Assembly (NCBI GenBank): GCA_047495785.1
Contig: JBLDXI010000026.1
Span: forward strand, 124,001-188,000
Length of the DNA stretch: 64,000 bases
Direction: 5' to 3'
Source: Lepidodermella squamata
Lineage: Eukaryota > Animalia > Gastrotricha
Made by a program: the position numbers and the translations under genes
Notes under the pieces: generated by a model
Told to the model about the DNA's origin: nothing
The model's database searches: none
Seen by the model: the letters and a program-made list of their open reading frames with translations, nothing else
In this document: positions 1 through 64,000 of the stretch, one piece after another
Numbering within the stretch: the stretch's first letter is position 1
How the letters are laid out: each line of letters opens with the position of its first letter

Positions 1-2225
1 GTCATCCCTGACCTAGTTTCGGACAATTATCTGCTAAAAAGGGTGTCTAAATCGCTTTGAACGTCGCAGCTGAGCTCGATGTGGGTGTTATGGCTTTCGG
101 AATACCGTAGACTACCGTAATCGACCCCGCTGAACATTGTTATGACATTTTTTTCACGATGGGATTCATCCTTGACCTAGTTTCAGACAATTATCTGATG
201 ATGATCTCGGAATTTCGCGTCAAACTCACCTTGACGATGGCAGCTGAGCTCAATTTATGTGTTATGGCCGTCGGTATATCTTAAACTACCGTAATCGACC
301 CTGCTGGACATTGTTATGACATTTGTTTCATGATTGGATTCATCCCTGACCTAGTTTCGGACATTATTCTGTTCTTAGGTTGGGAATTTCGCGTCAAACC
401 CACTTTGAACGTCGCAGCTGAGCTCGATGTGGGTGTTATGGCTTTCGGAATACCGTAGACTACCGTAATCGACCCCGCTGAACATTGTTATGACATTTGT
501 TTCATGATTGGATTCATCCCTGACCTAGTTTCGGACATTATTCTGTTCTTAGGTTGGGAATTTCGCGTCAAACCCACTTTGAACGTCGCAGCTGAGCTCG
601 ATTTGGGTGTTATGGCCGCCGCGATGCCGTGAAATACCGTAATCGACCCTGCTGAAGATTGTTATGACATTTGTTTCATGATTGGATTCATCCCTGACCT
701 AGTTTCGGACATTATTCTGTTCTTAGGTTGGGAATTTCGCGTCAAACCCACTTTGAACGTCGCAGCTGAGCTCGATGTGGGTGTTATGGCTTTCGGAATA
801 CCGTAGACTACCGTAATCGACCCTGCTGAAGATTGTTATGACATTTGTTTCATGATTGGATTCATCCCTGACCTAGTTTCGGACATTATTCTGTTCTTAG
901 GTTGGGAATTTCGCGTCAAACCCACTTTGAACGTCGCAGCTGAGCTCGATGTGGGTGTTATGGCTTTCGGAATACCGTAGACTACCGTAATCGACCCTGC
1001 TGAAGATTGTTATGACATTTGTTTCATGATTGGATTCATCCCTGACCTAGTTTCGGACATTATTCTGTTCTTAGGTTGGGAATTTCGCGTCAAACCCACT
1101 TTGAACGTCGCAGCTGAGCTCGATGTGGGTGTTATGGCTTTCGGAATACCGTAGACTACCGTAATCGACCCCGCTGAACATTGTTATGACATTTGTTTCA
1201 TGATTGGATTCATCCCTGACCTAGTTTCGGACATTATTCTGTTCTTAGGTTGGGAATTTCGCGTCAAACCCACTTTGAACGTCGCAGCTGAGCTCGATGT
1301 GGGTGTTATGGCTTTCGGAATACCGTAGACTACCGTAATCGACCCCGCTGAACATTGTTATGACATTTGTTTCATGATTGGATTCATCCCTGACCTAGTT
1401 TCGGACATTATTCTGTTCTTAGGTTGGGAATTTCGCGTCAAACCCACTTTGAACGTCGCAGCTGAGCTCGATGTGGGTGTTATGGCTTTCGGAATACCGT
1501 AGACTACCGTAATCGACCCTGCTGAAGATTGTTATGACATTTGTTTCATGATTGGATTCATCCCTGACCTAGTTTCGGACATTATTCTGTTCTTAGGTTG
1601 GGAATTTCGCGTCAAACCCACTTTGAACGTCGCAGCTGAGCTCGATGTGGGTGTTATGGCTTTCGGAATACCGTAGACTACCGTAATCGACCCCGCTGAA
1701 CATTGTTATGACATTTGTTTCATGATTGGATTCATCCCTGACCTAGTTTCGGACATTATTCTGTTCTTAGGTTGGGAATTTCGCGTCAAACCCACTTTGA
1801 ACGTCGCAGCTGAGCTCGATGTGGGTGTTATGGCTTTCGGAATACCGTAGACTACCGTAATCGACCCCGCTGAACATTGTTATGACATTTGTTTCATGAT
1901 TGGATTCATCCCTGACCTAGTTTCGGACATTATTCTGTTCTTAGGTTGGGAATTTCGCGTCAAACCCACTTTGAACGTCGCAGCTGAGCTCGATTTGGGT
2001 GTTATGGCCGTCGCGATGCCGTAATCGACCCCGCTCAAGATTGTTATGAAATATTTTTCACGATTGGATTCATCTCTGAACTAGGTTCGAACATTTATCT
2101 GTTGGTGTTTTGGAATTTGACGTCAAACTCGCCTTGACAATTGCAGCAGAGCTATTGCAGGTGTTATGGCGGTCGCAATATCTTGAACTACCGTAATCGA
2201 CCCTGCTAAACATTGTTATGACATT
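1..2225 (+). repeat. Tandem array of ~13 units of 174 bp (left arm of the transposon)
   Basis: The motif CATCCCTGACCTAG (or a close variant) starts at 3, 167, 341, 515, 689, 863, 1037, 1211, 1385, 1559, 1733, 1907 and 2071. The period is 174, with two 164-bp units. Central units are nearly identical and edge units are diverged. Confidence 0.97.
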
Positions 2226-2814
2226 TACACTTGCTGAACATTTTTATGGCATACGATTCATTATGCAGCTATTCCCGACATATTTATAGACTCTGTAAAA
2301 TATGTTAGCCATAGCCCTCGTGCTCTCTGGAACGTCTGCTTAGCGTGCGTTGCAACATCACTTTCGCACGCACTTCTGTCCCACCTTTAGGATAAGAGTC
2401 TATTTGAGTCCATTCGAGACGAATCGATGGTATTATTCAATAATTTGACGCCTCGATATACATAACTTAAGTTTACGCCGTTAAAAGGGTCACCGGGTCT
2501 GGGACAACATGAACGAATGTTCGAACTCGCTGCAGGTGCATACCTAGATATAATTATTGCCAGTGAAACGATAATATGCGTTTATTTTTTGTTTTTTTTT
2601 GGTAAATATATTCCAATATGATGTGTGATTAAAATGAAAAAGAACCACGGAGGTCCTGTGACTATTAAAAATGTACCGCCGAAAGGTTATAGTATGGTAT
2701 AGGTGCTAAAAAGCGTGAGCAACCGTAGTCGTACCTTTGGAAAATTGATAGTATAATCATATTGCTACGTTCAAATGGAAACTTCGAGTTCCGAAAAAAA
2801 TCTATCAAATGATT

Positions 2815-5800
2815 TTATAGGTCAATGACGTAATCGCCGTCATTTATCGCTGGCTCCGCGTCACGTTCAGTTTGTTCCGGGGTTAGGGCAAGGACAACAT
2901 ATATGCCCAGCCATTTTTTGAGAAGGGCCGAATCCGGACGCAAATAACGCCGTATCTCTTTCCCCTCAGTAACCATTGTGTAATCGCCGGGAAAAGAGCC
3001 TGGCGTAAGAAGAGCATAATCTGAAGTGCCGGCTTTTCTTGCCACAACGGAAACGACTTCATAGCTGAGAAAGATGCTTTTATATCAGACAAAAAATCCC
3101 GAAATAAAATGTTACCTCGAATTCCGAAAATTTATGTTCGCGAGGTTGAGACATTGGTTGACCTGAATAGTCGCTTCGATTGCAATAATGACGACGGGGC
3201 ATGGCGTAATTCGGCCCTCATGCTGGTGCTTACTTGATGTTATCAATTTTTTCCCCTCGCATTTTAATCTGAAACATAATTCATTGCCCAAAAATAAAGG
3301 AGTCGAGTAATCATTTGCTAATTTTACCCGCTGGAGTCCGTAAATTGACAATCAGAGTAACTCTGCGAAAAACGGCTTGACAGCCTCTCCTCGATCTGGA
3401 GAGCATTTGGGAAGCTATAAAATTTAGTGGCTTATAAGCGCTATACAGTGTGTAGTATTTTTCCCACCTGTTTTGACCTGCCTCGATGGTTAGAAATGGA
3501 TTCGTGATGAGCTGCGGCTGCTCAGGCTGCAAACTGTTGCTCTGGCAGAAGCAGTTTTCGCACGCCCCCATTTTTCGCATTATACCGCACCCGTCAGTTG
3601 CGAAAATGCGCTCACATAGCTTACTGGGCGACAGGTCCTCCAAATTGTAGATCTTACCGCCATCATGTCGTAGAACTGCCAGCTCTGGGTACATGAGCTC
3701 AATGATGGAGCCGCGTCTAGCCCTTAGCTCAAATCGCGTGGCGCTGTTGTCGTTAACTGCCTCCAAATAAGAAGCCCATTTGCCTGGGCACAGTTTTCGG
3801 CAGATGGGAGCCATGCTCAAGGACAAATAGTCGAAAATTCGAGCGTTTTGTAAGTCAACCATTTGGCTTGCAAATCCAGAGTTTTGCAATTTATCCAACG
3901 CGCTAAGGCCCAGGGCATAGCTGATCTCCTGGCCCTCCGATGCCTCCGACGCCAGGTCGTTGAACTCCCAAGCACCCTCGCGCCTTTGGGCTTTTACCTC
4001 CTTCTCCGGACTTTTGGTAGCATTAGACTCCTTTGGAGCTTTGGGTTCCTTTGGAGCTTTGGTCTTCTTGGGAGCTTTAGGTTCCTTCGGAGCTTTGGTC
4101 TTCTTTGGAGCTTTGGGTTCCTTCGGAGCTTTGGTCTTCTTGGGAGCTTTGGGTTCCTTCGGAGCTTTGGTCTTCTTGGGAGCTTTGGGTTCCTTCGGAG
4201 CTTTGGTCTTCTTGGGAGCTTTGGGTTCCTTTAGATTTCCGCGAGGTGTCGGCGGGTTCACAGCGTTTGGTGGATCTAGAGCTGGCGAAAGCTTTGAAAG
4301 TTTCGGAAGCTGAGAGTCAATCTCGGGAAGTTCAGCTAAACCAGCTAGCCTGTTTCAGTAGGTTATTGAAAATGTCAAATTAACTTTGCATAAAAGAGCT
4401 ATTACGTAGAAAGAGGTCTTTTCTGGGTCACTGGTCGCTGTTCCAACCTGCTACTGCTGAGATCCATTGGCTCATCAGGGTAATCAGAGTAGGGAGGTGG
4501 GGGATCGTCTGTTAGGCAAACAATTAGCATGTTTTATGGTGAGCATAATACAAGACCTTGGGAAATCTCCGGAATGTCGATGGCGTCGGGCATTTGCGGC
4601 TCGATTTCGCTCAGGTCATTATCAAAATCATCGCCTTCAGCGATTATTGGCTCGATCAGACCTTTGCGCTTCGGCTGCGGACAACAGAAAAACAGTAAAT
4701 TGGGGTAATATTTTTCATACCCCTTCAAAATTCCTTTTTTCCTGTTAACCAACTGCCATTGAGGCAGACCATTTAACCCACAACGCAAGTCATCGATGAG
4801 ATATAGGTCGTTGTTGAATAGTCGAAGCGAAACATAATGGCCAATGTATTTGTCGGTCGCATCCAATCTGTCGTCCTCATTGCCGTAGTACCCGACGCCA
4901 TCGACTATTGTAGACGTGGGGTGTTGAAAGAGCGTGGCTGCGTGTAAGGAATACCTAATGGGTGATTTTTAAGTGGCTTATTCGAAAAAATATTAAAACA
5001 AACTCCAAGTCTCCCCATTCCAAAGTTTTCGGAGCGTTGTCTATGAACTGAGCGAAGGGTACTTCAAATCCTTGAAGAACCTCAATTGCGATGAAAGGAT
5101 ACGGCCTGGCCGAATGGTCATGCCGATGCGGGCCGGCAAGTGTGAAGCCCACGTGGCCGACTGTTTTGCAACTGAAACAATCCAGTGCTCCGCTAGGTTC
5201 CAGCAGCTCAGCTTTCAAACGATCGGAAAGGTTCAACAATGTTAATTCCAAGACTTCGCTCTTCTTAGGGCCGTCGTCCTCTCTGTTCAAATTTCAAATT
5301 TTAAAGAATTTACTTAGTTTAAAATAGCAAATTACACGGCAAAGTAAGTTCCCAAAATCGGGTTATAACGGCGTTTTGATAGTGGTTGATGTTTGCATGA
5401 AATACATCTCTGATAACTGCTCTCAAGGAAGCAATTTTCCAATTGACTCATGTGATGCAGCCACGCTGGAGCGCCGCCCTTACCGTCCAACATCGTTTCC
5501 GCAACGTAATTGGATTTTTTATCTTTGTCACTGAGGCTCTGCTCAATCGCATTTTGCGGGAAAACTTTCCGCATGTATTCGAACCGAGCTGACATCGCCA
5601 TGTAGCTTCCTGCTGAACGTTCCATTTGATTGGCTGTGCGAAGGCTTTGGAAAAAATAGCCGAATTCCTTTCCACAAAAACTGGCGGGGTCAATGTGACC
5701 CAAGCAGTTAACAATGCTGTCGAAGGCACACGTGTTTCTTGTGTCGAATTTTTCAGCCAACAAGCCACGCGGCGATAGGGACATCTGATGAAAGCCACCG

Positions 5801-8800
5801 CCATTCCGCATGAGAAAAATGCCGCCATCCAACTGTTCCGAATTGATTACCTCCATTTTGTCCGAATTAACGCCGCCAACTCTGTCTTTAGCTGCTGGTT
5901 CTTTGATCCGTGATTCTTTCTCAGAGTTAGCCATCGAGTGACCTACACCCTGACCATTGCCATCTTCGAACGAAGCAGTATGTGGGGAATCGGGAATGTT
6001 TGAACCGGTTTCTTCCTTCTCCATGGCCGCTCTGGCCAACTTTTCCCTAGCAGCAAATTTCGAGTATCTCGAATTTATCATTTTGTTCCGTTTTTTGGTC
6101 TTTGCAACAAGGGTTTCCTTGCGATGACTCCTGACCCCTTTTCCGAACTCCTCCACCACAGAATCTGGATCCAGCTGGGAATCAAGGTTTGCATCGACAT
6201 CAGAAGGGTCTTCGATAGGAACAACTAACAGCCGATTAGCAATTTCTTGTCTCAGCTTACGAACCACTTGGCAATGCGTGTCATTCTTCCGCCCGTCAAG
6301 ATCGTTGTTCTTCACGTCGTTCATAGTGAACTCCGCCAGCCCATTTGTGTAGTGTCCAGGTGCTTCCGGAACATTACTGAGAAAATTTTAGAAAACATTT
6401 TTGGAATAATAGCAACTTCAATTCTGCGAGAGAAATGAATGAATCTCATCAATCATTTCATCTGAAATTTCAAGTTTTCTACAGCATATCTCATTAACAC
6501 CTTCACTTCAAATACCCTTTATAGACTGACTACAACAACCCGAAAACCAACAATGTAGTTTGGGCGAATATAAATTCAGCGCCGTTGTGTGAAACATATT
6601 TTGGGCGAGAATCGCACCCCGTTTATGGAATTTAAGCAAACAAAGATATATGATCGAAAATCAATCAGATCAGAACAGCCGTCCTATACCGGAAAAAATC
6701 TGAAAAGTAAGAAATCGAGAAAAAATACGTGCCGCGTGAATGGATCTGGAAATATTTTCCGATTTCAGAGGCATTTTTCCGACGGTTGAAAGCGCGAAAT
6801 TAAAATTAATTCAAAATTAATTCAAAATAATAGCGCATAATGGAGAAGCCGCGAGGCCGTTAGGGTGCGGCCAAATGATCACCCTTTCAGGCCGATACAG
6901 CTGAAGTACGGCAAATAACACCACGTTGAAGGCGGATTTTCTCCAGCGGTGATTTCTGTGATTCCGGCGGTTGTAGCCTGCCATCTAAGCCCAATTGCCG
7001 CCCAATAATGGGTTGATCGTTCTAGGAATATGTCCTAATTTCGACACATTTTTTGAGCGCTCTATATAGTTTTTCTTATTATTTTTTACGTTTTTTGCCA
7101 CCCTGTTGTTTTTATTGCGGAAAATGGCTAAGAAAATTAAATTTTTTCAACAAATGCTGGAAAATATTGCAAACTCGTTACACCTCCGGTAGTACGGGCA
7201 GTACGGAGTCCGTGAAAATAAATAATCTCAAATAATAAAATGCTGGAGTCTCAAATTCAGTGCTGGAACTCTAAATATAATAGAGTGCGCACTGGGCACA
7301 CCAATTGGTAAGCTTACAAACGTTTAACCGCCATTCCTCGCACGAAAACTGCCGAGTAGCAAGGGAAAAGATGAATTAAATTTTTCATCACGGAATCCAT
7401 CGCGAACTTGGAGTGATGCTCATTGACCTCAGCGTTGTCTGCATTGAGTTCACCCTCGGCAGCTTCGATTTCGAGCAGTGCCGAATCGAAAATGGGGCGG
7501 AACATCGCGTAAAATCCGCTTAAGTCGATATACCTTTGAGATCGAAACTTACGCTTGAGCGATAATTCCTCATCGATTCCGAGTTTATCCTTGTCAACAA
7601 CTGGGCCCATGTTATCTGGCCAGTCGAATTCATTATCCTCAACGCTAGGCGGCGGCTCCGCATCACCTGGAATTTCCACCGGCTCAAGTGGTTGAATCAT
7701 CATTTCCTGTTGCTTTTGCTCAAAATCTGCTAGAGCTTGCGAGCAAAGATCGGTCTGAAAATTCGAGCAAAAAATGAGGACCATTAGCCTGAATACAATC
7801 CTGGCCTCCTTCATGTCCGGGCAGTATTGGAATGTAGCGAACGCTGTAAGAAAGAGACTTTTCGTTGCTTTCTTCACAGCTTTGCGGCCGCGACTTGACA
7901 GCATTACCGAAAGAGCCTTTTGAAGATGTGCAGAGCATAAAATGATCAGGATCAGATTATTTGGGATCACTTGGATTACATCGCCGCCTTTCAGCGACTC
8001 GAATAAGATAATCAAAGTTCGCTTCAGCGAATGATTGTTGAACACTTTACTGACGGCTTGCATTAAGCAATACGAGTGGTCAACTACGACCCCATACGGC
8101 AGAGATATAGAGCCGTAATGTGTCCAATCTGCTTTCCAAAAGCCGAGCAAATACTGAAAAGCGACGGATCTTTGGTCAGATGTCAACAAGTCAGCATGCC
8201 GAACTTTGGGCCCTTCCAGGACTGGCGAAAATGACACGACGGGCATATACGCGACTTTTTTCCCAGTCAACCAGTCGTTTTTTACTGGCCCCATTGTGAT
8301 GTCAATACCAAACAAATAGAATCCTTTTGAATCTTGGGCAGTTTGTTTAAGCAGCTGTATCTGTTTGCCGAAATAATTCGCCGAATGAAGAGGCCTTACG
8401 CCGTAGGCGCGGATGAATTCCCCTTCTTTGAACTTGTTCGGATTCTCGGGATCATCGGGATTTTCGACACGTTGGCAATACAACTCTAACACCATATCAA
8501 CTTCGTCGTTAATATCTTTGCGAGCGCGAAGCCGATCCTCGGATCCAATTTTGGCGAAAGTCGAGCTATTTGGCAACTTTGTTTGAATATGCTCATGTGG
8601 TTTGGCTGGAGGAACATTGGCCTTGTCTGCCGCAGCCTTCAACGCCGAATACAAGCTTAGTCGAACTTTTGCAGGCTTTTCGTATCTCAGCCGACCAGCT
8701 ATAGCTTCACGTGCTTTTCCCGTGATTCGACGTGGCTTTGGCTTTCCAGCAACATGATTGATGGGCTTGTCCGGGTCCGGAATCAGTTCAATTTTGATAG

Positions 8801-9884
8801 AATCAATTTCCGAGTTATTACTGCAGAGGTCAGATTTCAAAGAGAATTGACGACACCCTCGACAGCTGCAGTACGCACGTCCAGCCAAGTCGTTTGTCTT
8901 TTTTCGGAGCTTAACCCACCGGTAATTAATAGTGCAATCCCCGCTGATTGCAGAAACTTTCGAGTCGAATAGATTAGCCCATTCGCCTTTCAAAGCGCCC
9001 TTATTGTCCACTTCAATCGACGCGAGCTCGGCCTTCGAAATATAAAATGTCAAATTGCTCGAAAGGCTGCTATCTGGCGAGACAGTAGCAGAATCCTTCT
9101 TGCCAACGGGTTTAGGTTGGAACAAGTGTGACATATGGCGCCTCATGAAAGTGTACAAATAGTTTCGATTTTCTTGGGAACTTAGATTGCATATTCGCCC
9201 AGCTATTCGCCCGAAAATGCCATCTTCCGGGGTTGGACCTGAAATAAAGAGCATTCATTTACTTGGAAGGATAGCTGTAGCTGAATTCGGCTGGGTCGGC
9301 TCAAATCGGCTGGGTCGGCACACTATTACTGATAATTCTTACGCTTCTCTATCATATTAGGATATAATGTAGAGCTAACCTCTGAGAGCTCGGGTTACAC
9401 TGTTTAATTTCCATCAATTGTTTCAAATAGGAAAAATAGGTTAAAATAGGAAAATAGGAAAAGTTCCCAGGCTAGATTTCTTAGCCCAATATTCTTTTCT
9501 CATAATAGGTAATCAAGCTATATGTATACGCAAATACTGGCTTTACAACAAAATGCGTCTTCTATTTTAAAAATTTGAGCAGAAGCTCCCGCCGACCCTC
9601 CTCGGGATGGTGAAAACCGGCTATGTCCGAAAATAAATAAAAAATCGAAATAATTATTACGAATAAAAATCAATAATGGTATTCTGATTAATCTTGCTGC
9701 TTCCACTTATATCAAGGCTCAGGTAAAATTAAGTAAAATACAGCGGCTATTATGCCCAACACCTATAAACCTATAAAACGTACACACCTGTTCCAGCAGG
9801 TATCAGTGGCTCAGATACCATGTAATCGCTAATCAACTTCATCAGCGTGGCTTTATCAATATCAGTTAGAGCAATCGAAGCCAT
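2815..9884 (-). CDS. Spliced MULE/NOF-like DDE transposase fused to a USP-like cysteine protease and a second inactive USP-like domain (~1,736 aa, 10 exons)
   Basis: Hand-built exons, all GT-AG and phase-compatible: 9884-9788, 9238-7318, 6376-5336, 5282-5004, 4954-4557, 4508-4406, 4349-3468, 3414-3328, 3268-3116, 3064-2815 (5211 nt). Transposase motifs: GIDITMG (D1), VVVDHS (D2), CSAH (MULE CxxH), YTNGLAE (E). Protease motifs: NTCAFDS Cys-box, CISC/CFSC, and YSLHAA...GHYV...IDD His-box. Confidence 0.85.
4033..4232 (-). repeat. Coding 36-bp (2x18-bp) minisatellite encoding (KEPKAPKKTKAP)n
   Basis: Repeated ggagctttgggttccttc / ggagctttggtcttcttg, about 5.5 units, in frame in ORF 3311-4261. 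Confidence 0.95.
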
Positions 9885-10726
9885 TGTAGTGCTCTCGAAA
9901 CCAATTCAAAATTTACGCAGAATGAATTCGATAAATTGATTGCCTATATTATAGCAAAATCGTTGACCCCAATTGATGAAGTTACATGATTTAAAAAAGC
10001 AAACATTCAGAATGCCAAGGTTAACGTTTCATAGACATGGCATAATAGGGAGCGTCATTTGGTAAAAGAAAAAATCAATTTTAAAATTGTTGCCCAATTA
10101 TACGACGCTCACCGAGGGCGATAGGTGAAAAGTTTGATCTGCCGAAAATATCAACTATTTCTTTGAGCAAAGGCCGAAAATAATTCAACACTTGGTGTGA
10201 TGGGTGAGGTGGTGTGATTTGTGTAATAATAAAATAATTAGGCTGAAATAAATATATAAGCTTACACACTTATTATTTGTGCTACGTATATTTCATATAT
10301 TAGTTGCGACCTGCGATTTTTCATGGCGCACTTGTTCGGCCGCGCATCTAATAAAAATAGCGCCAATGATTTCCAACCTTGAGCTCGACACTGCTTGGAA
10401 AAAATCACCATACAATATACCTGTTAACTGTTTTAAATTTATAATTTTCATTTTCCACATTTCTGCAAGAGATGCTGATTTATCACGAAATTCAATATGC
10501 TTTTCAGTAAAGCGTGAATATGTCAAACCCTGCTTTAAAATGTCCCAAAGAAAACTTAAAATGTTATTTTATCAATAATTTTGACATAATATTGAGACCC
10601 ATCCACGGCGACAAAGACAATCAATGCACGCTGTACGGATCATGAAAACATTATTCAACGCAAATTGTTCATCAAGTAACGCTTACTTTGCCTTTATTAG
10701 TCGAAATTTTTATCATGTCAATTTGG

Positions 10727-11266
10727 CGTTGTCCGGAACTAGGTCAAGGATGAATCCAATCGTGAAAAGAATGTCATAACAATTTTCACCGGGGTCGATT
10801 ACGGTAGTTCAAGGTATTGCGAAGGCCATAACACTTGAAATGACCGTAGCTGCGATCGTCAAGGTGAGTTTGACTCCAGATTCCCAACCTACCAACAGGT
10901 AATTGTCCGAAACTAGGTTAGTGATGACTCCAATCATGGAACAAATGTCATAACAATGTCCAGCAGGGTCGATTACGGTAGTTTAAGATATACCGACGGC
11001 CATAACACATAAATTGAGCTCAGCTGCCATCGTCAAGGTGAGTTTGACGCGAAATTCCGAGATCATCATCAGATAATTGTCTGAAACTAGGTCAAGGATG
11101 AATCCCATCGTGAAAAAAATGTCATAACAATGTTCAGCGGGGTCGATTACGGTAGTCTACGGTATTCCGAAAGCCATAACACCCACATCGAGCTCAGCTG
11201 CGACGTTCAAAGCGATTTAGACACCCTTTTTAGCAGATAATTGTCCGAAACTAGGTCAGGGATGAC
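10727..11266 (-). repeat. ~3 inverted copies of the 174-bp unit (right arm of the transposon)
   Basis: Reverse complement of the left array. The outer two units mirror positions 1-327; the inner unit is diverged. Confidence 0.95.
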
Positions 11267-13841
11267 TCGGATCAGAAAATTGAAGTCAAAATCAGACTCA
11301 GCAGGGTCGATAACACCCATAACAATTATCACGGCACTCGAATAGTGCATGTCAAGCACAGCTGCTAAGAAAAACACGATGTGGACACCCTGAAACGTGA
11401 ATTCAGCAGCGATATTCGCAGGTGAGCGACAGGTGAGTGTTATATGGGCAAATTTGATGTCAATCGATTGCGGAGGTCCATAACAACTTTGTTACAAAGC
11501 GGCAACTCTATAACAGTGATAGTTTTCTCAGCTGCTAAATTTCGCTGCTGACTTCAAGGCAGTCAAAAATCCCAATTTAGGGCGGGCTGCTCTAAACAAA
11601 ACGCATATTTGAAACATTAATGCATTCGAAAATGATTCATATTCCTTTTTGAGAGCAGATAAAATCATATCTGCTTCTTGCTTCTGATAACGAAGTATTT
11701 TATGGAGGCTCAGGGAAAACGTTATTCGAACTAATTGCCCTGTGACCCGAAGAACTTTTCTAGGCTCTTCAAAATGTTTTCTGGAGCTGAGTGAAACGTC
11801 CCATATTTTCCCAAATTCTTTCATGCTTGCAATACCACACTGCAGGATTCCGGCAGCCCGCGTTTTATCAATAGCTTTTTTTGTAATAGCACTACACATA
11901 ATTTTGAATGCAGCGATAAATTATGTGTACCTTCATGCTATTATAACAAAATACAAAAAAACTGGCAATCAATAGAGTAAATTCTGCATTGCGTAAATAG
12001 TTGCGGCTATGTAGTATATAGCCCATCAAGTAAAGACATACTCACATTTTTTACAATATCAAACATATATAATAAGTTGCATCACTTCGGAGGTGATTCA
12101 TAAATAATAGCATGAGCTTTCAGAATTTTCTTACGCATCATTATGATGACGCTTGCAAAAAGTTTAATCAACCCCGGTCATTTTCACAGTCACCGTTTCC
12201 CCATCTACGCAGTGACGCAAATTGGTAAGATCTTTATCATCAGAGGTATAGGTAGTGGGAATAAAAGCAAAAAAGTGCGGCATTTTTATTAGGCGCGATT
12301 ATTACAACATATATACCTCGACATCTTTCAGCCATGAAATACAAAGGCACGTTTTTTTTCTTTCTACTTCCACTTGATATCATGCCTGCCAATTTATCCC
12401 CACCTGAGGTCGTTTTTTTTGTTTTCAGGTCTACGCAGTTATTAGCTCTTATGATTGGCCACGTTGGATTCACACTTAGGTATACAACATATACAGCATA
12501 TATTTCAGCGGCTTAGGGGCAGTTAGATGAGCTTGACTATCATGCATTGTGTTGTAGCCGAAAATCTCAAACAAAACCCCAGCTTTTCTTACATACATGC
12601 TATATACCTACCTATATAGGAGTCGACAAAACTCAGTATTAGTATCAGGTTATACGTATAGAGCATCTGGTCGAGTGCGAAAATATTTTTCTCATCTCGA
12701 CAGTAAAGATATCAACATCACAGCAGGTGATCACGCCTACTAGCCAACCACGCCTCTATTTCTTCTCTGTTTGAGCACGCATATAGCTTCATTACCTATT
12801 TATCGAAAAATTCTCATAAACGAAAATAACAATAGCTGCTTCCGGGAAATTGCAATAATGCTATCGAATATTTGGAATGAATCATTTTTATTTCTCCCTC
12901 CTTTGCGATTTCTTTATATAGAGGAAATGTACTCATTCGAACCGTTTTACCGTAAATAATCCTAAATTCGGACCCTTTGAGCTTCGACTCTGAAAATTGA
13001 GCATACCTGATAAAAATTTGTCACATGTCACAGAAAAACAGGCTTTCCAGCGGTACCAAATTTGCCAATCCAGTGACAACCAACCGCACGGTGGGATCGA
13101 TTTGATATTGTCTTAAATTTCAAGCCCGTGGGAGATGAGACTGGAAAACGGACCGGAATGAAGCCCTTTTCATGAGCTTTTAAAATAGCTCAAATGGAAG
13201 TGGATTAGTTATAACAATATGAATATATTCATGAAGTGTCTTTAAACTAGGAACATCTTAGCTCCGCGCAAAAAAATACAGAAAAATGAGCAGTTGGTGT
13301 AAGATTGGGATACATCAAACCCAATTTTTCTTTATTTTTTTGCAACAAATTTGTTAATTTAAATGGCATCTGAATATTAATTAGCACCTCATGAATATTC
13401 ACATTTTTTGCCTATTAAACTTTCTGAGTCTGTCCGAGTTGCACTTTTCATTTTTGGCTAATCTGAACCCAAACTTGGAGCTAAAAATAGTTCGGGCGCG
13501 TGCGAATTATTTTTTGTTTCAACTCAAATTCGCTTCAAACCGCGCGCAACTTCTGATTAACATTGTACTTTCATTTACCATCGATTTTTGAAAAAATGCC
13601 CTAGCTCGATTGGCTGAAAGTTTGGAGCCGGCGCCAAAAATTTATAGATTTCTTCCCTTATTTTTCTAGATCAAGGGGATCTCCTAAATTTACCTGTCGA
13701 TCCAATTTCAACGGGTGAAGGTTTTTTATTTTCTTTTATTTTTTGGACGAAATCCAAATTTAAGCAAATTTATTAACGTATTTTGTTCAAAGTTAGGACG
13801 CATCACTGTACTCTGTGGAATTTTTTTTATAGATTTTTTCA

Positions 13842-16800
13842 ATGCAAAAATCAATATCCTATCAGACTTTCGCGAGATTTCAGAGGCGAGACGCAGTTTC
13901 TCTTCCGTCATCTTACCTCGCTATAAACCGTCTGGATGATGGATCTGTAACAGTCTCAGAAAATACTCATCATCACAACATACATCGCGCTTCGAGTGTC
14001 CCAACTTCTCCACCAGCTGGAAATTTAGAGTCCATCATCGCATTCGCTGATGATAATGCCAGCGAATTTCCATTCAACGATTTCGACGACGCCCTATTCG
14101 ACCGCGAATCGAATCACCGGACTAGTCAAACGTCGGCTACGTCGTTTTTCGAAGAAATCCACGTCTGCTTCGGCGAAGATCACGACCCATTTGTCGGCAT
14201 TCTCAATGAAGCCGGGTCGAAACATGCGTGTTGTCCTTTCAAATCCTTCCTAAAATTGCCACCTGAAGACAACGATAATTATCGCAAATTTTACACGATT
14301 TTCGGTAAAAGAATGCGGCAATTCGGCCAGATGACCGACGACGATGTTCGGTCGACTCTTTTCGACTATTGGTGCTGGAATTGGGGCGTAGGCCTGGACG
14401 GGCTTCGAGATTACCTTCAAGACGCTGTTGCGAATTACCAAGACGAAGACGGTGTTCATTGGCGGTTCGACGAATGTTCGGTTTGCCTCGCCGAGTTTCG
14501 CTTCGTGCGACGCCCGTCTTGCTGTAGAAAAGCTATCTGCTACCCCTGTTGGTCTCAATACGTCAAAACAACTGCTGCTAACTCGATGTCGGTACATTTA
14601 ACTGGCATGTATGATTTACACTGCTTCGGCTGTGAAAAGTTTGTGCCGTACAGCGAGGCACTCGGCTCAATCGAACCCGAAGATTTGAACCTGGTCCGAC
14701 CGCCCGGCCATTCGTCGTGTTCAGTCGCAAGGTGTCCAGTTTGCCTTAAAGTCCCTCCGCCTATCATGGTGTCTGGAAAATCGAGTCATGCGAAGCTATT
14801 GGCGAAGCTGAGGAAAAAGCGAGGCGGCCGGCCGTTGTTATGTGAACGGTGTAGAACTACATATTGCTGCATTTGTGGTATGGCTGATCACCCTAATGTC
14901 TCATGCAGTCAGCTGACAACTTCGGAGAAAGGCCTGTTAACATGGTCAAAGCAAAGAAGTGTCGCTCGATCTGATTACCAGGTAAACTCCTATAATAGCC
15001 ACTTGGACCTTAACTACCTCAAATTCGTGGAAAATTGCAAGAAATTGCCTGACAAGTTTTGTCAATTTTTTTAGAAAATATTTCAAGGGAACCGAATGCC
15101 TATTACCTATTGCGGAACCTAGAGGCAAACTTATGAAAGGTGTCATTTTCGAATATTTTGTTTAAATCATGACTGTATCTCTTTCTGAAAATGAGGACTA
15201 TAGGCCTTATACACAAAATTCCAGAGAATTTTAACGTAATTTATTTGAATTTGTTGAATTAATTGTGAAATTCCAGAAACTTCAGAAATGAAATTTTTTG
15301 CGAATTAATTATTCAAAATTTGGTTCCGCTACAGGCAATTTGGGTTCCACGTAAACTAAGGCCCATTTTCCCGTCTCGCATTGAAAGGCATTGTCCTGGC
15401 ATAACTTTATAGAACGATTAAGTAATAATAATAGAATCTAGGTGAAACTCTTTTTCGACTATGTAGTAGCTATAGGGTTTGTGCACTTTACTTCCATTTT
15501 CTGCACCCTAGCCTCCGATTAGAGTGCGTCTGAAAGCAGCTTCCCCTCTGAATGACCATGGCCAGCAGGGTGTCTCAATTGCAAACATGAATTTCACAAT
15601 TAATTCAACAAATTCAAATAAATTACGTTAAACCTTCGACTAGTTATATTCAGAGTTGCTAAAATTGTAGATGAGAACATCTCAGCACGATTTCACCATC
15701 CTTAAAACAATGGATTACGATTTCAAAGAAGAAATGGCATTTTCTTCGGAATTATTAAGGTAGTGAAGTCATACACCAGAAAAAACACCCCAATTAGGGG
15801 GATAAAAAGTTGGGCTTTTAGCTTGTGAAATCCCCTCTATTAGGGCCCTGTGAGTATCTTAATTCACCGATTTTCAAAATCTATCTAAATTCATGCTTGA
15901 AAATCTCTTTCTGGTGCAGAAAAAGATTTTCCAAAATTAAATTGATTCTTAATACAAGATTTATTATTAGGCAGGACAAAACGTTGTTCAAATTAAAAAA
16001 AAGATATTTAGATGAATTTTTTATGGATGTGGCTATTCGGACACAAAATTGTGTGTCACGTGTCACGCAATGGCTATTCGAACACAGTGTGTGTGCGTGA
16101 CTGGCTACTCGAACACAAGTGGGCGTGAAGTGGTGTGTGCGCGCATTCGGCTATTTGAACACAGCATCCTAAGTCACCTGCTAATCACCGAAATCCGGAT
16201 TTTAACAACTTTTCGTTAGTCCGGAAAATGCTAAAACTGCGAAAATTCGAAATACCAGCATAACGGGAAAATACCCGGTCCAAAATTCGAGCGCGCATTA
16301 GCATCAGCAATAAAGGCGATATAGCAATAAAGCAATAAAGGCCGCTCTCTTTGATTTTGGGTCGCGGCCATCGAGTCTGGCCGAAATTCCGATAAAAGGC
16401 TATTTGCGAGGTGCGGCGTGATTGCAACTGATAATTAGCGATTTGATAGCTCGAACTTGACTCCGCCGGACGTCAGCTTTCGGTTTTATTTCAATTTTTT
16501 ATTTGATCTTATGATAATTTTTTAATAATTTTACTTGATTTTCATCTTATTTTTGAATTTTCAGAACGCTCGCCGGTGTCCGAAATGCAAAATTCGAGTG
16601 GCCCACAGCGGTGGTTGTTCGCACATGACATGCCCGTGCGGTGCCGAGTGGTGCTACGTCTGCGGGCGCAAGTACCTGAAAAATCTCGCCTTCATCTTTC
16701 CAAGCCACATGAGCAATCGCATGCTGCCGCTAGTCTCATGCCCGAAAATGTGGTCATCAACCCCGAAACGCCTCGCTGTTCACTCGCTCGTCGGCCTCGG

Positions 16801-16909
16801 CATCGTAGCAACCGGCGTGCCTCTCGCTATCGCTCTTACCCCTATCGTGCTTCCAATATTAGGTAGTTTCATTCTGGCTCGAAAGCTGAAGCGCCGTCGC
16901 CGGCATTGA
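13842..16909 (+). CDS. RBR-type E3 ubiquitin ligase (RING1-IBR-RING2 plus C-terminal TM), RNF217-like, paralog A; true start uncertain
   Basis: Exon 13842-14981 (CAG|GTAAAC) carries RING1 (CSVC...CC...CYPC...CFGC) and IBR (CPVC...CERC...CCIC...H...C). Exon 16565-16909 carries RING2 CPKC...GGCSHMTC.C...CYVC, then HMSN and a hydrophobic tail. Confidence 0.85.
15230..15632. mobile_element. Intronic MITE-like element with 44-bp perfect inverted repeats
   Basis: tttaacgtaatttatttgaatttgttgaattaattgtgaaattc at 15230-15273 is inverted at 15589-15632. Confidence 0.6.
16030..16163 (+). repeat. Four spaced copies of GGCTATTCGAACACA-like motif in intron
   Basis: Copies near 16031, 16072, 16103 and 16149, separated by GT-rich spacers. 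Confidence 0.7.
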
Positions 16910-18369
16910 TCAAAACGATTTTTTCACCCTTATTTTGACTTCATGCAATCTTAGCGCTGAGGATTAAATCAATGCATTTTATGTGCTTGGACCGCATCAA
17001 AATCGAATGATATCTGCCTGTGATGAATAAAAAAGTTTATATTATCAGACGAGTTTCTTGTGTATCGCAACACGTGTTCCTGTCGATGAGCGATATGGGG
17101 CATTGGAAAAAGAATGAACCATCCATCCTGTACCGATCAGGTTAATATCCAGTGGAAATGCGCGCGCATCTATCATTTTTCATCGCGATATCATTTCTTT
17201 CCGATTATTTATCTTTCGGCCTCCCCTCTCTCTCGTTTTTTCCCCCATATTCTTGCCTAGCCATTGCAATTATCAGGCCCTGATCAAGAATATATATTGG
17301 CCGATTTCATGCGCGCAAATTATCGTTTCATGTATTTAGGCGGCGCTATTAAAGCAAACAAGGCGCGTCAGGTTTTTGTATAATCGATTAATAGCTTCTA
17401 ATATAATATCTGATATCATATTATATATTATTTGAACAAAAATGCCTCATATTTCCTCCACTGCTAGTATTTTCTCAACAATCAAAGCCTGTATGAACTG
17501 CAGTCAAGCTCAAACAAATGTTTCCCGAGCTATTATTTGTCCTCATAGTATTAATATAACTAAGAAAGCTCCACGGCGAGTATCGAATTTCTTATTATTT
17601 TAGCGAAAATCCGGAATTTATTGCGCTATTATTAGAGCCAGCGTAAGATATTAGCACAGGAAGAGTCTCTTCAGAATGATGTCACCGTTTCTATTTTAGA
17701 GTGTCTAAATCTCTTGATTCATAAAAAAATTCGCAAAGTTTTAAACGAAAATGTATAACATGCAATAAGTTGAAAACCCAATTTCGCATTGCGTGATTTT
17801 TATATAATAACAACTAATGATATTATATCATTATTTAAATCAAGAGAAACGCGACTTGCATTTTGCCATGTCACATTTTGCGCGTGTGGGTCTCGCGGGG
17901 CGCTGTGTGAATGAGACATGTTTGATAGCTGATTTTGTACACATTACCGCCGTGACCTCTTGACAATTGCGCGCCGCCCATTTGTCACATGATATATTAT
18001 TATACCATCACGTCGCTTTTTGTGTGCGCATATTACAAAAACGCGCGCGCTCTATCTCAATTTTCGATCACACATTCGGCGCGGTCCCATCTTGATTACT
18101 CGCAGCGGTTATTGCGACTTGTGAAAAATGCGCCCTCTCATGCATGTCTCACATTCGCGACATTGATTGAATACGGTCATTTTTTTGAGAATTTATTTGA
18201 GGCGGCTGATTTTATTTTTAGAAATCGCTCGATTGATTTTCACTTGAAACATTTTGCGTGATTAGGTCATTTTAAATTACTTTGGACTTTTTCCTGAAGT
18301 ATTATTCGCAATTACTGCGTATATATTAAAAGAAACTGCTGTATTTTTTGCGCCCATGGAAATAGGTCG

Positions 18370-21300
18370 ATGAAAAAAAGCAGCAGCGATACGAGCAGCG
18401 CGCTGGCCGAAGAAGCCGTCGCCAATTCGCTGCTCGATGACGATATTTTCCTGAAAGACGGCTGCGACTGGCACTGCCAGTGCCAACCTCTTCATCATCA
18501 CCTATGCAACACCCACTCGCAAAGAACCGTGCAAACCTGGCTCAGCAATTCGGTCTCAAACTGCGACGAACCGGAACCGCCGCTTGTGATGAAGAAATCG
18601 CGGCCAAGCGTGACTTTTAAGGAGGATGTCATGCTATTCGACGAAATGGATGATGACGACGGCGAGGAGAACCCGTTCTGCGCATTATACCGCGAATTTT
18701 ACCCGACTATGGACGACATTCAAAGATCGAAGAGTCTAACGGCTTCGAAATCGGCCGGCAGTCAGTTTTTCCTAACAAATGATCAGGGCGTGAAAATGTT
18801 CGATGGCGCTAGGTTCCACCTATGCTCCTCGTCAGATGCTGAACCTTTTGTAGGGGTTCTAACGATAAAAGCGTCTCTTCTCGCTTGCTGTCCTTTAAAA
18901 TCGTTTGTCATGCTGACCCCGGACCATGGTGGCTACAAAACGGCATTCACGCCCTTTGGACGGAAATTACTACACGCCTGTCAGCAACAAGGCTACGATC
19001 TGAGATTTGCCCTAAGCGAGGAGTTGTTTTCATCATGGTGGCGAGATTTGATAGGCGGGCTTGATTTAACCAGCTTCCTTAAACGAGCAGTCGAGCCATA
19101 CGTCGATCAATGCGGCGTCACGTGGATGTTTGACGAATGTGCTGTGTGCCTATCGCCGTGTCGTTTTGTTCGAAAGTCGTCGTGTTGTTCGAAGGCAATA
19201 TGCAATTCTTGCTGGGTCGATTACGTCCGGATATCAGCCGGAAATTTGCCAGCTTTCTACGCATCAGGCATGTACGATTTGCACTGCTATGGCTGTGATA
19301 AAATAGTTCCGTATGACGAGGTGCTAACGTCGCTTGACCCGGATGTGGTTGCCCTGATTAGACCACCCTGCGACTCTCACGCAAGGTGCCCGCGATGTCT
19401 GCAACCGCCTTCCCCCGTAAAACTGTCGAGCAATAATAATGGTGCTATTTTGCGAAAGGTGCGTAAGAAAAAAGGCGGCCAGCCGGTGAGTTGCACGCGC
19501 TGTTTGACGTCCTACTGTGGAACCTGTGGCTGTGATGTTCACCCGAAAAAATCGTGCCAGCAAATTCTGAGCTCAGATGATTCACTTCAGAGCTGGATGA
19601 AGGCACCTAATCCGGAAAGTCCGGAATATCCGGTGAGTTACTAGGCCATGAGAATTTCCAATAGAAAAATTGTCAAAATCCGCAAAAATTCAAGCATTAT
19701 TTCGAATAATTTCTCAAATCATCGGATTTAAAGTATTTCATTTTACCCGATGTTAGCGAATTATTCTTGAAAATTAATCGTATTATTCGGTGCGTGACCC
19801 ATATGTTACGCGAGCAAAGAAAATACCCGGAAAAGGGTTCAGAAACTCTAGAATGAGAGACGAAGTCTCATCTCATGGCCAGAAAAATTTTAGAAAAATT
19901 AAAAAAAATCGCAAGAATAGTAATCAGGTTTGTATAACTTGATAAAATGGGATTAAAAAATCCGGCGAAATTTTGTTCACCGGTGTAATATCCCGAAAAT
20001 TACCGAACCAGTTACCATTGGGGTTTTCCTGGTTTTCTCAATTAAATTTGTCATTTCTTTATTTATTTAGTATTTTATTTATTTCTTCAGTGAAATCGCG
20101 GATAAAAGATGAAATACTCTCTCGGTAGATTTAATTTAATAAAATTAGTTGAATTTCGTGCAAAAAGTTGGCAAATCAAAAAATAGTTCCGCAACTTCTG
20201 GGACACGCACCAATATTACCTTCATTATTTATGGTTTTTAGCTTGAGAAAATCTCGATTTTTTTTTCATTTCTTACTATACCATTTAAACATATTACTCT
20301 AGGCGAAGCTCACATAATAACATAATAACATAATAAGAAACCGCTTATTTAAGGGGGATTTTTTAATTTATACAGTGAGCACCGAAGGTGCGAAAACCTT
20401 GCCCCGCCGTGAAACGCGAGCGCAGCGAGCATCATGGGGCAAGGTTTTCGCCCGAGCAAAGCGAGGGGACGCTGATTTGATCGAGCGAAGCGAGAAAAAG
20501 CACTTGAAACTCTTCGAGCGAAGCGAGATCACTTTTCTCGTTTCAGCATGAAATTCGTTAAAAAATGCCGTTTTCATCGTACAGTTTTAAGGTTGATTTT
20601 TTAAAGTCGCATTTCACACCAGAAAATCACCTATTATGCACTTTTTTTCGTGCACAGTGCCTAATATTAGTGTGCACGACTGTTACCAGGCCATCGTGCA
20701 CACGCACTAGGTCATTCACACATGCCAGTACTTTAAAATTTCAAAACGCTATAATTCTCCCAATTTTAATTTAAAAAAATTGAAAATTTGCAGCCACATA
20801 ATATTCGCCAAGCGAAGACTAACAAATTTTACCCGATGAAAATCGAGTGAAAAATCAGCGAGATAAAAATTATATAAAATTCAGCCCATAATTAACAGCA
20901 ATAATATAGTCGGCCACGCTAATTACCTGAGTGCGCGCGTATTCCGAAATATAGGTCAAGGCGCCAGAGAAATTTTTTCACCTATTTTTCATCATTTCAT
21001 TTCAAATTTGTAGAGATTGACCGAAGGAATAAATAGCCGTGAAATATGCAAATTCCAAATTACGAAAAAATAGATAACTAGGATGCCTTTCTGACCCATC
21101 CTTCTCTTTCTACACTTTTGATCTATAGTCATCAAGGCCGAGAAGCGTCCATTTGTTTCTGGTTAAATTTATTTTAATTTATATGAAAATTACAAGTATT
21201 AAAAATAACACCCATTTTTCATTTGATAAGACATCAATAGACCTGTCGCTTATTCGCTGTGTGGGTGTGCTTACGTCTAGCTAATTTTTCCCATTTTCAG

Positions 21301-23152
21301 ACGCAAATTGTCTCTTTGAATCTGATTTCCAAATTGTAATGTCATAAACCGTTGATTTTCTACGATTTTCTGAAAATTTCAACTTTTCCCGAAAACAGAG
21401 GAAAACACCCCTTTTTGTTGATCACGTCAGCCGCAGCGGCAGCCCACTAGGATTCCATAGGGCTGCCGCGTAAAATTAATGAGACCCCTGCCGCGTCCGC
21501 CCGGCCCTGCCAAAAAACGTGACCCAGGTCACATTCCATTACCTGTAATAAAATCTCAAGCCCTGTATAAAGGCATATGCGCGCCGACCAAAGGGAGGCG
21601 CGCTCCTGTAATAATTGCATGACCTGGGTCACATTCCCATCCCGGTAAAAAACAAAAACCCAGAGTATGGCACGCGCGCGCCGACCGAAGGGAGGCGCGG
21701 CTCCGATAATTGACCTGACACAATTAAATGACCCAGGTCACTATTTTTGCGCGCGTGCTTCAGGCCGAAGAGACAATAAATGTCCCGAAAAAACAGGGAT
21801 GCGCGCCGACCGCAGGGAGGCGCGCTACTTTGTAGTTCCAGAATGCAAAACGAGATCCTCATAAAAATTAACGCGCTCGCGCCGACGAAGGAGGCGCGTC
21901 CACAAAAAATTAAACTAAAATTACACGAAAGTTTAATAATATTTCGTCTGATTTTCCTGACTTTGGTAGTAATAAACCAGATCCAATTGGACGCTTCTCG
22001 GCCTTAATGACTATAGATCAAAAGTGTAGAAATGAGAAGGATGGGTCAGTTGGTAGTAATAAAAATTGCGCGCTCGCGCCGACGAAGGAGGCGCGTTCAA
22101 AAAAATTAAAATCCAAATTCTAAATCAAGAAATATTATTTCTGATTTTACCGATTTTTAAGGTAATAAATACGGTTTCATATTTGAGTACAGCGGCCAGC
22201 GCGCCCTAATTACATATCAAGGTGCGCGCACTATTCCCTATATTATGTATGTTTGAGTACGGGCGCGGTAATTATCGGCAATTTAATGACTGGTCCTCAC
22301 TAGGTCGTGCATGATCCGTCGTGCACAGCTAAATTTTAAACGCGAGAAATTTATAATAAATGACCGGATCCATTACATAGACCTCATCAACCCGATAATT
22401 TTAATATAAAATTTTACCGTTTTATTTTGCACGGTTACGTTTAAAATCGAATGAAATGATTTTTAAAGCCTGACAAAAGTGAGACTGACATTTTCATCGT
22501 GCACGGCCGTCGTGCACACTATATAATAATGCCCAATGTGCACGATAGAAAAGTGTATAACGTCACATTTTTCCATTTAAATTGCAGTTTTATCGGGAAC
22601 GGTTAACGCTTCGCCTTGAGTAATATGTCTAATAAGGCCCACGGTACGGCTAGTTCCTCGGAAAAATCGCATAATAAGACTCGGCTTCGCCTCGCCTTAT
22701 TATGTGAGTTTTTCCTCGAAACTAGCCTTCCCTAGGGCCTTATTTATACATATCCTATCATTGTCGGATGTCTGAATTTTTCACCTGTGTTTACGGATGG
22801 ATTATTTTAATTTTTTATTTTCCAGAATGCCCGGTTCTGTCCGTCATGTTCAATTCCAGTGGCCCGCGACGGCGGCTGTCCCAGCATTCTATGCAAATGC
22901 GGCACAAATTTTTGTTATTCATGCGGCCGCCGCCAGTTAGTCTGCTCATTCCTGCCAAATCACACCTCGAACCGATTGCTTCCGCTCATATCATGCCCAA
23001 AATTGTGGCGGTCACAGGTGAAGCGCGCTGTCGTCCACACCGCCGTCGGCATCGGCGCCATTTTTCTGGCGCCACTCGCTCTACCACTTGGCATAGCGGC
23101 GTGTTTTATCAAAAAGAAACTTCAAAACAGTCGGATTTTTCGATGTCGGTGA
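18370..23152 (+). CDS. RBR-type E3 ubiquitin ligase, RNF217-like, paralog B
   Basis: Exon 18370-19632 (CCG|GTGAGT) and exon 22826-23152 (NARFCPSC...GGCPSILCKCGTNFCYSC...HTSN, TM tail). Same intron position as paralog A, and clearly homologous to it (FDEC.VCL, GMYDLHC.GC). Confidence 0.85.
21091..22049. mobile_element. Nested element with ~70-bp inverted repeats
   Basis: ctgacccatccttctctttctacacttttgatctatagtcatcaaggccgagaagcgtcca (from 21091) is inverted at ~21975-22049. Confidence 0.7.
21579..22095 (+). repeat. Five spaced GC-rich hairpin motifs CGCGCCGAC(C)NNAG(G)GAGGCGCG
   Basis: Copies near 21579, 21675, 21801, 21878 and 22075, each with a CGCGCC/GGCGCG stem. Confidence 0.75.
22631..22744. 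mobile_element. Miniature palindromic (single-hairpin) element
   Basis: aataaggccc...ggctagtt...cataataag-(ggcttcgcc loop region)-cttattatg...aactagcc...gggccttatt forms an imperfect 114-bp palindrome. Confidence 0.65.
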
Positions 23153-23549
23153 TTTTTTCAGAGCAATTTCACCCCAATTTTTTAATAAAATTTGGCGCAA
23201 AACTTTATTCGAAAAAGCTTCACGTGTACCGAAATGAATAAAATGTACCATTTCCGACTTTGTTGTGTCTGCCTTGTGATGCTCTACAATCGAACTCATT
23301 TTGTATTCACTAGTTGTTGGTTTCGCGGTGTTCATAACAGGTGTGGAGTCACATGACACCAGTGCGGAGTTGAGGCACGCAAACAACGAGTGTTATTGGA
23401 ATTTGGCTCATCGCCAGCATAAATAAATAAAGTCCACCCAGCAGTAATGGAAAACCGCACTCATTTCACGTTTTGGTAAGAGTAACTACGTTAATTTCTC
23501 CTTTTTTAATTTAGAATATTATTTTTTGTTAATTTCCAATCGAATTTCA

Positions 23550-23804
23550 ATGAATTTAACCGTGAAACGCAGTTTCTTGATTGTCGCTGTCTTATTGTTG
23601 GTGATCTCGCAGCCTGATCACGGGGTTAATGCTGGCTGTTCATTTTATTTCGGCTGCAGCAACGGCCATTGTTGGGGCTCGTGCGGGTCGCTGATCAAAC
23701 GCGGCACGTGTTTTTTATCGGGCCAACTCGGCGAATGTACAACCGACTCCGAATGCGACAAGTACCGTTGTAGCGAATGCGCCGATAAGTGTAAATTCGA
23801 CTAA
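23550..23804 (+). CDS. Small secreted 10-cysteine peptide (84 aa)
   Basis: ATG at 23550, hydrophobic signal (FLIVAVLLLVI...VNA), then mature GCSFYFGCSNGHCWGSC...C...CTTDSEC...CSECADKC. Confidence 0.8.
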   Translation: MNLTVKRSFLIVAVLLLVISQPDHGVNAGCSFYFGCSNGHCWGSCGSLIKRGTCFLSGQLGECTTDSECDKYRCSECADKCKFD

Positions 23805-25802
23805 GCCCATATCAATTTAAATTTTCATCCGCATCGCTAAGCGAAAGCTCATTACAATTTACACTGAGATTTTTCACTTTTTGTTTTGCTTATATATAAA
23901 CTATTTCCTGCTTTTACTATAATTTGTTCAACAAAGTCTCTTGCTACCTGTCTGATTCGAGGCTATTTTTCAGGCTCTACTTACCTCACTGCTGTAACAA
24001 TAAAAAATCATGAGACTTATAAGAAGTGTCTCTTCTCAAAAATAAGCGGTAATAAACGTGAGAAAGGCCGTTTTTTTCCGAAAAATTTGCACAGCAAAAT
24101 AAAGAAATGGCAAGTGGCTCTTGTTATTGATACAATAAAACAGCGCCGAGACACAACTCGAGAAAAGCGCTTATTGGCGTGCTTGTTGGCGGCTCGCGTG
24201 TCAACTTATGAAATTTTAAATTTCTTATCTAACACGTCTATATATACGAGAGATGAGAATGGAGCCGGAAAATATAAAGAAAAACAACAATTATGCTGCC
24301 GGTTGCCGGTTGTCGTAATTATCAAAATTGTAATGCTGTCATCATCATGGTGTCTAATAGGTGAGCCTGATGGCATATTTGACGCTTGCACTTTATGAGC
24401 GCACGCGATTGCCCTACGCCTTATAATTAATACAAGGCGTGATGAAGCGGGCGGTCAAAAAACCATTATGCCAAACGACGAGACGAGATGATGGCCACTA
24501 CCGGCATTTCACCCGATGACTATTAAGCTGGCTGATGATGAGTTGGCGTGCCAAGTGAACATTAAGGCGGCACACAAAATGAAATGCACGCCTTCCATGC
24601 CAAAAATATGCAAAAATTAAGAAAAAATAATAATTATACTACCGTGTTTTTGTCATAATATTTCTAGCAATCACGACACCTCACGCGGACGTAAACAAGC
24701 CTGATGTCATTTTTCGCAATCACCACCACGGAGTTTGCCCAGTTTTTCTGGTTCCGGTATTTTCATGTGTTTACTCCACGTGCGTAAATAGCGGTTTTTT
24801 AAGTGCTAAATGAAACAATGTTTTTATTGTTTTATTTTTTCGCGTAATTGCTGCGGGTAAACATTAAAGCGCAGAACATTTTTCATGCGCACCTCTTTTC
24901 TCGCATAGTAATTACAGTCGCAAAAAAGTTCAACTCGCTTTCAGCTCTTAACAACCGTTTAAAGCTTCTATTGTACCGCTAATACTGTCTGAAATTATAT
25001 GAGTTAAATAAATGTGGTCACTACTCGTATAATGTTTTAGGGTAAACCTTTAAACCGGATGATTATTTTCTAGAAAAATGAATAGGTTTGTTGCCTCGTC
25101 TTATCGACAGCGAAGCTTCTTTGTCATAGAAGCGCGAACGCAAGGATCTCGTTAAGTCAAACCGTCGACTTCTTGTGTGTTTGTTATTACACCAAATCCT
25201 AGAGGCCATTTGGCGTCGTCTCGCTGCTTTAACAGAACAATTTGTCTCGAAATGATGAGCGATGACTTTAGTGCAATATGTGCGACTACGCACTCGCGCG
25301 ATGACAGCGCAAATTGCGAAGCGAGCGCGCGCGAGGGTCGTCTCACCTTCGCCGCCGACTGACTGCCGAACGTTAGCATCGCGCAACGTGTTAAACATAA
25401 CATTTAAATTCGGTGTTTCATCATCGCTTCTTGTTTGCCTACTTCGCCGCCGTCATCACCGCCGCGTTTGTGCCAATAATCGTTTCTTGTTTCAAAAAGT
25501 CATTTTTGCGGTCACCTACCACGGCGCAATGTCAAAATGTCATGGCTATTTTTAATAGCCGCTGTTTTGATGGACATATGATGCATCCCTATCTTTTGCT
25601 TATTTAAACATCTCTTGAGTTTTTAACAAATAATAGGCCCCTGAAGGTGAGCCGTTGATACGCTAAATGCTCAATGATATTGTATCTTGACACCAATTAA
25701 AAAAATGTCATCTCATAGCTGAGGTGTTTGTTTACCTATGGCTCAAAAATTTCTTTTTTTCTAGAAAAATAGGGAATTAAATTGCGAATATAATTTGTTG
25801 CG

Positions 25803-28800
25803 ATGCCTCGACGTCGAGGCAAAGATCGGATCGCCTTTAACTGGGCATCTATAGCGAATCGCAGCTTTTGTAATTTACTTTTTTTATCAATCACATTAAC
25901 CTTCAGATCCGGTCTATGCGCCAACTCCACAGGTAAGAATATTCAATACTTCAATGCCTTATAGGTCTTAAATTGAATTATGGAATTGAAAAAATATTTA
26001 AAAAAAAATGAAAAATAAAAAAGGTTTGCGTCCAGCTGAACCGATGGGCTGGCTGAGGCGCACATTCACAAGCACTGTCCCGGTACCGCTCACCACGCAC
26101 ATCGTTAGGCTGCTTCCGTCAGGACCTGACCTTTGACGTGTCATTACGCAACCTGGGCAGTACGGCCTCCGCCGCACCGACCATGTTGATGGCGTACTTA
26201 CACGGGGCGCTCGATCGACATGTGACATCCAGAGACAGGGCTCCCACCGGCCAGCCATTCGGCAAGCCCGGCTCTCAAGTCGCTGAGTTACAGAAGCACG
26301 CCACTGCTTCCAGCCAAAATTAAAGCTCTTAAAGCAAAATTTCAAACCAAAAATCTTAGGCTTTCATAAAGTTTTGGTTTCTAAACAGAATAATTTTTCA
26401 TTTAGATATCGAAACCCAAGTATTTAACGAGGCGCCAACGGCGTTGAATCGATCCCCGGTACCGTCGACATCAAGGGCGTGTTGGGTCGGCCGTGAAGTC
26501 TCAGCCACCTTCGACCGCCCGGCTTCAGTGAGCAATAACAACCAAGCGCTATCGAAAATCACCGTCTGCCCGTCGCTACGGATAAAATGCCACGGCCGGC
26601 TAGCGAGTTGGCGAGCCACCCTCACCGTCGCCGATCAAAACCCAATCAACTTCGCCGTTTTCCGCTCGACCCACGACACCTCCGGGCAGAGATTCACCAT
26701 GATCGGCTACAACACATTCACAGCCCACGCGCTGGGCCGAGATGTGTTCGAAGTACCGGAATCTAAACGGCTTCTCGTCCAACCAGGCGATATTGTCGGT
26801 TATTTCCGAATGGGAACTGGCCAGACGGAATTTATCGGTTTCGTGAATGTCGAGCCTAACGCTGACCCTGACATTGAAACCCAACCCCACGCGCCCGTAG
26901 TCACCGGGGCCTACGACTCGTGTTACCAACTTCAAATGACTTACATCGATTTGATCAAGGCGAATTACAAATTAACCATCGATGAAAACGCAATATTGAA
27001 CAAGCGGTTGTATAGCCTGGCCGCTGTTATCGATACAGTCATGCATAACATCACATTACCGACGACCAAGTTGCGGCATGTTGATGATTCGATAGAAACA
27101 TCCTCGCCACCTGTTGTGGCGAAAATGAAACCGAATTCCAGGGGTCGACGGGTCAACAAGAATTTGCGGAAAAACAACAGCCAAGCTGGTTCGTTATCAG
27201 TCCTAACTTCCACGACTTCAACACCTCAAACTAGGCCTAGTTCAACTAAGGAACCTATGCTGGAACTGAATCCAGCTTTTCAGAAATCTGGGTAAGTTCG
27301 GCCTCGACCTTATAAAAATTAAAAAAAATTAAAAAAATTCGAAAATTCAAAATTTCGACCAATCTGAAATTAGAGTGACTCGTCGAAGAAAATATCCATC
27401 AAGGTAGGATAAAACTGCTAACTTTCGTGATGATTTACTAGGCTTGAGAATTTATTTTCGCTCAAAATTTCTGTTAAAAATTTATTCATTGAAATCTTTC
27501 AATTCCAAGCAGAAACTCATCTTCCACTGCTAGACGCGACGAATTTCGCCGATATTTAGCTGGGCCTCAACTCGACCATGTCGCGCCTCTTGGTGCTTAT
27601 CAAATGTCCCTCGCCAGACCATCCAGGCGGAACCCGTCCCGTGATCGGAATCAGAATCGAAACCGAAATCGATCTCCAGCTGCTGCTAGGCAAGCGGCCG
27701 CGAGCCGGAACGAGGATGACCAGGGCCTCTTGTGGTGCTCCGAGCCTCCGACGATCGAAAACGCGTATTCCGTCAACGAAGTCCTAGCTCAAATCCGGCT
27801 GCCGACTCGGAGTTACGCCTGCCAGTCCGGCTACACCCCGGTCGGCTACAACCGAATCTTCTGCGATCCTAACACTCGCAAATGGACGCCGTTGAATTTT
27901 CAATGCATTTTCACTATAGTCATGGAAGATCCTCCATCAGGCGCGGCTAATAACAGCAACAGCGCGGCGGGTGACAACATGAACACCTGTTTATTCCCGC
28001 CAGTCATCGAGAACGGCTATGCAATTCGGCAAGATGACGTGACTGTCGTCTACCGATGCTACCCCGGCTTTTTAAAGGTCGGCCAGGTTGATCAAGACGG
28101 CTCGACCTGCGATAGGAATACCAATGTATGGACCCCGCCGCTTGTTAGCTGCGTCCTAGGCCGGGTTACAGTTACAATCCCGTTAAACCCGCCTTCCGTG
28201 CCACCACCCGCGATTTTCGCACCAGTTAACCCCACGCCCGAGGCATTAGTTATGCCGGAGATTGTAAGTACCCCGAAAATGCCGGCAATGCTGCGGACTA
28301 TGCCTCAGAATCAACCGCCCCCGCCGCCCCAGGTTGTAGTACCGAGACCTCAGCCGCAGATTCCGTTTGCGACAGTCACGATACCTGTCCAGACAACGAA
28401 GATGGTCATAAGGCCTGGTGGAAGCTACTTCCCACCGCCGTTGATCCCGATTGCCCAGCCCGCCCCGGCGCCAATGATGATAGCCAAAAACCCACCGGCG
28501 CCTGCTGCCTCGCCATCGGTCACCACTGTCCTGGACTGTGGTCTACCGCCTCGAATCGCAAATGGCCGGTTTTACCAGGACACTGATCCTATTTACCCGG
28601 CGAAGTAAGTTGTTCCTATTAGGGAAATTTGAAATAATTTACTGATTTTTAGATCATTTATTTACGAATGCTACCCGGGCTATGTAATGCGTGGCCAGCC
28701 GGTTGTGTTCTGCAATCCTTACTACGGCCGTTTTACCGCACTAACAGCCAGATGCGATCCAGTCGGCCTCGAACTAACGACCCCGCAACCCCAGCCTCCT

Positions 28801-31100
28801 TCGACAGTTCCAACCACAACGACTACTACAACGACTACCACAACTACAACTACCAGACCTCCTCAACAAATTGAAGATCTCCTGGATTGCGGAACCCCGC
28901 CTCCGATTCCCAATGCATTTACAGTCACGTAAGCTTGCGTTTGATTTTTCCGAATTTTTAATTAATTGAATTTAAATTTAATTTATTAATTTATTTAATT
29001 ATTTAGTCATTTTCGATCGGCCTTTGATTTTTTTTCTTAAATAATTTGTCAATTAATTTAACTGATTTTTTTTACTTCTTCAGTGGTGGTAAGCGTTCAA
29101 GTGCTGTTTATCTATGCTTACCTGGCTACACCGGGGTCGGAATAGCTGAAATCAGCTGCATTCTCCCGGACGATGACGATCCGAGTCGAGGACCTACTTG
29201 GAGCCGAACTTCTTTCGTCTGCTCAATGACAACGTTACCACCTCAGGCCACAGCGGCCGCACCATCGCCACCCCCAACAGCTCGCGCGACGGTCCCAACA
29301 AGTGCCATGACTACCTCTACCACTACGGCTACGACAGCTAAAACCGAGGCGCCGCCGGCTGAAGGAACCGGGTTCCAACCATTTTTGATCATCCCAGGGC
29401 CGAAAAGGGCGATGACTAAACGTGTCCCAGCTGTGTTTGAGGTAGATAATTCGACCCCGACCCCGAGTACGGAGCCTCCGGCGAAGAATCAGTCTTTGAA
29501 GCCAGTTGTTCAGGACACGCCGATATTTTTGCCAGAACCCTATGTCAATCCTGCAAGAGCTCCTTCAGCCATTGTTCCTAACATATCACCCAGGGTGACT
29601 TCAGTTTTAGCCCCGAATTCGCCCGACGCGCCTATTTTGCAACCGAACCAGCGGCAAAGCCAACCGTTCCTAATTCCGAACTCGATTAATACAAACTACT
29701 TGATACCGAATTCGGCGCTTTCTGGCGACGGCGTGCAACTCGTGACGCCTTTTATTATACCCAGGGTTCAGAGTTTGACCCCGTCACCGCGTTCGTCACC
29801 CTACCAGCAACAGGGTCAGTTGTACCCGCAAATGCTGCCGCCAGTACAGACGTTATCCCCACCGCAACGGCTACCGCCCGCTGCCCAGCCGCAGCCGCAG
29901 CCAACTCAACCCCGACAGACTGTGTCTCTGCCGACACCCCAGACGCTACCCGGGGCTCCGGCTTTAGCCCCGGCTTCTACCCTATCTCCCGTGCCAATGA
30001 ACTGGCAAAACGTGCAGACGCTGCAACCTCTCCGGGGCGGTAATAACTTGCCGCCATACACCGGCCAAACGGCGCCAGTGGCGACCATAGGCCCAGCTCA
30101 GTCAGCTACCTCAAAACGTGAGTTATTTTTTAATTTAAGTTTTTTTCAAAATTTAAATGAGACATGCCCTCATGTCAATTTAGTGCCAACAAAAATAAAA
30201 ATGAAGTGATTAAAATCATAAATTTGAAAATTTAAGTTCAACTGCAGGTTGGTTAATTACTTTAGCAGTACGTGATTTATGTACTCCGTAATTTAATAAC
30301 TATGATTTAACTAAACGCTCTCAAGGGAACCACGAGTATAAGGAGTGCAAATTGTAATTTATTAAGGAAATTATAATCTTCACGACAGTATACGAAAATA
30401 AAGGCAGGTGGTGAAAGGCGGACGGGATCCAGTAAGTACAATTGACAGCTGGGATCCTAAGGAACTCGTTGACATCCTGAGTTGTGAAAGGGAGTCTCCG
30501 GAACCCGTGAAAGCGGGCCTGAAATCAGCCAATAACTTAACTTATTTTGTTCACCGGTCACGTGATTCCTTATCCTCCGCTCATATTAAGGTAATTGGCC
30601 AACCCGGATCCCTGATTGGTGCTATGTCATTTTGTTAGATTTCATAAATTTGAAGTCAGTGGTTAAGTGGTGAAGGTAATAGTCGCGATGAGCGAGCACG
30701 GGACATTCTAATGGTTGATTTATAGTGACTAGAAGGCTAGCGTGTGGCTTCGATTTGTGTCAATTATTTAATTGATTTAGTTTTTATTGCATTTTTAAAT
30801 TGAATTTGTTTATTTATATTTTATTATTGTTCAGCTTGGTTCACCCAAACGCAGGCGCCTGGCAGCGACCCAAGCGCGCAGTGCGTTGTATTTCAGACGT
30901 GCGGCGAGCCGCCGGCGGTGAATGATGCGCAAATCGAGCCGTCTTACAACGGCCGGCACTCGTGCCCTGGCGACTACGTGCGCTACGTCTGCAATCCCGG
31001 CTTCCGGCTCGACTCTCTAATCTCGGCTGTCTTCTGTTCTCAGGCCACTTTCTCATGGTCACCGTCGCGGCCGCCGACTTGCATTAAGGCCAGCAATTAA
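25803..31100 (+). CDS. Secreted protein with 5 sushi/CCP domains, Pro/Thr-rich mucin-like linkers and an N-terminal uncharacterised domain
   Basis: Phase-compatible exons 25803-25932, 26406-27291, 27374-27403, 27513-28604, 28653-28928, 29084-30117 and ~30835-31100. Five C..PP.I.N...Y.C.PG[YF]...C...W...C-type modules; signal-like first exon; no C-terminal TM. Confidence 0.8.
30216..30654. mobile_element. Possible intronic insertion flanked by a 13-bp direct repeat
   Basis: tcataaatttgaa at 30216-30228 and 30642-30654 flanks a more GC-rich ~410-bp segment. Confidence 0.4.
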
Positions 31101-31532
31101 CGCAGTCTCGGCGCGAGGTGCTCGCTAGAAATTAATATCGTCTAATGTCAAATTTTGTCAACAAAAACAAAGTAATAATTTACAGCTGAGAAGTGCATGC
31201 CTTGAATTGTGCCGTTCAAGTTTTTTTTAGCGCTTATAGGAATCTTGTTCCAGTCGCTTTAAAATTTCGAAGTTGAAGGCGAACAAGGCTCGATATTACC
31301 AATGCTGTAGCTAATCATTCTATTCAACTTCGAAAGTAGTGTAAATAGCTTGCTTTATTACTTATTCTCAGAATACTATTATTACCAGAGTTAACACTAT
31401 TTATATTAATAATTGTTGCTTGTTTGGCGATTTTTGTTCTTCTACATTCATGCGGCCGGAAATTGTGCTTGTGTCATTTGTTTGAAAGTAAAGAGACGTT
31501 CGATTTTTCTGAGGTCTTCCAAGCTTTTTGTT

Positions 31533-32225
31533 TCAAAATTTGAAAACCAGATGTTTGACGAGATAACCCGTAGCAACCAGCCCAGTTGACACTGGCAGCA
31601 GGCGGTGGTCGCGGAAAATGATCGAAGGCAGAATGGCAGTTCCAGTAAAAACCCAGGCGATGAAAATGAGCGTAATTACGGCTGAATGATGATCGAAATA
31701 ACTCAACTGATGAGCGACTTGGGGCCCAAATGCGAAAAATGTGACCGGGATAAGAACCCAATTGCTTGATAGTTGAGGGGAAATTGCTTGAAGAGTCGCC
31801 ACGAAATTACCACCAAAATAGTTTTTCATCACATGGATAAGGACATGCACAGCTTGAGCAATGATTGCGTTCCCGGCAACTGGCAAATCGTCGTGGTTTT
31901 CACTGCTGGCAAAGTTGTAGATTCGAGCGGTGACAGCGGCGAATAGCGGCCAGATGAGTGAGATCAAGATTTGAACAATAGCCGGGCTGTTCCAGATGAA
32001 AGGCATCATAACGAGATTTGTAACCAGATAAACGAATTGAGCAAGGTAAATCAGCATGGTTCGGGAATAGTTTCGGCTATCGTCTTGGGCGAGTAGATAA
32101 TTAATGAGAGCATCGTCGCGGCACTTGTCGATCGCTTTTCCAATGATGCCATAAAATGCCCGTTTTTTCATTTGAGGATCCATTCGCTCACCACGATCAG
32201 CGTTGATTGCTACACCACTCGGCAT
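31533..32225 (-). CDS. Single-exon multi-pass membrane protein of unknown function (230 aa)
   Basis: Uninterrupted ATG-initiated ORF with about 5-6 hydrophobic segments. Confidence 0.65.
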   Translation of the reverse strand: MPSGVAINADRGERMDPQMKKRAFYGIIGKAIDKCRDDALINYLLAQDDSRNYSRTMLIYLAQFVYLVTNLVMMPFIWNSPAIVQILISLIWPLFAAVTARIYNFASSENHDDLPVAGNAIIAQAVHVLIHVMKNYFGGNFVATLQAISPQLSSNWVLIPVTFFAFGPQVAHQLSYFDHHSAVITLIFIAWVFTGTAILPSIIFRDHRLLPVSTGLVATGYLVKHLVFKF

Positions 32226-32810
32226 TTTTCACAAATAAAAATGCGTAAAAAACGAAGAAAAACTTTCATGATGAATTTAAGGTGGATATTTTAATTTTTT
32301 TTTGTCTAAAACCGTTACATTTTTTTTTCATTCCTATTCCGTTAAGACCAGCAAAACTGGCTAATTTGCATTTTACAACTCAAACGAGATAATTGGCCCA
32401 CGCATCATTGCTCTGTAAGCCAGAAGTAACTCAGGCATGAATAAACGTAGTAATGCTCGGGGAAGTGGAAAAACAAGTTTTACCAGTTTACCTGTCCAAA
32501 ACGATGACCCGGTGACAATTTTATGATCCTATCTCTGGAACAAGCTCGCACCTAGCAACCGTTGCTAGGGCGATAAAAAAATTCATTACTGATCGTTGAC
32601 CAGTCTTATCTACATGTACTTACTCTTTGTGTTATCATCGCCTGTCATATAATAATAAATAATCTCGCAAGCAATTCATTTATCTAAACCGAAATTCTCG
32701 CGTACAGCTCCCATGCTACCAGTGGCGCGTGACAACAAACTGGTTTTAAAATCGGATTAAATATTATTATTTTTTAAATTATTGTGATTTATTACCACCA
32801 CCGCCGACAG

Positions 32811-35800
32811 ATGGATGAACTGTGGTCGGCCGTTTCGCAGCTGTTGACAGACGGCGCGGCGATAGTGGGTGCTGGGTGCGTCTCGCACCAGCACCCATTA
32901 GCGGCCACTAAAAGCAGTGAGAAAAATTACCACGTAACAGCGCCGAGGAGCACAGCTCGCCGTCGAACGACAATTACACCACGAGATTCAACATCGACAG
33001 CTCCGCCGGCATTCACCCGCAATTCTTTGACCCGAAGCATGCCGCCTGATAGACACCCCGGTTCCAACTTGGCGCCGCGGAGATCTAGCTTAAAAGTCGG
33101 ATCTACCCCTCCTGGCACTAGCAAGAAAACCGTCACTATAAGACAAATCGGCAGAATCAATAGTATGATAGATAGCGATGATGAAGATGGCGCGGACGTG
33201 CCGGATCAGGGCTCTACGAAATGGTCTAGTTACGACAACGTCGATGCCGAAGAGCCGGATGCCTTTGACGAGAATGCGTCAACATCGCCTACAATTCAAC
33301 GTCGACAATCTTCGAATCAGTATTACTCGCCCCAGGTTAATTCCAAGTATGGTCAGAAAAAAATGAGTTTAACAGAGGCTGGATCGCCACGACTTCTCCA
33401 AGCCCCGGATCCTTACTACAGCAGTAGAAGGTCGGCAAATAGTTTACCGGTACCAGGTTTGGAACCAGGGCGGTTAGAGCGAAGATCCTCTATCGGATCT
33501 CGAAGTTCAGTCTCATCACGATTTTCAACTATAACTTTATCATTGTCCGGTCGAGCTTCTACAGTTAGTCTCCGGCCTGTTCGGCAGACTGATTCAATTG
33601 AATTCGTAGTCCCAAAGTTGAAAATGGAGGTATCAGATCGGCTGAAACCGTATAAACGGCGCATTTTAACTCAGCCGATTGATGTTAACAAGCTGAACCC
33701 TCAAATCTATTCGAACGAGGACAATCAAGAGCGAAGGGGTAGTATCGATTCACCGGACTCGATCGATGCGCCTACGGTTCAGTTTCGCGTGAAATTCGAT
33801 AAAAGGTAGTCATGATTCATTTTGAGATTGAACTAGGAATTGACGCTTTTTTCAGGCGCTGGATGATGATTGTTCATCTAATATGCGCCAAAAACTTGCC
33901 AGCTATGGACCTTAATGGCTTTTCAGACCCCTACATCAAAATTTACCTGACGAGTAACGACGCAACCGGCGGTTCGATATGCGGCGTTCATCAAACTCGA
34001 GTGATATTCAAATCGCTGAATCCTGTTTTCAACGAGGTGAAAGCTTCATTAAAATTTTACTAAAAATAATCGAATTTTTTTTCGACACAGGTCTTTGAAA
34101 TTCCGATTTTGTCGCGGGAACTCGATAAATTGTCATCAGCCGTGTTGAAACTATGGGTTTACGACTACGATTTTCTAACCCGAGACGATTTAATCGGATG
34201 CATAGCTTTACCAGCAATATATGAGAAATTAAATCAAACGCCAAACACTTTCATCCGGTTCCGCGAGGTTATCGATCAAAACGTCACGGTGAGTCACGCA
34301 AATTTATTAAATAAAAATATGAAAAAATTTGAAGCTCATTTCTATTTGAGAATTTTTGATTAAATTTGGAAAATTTGAAAGTAGAATAGTCATTATTTTT
34401 TGGCGGCTGCTGCTGGAGCGGCAGCTGCAGCTTTGTTGCCTCGAGCTGCCGACAGCAACACGTCGAAGATGTTCTTCGGCTTGGCCTTGAGCTTTTGTAA
34501 CCTTTGCTCTTCTTCGATGATTTTCCGCCGATTTACAATCCGCTCTCGCCTATCCAAATACATTACCTATAAACAAGACCAGTAATTTGTTAATAATAAT
34601 CCGGGAAATTAATCCATGACTTACTACTACGACCAACATAGCAAATATTCCGAAACCAGCCGAAATCGTACCGGCCAAAAATAAATCAGTCTATTAAAAA
34701 CATCCAATCTAAAAACCTTATTTTTTTATAAGTTTTAACCAACCTTAGGAACAGTTCCACCCTTAATATCTTCGTAAACTGTCGTGTCGTTAGCCGCCAA
34801 GTCTAGAATATTGATTGCAGCCTGTGCGGACATTCCGCCGCCGGCGCCAATTATCAGCAGGGTGACTATGAGCAGGGGTATGAATGATGACAAATTCTGA
34901 CGCAGTTGCTTGTCAAAATCGAGGTCGGCTACAATGGCATCCGCCGTTTTGGTTGCGTCCGCTTTCGTCGGCTGCTGATTTTCCGCAGCCGCCGATGATG
35001 CCGCCGCTGCTGCGGGTTGCTCTGATGCCAACTGATCCGTAGTTTGTTCTATCGGCGCCGCCATTGTTTAAGCGATGCGTGAGCAAACACGCAAACTCGC
35101 TGTCGATATTATATACTGCGCAACCTATGTAATATTATAGGAAATGTGCATATTTTTCGAAAACATATGAAAATCGAATTCAAAAATGCGCCAATTTTTT
35201 TTATCGCGTAGACAACGCGCGGCATGTATCATTAGCGAGATTCGCTGTGAAATTCTAGTATTTTACCGAACTAATCAATTTCAAATTTCATTCTTCCTAT
35301 TTTTCTTGTCATCCGGATAAATTTAGACGAAATCACCAACATTTTTTCCCGAGGTTTCAATTTTCTATATTCACATCTTTAAATAGGACATCCCTATATC
35401 AAAACCGCAAGAACCTTCGATCTGCTCATGTTGTAATTTATTGCCACATGAAATGTATTATTTTATCGCGCATTTTACAGATTTGAAGCTAATCAGATTG
35501 TAAAATACCGGAATGGCGCGCGGAAATATGGCGATTATATTGGGTTCAATACCGGATTTTATTTGCCTAGGTTAGGTAGGTAGGGTAGGCGCGGCATTAA
35601 AATCGCTCACGGCGTTAGCTTGCGAGAAAAACAAAGCGGAAAAGAGTGCGATCGAAATAAAATCTGACCTACCTATATATGAAGAAAAGATTAGAAAGTG
35701 AGGCTTTTGATGAAAAATACAGTCTGCACGCGCTATAGAAACCCCGCCTCAGATTTTATTGCGCATTTATTCAGCTTTAAAAATAGGAATGCCCCCAGAC

Positions 35801-38079
35801 GCTTCGCTATTCATAAAACCTCCTACCTGTGTTTATCTCATTTGCCACCAATAAAATATCGCTAATACATCATGAACTATTCATATTTATCGCGAGGTGT
35901 TTATCGTTGTTCATTTACGTCAAACTGCCCGCTGTTGGGCAAACATATCTTAATCTAAAATAATATACAAATCAATTGTCTGGATAAGTCCCAAAAATCA
36001 GGGTTCATCTTCTTAAATAAACCAGGCCCATTTTTCTGAAGTATATAATAAGCTGTTCTATCCGGGCAGACTTATTCCTTAATAAATCGCACATGATAAA
36101 ATGGTAATTTAATGCATATTTTAATGACACTGATGCGCATCTTTAAATATATGCAGTGCAAATAGAAAACTACTGTAAATTTTTTTACAAGAGAAAGTGA
36201 TGTCTATTCGCACGGATAAACTTGCACTCGTAAGCTCGCGTAAAAAAGCTGCATCAGGTTGCGTATTACGAAGTCCCTAGTTTTCCGAGGGCATCTCATT
36301 CTTCAGCCGGCTCTATAATCTTCAATTTTCCGCTCTTAACTCTTCGAATTGAACTTGAATAGTTCCGAGCGCAGTATTAAAAAAATATAGTATGATTTTC
36401 ACGTCATCATCCGCTGCTGGGCAATTTAATTTCGATTTCTCGCAATGGACCGATTACGATAGCGATGACGACGCGTTTTCGAAAAAACGCCATCACCATC
36501 ACCACAATCATCATAAAGATCACAAAGACGCGTTTCACAGCTATTTACCTCAATCGTTATCGGCTCACAACACCTTTTACAGCCCTCGATTGAGTTCGAG
36601 ATTACCAGGGACACTTGTTAAAAGTGGGAAAGATCGGCACAACAGCAGCGGAACCCCATCGCCCACCCACTCAACGACAGGCTCGAATCATTTATTTCAG
36701 AAAAATGTAAAATCAGCGGCCCGGTGCGATTTGAAAAGATCGTCATCCGGCGAATTTCACCTGCCTCATTTTCGATTCGGAGCCCCGTTCAAATTAACGC
36801 CTCCTCCGAGTTTGACCAACTTGGTGGCTGCTACGAAAAAATTCCTTACAAAACCCGAAGTCATTGACAGCAAAAAATCGGTCGGAAGCGAAGATAGCAA
36901 GGTTAATAACTAGGTTAAATAAATAAATCTTAAAAATAAAAAAATTTAGGTTTTCCGATAAAATTTTGAACTTTATAACGTTTCCATCTTTTTCAGGAAG
37001 ACGAAGTTGGTGGGGAGATTCTCGTCGATCTCGAGATGCTTCCTCTTACCGGTCGACTCAATGTCAACATAGTAAAGCTAAGAAATATGTCAGCCCCAGG
37101 GATTATTTGCACTACAGGTTATTCATTAATTAAACCACCTTAATATTTATTAAAAAAAATTATCTCGCTATAGATGATTGGTACTTTGCCAAAATTGAGC
37201 TGACGTGTTCTTCGAGTCGTTGCAAAGAGTCTGTTGTGAAAAAGAAGACCCAGCGTTACCGCGCTGAGGTTCGAAGTGCAGTAGAACCCGAAAATAATGC
37301 TGGCAAAAGCTCATCGAAAGCTCAAGCTCGACGCCAACGAACTGCTAGTACTGCCACTAACACGCTGACAACGACCGGAAATTGGCTTGAAGTCAACATC
37401 AGCGAGCAATTCAATTTCTCCCTCAGAGCGAAAGGCAAAGGGCATCACGCGAAAACATCGGAGCAACAGAAACCTGAGGAGCCTATTAGTGCTGGCGATA
37501 AGGACTCGAATAAACTCAACTGTCAGCTGAAAATTTCAGTTTTCATTCAACATGGCAAGAGCCATCACCATGAGCCGAGGGATGACCAAGCTCCGTCTCA
37601 TGCTGACTGTGGATTGGTCCATTCGATGATGCCCAGTATGAAACAGCTAATAGGGTAGGTGTTAAAGTCACATGCTATTATTTTACGTAGTTAGAATTTC
37701 AATTTTTTAGGAATTTTTCTTGAATTAAACATGTTATCAATTTTTTTAAATTAATTTAAAATATTGAAATTAGTGACCTACTTAATTTAAAATGTTCGAA
37801 TTTTCGACTGAGAAATATTTTTTCCTTTTCAGAACTTGTACAATTGGAACCGATGTAGTCGGGCTTGGCGGGGACCACTGGGTGGAGGCGGAGAGAGCCG
37901 CTGAATCGTCCAAGGCTGAGGGCGAAGCGAAGTACAAAGCATATGCCGAACACAACATCACAACAATAACACGCTGGCATTCACTGATGGTGGGCAAATC
38001 AAGCCAAAGTAAAAGTAACAGTAATAGCCATCATGAGCCACTAAGTCAAGAAAAGCCCGATCAAAATAGCAAAGAATAA
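32811..38079 (+). CDS. Synaptotagmin-like tandem C2 protein (disordered N-terminus, C2A, C2B)
   Basis: Exons 32811-33805, 33856-34036 and 34091-34288 encode C2A (AKNLPAMDLNGFSDPYIK...LNPVFNE...VYDYDFLTRDDLIG). A phase-0 join to 36997-37117, 37174-37654 and 37833-38079 adds C2B (GEILVDLEMLPLTGRLNVNIVK...LIGTCTIG...HW...ITRWHSL). Confidence 0.75.
34393..35064 (-). CDS. Small two-TM protein gene nested antisense in the C2A-C2B intron
   Basis: Exons ~35064-34743, ~34691-34625 and 34566-34393 splice in frame. The product has an Ala-rich N-terminus, two hydrophobic helices and a coiled/basic tail ending AAAAKK*. Confidence 0.7.
36392..36901 (+). CDS. Probable alternative first exon (His/Ser-rich) splicing to the C2B exons
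   Basis: Own ATG, 170 codons, and a phase-0 donor (AAG|GTTAAT) matching the phase-0 acceptor at 36997. Confidence 0.6.
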
Positions 38080-38670
38080 TCGCTGGCTGATTGTTCATCT
38101 TCTGCTATATAGTTTCACTGTTGAATTTATTATTGTATTTATACATCAAACCTGTATGTTGAATGTTATGCCTTAAAAAAATGAACAAATATTTTTCAGA
38201 ATTTTCTCTTTTATTCGATAGAAGTAACACGCGGTGAGAATATAATAAACCAGTGCAAGTCATCATTCATCTTTCAGTTTCGATTTTTTTTCGAAATTTT
38301 CAAGATAATATTTACAGCTTAGCAACCGGGCTAATGATATCAAATAGTTCAAGTGAAGGTCAGAATTTTATACACGCACGAATCCAGCCGTGCTAATCAA
38401 GCTAATTACACAAGGGCAATGCATAAAAGTTGAACATTTTATCCTAAGGACGTTTCAAAACATTTCGCTCAACGATCGCCCACATGAATGCTATTGAAAA
38501 TTAAAAGCTGTGCTAATTTCGAGAAATTGGATTTCATAATATGTACAGAGATAAAAACCGACTAGCGATGTAAAAATTGAGACACAACCCACAGGGTCTC
38601 ATACCAGATGAAAAGTATAAAGGTATGGTGATTAGGTGACATTTTTTGTTGTTAAAAAAATCTATATAGG

Positions 38671-40030
38671 CTAATGTTGCGAGTTCATGTCGTAAATTTC
38701 GTTGAACAGCCTGCTTTCAGGTAGTGCCGAGCCGCATCGATCGAAAACCCGGCAAAAAGCCTGGTAACGGCGTATAGCCGCATCGCAGAATACGCGAATG
38801 GCTCGCGACATTTCAGCCGAGCGCAGCTCAGCTTGCTTCGGGCCGAATTTCTGGATCAAATGCGCCCGCACTATGGCTTCGATTTGCTGGTGAGTCTTGG
38901 CGAAATCTGACAATCCGCTCAGCTTTGTACTGTCTTCGCCTGAAACGTCAAACAAAAATTAAATTTTGAAAAAAACGAAGTTTTGATTAGCCAACTCACC
39001 TTGAAAAACTAAAAGCGCCATCATCAGGGAAAACTCTGCTGACGATGGTTGCCACTCGTTAAGCATTTCCCTTATTACCTTGAGCTCAGATTGAATGTAC
39101 TGAAAATTAGAGGTTGATTAGGTTCTATTTTACGGATGAAAATGAAATCAGACTTACAGCAAACTCAGGGTAGTATTGCGTCAGCTTCGAAAAATTTTCT
39201 TTGCTCATGCCTAGGGCGTAAGGCTCGGCGTGATTCGAGCATTCAGCTACGACAATTCGGCTCAGACAACTCGCGAAAACACTGCAGCGATCTTTAAGAT
39301 TCATGTCTCGGAAACCAGGCAACGATCTTAGGTAATCCTTCAAGCATATCGCGCTCCTTTCCATGTGGGACATGACCTCTTGCCAAGCTTCAGCCGCATT
39401 GCTGAAGCTATTTTCTTGGGTCATTTGCCTCAAGGGTAGCTGGAAATTAAAAATTTAAGCTTGGAAATTAAAAAAAAATTAATTGCTCACCTTGCTCATA
39501 TCATCATGAAATTTATTCGCAGCATTGATGTAAATTTGAAGATTTTGCTCCAGTGTTGGGTAGTCGAAAGCTAGTTCTGACGTTGATGGGGATAGGGTGG
39601 GCGAACTTCCAGCGCTTGATTCTTCATACGGAGTGTCATCAGCACTGCACGATTCGCCGCTTTTCGACTCACGAGGCGACTTTTTCGACGGCGAACCCAT
39701 GCCGGCATCTCGGCACTTCGCGAAACGGCATGACGGGCACATGAAACGCCACGTGGTACCCGACCACATGACAACGGCCGTTTTCGCCGAGGGTGATGAA
39801 CTTTCATCGCTTGATACCAAACAATCGTGGCCGCCGGAGAAGCAAGTCAGGGCCGACTCGCGGTGCCGATTTCGCAGGTAAAATCGCTTGCATGCCTCGC
39901 AAACCAAAGCGCCACAGCGCCTTTTGCGTGAAGTAGCAATACCACAAACCTTTAAACAAAATTATTAAGGAGGATTTTTTAAATGAAGTGGATATTTTAC
40001 CTGGCAGTTGACGATGCTGTAACTTTTCAT
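38671..40030 (-). CDS. Divergent nuclear hormone receptor #1 (P-box CEACKR)
   Basis: MKSYSIVNCQ|VCGIATSRKRRCGALVCEACKRFYLR...CPSCRFAKC...GM; LBD with LRSLPGF...DR; short introns. Confidence 0.85.
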
Positions 40031-41050
40031 TTGGAAGGGCTGTTTGAGGAACTGATGCGATGCTAACACGGCTGGGCATCTTTTATGCAGGTCTGAGACA
40101 CGCGAACCGAGTGGGCGACTTCGAAGTAATGCTTTCAACGTGATAAAAACCGCATTCTAGCGTGTCGGATTTCTTCGCATAACTATGTTCGAAGATGTCA
40201 GAGGCAAAAAATAATTGCTAAGGTGCTATTGATAAAGCTAATTATACGAAAAGTCGTGCGATCACTTCCTGGTGAATCTGTCTTCAAGAATTTAAAAGGA
40301 ATTTCAAAACATTTTTCCGTCGATTTTGATGCACGAATAAAGAAATGAATCTAATTATTTAATTACGCTGACGCCTTTCTAGGCATGTCGTGGGTAAAAA
40401 TATTTTACTGCGATATCACGTGTTAGTACAAATTTATTCCCGTAATAAATCGGCCACATTCTTCGCAAGAGATCATAAAATAAGTGTAATTATCTTTCCC
40501 GGGTAGGCGATGCGCATCACGCGCAATTACTGGGCTAAAAATTGCGTGGAATTTTTTGATTACGCGATCAAATATAGGCAATTTTTACTCATCTTTCCTA
40601 TTTTCTTGTAAAACCCGAGGTATGAAAATAATATCTTCCGCAAGTAAAGTTGCAGCTAATACCCCGAATTAGGACAACATTAGATACCCTTTGCATACAG
40701 CCTCTATTTAGGGTTCCAGCTGGAAATGAAGCCTCGTCCGTGCATATTAGACAATATAGGTATTGTTAGTTACACCTCTAAATTTTCTATTCGTCCTGCA
40801 TTCTTAAATTTATTTAATCGTTTTCTTCTCTACCGAGCCAGTTTCGCCCGAAAGCTTTATTGGATCAGTCGCCTAAGCCGAGCTCAGTACGTGATAGCTA
40901 GCTAGAGCTTGTCATTCGATCACGCAACTGCCATTCAAGTATTTACTCAGCGTGCCTATGACTTTCAGAGTGCTTTTCGAGCAGCCTGATCGAGCTCATT
41001 TCATATTTTATTTTCACAATTTGAAAGCAAGTTCTACTTAACTCTCAATT

Positions 41051-41351
41051 ATGACAAAGCTCGTTCTTTTTCTCGCCATTGTGGTAAGAATATCTTTGAA
41101 TAATCTTCGATATAAATTACCTTTTATAGGCCGTTGTTGCCGTAGTCACTCTAGCAGAGGAGAACAAGTTTGGAAAGGTGTGCACTCAGGATGGAAAAAC
41201 CGGTTATTTTTGGCGAAATCCAAAGAGTGGATCATGGGAATGCTATACGAGTGACGAGAAGTTATGCAATACCAGCACGGGCAAGCCTGGCTTTGTGCAG
41301 AGATACAGGCGTACAACGTTTTGCTCAGAGTTCATCCCAATCCGCGGCTGA
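41051..41351 (+). CDS. Small secreted 4-Cys peptide precursor (84 aa, 2 exons), not recovered by the ORF track
   Basis: Exons 41051-41083 (GTG|GTAAGA) and 41130-41351 give MTKLVLFLAIVAVVAVVTLA-EENKFGKVCTQDGKTGYFWRNPKSGSWECYTSDEKLCNTSTGKPGFVQRYRRTTFCSEFIPIRG*. Confidence 0.75.
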
Positions 41352-41638
41352 TAATGCTTGTATGGAATTGAGACGAGAGAGGATGAGATGCGAAGCGCAC
41401 AAGATAGCGGTTGTAGTACTCGGTGATTTCGTTGATAATTCCATGATGAAATAAAATTAATAGACAATCGCTACCCATATAATTTCTTCGCAATTTTAGT
41501 AAATATATTCGGAGTAAATATACCTATACATACTGCGATTTCTGCACACAAAAATAAATGAAAAAATTCGTCGTTTTGAAGACTTTGGCTATGGCTGCGA
41601 TTTAAATAATTCATACAAACCTCAAAAAAACGTGGTGT

Positions 41639-41785
41639 CACAGGGTTTATCTAGCCACCCTCAACCCAGCGCCAAAATGTGGCTACCCCTCCCTAAGTTT
41701 CAAGCTTTTGGGCTATTTTCAGCTGTTGAGGTCTATTTCGCGAGTATCCGCACCCCCAATTTCAAAAGGCTGGATAAGCCCGTTG
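41639..41785. mobile_element. Short MITE-like element (~145 bp)
   Basis: gggtttatctagcc and ggctggataagccc form an imperfect inverted pair; gtggtgt occurs on both flanks. Confidence 0.5.
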
Positions 41786-41820
41786 TGGTGTATATCCTTA
41801 CTTGAATACGCATTTTTGAC

Positions 41821-42203
41821 CAACAGGCTTCTGCTCCAGAAATTCGATTCGGTGAAGTCGATCTGCCGCCACTTGACCACGTGAAGATCCTGGGAGTCTA
41901 TCTGGACTCAAAGCTCACCATGGAAAAGCACGTCGATCATCTGATCAAAGCCGCAAGAAGTGGTACCTACGCACTACGTAAAGCGGCTCGGCACACCGAC
42001 CTGAAGACTCGAACAATGATGTACGACGGCATCATCGGGTCGAAGTTCAACTACTGCGACGCCGTCATCGATCAGGGCTGCAAGACCCAGCTGGATCGAC
42101 TTCAACACGCGCAAAACAAAGCCGTTCGTGCCGTTCTCGACGTCAGTCCTGACGTGCCCGCCGATGAAGTTCTCGTGCGATTGCGATGGGTGAATCTGCA
42201 AGG
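41821..42203 (+). mobile_element. Truncated non-LTR retrotransposon (CR1/L2-like) ORF2 C-terminal fragment
   Basis: KILGVYLDSKLTMEKHV...LRK...SKFNYC...LQHAQNKAVRAVL...LRW matches the RT thumb/C-terminal region of CR1/L2-type LINEs. Confidence 0.8.
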
Positions 42204-42991
42204 CATACTTCGCTTGGTTAGAAAAAGCGATTCCAGTGGGTGCATTTTTAGGTGATGAAGTAAGAGGAACCTTTCGGAAAGGTCAGGAAGCTCACGATTC
42301 AGTTGTGATGATAGATCAAACATGAATTATCTTTTTCATCTTTTTAATAGGTATGCATGCTTTTGAAGATTATTTTGGGCAAAAAATTTCAATTATCCGC
42401 TACTGGAACCCTTTCTAAGTAAGAATGGACGAAAAAAGGCGTACTTGAAAGGAATTATGAGCAAAGAATTTTTCGAAATTCTCAAAAGCTGATATTCGCA
42501 ATTTTCAATTCGTAGCCTGGCTAGCCTGTACGGCGGCTTTAATTTTCCCTAGTTTTATTTATTGTCGAGTTTCAACAATGTCAACCATTGGCAGTTTAAC
42601 CTACTTCTGGGTTGTTTATGCTCAACGTGAAACTCGTACGCGCAATTGCTGTGCTATTTTTACGCCATTTTTTTCTGGTGAAGTCTTAATCGCTTCACGA
42701 GAACTAACACGGCAAAAAGGTTGGCTTGGCAGATATTTGAGGGCACAAGGGGTTAAAGTTTTGAGGCTGAATTGCCGCGAACGCGCGCCTTTCGAGAAAC
42801 TATTATACAACAGACTAACAGTAAGCCCGTGGCTAGCGACGATCACGGCAAATGAAACGACAGTAGGCGGCAATTGCATTGGCAATAAACGCAGACAATG
42901 ATGAAGCAAATCTGAAGGGAAGAAGAAGGTAAAAAAATCAAGGGTAGCATCATTAAACCACGCCGAGTTTGTTTACTCGTCTAAAGGAGGG

Positions 42992-42998
42992 TATAAAA
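42992..42998 (+). promoter_or_regulatory. Candidate TATA box of the GSSGP-repeat gene
   Basis: gggTATAAAAtagg about 95 bp upstream of the ATG at 43087. Confidence 0.5.
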
Positions 42999-43086
42999 TA
43001 GGCGACAATGTTTGAAAAATGAATAGAATTGTTGGATTTTAAAGAAACCTTCTCCACATTGGAGTTCATACTGTTAATTCCGAGTA

Positions 43087-44001
43087 ATGAGAAATATAAG
43101 AGCAACGGCTTTTCTTTTCGCCATTCTATGGGGAACCTTGATTATTGTCGAATCGTACGCAGCGCAACAGAGCACGTTCAATAATGACAAGCGAAAAGGC
43201 GAATCCGGCCCAAAAAGCGTCAACGCAGGCTCCAATGGCGCAATCCAATGGCAAAGAACCAGATCAGGAGCTTCTGGTTCCTCTGGTCCGCGGGGAAATT
43301 CAACTTCATCATCATTCAAAATTCTTCTCGGTGTCTCAGGAAGCTCCGGCCCCAAGAATAATGCAACCCTGGCAGGAAGCAAGCGTCACCCTGGCTTCTC
43401 TGGAAGCTCCGGTCCCAAGAATAATGGAACCATAGCGGGAGGCAAGCGTCACCCTGGCGTCTCCGGAAGCTCCGGTCCGAAGAGTAGTTCAACCATGGCA
43501 GGAAGCAAGCGTCACCCGGGAGTTTCTGGAACCTCTGGTCCTAAGGTGAATACGACAATGGCAGGGAACAAGCGCCGTCCTGGAACTTCTGGCAGTTCAG
43601 GTCCCAAGGGTAGTGCTTCGCGCTCAGGTTCGGGGCCCCGCCATGGAACCTCTGGAAGTTCAGGTCCCAAGGGCAATGCTTCCCGCTCAGGTTCAGGGCC
43701 CCGTTCTGGAACCTCTGGCAGTTCAGGTCCTAAGAACAATTCAACTATTGCTGGCAACAAGCGCCGCCCGGTAGTTTCTGGAACCTCTGGTCCCAAGGTG
43801 AATTCGACAATGGCAGGGAACAAGCGCCGTCCTGGAACCTCTGGCAGTTCAGGTCCCAAGGGCAATGCTTCGCGCTCAAGTTCAGGACCCCGCCATGGAA
43901 CCTCTGGCAGTTCAGGTCCTAAGAACAATTCAACTATTGCTGGCAACAAGCGCCGCCCTGGAGTAAGTGGCCCAGTTGCTGCGCACAATCGCAATTTTTA
44001 G
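43087..44001 (+). CDS. Secreted, basic Gly/Ser-rich repeat protein (G[TV]SG[ST]SGPK repeats with KR/KRR sites)
   Basis: 304-aa single-exon ORF with a signal peptide and about 12 SG[ST]SGP-centred units of 20-21 aa (60-63 bp DNA period). Confidence 0.85.
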   Translation: MRNIRATAFLFAILWGTLIIVESYAAQQSTFNNDKRKGESGPKSVNAGSNGAIQWQRTRSGASGSSGPRGNSTSSSFKILLGVSGSSGPKNNATLAGSKRHPGFSGSSGPKNNGTIAGGKRHPGVSGSSGPKSSSTMAGSKRHPGVSGTSGPKVNTTMAGNKRRPGTSGSSGPKGSASRSGSGPRHGTSGSSGPKGNASRSGSGPRSGTSGSSGPKNNSTIAGNKRRPVVSGTSGPKVNSTMAGNKRRPGTSGSSGPKGNASRSSSGPRHGTSGSSGPKNNSTIAGNKRRPGVSGPVAAHNRNF

Positions 44002-44598
44002 CATGCGCCTTACCACAATGAAACGCTTGCTCGAGTTAACTTTCACAATGACCCGAAACTATTTTGACTTTTGAAGTGATTCCTACTGAATAAGTGCTTA
44101 GCACCATTTCGCTTTTTCATTTTTCCTTGAAGTAAAGAACCAAGTTACTGCTTGTGACATTTTACATCAGACATAGGTATGTGCTTTCAGGCATATCGTA
44201 TGACAGAGAAATTGTTGCGAGTGACCGGTTTGAGCCAGTTCTCAATCAAGCTCTAAAGCGTCGACTATACGGAGATTACCTTAATCTGATCGCTATGATA
44301 AAAACCAAGGCGAAATCGACCCTGCGATTTGCACCACAATAGGATCAAATTTCGAATATGGAACTAACATGTCTGTACTCACTGCGTCGATCCATAGTGT
44401 TTGGGGACATCGCCTAATTGTTTTTTCAAGGTTGCCCGACCTGATCCACGAGCCCAGACACTCCCAAAACGTGTTATTTCCATCACCCCGGAACAGACAC
44501 GAAACTTTCGTGCTGCAATAGCGATCACATGCCATCCGGTGCGAAACCCGATCCTCATAGGCAATTCCTCATTTTCGAGTTCATTTATTAAACAATTT

Positions 44599-46055
44599 TT
44601 AGTTTCCCGAGGTTGAGTTGGATGCATCAGAGCTAGCCTGGTCCACATACAGACGAAAGTGGCGCTCTGTGCGATCGAAAATATCTTCCATGAGCTTGCT
44701 AACAGTCGCCAATTGGGGCAGCCGGTCGTAGACTCTGATGAAAGTCGCCATTCTCTTATTCGCAATTTCGATGATCATATCCACGGATTGTTCGAAGTAA
44801 ACCTGCCTGCTTAGTGGGTCTGGAAAATTACTTAGGACGTATTCGTGGTGAATTTCGATCAAAAGTGCTCGGGAAGCGTTAAATGTCGCTGTATTTGAAA
44901 GTGACACTGGACTATCTGAGAAAGGAAATTTCAATGAATTTTCATTCAAACAAATTCTTAATCACTGACCGATAGAATAGAATAACATTGCAAGCAGTAG
45001 GCCGAATTCGATTTCTGTCGGTTTCCAATGACTCATCATCGACCAAACTTGTATCTGTTCCGCCTCGACGTGCTTTCAAAATGGGTTTAGATAGTTTGGG
45101 GATGGATTATTAAATATCAAAACTAACTTGGAATTCCGGGAAATGAACAGCGGCGCGGTGAAAGTTGCCACGGCTCATTCCCATGAGGAAATATTCATCA
45201 TGAAAACCGCACTCAGCTATACACCAACGGGACATTCCATGTGAGAACAATGTACATCGGTCCTTGATGGGCAAGTCTTTGTAACCTACTCAGAAAAAAT
45301 ACAGAATTGATAAGCTAGATTAGTTGCAGTTTTTTACCTGGAAGAACGCGAACAAAATGTTTGAATATATTCATCCAACTTTCAAAGTGAATCATACAGA
45401 TCATCCAAAGTTGTTCTAAAGTTTGATTTCCCATGAACTCTTCCTTCGTACGTAGCACTAGCTGAAAAAATATTATTTATAGTAAAAAACAAAAATAGAA
45501 AAAACCAAACTGAAGATTGATGAGCAGCTATAAGTTCTTTCACTCCAGTTTCGATTTCAAAAAGCTGTTTGCTGTAAACGAGGTTCAAATGCTTGATTGG
45601 CTGAATGCTGAGATCAGGCGTACAGCATTCTTTTTTCGAAGGGGAAATAGACTGCGGGCTATCTTTAGCTATTGGTGAAGTGTTTTGAGAGACTGGCGAA
45701 TCTTTTGAGGCGGATTCTTCCTTAGAGGTAGTACCCATACCCATAGCCTTGCATTTATCGTATCGGCAGGATCGGCAGACGAATCGCCAAACATTACCGG
45801 CACAGGTGATTGTTGAACTTGTAGATTGAATGTTTCGAAGGCACGACTTGTCGCCTGCTAGGCAGGTTAGACTTGTAGTTCGTCTCCGTTGCCGTAGGAA
45901 GAACCGCTTACAGGCTTCACAAACCAAGGCTCCGCATCGAACTTTCTTATCGGTCGGAATTCCACAGACCTATTGTTACAAAATTCGGCTTTTAACGGAA
46001 AAACATTACTGGAAATTGTTACCAAGCAATTGATAATCGTGTCTGATTTGGGCAT
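44599..46055 (-). CDS. Divergent nuclear hormone receptor #2 (P-box CEACKR)
   Basis: MPKSDTIINCL|VCGIPTDKKVRCGALVCEACKRFFLR...CRSCRYDKC...GM; LBD exons VLPG|YKDLPIKDRC and WKPTEIEFGLLLAMLF. Confidence 0.85.
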
Positions 46056-46324
46056 TTTGTGCCTTGCAGCTGTTCTGTTCGCGATTTTGGAAAAAATCCT
46101 CGGAATTAGGCGCTCAAGCATCAAATGACAAGTTGATGTTCTGTATCAGCGTATGTCAAGTCTGAGTGATATCGATTTTTCACATAGTTGAGAAGCCTTT
46201 CAAGTAATGCAACTTTTTGTAAGGAAAAAGCATTCCCCCGCCTACTCCATGCGACGAAAAATGTTTCCACCGTACAGATTTATTATTACTGATGAAAACA
46301 GGAAAAAACACTTTCACCCTAATT

Positions 46325-47816
46325 TCACTGGTTTAACTTGTCAGTAATAACTGGGCGGGTTTTTGATTTGTCGAAAACCTCGGCAAAAATGAGGTTAGCC
46401 CTGGCGAATTGCGGATATTTCGCGTTCAAGTTGCTAAGAGCTTCTTTCCGTCGATCACCAGCTTCGTAAAAAATTTCCAAACAGTTATTCATAAAGGATT
46501 TGCGAACATCTACAGCTGGGGAGCTTTCACCAAAACGCCATTTTCCGACGACCTTCTGCGAACAGTACACATGGTACAAGAATTGATAAGTTCCAAGAGT
46601 CTCCGCAAAGCTTCCGTTCCCCATACCGAGACGAACAGCTGAAAAAATTATGTATAAAGAAATTGAAGAGGCCAAGAGGAAGAGGAACTTGATAGAACCT
46701 GTTTGATAGAAGAGCAAAGCCAATAGAAATGTAAACTCGACGAGATCAGGCTTCCAAGCTTTCAGGACTTGCCCAAGCTGTTCTTTCTCGTCACAGACAT
46801 ACTGTAAAGAAATTGCAGTTTTCAGTTGTACGCAAAGTTTTAATTAAACCTACCTTCATCGCTGGGAAGCGAGGAATTGCGACAGAGAAGTTGTGGTTAT
46901 TCATATTGAAACCGAGTGGCTCGGGATGAGAAGAGCTTTCAACAATCATAAGTCGCGAGAAGCAATGAGAAAACAATGTGCACTTGTTTTGAACGGACAA
47001 CTCCTTGTAACCTTCAGAAAACTTGATTTTGCCAAAGTTGAAGTTTCAATTTGTTCTTACCTGGGAGCGACGACAGGAATTCTTTGAGTAGAACGGCTTC
47101 TTCATTGAAATGATGTATCATCAAGTCAGAACAGATCTGTTCGATGGTATCAGTTGGGCTGAATCTGTTTTCACGTCTCAATGTCATCTATCAAATTTAC
47201 TTGAAATATTATAATGAGGAATAACAGTTAGGGCTTACATTTTCCAAAGATGTCACAAACTTTTGACCCGCAGCAGATAATCGGCACAACGCATCCTCAG
47301 CGAGAGATAAATCCGCGGATATTCTAAATGATCCACTGATGCTTGATAATGGGGCTAGGGTCGTGGAGATTGGGGCAGGGACTGCACCACTGTCCGAAAT
47401 GGGGCTTTGTGAACGTCTACCAACTGCACCCTCTGCGTTTTGCTCATTTGATTCCTCTTCATCCTTGGCAATTTTGAGACCGCCGTCGTATTGGCGAAGC
47501 CCCATGCCGACCGCTTTACACTTGGCGAAACGGCAAGACGGGCAAAGAAACCTCCATACAGCCCCGCCCCAAGCTTGGACAGGCGGGTTGGTTTTCCAAT
47601 CAACGCAGGCATTGTCTCCTTTGCTGCAGACGAGTTGCTTCTCCTTAGCTCGGTGGCGCAGGTAAAATCGTTTGCAGGCCTCGCAGACCAAAGCTCCGCA
47701 TCGTATCTTGCGCGGAGCAACGACACCACATACCTATATAATGAGATGAATTATTTATTTAAGGGAGTTATTCGCTCTTTTACCTGGCAATTGATGACAC
47801 TTTGAGCTTTAGGCAT
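46325..47816 (-). CDS. Divergent nuclear hormone receptor #3 (P-box CEACKR)
   Basis: MPKAQSVINCQ|VCGVVAPRKIRCGALVCEACKRFYLR...CPSCRFAKC...GM, plus LBD exons. Confidence 0.85.
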
Positions 47817-48200
47817 ACGCAGTGATAAGCGTGAAAATGTCGAAATGACTTCGCGACGAATGTCAGACGAGGACGTGTGAGTGCGAGCAGTGTCTGGGTA
47901 TGCGAGCTGAAGAATCGATTATCATGAATGAGAAGGCGGTTTTAATCGCGTGATACTTCTCGAATTTCTCTCGATGGGAAGAAGACAACGCATGATCAGT
48001 TTAATCGAGCTTCATTTAGTAAAGTAGTGGTTTAATTAATATCCCAACCGCAAGTCAGGTGATTTCAATTTTGGGACTATCAGCAATTTTGGTACAGCTT
48101 GGCTTGTTGAATCTGACATCAAAAATACAGAGCTGATAATACAAGGAGCCGAAACTTAGTTTGTTTGTATCCATATGAGAATAAAAACATCGCAAAATTG

Positions 48201-49764
48201 TCAGTTTTCTACGATCCGTGGCAAGATTCTAGGCATCATCCGCATTGTCACTTCCTTGTACAAAGCGTTTGTGTTTGTCATCACGGGCCGCAAGCGGAGT
48301 TGCGCTCTGCCTAAAGCTTCCATGCGGCGTATTCCAGCTTCGGAAAATAATCTAACAGTCCGGTCAAGATCAGCCAGGCGACTTCCTTTCATCCCATTCC
48401 TTGAACAGTGAAGCAAATGCAATTTTCGCAGCTCCTTAATCGCTTTATCAGAATGAGTTAAATTCCACTGTTGGCCTGTGAAAAAGAAACATTACCAAAT
48501 GCATCAAAATAATATGAAAACCACCGCTGTAATGGAATAGTTCCGAAATAATGAGGCTAAACTCCAGCATGTCGGGACGCCAACTTTTGAGCAATTGGCC
48601 AAGCTGTTCCTTTTCTTCGAGGACATACTGCATGAAATTGAAGAAACAGCATCAGTGAATTGCATTATATGAAATAGACTTAAAAATAAAGTTACCATTA
48701 GTTCTGGGTAGAATTGTAGTGATACCTGCAAATTGTCCTCGTTCATGCAGAATGCCGTCGGTTTATCGTGATTGCAGCTTTCAGCAATCAGGATTGCACA
48801 CATACTGGACGCGAACAGTTCACATCGTTGTCGGTTTTCCATCTCGCCATACCCTGCACATTATCGTAATCCGTAATCAAACAATTACCCCGCGATACGA
48901 CACCCCTGTGTGACACTTTGAATCCGCTAATCCCAAATCCCAACCCAACGACCCCAACGAGGAAGCAGCTTTTTAGAGCGCATTTGAAGTTTCAAGGCGC
49001 GCGCGCGCGTCCACACGTTTGCTTCTTAGGTCTGTCTTAGGAGCCAAATTAATATGATTAGTAACCTGGGGTAGAGGCTAAGAATTGTTTTATGAGCACC
49101 GCTTGGGCGCCTATTTGCGCTTGCATTATGGTCGACCACACATCCATCACTGATTGTTGTGTCGAGAGAATGGCTTGCTTTCGAAGCGGTAGCTATATAG
49201 AGAAAGCATCGAAAAATTACTTTACCAAATATTTTAAATGCGACATATACATTTTCCAACCCTGATCTTAGCTTCAGGATCGCATTGTGAAGAATGCCTA
49301 GACGAGTTTCAGACGCCTCGTAATCCGAATTGATTTCGATTGGCATTGGTGTAGCATGATTCACAGGTAAGTTTGCTGTCTTATTGTTCGGCCATCGACT
49401 GCGTTTGCTAGCCAACCCCATTCCGGCATCGAGGCATTTTCTGAAGCGACACGATGCACACATGAACCGCCACACAGTGCCGCGCCAAGTAACGACTGCA
49501 TTTGGCTCGTTATTCTCTGTTACGGCCGCATCCATGCAAGCATTTGTCCCCGATAAACACTTGAGATGATCGCGCCTGTTTCGTTGACGGAGAAAGAAGC
49601 CTTTACAGGCCTCACAAACCGATGCTTTTAGCCGGAGTCTATTCGTTGTTTCTACACCGCATACCTGCAGCACCGTGAAAGCTGAATTTAGTTGTCAGCC
49701 CACTACAGGTTCTGTTCTTAAAACTCACCTTACATTTCACCATATCGAGATTTGGCGGGGCCAT
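48201..49764 (-). CDS. Divergent nuclear hormone receptor #4 (P-box CEACKG)
   Basis: MAPPNLDMVKCK|VCGVETTNRLRLKASVCEACKGFFLR...CASCRFRKCLDAGM, plus LBD exons (TPG|Y, WRPDMLEF). Confidence 0.85.
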
Positions 49765-50120
49765 GGGCTTAACAATTCAGGGTCTTTTTTTAGTTGGATA
49801 TATTGGAAGTACAATTTTGAGGGATTGAATGTGATATAATTTTTGTCCCAAAACTTCAGGAACAGAATTTTGACAAAAGCTGCGATCGAGAGACAGAATA
49901 TTCGTTGAATCTTGAATAAGCCCTGATCACACGTCAACAATCATCAGAATCACCACGAATTTTATCGTATTCTTAAATGAATTAAGGCGACCTTCCGCAA
50001 AAGTGAGTTAATGTGGATTCAATCACTTTAAATTTACAGCAAAACTGACTGACAGAACGCAGACATGAAAAATGAATTTTTATTGGAAAATCTGTTCAGG
50101 TATTAGAATCAGTTTCGACA

Positions 50121-50696
50121 TCACAGGCCATCAATGGAGAGACTTTGTTCCAATCGACGAAATGCAGTAAGAACAGCTCGGCCGCAATGAAAGCGTACAG
50201 AGCCGAGAGTATAAAACCAGAGAGCTAAGTCAACACATATACTTTGAACAAATTCGGATGAAAAAGTCATCAAAATTACAATCAGGTAAATTGAAAATCC
50301 AAAAAACACGTCACTCCTTGACTGCTTGTAGATAACAAAGTAGACAATGCCCCTTGCTATTGTGTTCAGGAGGTACACAATCGCGAAAAACAGGTCTGAG
50401 TAACCGTCGAAGCGATCTTTCTTAATCGAACGATACTTGGGGTGGCACAGCGTGTAGAGGGTAGCGATTACAGCAAATAACGGCGTTACAGCTAGCCCCG
50501 ACCAGTGAAGACCCGTAGATTTGTCTATCAGGAAAACACCAGCTGTTATCATTGCTGTTTCGATCAGAAGAAAAATCTAAGTAAAATTATTAATGGTCCA
50601 ATAGTGGCGATTAAGCTGGCAACTTGCCAATTGAAACAGACGGAATAGGCCATAATGCGTATCCATCCGGTCGCAAAAAACCGAGCCCCAGCCCAT
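50121..50696 (-). CDS. Four-TM membrane protein (possibly MARVEL-like), paralog of 62737-63657
   Basis: Short first exon MGWARFF...WQ plus ORF 50121-50552. Shares LCHPK...FDG.SD..F.I.YLL with the gene at 62737. Confidence 0.65.
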
Positions 50697-51033
50697 GGAA
50701 GCTGCAAATATGATCAATTTGTCATTACTAGGCCTTTCCCGTGGCAGTTATTTTAAATTCGAAATAGTAAAATCGTCGCTGTGTAAAACATGAGAAGCCA
50801 GCCTCTTATCGCCGCCCATTGCCATGCTTGTCCTTAGCATTCAACTGATAAGATATCGAGCAGCTTTGCCAAGTCATTAGAAAATGTAATTCAAAAGCTC
50901 TGAATTTATTTTTTGTTTCCATCTAGGCTCCAACGGGCAACCCCAAATTATTTTATTTGATGCAATGAGATACAAACAGCATTCAGGCGAGTTGAGTTTG
51001 AGACTCGATCTGGAACTTACTGCTCAACTTTAT

Positions 51034-52386
51034 TTATTTATGATGAAGAGCCCCGCTGTGTTTCAGTGACTGATTTTGCCAATTGCTCAGCATTTCCGTG
51101 AATATTTTCAAATCTGGGCAAAGAACACTGAAGCGTTGCTGCAGCGCAATGTAACCATTTTGATGTCGAAGCGCAGCTTTTTGAAGCTCACGAATGATAC
51201 CCACCATTGCGATCATCCGACGTCCGAATATGTCAATAGAAATGCAGTCAGAACCAGCTCGCTTGAAGCAGTAGACTCGATAGATGCAATGAAGCCTTTC
51301 AATCATTTCGTGCACAACATCCTCTTCAGTATCAGCTGAAAAATGATGAAAATAATTAACCCAAGCCAAAATATGAAAAAAGACTAACGGTCTAAGTAAA
51401 ATAGTAACGCCATTAAGAAAGCTAGATCAACAGGGTCAGATCTCCAATCATTTAAGATTCCCTGAAGGTATTGAAGCTCTGGCTCAACGAACTGATAAAA
51501 GTAAAAGAAAATCTTGAGTTTTGTCCGAATTTCGAATATTTCTTACCTTGAAAAATTCCACCGCCTGCTTGAATACCTCGTAATTCTCATGGGACATGCC
51601 CAATTTTGTAGGTACATCCAGGCTGCAATTAGCTGCGATGATTAACCCAGAATATGCGGTGCTGAACATGCGACATCGGGTTTCCAAAGGAATCTGATGG
51701 AAACCTAGTTGATGTAAACACGATGTATTAAACCAAATGGCAACGGTAATACTCATAAACTACCAGGGATTTTCGCCGCGAATTCTTTCAGCTTCATCAA
51801 TCGTCCTTGGAATAAAGGTACCATGATTTGAATATTCCATTTGAGATCGGTTCTGCTCAGTGGCTTCGTTAGCACAATCTGTTCGAGATTATAAGTTTAC
51901 AAAGATGTTAACCGAATAATGGACTTTACTTACCTGAGATATGTCAGTTTTGAATTGCTGAGTCGCCTGAACCAAACTGCAAATCAAACTCTCACTCATC
52001 TCCAAATCGCCAGCACAAAATATCTGAACGGCAGCTTTTGAGATTGCGGGTTCACTGGGTTCACTGTTCTCTTTAGAAATAGAATCCTCATGAATCAAAG
52101 CGTCATCTCCAGAATCCAAGGCGTTTCTTGCAAAGACATCGCGGCACTTCTTGATCCGGCAGAGTTTGCAAATGAACCGGATTGTCGTCCCCGTGCTCGT
52201 AGTTATATGGCTTCCGGTTGGCACTTCCAGGCATCTGAAATCTCCAGACACGCATTTCAATTTACTGCTATCATCTCGGTAACGATGGTAGAATCTTTTA
52301 CAAGGTGCGCAGATGACTGTCCCGCTCTTCGACCGGGTAATAGTTGGCACCAAGCAAATTTCACAGCTTGCACGATGATGAGGCAT
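51034..52386 (-). CDS. Divergent nuclear hormone receptor #5 (P-box CAPCKR)
   Basis: CEIC...CAPCKRFYHR...CKLCRIKKC; LBD IPG|FHQIPLETRC. Confidence 0.8.
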
Positions 52387-52784
52387 CAGTTTGAGTGGAG
52401 GGTAAAATCACAGGTTTCTTCATAATATATAGGTGTGCTTGAGGCAAATAGTGGGGAACTTGATCCTTGCCACATATAACGTATAGTATTGATTAAAAAT
52501 TCACTTTCAATTAGCACTTCATCGAGCTTGCTCATTCAGTCAATGTGATATAAATAGGATATAGAGAGGTTTATTAGCAGAACTTTTGATCTTGATGGTA
52601 GCTCTGAGTAGCGCAACAATTCAATGAGCTTACTTCGGCATTTCTTAACATTTATTCATACTCAAATTCAACTTGACAGTGCTTCGTTTTCCTCATACAA
52701 CCATCTATCATTATAACTGTGGGCAATGGCAAAAAAAGACATTTTTGCAAAACATCACCTTAGATCCTCCATTTTCCATTTTTA

Positions 52785-54160
52785 CTATCTATAATTAGTG
52801 GCCGCGCTAGATTTCAGTGACTGATTTTGCCAATTGGTCAGCATTTCGGAAAATATTTTCAAATCCAGACAAGGAACCTTGTAACGTTGCTGCAGCGCAA
52901 TGAAACCATTTTGATGTCTAACCGCTGCTTTTCGAAGCTCGCGTATAATACCAGCCATTGCGATCATCTGGCCGGCGAATGTTACTATCGAAGTGCAGCT
53001 GGAACCAGCTCGCCTGAAGTAGTATGCTCGGTAGATACTTTGAAGTTTTTCAATCATTTCTTGCACAGTCTCGTCTCGAACATCAGCTATATAACCGAGG
53101 GATTTCTCAAACACAAATTCATCATTGTTTGATTACTTACGGTCGAGGTAAAACAGAAGAGCCATGAGAAATGCGTGGTCGACAGAATCGGGTTTCCAAT
53201 CGAACAGGATGCCCTGTAGGTACTGGAGTTCTTGCCCCACAAACTATGAGAGCGAAAAATAAGACGCTATCCTGAAATCGGATGTTCGAGAAACGTTTCT
53301 TTTGCAACCTTAAAACAATCAGATGATTGTTTGAATATTGCGTAATTGTCCTCAGACATGCCCATTTTCAAAGGGACATTAAGACTGCAGTTTGCGCCAA
53401 TGAATAGCCCGGAATAAGCACTGCAGAACATTTGACATCGCGCCTCTAACGGTATCAGATGAAACCCTGTAATTGAAAAATTAGTGAAACGAAAAGGAAA
53501 AGGAGTGTCTAACCAGGGATTTTCCCGACGAATTCTTTCAACTTCATCATCCTGATTTGAAAGAACGGTAACAAAACTTGAATATTCCATTTTCCATCTG
53601 TTTTGCTCAACGGTTTTGTCAGGGCAATCTAATGTCAAATTGTTAACCTTGGCTATTAACAGAACTTCAATTACCTCAACAATATCGTCTTTAAACTGTT
53701 GAGTCGCTTGAACCAAGTTGCAAATCAAACTCTCACTCATTTCCAAATCACCAGCACAAAATATTTGAACGGAAGATTTCGGGGCTTGAAAATTGCTCGA
53801 TAGTGCAGTGGCATTGGCTTCTTTGCAAGCATCTTGAGAAATGACAGCATCATGGGAGACAGGTTCGTCGTCACTAGAAGCAAAGTCCTTTCTCTCAAAA
53901 ACTTCGCGGCATTTTACGATCCTGCAGTGTTTGCAAATGAATCGGATGGTTGCTCCAGAACTTGTTACAACATGATGATTCCCGATCGACCTATCGTCTA
54001 TTAGGCATCGATAATTTCCAGATGCGCATTTGAACTTTTTGGCGTTGTCGCGGTAACGGTGGTAGAATCGTTTACAAGGTGCGCAGATAACTGTCCCTGT
54101 TCTCGATCGGACGCCGGTCAACACCGAGCAGATTTCACAGTGCATTCGATGACGGGGCAT
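52785..54160 (-). CDS. Divergent nuclear hormone receptor #6 (P-box CAPCKR), close paralog of #5
   Basis: CEIC...CAPCKRFYHR...CKHCRIVKC. Shares VQIFCAGDLEMSESLIC and NWQNQSLK with #5. Confidence 0.8.
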
Positions 54161-54309
54161 TTTTTGAGAAAATGCAATTATGTCTGGAAACGGAGTGTGC
54201 AAAATAGCGAAATCTGAACCTTTCCTCGCGAAATATCGATCGTCGAATCACTTTCAATTAAGCATCAATCCGTTAAATTTATTAAAACATAACATTAGCA
54301 GTTTCTAGT

Positions 54310-55707
54310 TCAAAGAGCTTTAGACAACCATTGCGAGGCCATTTCAGTGAAAATTTCGAAATGTGGAGCAAAAGCTACAGTTCGGCGTTGAAGGGATGCT
54401 AGCCAAAGGTGATGCCGAGCTGCTGCATTTCGAAACTCAGCTATCAGCTTAGCCATCATCCTCATCTTGGCATGCATGGCAACCACTCCACGAGAATCAT
54501 TGCCGTTTTTTTGAATGCAATAAGCTCGATAGAGATTGCGAAGATTCCATGATATTTCTTGAACGACTTGATTACAATCACCGTTCGCTGGTAAATTTTC
54601 TAGTGACGATAATCTGAGTTCAAACTATTAGCAATAGGATAAGAGACTTACGATCATCGTGGAACAAGAAAGCGAGCAAAAATGCTTCATCTGCAGGGTC
54701 AGGTCCAAGTTCGCAGATTGCGGCATGTAGATACGGGTGCTCAATGTATAGATGCTAAAAGAAAGAAGTAACAGGGCTGATCACAGGTTAAGAATAGACT
54801 AACCTCAAATTCTGTTGCAAGCTTGACAAATAATGCAAAATTTTCGTCCGTGAAGCCACATTTCAACTGAATCTCATTTGCGCAGTTAGAGGCAAGGAAA
54901 ATAGCAGAGTGAGCGTTTATGAACATCTTACACCTAGCGTCTAGAGATAATTTGCTATAACCTAAAAAAATCTCTAATTGGCTGTAAACTGATATATCTT
55001 ATACGAAACAAACCAGGTAGGGTCGCTACAAATTCCTTCAGTCGAAGTAGCCTGTTCATGAATAGGTTCACAGTAATTCTAGCGCCGATTTGTATCGAAT
55101 TCTCTGGCAATTTTTCCGTACGTAAGCCCAACTTGAAGATAAACAATAGGTTGGAACATCATATTGAATTAAAGCCTCTAGTTTTACTTCATATAGATCC
55201 GATCGAAAAGACAGTGTTGACCTGACCATATTATGAAGGAGATCTTCACTAATTTCCAATTCTCCTGCGGAAAGGTAGGGTACTGCTGTACTCTTCCAGC
55301 TGTAGATTTGAACTGCATCAGAAGTTGCCTCACAGACCGACCCTCCTTCACTGTCTAGGCTTTGAGTGTTGCCTGAATGTTTTGCCGGGCCGAATGAGCT
55401 TGGCTTTAGGCCGATTTCCAGACATCTCTTCATTCTACATTTTTTGCACAGATGACGTAAGGAGAATCCAGCTTTTGTTACAGAGTTTTGCTTCTCCTTG
55501 CTTAGACAATCCAGGCCGCCAGTCGAACATAACAGTTGATCAAATTTATCCCTATTTCTCAAGTAGAATCGTTTGCATGCCGGACAAATGCTGGAGCCGC
55601 ATCTCGTTCTTATCGAAGTGACATGGCCACAAACCTGACAGAGGTAGAGCGTTTACTTTGTTTTACCGTAAGGAGTGAGAGCAACTTACCATACATGACG
55701 AATTCAT
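54310..55707 (-). CDS. Divergent nuclear hormone receptor #7 (P-box CPACKR)
   Basis: MNSSCM|VCGHVTSIRTRCGSSICPACKRFYLR...CKKCRMKRCLEIG; LBD FVATLPG; last exon ends WLSKAL*. Confidence 0.8.
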
Positions 55708-55902
55708 GTTTATGAAATAGAGCAGTGCCTTAAATTAGACGTGTATGAGATGAAATTATCGCCTACGCTGAGACCTCAACAGCAACTGATAAGGTCTAAC
55801 TGATACAAGTGTATAGGAATGCACTATGATATCGCTTGATTTATTCTTGCATTGATTTGTCTGACGTAATGAAAAAAACTTGATTTCATATTATGTCCTG
55901 TT

Positions 55903-57246
55903 TCAGCAAGACAATCTCCAGTATTTAACCATCTCTGCGTACATCAATTTGCCCTTTCCGACAAGCGGAAACTTGCTCTGCGCCCTGACGTAAGCGTCGT
56001 AACGTCTCGCCGCAGCTTCCTTGAATATACTCAGCATTCGATTCATCTGCTCAATTCTGTAATCGACGCGTCGTTCAGCTTCAGCTGTTTGATTGCCAAC
56101 GCATCCTATTGCCTGCATACAGTGAGATCGGTAGACAACTTGCAGGCGACACATGTTCTCCCGAACTACAGGGTCATTGCTGGTATCAGCTATTGTGAAA
56201 ATACGGAAACTTAGCGATATGTAATCAAAAATCTAATTACTTACAGGAGTAGAATAACAAGGCGAGTAGGACGGAAAATTCCAGTAAAGAAGGGTCCCAT
56301 TCTCGAAGAATCCTTTGCAGATGATACTGTTCTGTCTCCACGAACTGAAATCGGAAAATCAGACCGTAAAATGTATTTCCAAAAATATTACGCTGAAATC
56401 GGGAGCGTATGCAATTAATTTCGCGTAATTTGCCGGGGACATTCCCATGCTGAAAGGTTGGTCATGGTTGACGCTCTCAGCTATGTTGATCGCAGAGTAG
56501 CAAGTGACAAACATTTTGCATCGAAGCTCCATCGGTATTTCTTTGAACCCTGATGATCAAATAAAATGTACCCAAATACCTAAAAATGTTACCGGGCATA
56601 CCTGGTAATTTTGCGATGTATTTCCGTAATTTGGTGACGCTAGCAACGAACAGGTCTGCCACGACCTCGAAGCATTCTTCCAAAGACGACGCATTGGCAA
56701 GATCGCTCTCTGAACGCAAGGTTTCCTTCATAAAAATGTTCCTAATAATCAATCAAATTAAAAGCGGCTATGCATACCCCATTCCTATCCTTCAGGTATT
56801 CTTGAGCCCCGGTGACTACTGCACAAACTATTTCATGATCTATCAACGCGCTTCGCTCGAATTGTGAAGCAGAATGAAGATCTGAGGTTTTAGATTCCAT
56901 TTGAACCGATTGTTCCGCTGTGCCGTCTTTTGCCAACCCTATTTCGATGCATCGGTCAAGTCGACAAGCTTTACACAGATGACGAAGGGAAAATCCGACT
57001 TTTGTCAGTGATTTACCCCCTGAGGGCTCTTGAAGACATCTCCCCCTCGAAGTTTTGCATTTGACTTTGCCAAGTTCTTCACGATTGCGTAAGAAAAATC
57101 TCTTACAGGCAACACAGATAGGAGAGCCAGCGCGAATTTTGCTCGAAGTAGGGTGGCTGCAAACCTGGAAGTTCCAAACCTGAATTATGAATTTTAATCA
57201 CAAAAAGAGTTACCATGCATTGATATTTGCTTCTCGATGAGCTCAT
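55903..57246 (-). CDS. Divergent nuclear hormone receptor #8 (P-box CVACKR)
   Basis: MSSSRSKYQCM|VCSHPTSSKIRAGSPICVACKRFFLR...CKACRLDRCIEIG; LBD YIAKLPG|FKEIP. Confidence 0.8.
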
Positions 57247-57363
57247 GATGCGCTTAATTTGATTTATTCAATTGAATGCAGTATGGCGAGCTTTGATTGT
57301 GCTTTCCCCTCAAGGTGTAATTTCACTCTTAAATACGCAAAACATCTCATATCGGATTTTACT

Positions 57364-58038
57364 TTATTTTCCACGATAATACGATAAGCTATGCTTCTGT
57401 TGACCATGCTCGTCGAAATTGCTTTCGTCAAGCCACAGTAGATACGCCTGCTTCATTGCTTGCCATTCGTAGTCTAGCATTGAAAACCAAGTAGTGTCGC
57501 AAATTTCGCCGCGAACCACCAGCCATTGACGGAAGACGCCTTCATACTGAAACCCGTATCGCAGGGCAGCAGATTTTGAAGGCTCATTTCTGCTATCGCA
57601 TTTCCATTCATAACGGCGGTATTTCAGCTCTTCGAACACGTAGCAAGTCATTAAAAAGAAAGCTTCGGTCGCTATTCTAGTCCGCGTGATTTTAGGGCCC
57701 CATAAAATCGAGCCGATTTCGATGGCGCCATGATCGCTAGCTATTCGCATGAGGTGCTGCTTGCCTTCGACTTTTCCAGTTGCTTTGTCTATGACTACAT
57801 AGGCGATTGGATCTTTCGTTGTCTTCTGGTCCTCCAGCCATTTCTCGTAGAGAACTCGATCAGTGAAGGTCGCGATGAGGTAACGATAGCGAGTCTTCGC
57901 ATCGGGGACATTCATGATTTCCCAAAGCTCCTCCTTGTGCTTTTCATTGACGGGCTCCAAGCGGCAGTATTTCCCTTCGAGGACTTTCCGCTCCGGATGC
58001 TTCCACGGACCACAAAAAATAGCGGGCTTATCAGCCAT
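57364..58038 (-). CDS. GNAT N-acetyltransferase, RimJ/RimL-like (Acetyltransf_3), copy 1, intronless
   Basis: Motifs LEGKYCRLEP, IEIGSI, YRRYEWKCD..N..S..AA.R.GF.YEG.FRQ and DTTWFSMLD.EW. Confidence 0.92.
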   Translation of the reverse strand: MADKPAIFCGPWKHPERKVLEGKYCRLEPVNEKHKEELWEIMNVPDAKTRYRYLIATFTDRVLYEKWLEDQKTTKDPIAYVVIDKATGKVEGKQHLMRIASDHGAIEIGSILWGPKITRTRIATEAFFLMTCYVFEELKYRRYEWKCDSRNEPSKSAALRYGFQYEGVFRQWLVVRGEICDTTWFSMLDYEWQAMKQAYLLWLDESNFDEHGQQKHSLSYYRGK

Positions 58039-58286
58039 TTCCTTTATTTGATCACGAGAAAAACTTGCTTGTAATACTGATTAAGCCAAGGGAGTACTGT
58101 GGCTATCGAGCTAAAAATGTTGATAATACCTATCCATCGAGAAAAGATAACAATATTAACCGAATTCACGTTCCAGCCAGCGATTAGAAAACCACATGAC
58201 TTCGGTTAGCGTTGGAAAGAATTTAAATTTAGCATTTCAGCATTATTTTATTTCTAGAATTTCGAGAAGGGAAGAAAGCGCTTAAA

Positions 58287-58958
58287 CTAGGAACGAAAGA
58301 ACTCAAGTCTTTGCTTTTGCTGGCCACGTTCGTCAAAGTTACTGTCATCGAGCCATTTGACATAGGCTTCTTTCAGTTTCGGCCAGTCTTTGTCCAGAAT
58401 TGAATACCAAGCCGTGTCTCGGTTTTTCCCCCGGATAACCATGTGCTGACCAAAAATTCCATCGAACTGAAAGCCAAATCTAGTAGCTGCTGATTTCGAT
58501 TTTTCATTCTTGTTATCGCATTTCCACTCGTAACGGCGGTAGTTCAACTCGTCGAACACGTAGCCCGCCATTAGGTAGAAAGCCTCAGTGGCCACACGAG
58601 TTCGCATCATCCCTGGGCCCCACAAAATGGATCCAATTTCAACGACCCCATGATTTGTTTCGATTCGCATCAGATGCTGCTTGCCTTCAACTTTTCCAGT
58701 TGCCTTGTCTACGACAACGTAAGCTATTGGGTCTTTCTTCGAAACTTGATCAGCGACCCATTTGTCGTACTCGGACCGTTCAGTTGGCGTGCCCCAAAGG
58801 TATTGATAGCGAGTCTCGGCATCTGGCACGTTCATTACAGCCCATAATTCGTCTTTATGCCTTTCATCGATAGGCTCGAGTCGGCAGAATTTTCCGTCGA
58901 AAACCTTTCGCTCGGGGTGTTTCCAAGGTCCGCAGAAAGCAAGCATGCCTTCAGACAT
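58287..58958 (-). CDS. GNAT N-acetyltransferase, RimJ/RimL-like, copy 2, intronless
   Basis: Same motifs as copy 1, plus GKNRDTAWYSILD and NFD..GQQK..L; tandem paralog. Confidence 0.92.
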   Translation of the reverse strand: MSEGMLAFCGPWKHPERKVFDGKFCRLEPIDERHKDELWAVMNVPDAETRYQYLWGTPTERSEYDKWVADQVSKKDPIAYVVVDKATGKVEGKQHLMRIETNHGVVEIGSILWGPGMMRTRVATEAFYLMAGYVFDELNYRRYEWKCDNKNEKSKSAATRFGFQFDGIFGQHMVIRGKNRDTAWYSILDKDWPKLKEAYVKWLDDSNFDERGQQKQRLEFFRS

Positions 58959-59305
58959 TTGATCGTGAACTGATATATAGCGAGAGTTTCTAGCTAGTAA
59001 TTCTATTTCATTCTATAAGTAATCTATTTCAGAATCATGTGACATTTTAGATAAGATAGCCATTGGGTAATATTTAGATTAGTATAAATGTTAATGAAGA
59101 ATTGATAAAATCAGGATCAAGTATAATGATAGTGTGAATGAAGTTAATTTCTACGCTATCACTGGAAGTGTTTAACAAATTTTTAATTATTTTGGAACTT
59201 GGCGAAGTTGATTATTTCGGCAATATTTAATAGAGAAAATGACGTCACTGTCTTGATTTCTTGGCATTATACATATATCGCCTAGTATCAGTCTTGCCGA
59301 AAGAA

Positions 59306-59410
59306 ACCAACCAACCAACGAGCCAACCAAACACCCAACCAAACACCCAACCAGCGACCCAAACAACGACCCAACCAACAACTCAACCAATCAAGCAACC
59401 AACAAGCCAA
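59306..59410 (+). repeat. Degenerate (CCAA)n microsatellite
   Basis: aaccaaccaaccaacgagccaaccaaacacccaacc... Confidence 0.7.
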
Positions 59411-59919
59411 CTTATTTATTTATTTATTTAAAGAGCCATAACGCCCAGAAGAGGACAGCTCAGACAAGTGATCAATAGAAAAGTAAAGACAACAACAAAA
59501 TTGAAAATCGAAATAGCATAAATAGTAGACTGATCGGGATCACTATCGAAATCAATGCAATGATCAACATAACATGAAAAATATGAAAATATATGAATAT
59601 TCAGCAATCAGAGCAGAGCGGCAACCAACCAACCAACCGCCAATTAATCATTTAACAAGACAAACGAACCACTACGATAATGCTCGGAAAGCCTAAAAGC
59701 CGCTTAATTCCATGCAAAAAATAACTCAGCCATGACAGCTTCCTGACTCCAAAAAACAGGAAGACTATTGGAAGGGACGCTTGACTCGCCGCTTTGAAAA
59801 TTTAAAGGCGACTGATTACGCTCAGTTGATGAGTGCTTAAGCTAATGAAAAATGTTCCTATAGAACGCTCTTTGGCGCTGATTTTATTGTCGAAACAGAA
59901 TCAATGATTGGCACACCAG

Positions 59920-61016
59920 CAGGGTAGGAAAATAATTTTTTTTCCCCAATCCCACTTTTTTGAGGGTCTCCATTTCCCCACAAAAAGTGCCTTTTTGCCA
60001 AGAAACTGTCCTAACTAAATTCACAGAGAAACGTGTAAATAAGAGTCACAATTTAAATAAAAAATTATTAGCCTGAGTTGGGAAAACGTGCAAAAGAGAC
60101 GTGCCTGGCACACAAGATATTTTAGGAAATTAAGGAAGTTTTCCTTAGGAAAAAATTAGAATTTTGCATGAAAATCACGTTTCACGTTTCCCCGGTTTTT
60201 TCTGATAGGGCGTTGGGCTTTTTCAGCGTTGCAGAAAGATCTGCTATAAAGACACGTTTTCCTTTCGTCCGGAATTAGAAATCCTTCATGCCAAAATGTT
60301 TTCTCAATTGCGGTTACAAAATTTAAAACTTTTTAACTCTGGGGAAATTTGAAAAACAAATTAGATATTCTGAATCAGCGCAAAAAGTTGAGGTAGGGTG
60401 CAAATTTGCGCGCGATTATCGTCCAAAATGGGGAAGTAATAGGTGAAAGAAAAAATAAATTCGTTCGTGCGTGCGAGCGCGCGCGCGCACTACGCAAATG
60501 AGCTCTCTCTCGAAGTTGCCGTTGACTGTTGTACTGTTTACACTCGTTGCGCAGTCGACGTCGCCGCGCGCGCGCACACGCACACACACACAACAATCGC
60601 GCGCTGAGAAACTTTACCTTTTCTTCCCCATTTTGGTAGATTATTGCGCGCAAATTTGCACCCGGCCCTAACTTTTTGCGCTGATTCAGAATATCTAATT
60701 TGTTTTTCAAATTTCCCCAGAGTTCAAAAGTTGAATTTTACGCATGCGCTTGCCGTTAAGGCTTCCCCAGCGAAAAAAATCAAACCTACAATACGGGAAA
60801 GGATAGGAATTGAAGAAACGAGATGGTTATTAGCAAAAATAGTTTCATTTCCCCACCTCGAAAGCTATGATGAAGAGTAATTTCGTGTAGCTTTCCCAAG
60901 CCAAAAATTGACAAAAAAGACAGAAAATCGCTCCATTTCCCCACATTTTTAGGTCTCAGGAATAAAAATTTCCCCATTCCCACTGGGATCGTGGGATGGC
61001 AGATTTTCCTAGCCTG
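59920..61016. mobile_element. Non-autonomous hAT-like element (1,097 bp) with a perfect 8-bp TSD
   Basis: TIRs CAGGGTAGGAAAAT and ATTTTCCTAGCCTG match 13/14. TSD CACACCAG at 59912-59919 and 61017-61024. Confidence 0.9.
60327..60732. mobile_element. Foldback MITE (~95-bp inverted arms, GC/CA-repeat core) inside the hAT-like element
   Basis: aactctggggaaatttgaaaaacaaattagatattctgaatcagcgcaaaaagtt...gggtgcaaatttgcgcgc is inverted at ~60638-60732. Confidence 0.85.
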
Positions 61017-61550
61017 CACACCAGCGCTGACGGTTTGGAGTTAATTCAGCAAGCAAAGGAGCAAAGTTTCAATAAAAACTGCTGCTTTATACAATTAATT
61101 AAAGGCAACGATGCGTGACTATAGTTATACTGGATCTCGCAAGTCCGCCGAATCGTTAACTCATTTGGTATACCGTATATAGCGGAATATAAGGGAGGAC
61201 CTAATAATTACAAGGGAGGACCTATTTAGAGGAACGGGTTGCAAGACATTTGAAGTAATTAATGGGACAGGCCAAATTTCAGAGAGGGTCTGACAACATG
61301 CATGACGGTGATACATAGAGACAAAAGGGTTTCAAAATCGTGATCAGGGCCTTCGAAATATGTTTTCTTCCGCAGGTAAAAAAATCGGCAGTGAAATTAA
61401 GGGTCAATGTGAAATATGTATTACGGCATTTTTTCCTGACATTATACCTACAGCCTGCAGATATCACGGAGACGATCCTATATAATTTATTTATTTTATA
61501 ACCGGTCTTTGTCCAGCATAGAGGACATAATATACAGCCTTGCCGGAAGG

Positions 61551-61845
61551 AGCCAACCAACCGGAACAAGACAAACGAACCTTTACAATAAAGCTCGGAA
61601 AGCCTAAATACCGCTTAATTCCATGCAAAAAATTAACTCGAACCCAGCCTTTTTGGAGCGGATTCTATTGTGGGAACAGAATCATGGATTAAGACTCCAC
61701 TGATTTGGAGTTGATTAAGCAAGCGAAGCAACAAGCGGCAGAACCAGCAAAATTTCAATATAAACTGGCTGTTTTTTTACAATTAATTAGGCAACGATGC
61801 GTGACCACTCACAGTTTCTCGCAAATCGACCGAATCGTTAATTCT
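61551..61845 (+). repeat. Diverged direct duplicate of ~59620-59919 plus 61017-61165
   Basis: Shared blocks aacaagacaaacgaacc...gctcggaaagcctaaa...ccgcttaattccatgcaaaaa and tttggagtt...ggcaacgatgcgtgac...ccgaatcgttaa. Confidence 0.75.
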
Positions 61846-62736
61846 TCGTTGACGTTTTCTCAGAATCAACTTTTCGATAATAAAACTCAAAATTGAAACC
61901 CATTACCAACCTTTTGTTTGGGCGAACTTTTTTTGAGACTATACCGATAAGCCAAAAATGGTACGCAACCTTCTTGCTTTCAATCATTGATTTCCAATCA
62001 TTTTACTAGTTTTTGGGCCGGATACAGATTACAGATTTTTAGCTATAAGAGTACAACAACTTTATACCATAAAATAGACCCGTCCCATCTTATGGTTTAT
62101 GTAGGTACAAGGTCATGAAATAAGGTCTTTACCGCATTTTAGCCGGCTTTGAGTCGAAAGTCACTGGATGCGAGAAAGCTAACGCTATCTTTCTTATGAT
62201 TTTTCTGATAGAGTGTCCAAAAATATATGAACCAAGTCTCCGCAATTTCTCAGTTTCATCGATATGATCAGGCGACCACGAAATGGGACCCGTGGCTACA
62301 TCGGTGGTCGCTATTCCAAGTTTCTAGAAGCTCAGATCTAAATAAATTTAATGTTTGCCTGAAAAAGCCTCGATCAGCCGCCTTAATGCTACTGAGCTCT
62401 GAGGCCAGCCGGCCGCAAACGGCCGATAAAACCGAGTTTGCGCACCACTGCCCTATGACCAATATTGCTCGATGAACTATAGGACAATCAGAAAATAAAC
62501 AATACAGGTGGTTTATCTCGCAGTTTCAGACGTCGCTAAAACGTCGCGACTCGCCAAAAAATAGAACGCTCGACAAGAGATAAGATAACACGGCTTGAAT
62601 ATTGTACGAACAATTCTCAGATCTATTCGTCCTACGCTTGAAGTTATCAGAACTCCAGGTTTCGAATCATCAAGGTGGGTATTTAAGGCCGCGCAAAGCT
62701 AACATTTAACTATTAGTTGAAATCCTTAGCTCAAAC

Positions 62737-63657
62737 ATGACTGAATTGCAGAAACCAAGCGATTTACCAGTAAAGAACCCGGCTAATCCGCCAAACGAAA
62801 GCATTGATGACGAGGACTGTTGGTTTTCGATGACTGCTCGTCTTCGGATGAATGGCCGCTATGGCGTGTTCAGAATTTTCCAGGCTGTATGTTTCGAATA
62901 GATTCTGGCCTATTCTTTTCAGAGCTGGAAAACTTGCAGAAATGGCGCACCAGGTGCGTAGGAATTTTTGGGAAAAGTAGGCAATTTTGGCTCAGGAAAC
63001 AGTCAAAAGTTGAAGGAAGTGGTAGTTTAGTAGGAAATTTCAAAATAAAATCGGCGCGTAGGAAATCCTGCAGGTTTTCCAGCTCTGATTCTTTTATATG
63101 CTTCAATTTCTGATTTATAGTCATACGAAGCTTTGGCAGCAATTATGTGTATCATTACAATCCTGGTTTATGACGAGAACAAGTGGTTCTACTGGTCTTG
63201 GCTGATAGCTTTACCGCTTATTACAATCATTTATCACCTCATTCAGCTTTGCCATCCAAAGAAACGAGTAACGAAATGCGGTTGCTTTGACGGCGGGTCG
63301 GACGCTGCCTTTGGAATCCTATATCTTCTTCATGGAGTCGCTCAATATCTGATATACTTGAAATACTACACAATGAATTCATCTGACAATATGTTCGGGC
63401 TCTTTGTTTTCCAGCTGGTGAGTCATCGGCGAAATTAACGCGGAATTTTCAACAATTTTCTGTTTTTTTAGGTGTCTGATGCTATCGTTGCCATCACCTA
63501 TCTTTTCTTCGCTGTTGATATTTTTTGCATCAATTTCGTCGAATGGGACAAAGCATACGGCTTCTGCTGTTGCGAAGTGAATGAATTGGATGAATCAGTC
63601 GATATGGCTATCACGGCGATCGCAATTCACAGCGCCAGCGGCATGCACTTTGGTTGA
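62737..63657 (+). CDS. Four-TM membrane protein (possibly MARVEL-like), 3 exons
   Basis: Exons ~62737-62886 (…GVFRIFQA|GTATGT), 63121-63417 and 63472-63657; homologous to the gene at 50121-50696. Confidence 0.65.
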
Positions 63658-63664
63658 TAATATT

Positions 63665-64000
63665 CATATTACTCTAGGCGAAGCTCACATAATAACATAA
63701 TAACATAATAAGAAACCGCTTATTTAAGGGGGATTTTTTAATTTTTACTGTGAGCACCGAAGGTGCGAAAACCTTGCCCCGCCGAGAAACGCGAGCGCAG
63801 CGAGCATCACGGGGCAAGGTTTTCGCCCGAGCAAAGCGAGGGGACGCTGATTTCATCGAGCGAAGCGAGAAAAAGCACTTGAAACTCTTCGAGCGAAGCG
63901 AGATCACTTTTCTTGTTTCAGCATGAAATTCGTTCAAAAATGCCGTTTTCATCGTACAGTTTTAATGTTGATTTTTTAAAGTCGCATTTCACACCAGAAA
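63665..64000 (+). mobile_element. Second copy (left end) of the TIR element at 20290; runs out of the window
   Basis: Near-identical to 20290-~20625 (catattactctaggcgaagctcacataataacataataac..., with CGAGCGAAGCGAG motifs). Confidence 0.9.

What the first reader, a model, noticed from the sequence alone, without database searches (positions are those of the whole stretch)
2815..9884. One giant spliced transposon protein: MULE transposase + active-looking USP-like protease + dead duplicate protease
Seen: about seven separate track ORFs join through nine phase-compatible GT-AG introns (48-59 bp, except 549 and 941 bp) into one stop-free 1,736-aa frame. The catalytic Glu motif (YTNGLAE) appears only after splicing. 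Established: D..D..CxxH..E is the MULE/Foldback (NOF-type) signature, and NTC / GHY / DD boxes with two CxxC pairs are the USP (peptidase C19-like) signature. Other MULEs are known to carry Ulp1-type proteases. Inference: this is an autonomous element whose transposase carries its own ubiquitin or Ubl-removing enzyme, possibly to escape degradation or to erase chromatin silencing marks.
Basis: partly seen in the sequence, partly recalled or inferred. Interest (0 to 1): 0.85.

Follow-up and report, generated by a model that had tools for sequence, protein, structure and literature searches.

The report
Foldback transposase with USP-fold protease tail
An intact, probably recent cut-and-paste jumping gene of the Rehavkus/Foldback group encodes one long spliced protein whose tail is very likely a ubiquitin-protease-fold enzyme followed by a dead copy; relatives in scallop, sea cucumber and other animals carry the same tail, whose nearest look-alike is the uncharacterised human protein C14orf28.

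Summary
Observation confirmed: ten exons on the minus strand, nine GT-AG introns, one stop-free 1,736-aa frame. Exon 2 has 56 distant homologues; D345, D419 and C467xxH470 are invariant in the 23 aligned, and E688 aligns after intron 2. The family motifs match published Rehavkus transposases. Of the 56, 13 carry a divergent Cys-box tail, three a canonical USP Cys box and one Ulp1. A complete scallop tail models as a USP fold (Foldseek E 4e-9; Z 11.6 to USPL1); its best Atlas match is C14orf28 (TM 0.67). The window's own tail could not be folded. It is tied to these by an ordered five-box match (z 5.4) and a shared phase-2 intron before the box-5 Tyr. The second copy lacks Cys, His and Asp. No RNA or activity evidence; exon 1 is unsupported. 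Deubiquitinases on transposons are a known theme, and this scan already noted sister elements in this genome. New here: the Rehavkus placement, the fold, the family-wide spread and the C14orf28 lead.

The parts
1..2280 (.). Left inverted arm, 12.6 tandem 174-bp units; the window begins inside it, so the terminus is not visible
   Evidence: nine units 93-100% identical to each other
10730..11592 (.). Right inverted arm: about 3 clear and 2 degenerate 174-bp units; candidate terminus at 11592 (GAGCAGCC read inward), flank TAAACAAAA
   Evidence: 1-327 and 11266-10940 are 100% complementary, 93% over 537 nt
9788..9884 (-). Exon 1 (aa 1-32), least certain; alternative in-frame ATG at 9254
7318..9238 (-). 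Exon 2 (aa 33-672): N-terminal helical motif shared with homologues (aa 37-68), C-x-C-x4-C...H module, D345 (8303-8301), D419 (8081-8079), C467xxH470 (7937-7926)
5336..6376 (-). Exon 3 (aa 673-1019): catalytic E688 (6333-6331), basic linker, protease Cys box with C889 (5730-5728), first CxxC
5004..5282 (-). Exon 4 (aa 1020-1112): second CxxC and USP box-4-like strand
4557..4954 (-). Exon 5 (aa 1113-1245): box-5 Tyr, H1152 (4839-4837), D1167 (4794-4792), closing strand
4406..4508 (-). Exon 6 (aa 1246-1279), acidic/proline linker
   Evidence: only
3468..4349 (-). Exon 7 (aa 1280-1573): Lys/Pro/Ala minisatellite (4028-4231, 18/36-bp units) and first half of the dead protease copy (Cys replaced by R1450)
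3328..3414 (-). Exon 8 (aa 1574-1602), dead copy
3116..3268 (-). Exon 9 (aa 1603-1653), dead copy; keeps the family C-x-G motif
2815..3064 (-). Exon 10 (aa 1654-1736), dead copy: His replaced by I1708, Asp box absent; stop codon
2581..2586 (-). Only AATAAA between the stop codon and the left arm (candidate polyadenylation signal)

Best explanation
A ~12-kb Rehavkus/Foldback-type (Mutator-related) DNA transposon with a single spliced gene. The N-terminal 720 aa bind the repeated 174-bp units of the arms and cut and paste with the D345/D419/E688 centre (family shown; chemistry from established knowledge of DDE transposases). Fused behind it is a compact USP-fold cysteine protease of the C14orf28/USPL1/USP54-like divergent branch, triad C889-H1152-D1167 (fold shown for a homologue, inferred for this copy). 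It most likely removes ubiquitin from the transposase itself, or from proteins and chromatin at the donor and target sites, which protects the transposase from degradation and eases repair after the cut (inferred). An old DNA-level duplication, introns included, made a second copy that lost all three catalytic residues but is kept in frame, probably as a binding module (duplication and inactivation shown; role inferred). Layered confidence: Rehavkus-type element 0.9; USP-fold tail 0.85; catalytically active 0.7; ubiquitin rather than another modifier about 0.7 of that.
For: Inverted modular arms. 56 homologues of exon 2 with invariant D, D, CxxH; the Glu region aligns at E 0.004. Rehavkus-3_TC in the supplement of PMC6446971 shows the same LYFDATGS and TNNAIERYF motifs as the homologue consensus. 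Homologue loci L007 and L009 also have long modular arms. The homologue tail profile hits USP54 at E 4.7e-5, then USP15 and USPL1. The model of the Argopecten tail (pLDDT 69.5) hits only USP-family structures in its top 50 by Foldseek, with Z 11.6/10.4/10.3 to USPL1, CYLD, USP54. The window's exon-3 half has UCH-clan clusters as all its named Atlas neighbours (0.86, a lead only). Boxes built from homologues alone pick C889, box 4, box 5, H1152 and D1167 in order (z 5.35, 0 of 300 shuffles). A phase-2 intron directly before the box-5 Tyr is shared by window introns 4 and 9 and four homologue loci. The tail slot holds divergent USP, canonical USP or Ulp1 in different family members, which points to a job on ubiquitin-like modifiers.
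Against: No RNA, no activity, no fold of the window's own tail. Pfam and PDB sequence searches of its exons are blank. Profile comparisons of single exons with the homologue tail are not significant; pairwise z is only 3.6. The spacing limits of the five-box test were set knowing this sequence. The Asn five residues before the catalytic Cys in typical USPs is Asp here and variable in the family. The homologue model has rmsd 5-6.5 A to USPs and a poorly modelled fingers region. The left end and the target-site duplication could not be checked.
Confidence: 0.5

Rival explanations
1. Same element and fold, but the protease removes SUMO (or NEDD8 or another modifier), as USPL1 does, and so counters SUMO-dependent transposon silencing.
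For: The best structural match of the homologue tail is USPL1, a SUMO isopeptidase (Z 11.6); one family member has Ulp1 in the same slot (P0013); Ulp1 is the usual protease on Mutator elements (PMC2836005).
Against: The best sequence-profile hit is USP54, a K63 deubiquitinase (PMC12037411); three members carry a canonical USP Cys box; USPL1's Z lead over CYLD and USP54 is only about 1.
Confidence: 0.2
2. The protease mainly cuts its own polyprotein (as viral papain-like proteases do), releasing the transposase from the tail at the disordered linkers.
For: A 1,736-aa chain with long low-complexity linkers between domains; viral papain-like proteases share the fold (Z 7-8).
Against: Cellular USPs rank above all viral proteases; both zinc-finger pairs used for ubiquitin binding in USPs are present; I noticed no conserved cleavage motif in the family alignment (not tested formally).
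Confidence: 0.1
3. Both tail domains are non-catalytic binding modules or decaying cargo; the triad in copy 1 is a leftover.
For: Extreme divergence from the family (long branch); atypical residue at the oxyanion position; one contig joint suggests a derivative lacking the Cys-box region (5177 to 6183; only 27 bases on the short side).
Against: Copy 1 keeps exactly Cys, His and Asp while only about 21% identical to copy 2, which lost all three; no variant in any copy-1 exon; the Cys box is invariant in 14 homologue tails.
Confidence: 0.1
4. The tail is real but is made as a separate or alternatively spliced product, not as one 1,736-aa fusion.
For: No RNA evidence; introns 1, 5 and 6 have no homology support.
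Against: The transposase Glu and the protease Cys lie in one open exon (exon 3), as they do in the homologues; the RefSeq model XP_069136756.1 is a single fusion. This rival can only apply to the dead copy or to the start site.
Confidence: 0.1

Closest known systems
Rehavkus / Foldback (FB-NOF-type) transposons, sister group of MULEs (PMC6446971; 10.1101/2024.12.02.626372)
   Same: Long inverted arms with tandem units, 5-18 kb size range, one ORF, C-terminal minisatellite, DATG-type first Asp, CxxH and TNxxxE motifs.
   Different: No PHD finger in this copy (several homologues have one); no USP-fold tail is described for the group in the papers I could search; very long branch (22% best identity). 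The link to Drosophila NOF is from memory and was not tested.
Ulp1-bearing Mutator and Ginger1 elements; OTU, VTD and UCH domains of Helitron-like elements; the C19-bearing IS5-like transposase of Trichomonas (PMC2836005, PMC9741609, PMC11417382)
   Same: A ubiquitin-family isopeptidase fused to, or carried with, a transposase; Helitron VTD domains are proven deubiquitinases, and inactive copies occur.
   Different: Different transposase, and a divergent USP fold that Pfam does not detect; an active plus a dead copy in tandem.
C14orf28 / DRIP1 (PMC10318531; 10.1101/2024.05.15.594113)
   Same: Nearest cluster to the scallop tail by features (0.96; 199 of 256 shared) and by shape (TM 0.67 over 249 residues); similar size; published as a papain-like deubiquitinase-fold protein of unknown function.
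   Different: A stand-alone chordate gene without a transposase. No alignment or tree with it could be made here, and the match is for the scallop homologue, not the window's own tail.
USPL1, USP54/USP53, CYLD (divergent USPs)
   Same: Top structural and profile matches of the homologue tail.
   Different: 12-14% identity; substrate cannot be transferred from them.

Membership tests
Rehavkus/Foldback-type MULE | DDE triad with CxxH motif | tested here: met
   D345, D419, C467, H470 invariant in 23 sequences; E688 aligns to the family Glu
Rehavkus/Foldback-type MULE | Long terminal inverted repeats with tandem units | tested here: met
Rehavkus/Foldback-type MULE | 9-bp target-site duplication | not testable with these tools
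   left terminus lies before position 1; the right flank would be TAAACAAAA
Rehavkus/Foldback-type MULE | Transposase similarity to named Rehavkus elements | tested here: inconclusive
   by eye only: Rehavkus-3_TC and -1_HR motifs match the homologue consensus; no scored comparison or tree with Repbase sequences
Rehavkus/Foldback-type MULE | PHD finger | tested here: not met
   none in the model or upstream frames; present in homologues P0001, P0014. So I call it Rehavkus-type, not a textbook Rehavkus element
Rehavkus/Foldback-type MULE | C-terminal minisatellite | tested here: met
   4029-4231, 18/36-bp period
Canonical MULE (Pfam MULE domain) | Match to the Pfam MULE transposase model | tested here: not met
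   neither exon 2 nor any of 22 homologues matches
RNase H-like DDE fold | Three-dimensional fold of the core | tested here: inconclusive
   single-sequence model pLDDT 36.9; fold search meaningless
USP / peptidase C19 | Cys, His, Asp boxes in USP order | tested here: met
   (z 5.35), copy 1 only
USP / peptidase C19 | Match to Pfam UCH | tested here: not met
   blank for window exons and the scallop tail; three other homologues have a canonical Cys box (UCH E 3e-4 and 2e-3 for two, below the cut-off). Filed as USP-fold, not as C19
USP / peptidase C19 | Thumb-palm-fingers fold | tested here: inconclusive
   met for the homologue P0061; not folded for the window's own spliced tail
USP / peptidase C19 | Isopeptidase activity on ubiquitin | not testable with these tools
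   needs an assay
C14orf28 family | Sequence homology and shared clade | tested here: inconclusive
   feature and shape matches of the homologue only; no alignment or tree

The most novel reading that the evidence does not exclude
Rehavkus-type transposases across marine invertebrates carry an unrecognised, active branch of USP-fold isopeptidases, and the chordate gene C14orf28 is a domesticated copy of this transposon protease. In this genome the branch has gained a dead second copy that may set chain-linkage or substrate choice.
Probability: 0.25. Interest if true: 0.8.

Novelty: new variant of a known kind. Interest (0 to 1): 0.56.

Why it matters
It adds a cut-and-paste lineage and a Pfam-invisible protease branch to the pattern that unrelated transposons keep recruiting ubiquitin/SUMO-removing enzymes. 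One transposase family holds Ulp1, canonical USP or divergent USP in the same slot, so the long-open question of what these proteases do for transposition can be tested by swapping or mutating one domain in a single element. The C14orf28 match gives a testable origin and an activity hypothesis for an uncharacterised human gene; no paper in the library links it to transposons.

Tried and rejected
A 28-row alignment was discarded because exon pieces were misplaced; a 12-row one with correct placement was used. The tree cannot place the window element or order the tail swaps. Rejected: separate bacterial-style ORFs (introns are AT-rich, GT-AG and shared with homologues); a domesticated host gene (327 bp of perfect complementarity between the arms); a prokaryotic origin of homologues labelled Sedimenticola (their tails end at a spliceosomal donor, so these are probably animal contigs in a bacterial bin); retrocopy origin of the second domain (it keeps introns).

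Full report
Observation. Ten minus-strand exons from 9884 to 2815 join through nine GT-AG introns (549, 941 and seven of 48-59 bp) into a stop-free 1,736-aa frame. Introns are AT-rich against the exons. The one public DNA run that holds the stretch (possibly the source sample, so not independent) shows 5 substitutions in 3,839 exon bases against 30 in 2,062 non-exon bases, with all seven indels outside exons. That covers exons 1-6 only, and repeats inside the long introns may inflate the contrast. No RNA run exists. Exon 1 is the weak point: homology starts at aa 37, and an in-frame ATG at 9254 would serve. The Glu motif lies wholly in exon 3; splicing connects it rather than creating it.

Surroundings. 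The gene sits between long inverted arms built of a 174-bp unit: 12.6 units on the left (the window starts inside the arm) and about five, decaying outwards, on the right, ending near 11592. Positions 1-327 and 11266-10940 are perfectly complementary; the inner parts fall to 74-85%. Nine left units are 93-100% identical, a recent tandem expansion. Unequal tandem arms are the Foldback build; tandem units in Rehavkus arms are described in Tribolium (10.1101/2024.12.02.626372). If the arms are symmetric the element is about 12 kb (inference). The target-site duplication cannot be checked.

Transposase. Exon 2 finds 56 distant relatives (best E 3e-14, 23-35% identity). D345, D419, C467 and H470 are invariant in the 23 aligned. 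The start of exon 3 aligns with the family's TNxxVENW Glu motif (E 0.004), which supports intron 2. Named relatives come from Holothuria leucospilota and Argopecten irradians; two loci have their own long modular arms (L007, L009). None matches Pfam MULE. Rehavkus-3_TC and -1_HR in the supplement of PMC6446971 show the same motifs by eye, and that paper lists long arms, a 9-bp duplication, a PHD finger and a C-terminal minisatellite for the group. The window copy has the minisatellite but no PHD finger, and is a very long branch. I call it Rehavkus-type.

Protease tail in the family. After the transposase, 13 of the 56 relatives carry a WGG...NTCxxDN box followed by a zinc-type Cys pair, three carry a canonical USP Cys box and one a Ulp1 domain. 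Most gene calls stop at an intron there. The RefSeq model XP_069136756.1 (P0061, found) gives a complete tail with Cys, His and Asp boxes, and downstream exons with His and Asp boxes were found in four more loci. A profile of these pieces hits USP54 (E 4.7e-5), then USP15 and USPL1. A model of the scallop tail (pLDDT 69.5, pTM 0.66) matches only USP-family structures in the top 50 by Foldseek (best E 3.8e-9) and USPL1, CYLD and USP54 at Z 11.6, 10.4 and 10.3, rmsd 5-6.5 A. Its nearest Atlas cluster by shape is C14orf28 (TM 0.67), also second by features (0.96). C14orf28 is published as a deubiquitinase-fold protein of unknown function (PMC10318531); no paper in the library mentions it with transposons.

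Is the window's tail the same domain? Direct sequence tests are weak or blank. Four other lines agree. It sits in the same slot of a homologous transposase, in the same open exon as the catalytic Glu. Five short profiles made from homologues alone, chained in USP order, land on C889, box 4, the box-5 Tyr, H1152 and D1167 (z 5.35, 0 of 300 shuffles; the transposase control scores below its shuffles; spacing limits were set knowing this sequence). All named Atlas neighbours of the exon-3 half are UCH-clan (0.86, a lead). Intron positions match: a phase-2 acceptor directly before the box-5 Tyr occurs in window introns 4 and 9 and in four of five homologue loci, and a phase-2 donor follows the first Cys pair (19 codons after the last Cys in the window, 12-15 in nine loci). 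The homologue exons are my predictions, except for P0061.

Second copy. aa 1434-1716 aligns to aa 873-1158 at 21% identity (z 5.8, 0 of 2,000 shuffles). Cys is replaced by Arg, His by Ile, and the Asp box is missing. It shares introns 3 and 4 with copy 1 (as 7 and 9), and its intron 8 lies two codons from a family intron before the C-x-G motif that copy 1 lacks. So the duplication was at DNA level and is old, yet the frame is still open over four exons, which suggests it is kept for a non-catalytic role (inference).

How it most likely works. The transposase binds the repeated arm units and cuts and pastes (established for DDE enzymes). The tail is most likely an active isopeptidase acting close to the transposase: removing ubiquitin from it or from nearby chromatin and repair proteins (about 0.5), or removing SUMO or another modifier (0.2). 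Self-processing, an inert tail and a split transcript are each about 0.1. That Ulp1, canonical USP and divergent USP fill one slot argues for a modifier-removing job but does not fix the substrate.

Known versus new. Ulp1 and OTU on Mutator and Ginger elements, and a C19 domain on a Trichomonas transposase, were reported in 2010 (PMC2836005). Helitron VTD domains are proven deubiquitinases (PMC9741609). UCH domains are catalogued in Helitron-like elements (PMC11417382). This scan has already noted sister elements with the same tail on other pieces of this genome (unchecked by me). New here are the Rehavkus placement, the spread across marine invertebrates, the fold evidence and the C14orf28 lead. 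Verdict: new variant of a known kind, interest 0.56.

Steps left out and handling. I did build the joined frame inside local scripts to check it, and compared joined stretches there with each other and with sequences already fetched. The folded protein is a database record with separate exon pieces as alignment rows. No human sequence was fetched; C14orf28 appears only as an Atlas cluster name and in papers. The host was not identified; short introns and the neighbouring genes suggest a small invertebrate.

Noticed in passing
window 5177-6183: One public contig joins 5177 to 6183, a ~1-kb deletion that would remove the protease Cys box and shift the frame; only 27 bases on the short side, so tentative.
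   Followed up: partly
window 7241-7280 and 9579-9609: Both long introns hold short pieces of repeats that are abundant elsewhere in the genome (loose ends), probably why these two introns are long.
   Followed up: no
window 13842-16909 and 18370-19644: Two neighbouring paralogues with a Cys/His pattern like RING-between-RING ubiquitin ligases, next to the element; Pfam was blank for the first ORF.
   Followed up: no
window 57364-58958: Tandem pair of intron-free ~223-aa ORFs that look like bacterial-type GNAT acetyltransferases (by eye); possible horizontal transfer.
   Followed up: no
window 39479-57246: Cluster of divergent C4 zinc-finger, nuclear-receptor-like genes (also scan note s1-387857).
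   Followed up: no
window 20290-20589 and 63665-63964; 60327-60732: A 98% identical dispersed repeat pair, and a small element with 113-bp inverted arms.
   Followed up: no
window 43087-44001: Secreted-looking protein made of a 63-bp (21-aa) Gly/Ser/basic repeat.
   Followed up: no
L007:10062-22550: In the scallop element the arm's tandem unit is read as the N-terminal repeats of RefSeq protein XP_069136756.1; arms about 2.1 kb, 93% complementary.
   Followed up: partly
L020 (JBEVXV010000341.1) and P0024: Family members annotated as Sedimenticola MAG proteins; the L020 tail ends at a spliceosomal donor, so probably animal DNA in a bacterial bin.
   Followed up: partly
L008:19172-19603 and L012:13432-13896: Macro-domain ORFs 5-6 kb downstream of two unrelated family members on the same strand; may be further cargo.
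   Followed up: no
Atlas clusters: Unnamed Basidiomycota and rotifer clusters and giant-virus USP clusters resemble the tail; whether they are transposon-borne is unknown.
   Followed up: no

Follow-up and report, generated by a model that had tools for sequence, protein, structure and literature searches.

Introduction

The locus raises the question of why a transposon of the gastrotrich Lepidodermella squamata should encode, behind its transposase, two protease-like domains in tandem, the second of which was proposed in the original prediction to be an inactive duplicate of the first. Both are encoded in a stretch of 64,000 nucleotides (contig JBLDXI010000026.1, positions 124,001 to 188,000), referred to as the window, and are termed c1 (upstream) and c2 (downstream) in the following. 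Transposons and viruses repeatedly acquire ubiquitin-system proteases, namely those of the Ulp1, OTU and VTD types. Reported cases are Ulp1 in MULEs and Ginger1, OTU in Helitrons and Ginger1 and VTD in Helentrons, and in Trichomonas a C19 protease was found beside an IS5-like transposase (PMC2836005, PMC9741609). The latter source further describes a zebrafish Helitron with two VTD domains, activity data being given there for both, as well as inactive VTD domains in multiple copies in insects (PMC9741609).

Element and gene model

According to the predicted splicing, the window protein starts with a MULE-like DDE transposase, which is followed by c1, a linker with a PPPY motif, a Lys/Pro-rich repeat and finally c2 (Table 1), whereby all predicted introns possess GT..AG borders, are 48-59 nt long and preserve the frame. 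By eye, the DDE-type motifs of the transposase appear to match the MULE/hAT signature, i.e., a DDE triad in which a (C/D)(2)H motif follows the second Asp and the Glu is preceded by a W (PMC5499845), with LCSAH fitting the C(2)H motif. Read by eye, the motif spacing is FGID - ~73 aa - VVVDHS - ~47 aa - LCSAH - W/Y/F - HYTNGLAEF, and the residue preceding the Glu motif is W in the element families B and C of this genome, Y in family A and F in family H, an assignment likewise made by eye. By ESM-Atlas features the nearest clusters of the transposase are those of MULE (score 0.92), the neighbours carrying PF10551. The Pfam models MULE (PF10551) and Transposase_mut matched none of the four transposases searched (families A, B, C and H), and the transposase frame of the window was blank in Pfam, NCBIfam and word-based protein searches; among the exons, the low-complexity Lys/Pro repeat was the source of the only Pfam/NCBIfam matches. 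As one open frame holds both the E motif of the transposase and the Cys box of c1, transposase and c1 are fused within one exon.

Both sides of the element carry a 174-bp tandem array in mutually inverted orientation. The inverted arms 1-537 and 10730-11266 are 93% complementary, with the array at 55..2226 being the counterpart of 10729-11201, and the left arm extends past window position 1, the left terminus thus lying outside the window. Long inverted ends and ESM features nearest to MULE clusters are shared with MULEs, as are, to judge by eye, DDE-type motifs with C(2)H, whereas ends made of 174-bp tandem arrays and the lack of a Pfam MULE match or of word-search relatives set the element apart from them.

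Table 1. Features of the element and of its predicted protein, in window coordinates.
Feature	Position	Strand	Remarks
Transposase main open frame	7317..9254	-	646 aa; motifs FGID, VVVDHS, LCSAH
Open frame with transposase E motif (HYTNGLAEF..N..K) and c1 exon A	5336..6387	-	ORF listing
c1, whole domain	5826-4672	-	upstream of c2
c1 exon A, domain part	5826-5350	-	Cys box RNTCAFDS, Cys at 5730-5728; first CxxC is CISC
c1 exon B	5004..5282	-	second CxxC (CFSC), PFIAIE strand; flanking phase-2 introns 5335-5283 and 5003-4955
c1 exon C	4557..4954	-	YSLHAA, GHY, YLIDDL, LLFFCCP; domain end near 4672
Linker exon with PPPY motif (DPPPPYSDYPDEPMDLSS)	4406..4508	-	similar PPPY stretches in families B and I
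Exon with Lys/Pro-rich repeat and c2 exon A	3468..4349	-	36-bp tandem array at 4031-4231
c2, whole domain	3976-2815	-	C-terminal part of the long transposon protein
c2 exon A, domain part	3976-3476	-	QNARIFDY (Arg 3841-3839), ARRGSIIELMYP, CENC, NPFLTIEAG
c2 mini-exon (FPNALQIEERLSSRFSQSYSDCQFTDSS)	3414-3328	-	87 nt; aligns to first half of c1 exon B
c2 exon B' (LKCEGKK...HQHEGRITPCPVVIIAIE...)	3116..3268	-	aligns to second half of c1 exon B
c2 exon C (YEVVSVVARKAGTSDYALL...GDYTMV...)	2815..3064	-	82 codons and stop 2817-2815; without His
174-bp tandem array, 3' side of element	55..2226	.	12.6 copies; repeat search
174-bp tandem array, 5' side of element	10729..11266	.	inverted orientation; repeat search

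The upstream domain

The motif order of c1 follows the USP layout, i.e., Cys box, CxxC...CxxC, P.v.aIE strand, Y.L...GHY, YL.DD and LLFY, and the USP Cys-box and His-box residues (Cys, His, Asp/Asn) are all in place. In exon C the catalytic sites locate to His 4839-4837 and Asp-Asp 4794-4789, which are invariant in six families, as is the Cys in all families seen. With USPs (MEROPS C19, PF00443) c1 shares a Cys placed where a helix begins, a pair of CxxC knuckles, the GHY His box, a strand with Asp-Asp and, at the end, a hydrophobic strand; features not found in USPs are an additional hairpin, about 17 residues long, between GG..NGG and the Cys box and a CCP motif at the domain end. A model of the N-terminal half of c1, hence of a half-domain, was found to be nearest to USP thumb regions in the PDB, with the Cys located at the helix N-terminus, and by its ESM features c1 comes closest to clusters of UCH (score 0.82), which is a lead only. 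Foldseek returned no match for the c1 model, half of which is disordered, and a profile of the c1 His box gave chance rows only when compared with PDB sequences. Taken together, c1 appears to be a very divergent cysteine protease of the USP fold with intact catalytic residues, for which protease activity is predicted from the sequence.

Outside the element families of this genome, relatives of the two domains were sought by several routes. Pfam UCH and UCH_1 did not match c1 or c2 exons of five families even at E<=10, a six-frame search of the genome with PF00443 identified 59 host matches with none of them at the c1/c2 loci, and word-based protein searches with c1 and with c2 found nothing. 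A joint profile of c1 and c2 exon A gave 0 matches among 1.84 billion protein representatives, whereby the mixing of both copies may lower its sensitivity. Since the domain family is invisible to Pfam and in these 1.84 billion proteins, similar domains in other genomes have probably been missed.

Homology of the two domains

c2, which lies on the minus strand, is homologous to c1 and collinear with it, as had been claimed for a second domain at these coordinates. Profiles of exon A from c1 (families A, B and C) and from c2 (families A, B, C and D) were aligned by hhalign with E=1e-7 (probability 94%, 114 columns), the score of 49.9 comparing with a maximum of 19.4 in 100 column shuffles and with 10.5 for the reversed profile. 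Within this alignment, SARFEYMRKVFP pairs with ARRGSIIELMYP and CISC with CENC, which reproduces the pairings proposed initially, and the same holds true for HRHDH..PFIAIE and HQHEG..VVIIAIE (BLASTP E=0.001; profile E=5e-4, or 0.0039 with revised exons). The middle part of c2 is encoded by two exons, of which the mini-exon and a third phase-2 intron are absent from the original prediction; c1 exon B matches the mini-exon with E=0.0054 (above 40 shuffles) and exon B' with E=0.0039 (above all shuffles), both matches being in collinear order. Families A, B and C have all conserved the protein sequence of the mini-exon together with the same GG|GTAA donor, and in family H exon B' runs directly into exon C. 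When the long exons were compared pairwise by BLASTP nothing was found, the middle exon alone reaching E=0.001, and for exon C no sequence signal between the two copies was obtained by hhalign with either five or six families, so that the proposed pairing of YSLHAA with YEVVSV lacks statistical support by sequence. Searches, alignments and folds were carried out exon by exon or with open frames of other families that span two exons. MAFFT alignments in which PFIAIE was paired with HYVALI were discarded, exon fragments being misplaced against contiguous rows, and clean alignments alone were folded.

Kinship is further documented by features common to both domains, namely an N-terminal GG.Y..NGG hairpin, ARF..M..FP and NP.L just before the first intron, and by the exon A tree, in which a single branch with a support of 87/90 splits c1 from c2. 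As for the phase-2 introns said to be shared, the one directly before the Tyr is found at the same position and in the same phase in both copies by GT..AG reading, while the first is of phase 2 in both copies and shifted by about two codons, with an indel in the same stretch, making its equivalence approximate.

Folding was done with half-domains from families B and H, i.e., with copies other than that of the window. For the C-terminal half of c2, a model built from c2 sequences only (family H homologue, exons B' and C) shows a sheet for which two aligners ranked palm regions of USPs as the nearest structures, suggestive of a USP palm. A shape search of the ESM-Atlas with the c2 model returned generic beta proteins only (TM 0.3-0.4). 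The prediction had been staked on profile or structural similarity between the domains, and profile similarity was found in exon A, while similarity of structure is suggested by the half-models, which are nearest to the USP thumb (c1) and palm (c2).

Loss of the catalytic residues

In contrast to USPs, c2 is devoid of all catalytic residues. The predicted loss of the nucleophile holds, the c2 column at the catalytic Cys being R in families A, B and H, V in family C and K in family D. The block named for it had to be replaced, however: NTCAFDSI pairs with QNARIFDY, and GLSALDKL resides about 20 residues further upstream within an insertion restricted to families A and B. Likewise, the His is lost, as exon C of c2 contains no His in families A, B and H, including the window copy, but the pairing of GHY with GDY is uncertain and without sequence support; a weak cross-match places the His position perhaps at the SDY of GTSDYALL instead.

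Weighing of the explanations

Upon the loss of its catalytic residues, c2 could be a functionless relic of the duplication, passively carried and decaying, an idea which would also account for its last exon having drifted past sequence recognition and for the stops and frameshifts seen in several insertions (the C17 copy, exon C of L031 and the C58 copy). In some of the disrupted single insertions, however, c1 is damaged too, and the c2 damage in them is the ordinary decay of dead transposon copies. Moreover, c1 and c2 are both present in five of the six diverged families of this genome (A, B, C, D and H), in which c2 has kept open frames and splice sites at mutual identities of 21-60%. For c2, copies of family C give dN/dS values of 0.18-0.28 and those of family B a value of 0.16, and the comparison of family A with family B gives about 0.14; in this last comparison c2 is even better conserved than c1 (dN 0.32 as compared to 0.81). 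A ratio near 1 and frequent disruptions of c2 had been named as counter-evidence beforehand; the ratios range from 0.14 to 0.28, and disruption is confined to some insertions. In the window copy the pair is in frame by GT..AG reading, so that, with the five families, an intact-looking and a catalytically dead copy kept in frame despite deep divergence were indeed found. As the fold was apparently kept and purifying selection acts on it, c2 is probably a pseudo-deubiquitinase rather than a decaying relic, the latter being very improbable, and c2 combines the features by which pseudo-deubiquitinases are recognized, i.e., DUB-like homology, missing catalytic residues and purifying selection. That c2 is nevertheless an enzyme, using non-canonical residues or another substrate, would have precedent in USP53 and USP54, which were annotated as pseudoenzymes and proved active (PMC12037411), and at other sites c2 has Cys residues that are invariant (C121 and C130 in the alignment of exon A). 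Yet the nucleophile site varies between Arg, Val and Lys by family, exon C is free of His in families A, B and H, and Cys 130 is found in c1 as well and looks structural, which renders residual catalysis most improbable.

Concerning origin and fold, the histories of the modules differ, with c1 of family A grouping with family C and c2 of family A with family B by tree and dN. These discordant groupings indicate that recombination between elements moves modules, which would allow for c2 having been acquired separately from a host gene or another element. Against such an acquisition argue the shared GG.Y..NGG hairpin, ARF..M..FP and NP.L, none of which is recognized by the Pfam USP model, the phase-2 intron before the Tyr common to both copies, the absence of outside relatives among 1.84 billion proteins and the host USPs of this genome, and the tree, in which c1 and c2 are mutual nearest kin; we regard it as distinctly improbable. 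The assumption that both domains are papain-like or of another alpha/beta fold, the USP matches arising as an artefact of the half-domain arrangement, is quite unlikely, as two independent half-models, obtained from different families, halves and alignments, rank USPs first and each at the matching half, the motif order follows the USP layout and the ESM features point to UCH.

Comparison with known systems and proposed function

Considering this, it is probable that c2 is a duplicated, catalytically dead but selected paralogue of c1 within a transposon protein, where it would work non-catalytically. A single tandem duplication that took in the entire domain with its introns would have preceded the divergence of the element families of this genome; subsequently c2 would have lost its catalytic Cys (to Arg, Val or Lys) and His, with the fold retained under purifying selection. 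Similar to c2, PAN2 (USP52) and USP39/Sad1 possess a USP fold lacking the catalytic Cys and/or His, which selection has retained as a module for structure or binding beside another enzyme, and both PAN2 and Sad1/USP39 are among the structural matches of both half-models. They differ in being single-copy host genes whose dead domain has no live paralogue in the chain, whereas c2 trails an intact-looking copy within a transposase protein.

With respect to function, c1 may cleave a modifier, either ubiquitin or a protein resembling it, off the transposase itself, or off factors of chromatin or repair that are present where excision takes place. For c2 two roles are conceivable: (i) it may provide a binding surface for ubiquitin or ubiquitin-like proteins that delivers substrates or chains to c1, or (ii) it may pack against c1 or the transposase and thereby regulate it, in the way in which PAN2 and USP39/Sad1 employ their dead USP domains within complexes. 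A more elaborate and rather unlikely proposal is a device of three parts, in which the PPPY motif would recruit a NEDD4-type ligase, c2 would read the mark or hold the chain and c1 would trim it. If true, this device would set transposase stability, nuclear access or chromatin engagement, and it would represent a pair of reader and eraser that originated by duplication within a transposase, the USP lineage behind it being so divergent as to escape all sequence searches.

Like the transposon-borne Ulp1, OTU and VTD proteases, the element has a predicted ubiquitin-system cysteine protease fused to or encoded with its transposase, the difference being the USP-like fold and the MULE-like element. 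It adds to these proteases a USP-like lineage that shares an exon with a MULE-like transposase. As compared to the VTD pair of the zebrafish Helitron, all families seen here have a dead second copy, and a catalytically dead twin that was selected throughout the divergence of the element families is a feature which the other transposon cases do not show. Selection on this twin points to a non-catalytic job, in binding or regulation, that is indispensable to the element, and the element offers a compact system for studying pseudo-deubiquitinases beside their active paralogues.

Organization of the element and its gene

A DNA transposon takes up the window's first 11.3 kb. Its ends are made up of inverted 174-bp tandem arrays (1-2226 and 10729-11266), the outermost 537 nt of which are 93% complementary; its left arm, and with it the left terminus, extends beyond the window start. 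Between the two arrays a multi-exon gene is found on the minus strand. Its model was read from GT..AG sites and, judged by canonical sites, uniform intron length (48-59 nt), frame and cross-family conservation, is predicted to continue in frame from the transposase through an upstream USP-like domain (copy 1) and a second domain (copy 2) to the stop, the window copy being intact throughout. The 87-nt mini-exon of copy 2 was missing from the original prediction and is conserved at the protein level, with the same donor, in families A, B and C (families being diverged relatives of the element in this genome, with the window copy belonging to A).

Coordinates of the element's features in the window
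Feature	Position	Strand	Remark
174-bp tandem array	55-2226		12.6 copies; inverted counterpart at 10729-11201
174-bp tandem array	10729-11201		inverted orientation; 2.7 copies
Open frame	9254-7317	minus	646 aa
Open frame	6387-5335	minus	351 codons
Exon with end at 5336		minus	
Intron	5335-5283	minus	
Copy 1 exon B	5282-5004	minus	
Intron	5003-4955	minus	
Copy 1 exon C	4954-4557	minus	
Intron	4556-4509	minus	
PPPY exon	4508-4406	minus	
Intron	4405-4350	minus	
Lys/Pro repeat and copy 2 exon A	4349-3468	minus	
36-bp tandem repeat	4031-4231		5.6 copies; 96% matches
Intron	3467-3415	minus	
Copy 2 mini-exon	3414-3328	minus	87 nt
Intron	3327-3269	minus	
Copy 2 exon B'	3268-3116	minus	
Intron	3115-3065	minus	
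Copy 2 exon C	3064-2818	minus	
Stop codon	2817-2815	minus	ends the last of a run of short exons
Region under study	3960-2815	minus	

For the transposase, neither Pfam nor the protein databases returned a relative. Its motifs (FGID, VVVDHS, the C(2)H motif LCSAH and HYTNGLAEF..N..K) agree with the MULE/hAT signature as described (PMC5499845), whereby an aromatic residue stands at the expected W position (W itself in B and C, Y in A, F in H), and its ESM features fall to MULE clusters (score 0.92). As the Glu motif and the Cys box of copy 1 share one open frame (6387-5335), the protease belongs to the transposase polypeptide.

At least six diverged families of the element were identified in the 121 Mb genome: A (the window copy and a damaged one on contig 17), B with five copies, C with three, and D, H and I with a single locus apiece. 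The order transposase, copy 1, copy 2 holds in A, B, C and H; family D is an internally deleted copy retaining the N-terminal part of the transposase, copy 1 exon C and copy 2. The sole other family A copy (L037, G000:C17:915001-925000) is 98-99% identical to that of the window and has lost most of copy 1 exon A, with a frameshift in copy 2 exon A; given this damage, the window may contain the sole intact representative of family A. The family I locus (L042, G000:C13:3058001-3067000) encodes a copy 1-like domain with Cys box and GHY/DD intact, and neither transposase nor copy 2 is recognisable in the 9 kb examined; the locus is possibly a fragment, or else a single-domain gene that was domesticated.

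Copy 2, a probable diverged duplicate of copy 1

The original prediction held that copy 2 is a pseudo-enzyme which arose by internal duplication. All comparisons, alignments and models covered single exons or natural open frames of related copies. Pairwise BLASTP of the two copies gave almost no signal; profiles built from the element families of this genome aligned their exons A over 114 columns (E=1e-7, probability 94%). The score was 49.9; 100 column shuffles reached 19.4 at most, and reversed sequences 10.5. Both the mini-exon (E=0.0054) and exon B' (E=0.0039) of copy 2 are collinear with exon B of copy 1, each scoring above all shuffles, while no sequence similarity was found between the exons C by profile comparison. 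In the exon A tree, a single branch divides all copies 1 from all copies 2 (support 87/90), which fits one duplication predating the families and supports the proposed duplicate origin of copy 2. The nearest relative of the window's copy 1 (5826-4672) is family C (43-49% identity), as it is for the transposase (59% over the C-terminal half), whereas that of its copy 2 (3976-2818) is family B (52-60%), suggesting recombination between element families.

The introns, which were claimed to be conserved, follow this picture in part. In families A, B and C, the intron directly before the Tyr interrupts copy 1 and copy 2 at the same point and in phase 2; copy 1 of family I and copy 2 of family H lack it. 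The first intron has phase 2 in either copy, yet is offset by about two codons within an indel-rich linker.

Loss of catalytic residues and maintenance of copy 2

The block register proposed for the nucleophile had to be revised, as the Cys box RNTCAFDS of copy 1 aligns with QNARIFDY and not with GLSALDKL, which lies within an insertion restricted to families A and B. The proposed loss of the Cys itself stands: the nucleophile column of copy 2 holds Arg in A, B and H (window codon 3841-3839), Val in C and Lys in D. Loss of the His is likewise safe, since copy 2 exon C of the window contains no His at all; the partner of GHY may be GDY, as first proposed, or SDY of GTSDYALL, the latter being favoured by a weak cross-match between family D copy 2 and family H copy 1.

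Despite this loss, copy 2 was kept in frame, as had been proposed, and its dN/dS (omega) is far from 1: 0.18-0.28 among the three family C copies (dS 0.16-0.28, dN 0.04-0.07), 0.16 within family B and about 0.14 for exon C between families A and B, where dS is saturated. Between A and B, copy 2 is better conserved than copy 1 (dN 0.32 vs 0.81). Some single insertions carry stops or frameshifts in copy 2, with copy 1 damaged too, as is typical of dead transposon copies.

Fold of the two domains

Exons of either copy gave no match in Pfam, NCBIfam or a PDB sequence search, and a six-frame PF00443 search of the genome recovered host USPs and none of the transposon loci. Word searches of 5.8 billion proteins for the transposase and both domains, and a joint profile of both copies against 1.84 billion protein representatives, returned no relative, in collections from which the proteins of the source assembly itself are seemingly absent. 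The motif order of copy 1 matches the USP layout, and its ESM features lie nearest UCH clusters (score 0.82, a lead only).

Folding was confined to open frames spanning two exons in other families, that is, to half-domains. For the N-half of family B copy 1 (280 aa, alignment A14), residues 1-144 were modelled confidently (pLDDT 70-93) and the Cys begins a helix; Foldseek gave no match for this model, and its structural matches fall on N-terminal regions of USPs. The C-half of family H copy 2 (132 aa, alignment A16, copy 2 sequences only; pLDDT 69.5, pTM 0.65) matched the C-terminal halves of USPs in 10 of the 11 top rows of a wide structure search, with one unrelated chain level with them; Foldseek placed USP15, USP18, USP28 and USPL1 on top (E 0.04, probability up to 0.97), and an Atlas shape search was non-specific. 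As two independent half-models each point to their own half of the fold, and the N-halves are homologous, both copies very probably adopt the USP fold.

The linker between the domains

The small exon between the domains encodes a PPPY motif, DPPPPYSDYPDEPMDLSS, also present in family B (L031, ~5225-5401: SPPPPYSEH..MDLSS); in family I it occurs twice upstream of copy 1 (L042, ~6050 and ~5650), PMDPPPYSLVDNSEVWEF. PPxY/PPPY is the classic docking motif for WW domains of NEDD4-family ubiquitin ligases, and this conserved motif between the domains thus makes a ubiquitylation link plausible, though it is no proof of one. Directly upstream of copy 2, the 36-bp repeat encodes (KAPKEPKAPKKT)n, with a similar KAPKVPKAPK run in the same place in family B; this Lys/Pro-rich linker is basic and resembles histone H1 tails. 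In family C (L032:4635-3655, also L034 and L036) its place is occupied by a C2H2 zinc finger, CQTCGKIYKKKAWLTKHEAKH, encoded by the copy 2-bearing exon upstream of the domain.

Comparison with known systems and proposed function

Dead USP domains are known from the host proteins PAN2 and USP39/Sad1, whereas that of the window element resides within a transposase gene, beside a live-looking copy 1. Cysteine proteases of ubiquitin and SUMO systems are well known from transposons: Ulp1 in MULEs and Ginger1, OTU in Helitrons and Ginger1 (PMC2836005; PMC9741609), a C19 domain adjoining an IS5-like transposase in Trichomonas (PMC2836005), and VTD deubiquitinases in Helentrons, one with two VTD domains, as well as multi-copy inactive VTD domains in insects (PMC9741609). 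The association of protease and transposon is common to all of these, while the USP-like pair of a live-looking and a dead copy is a feature of the window element. A literature search gave no account of a MULE-type element carrying a USP-like domain, nor of a transposase in which a live and a dead USP are paired, in agreement with the original remark that this architecture was not known to be described in a transposon. What the data show is the homology, the missing catalytic residues, the reading frame, selection on copy 2 and a likeness to the USP fold; the mode of action is inferred. Copy 1 would act as an active deubiquitinase or ubiquitin-like-modifier protease serving the transposase, and copy 2, being presumably non-catalytic, may bind ubiquitin or a ubiquitin-like modifier, or regulate copy 1 or the transposase as a partner.
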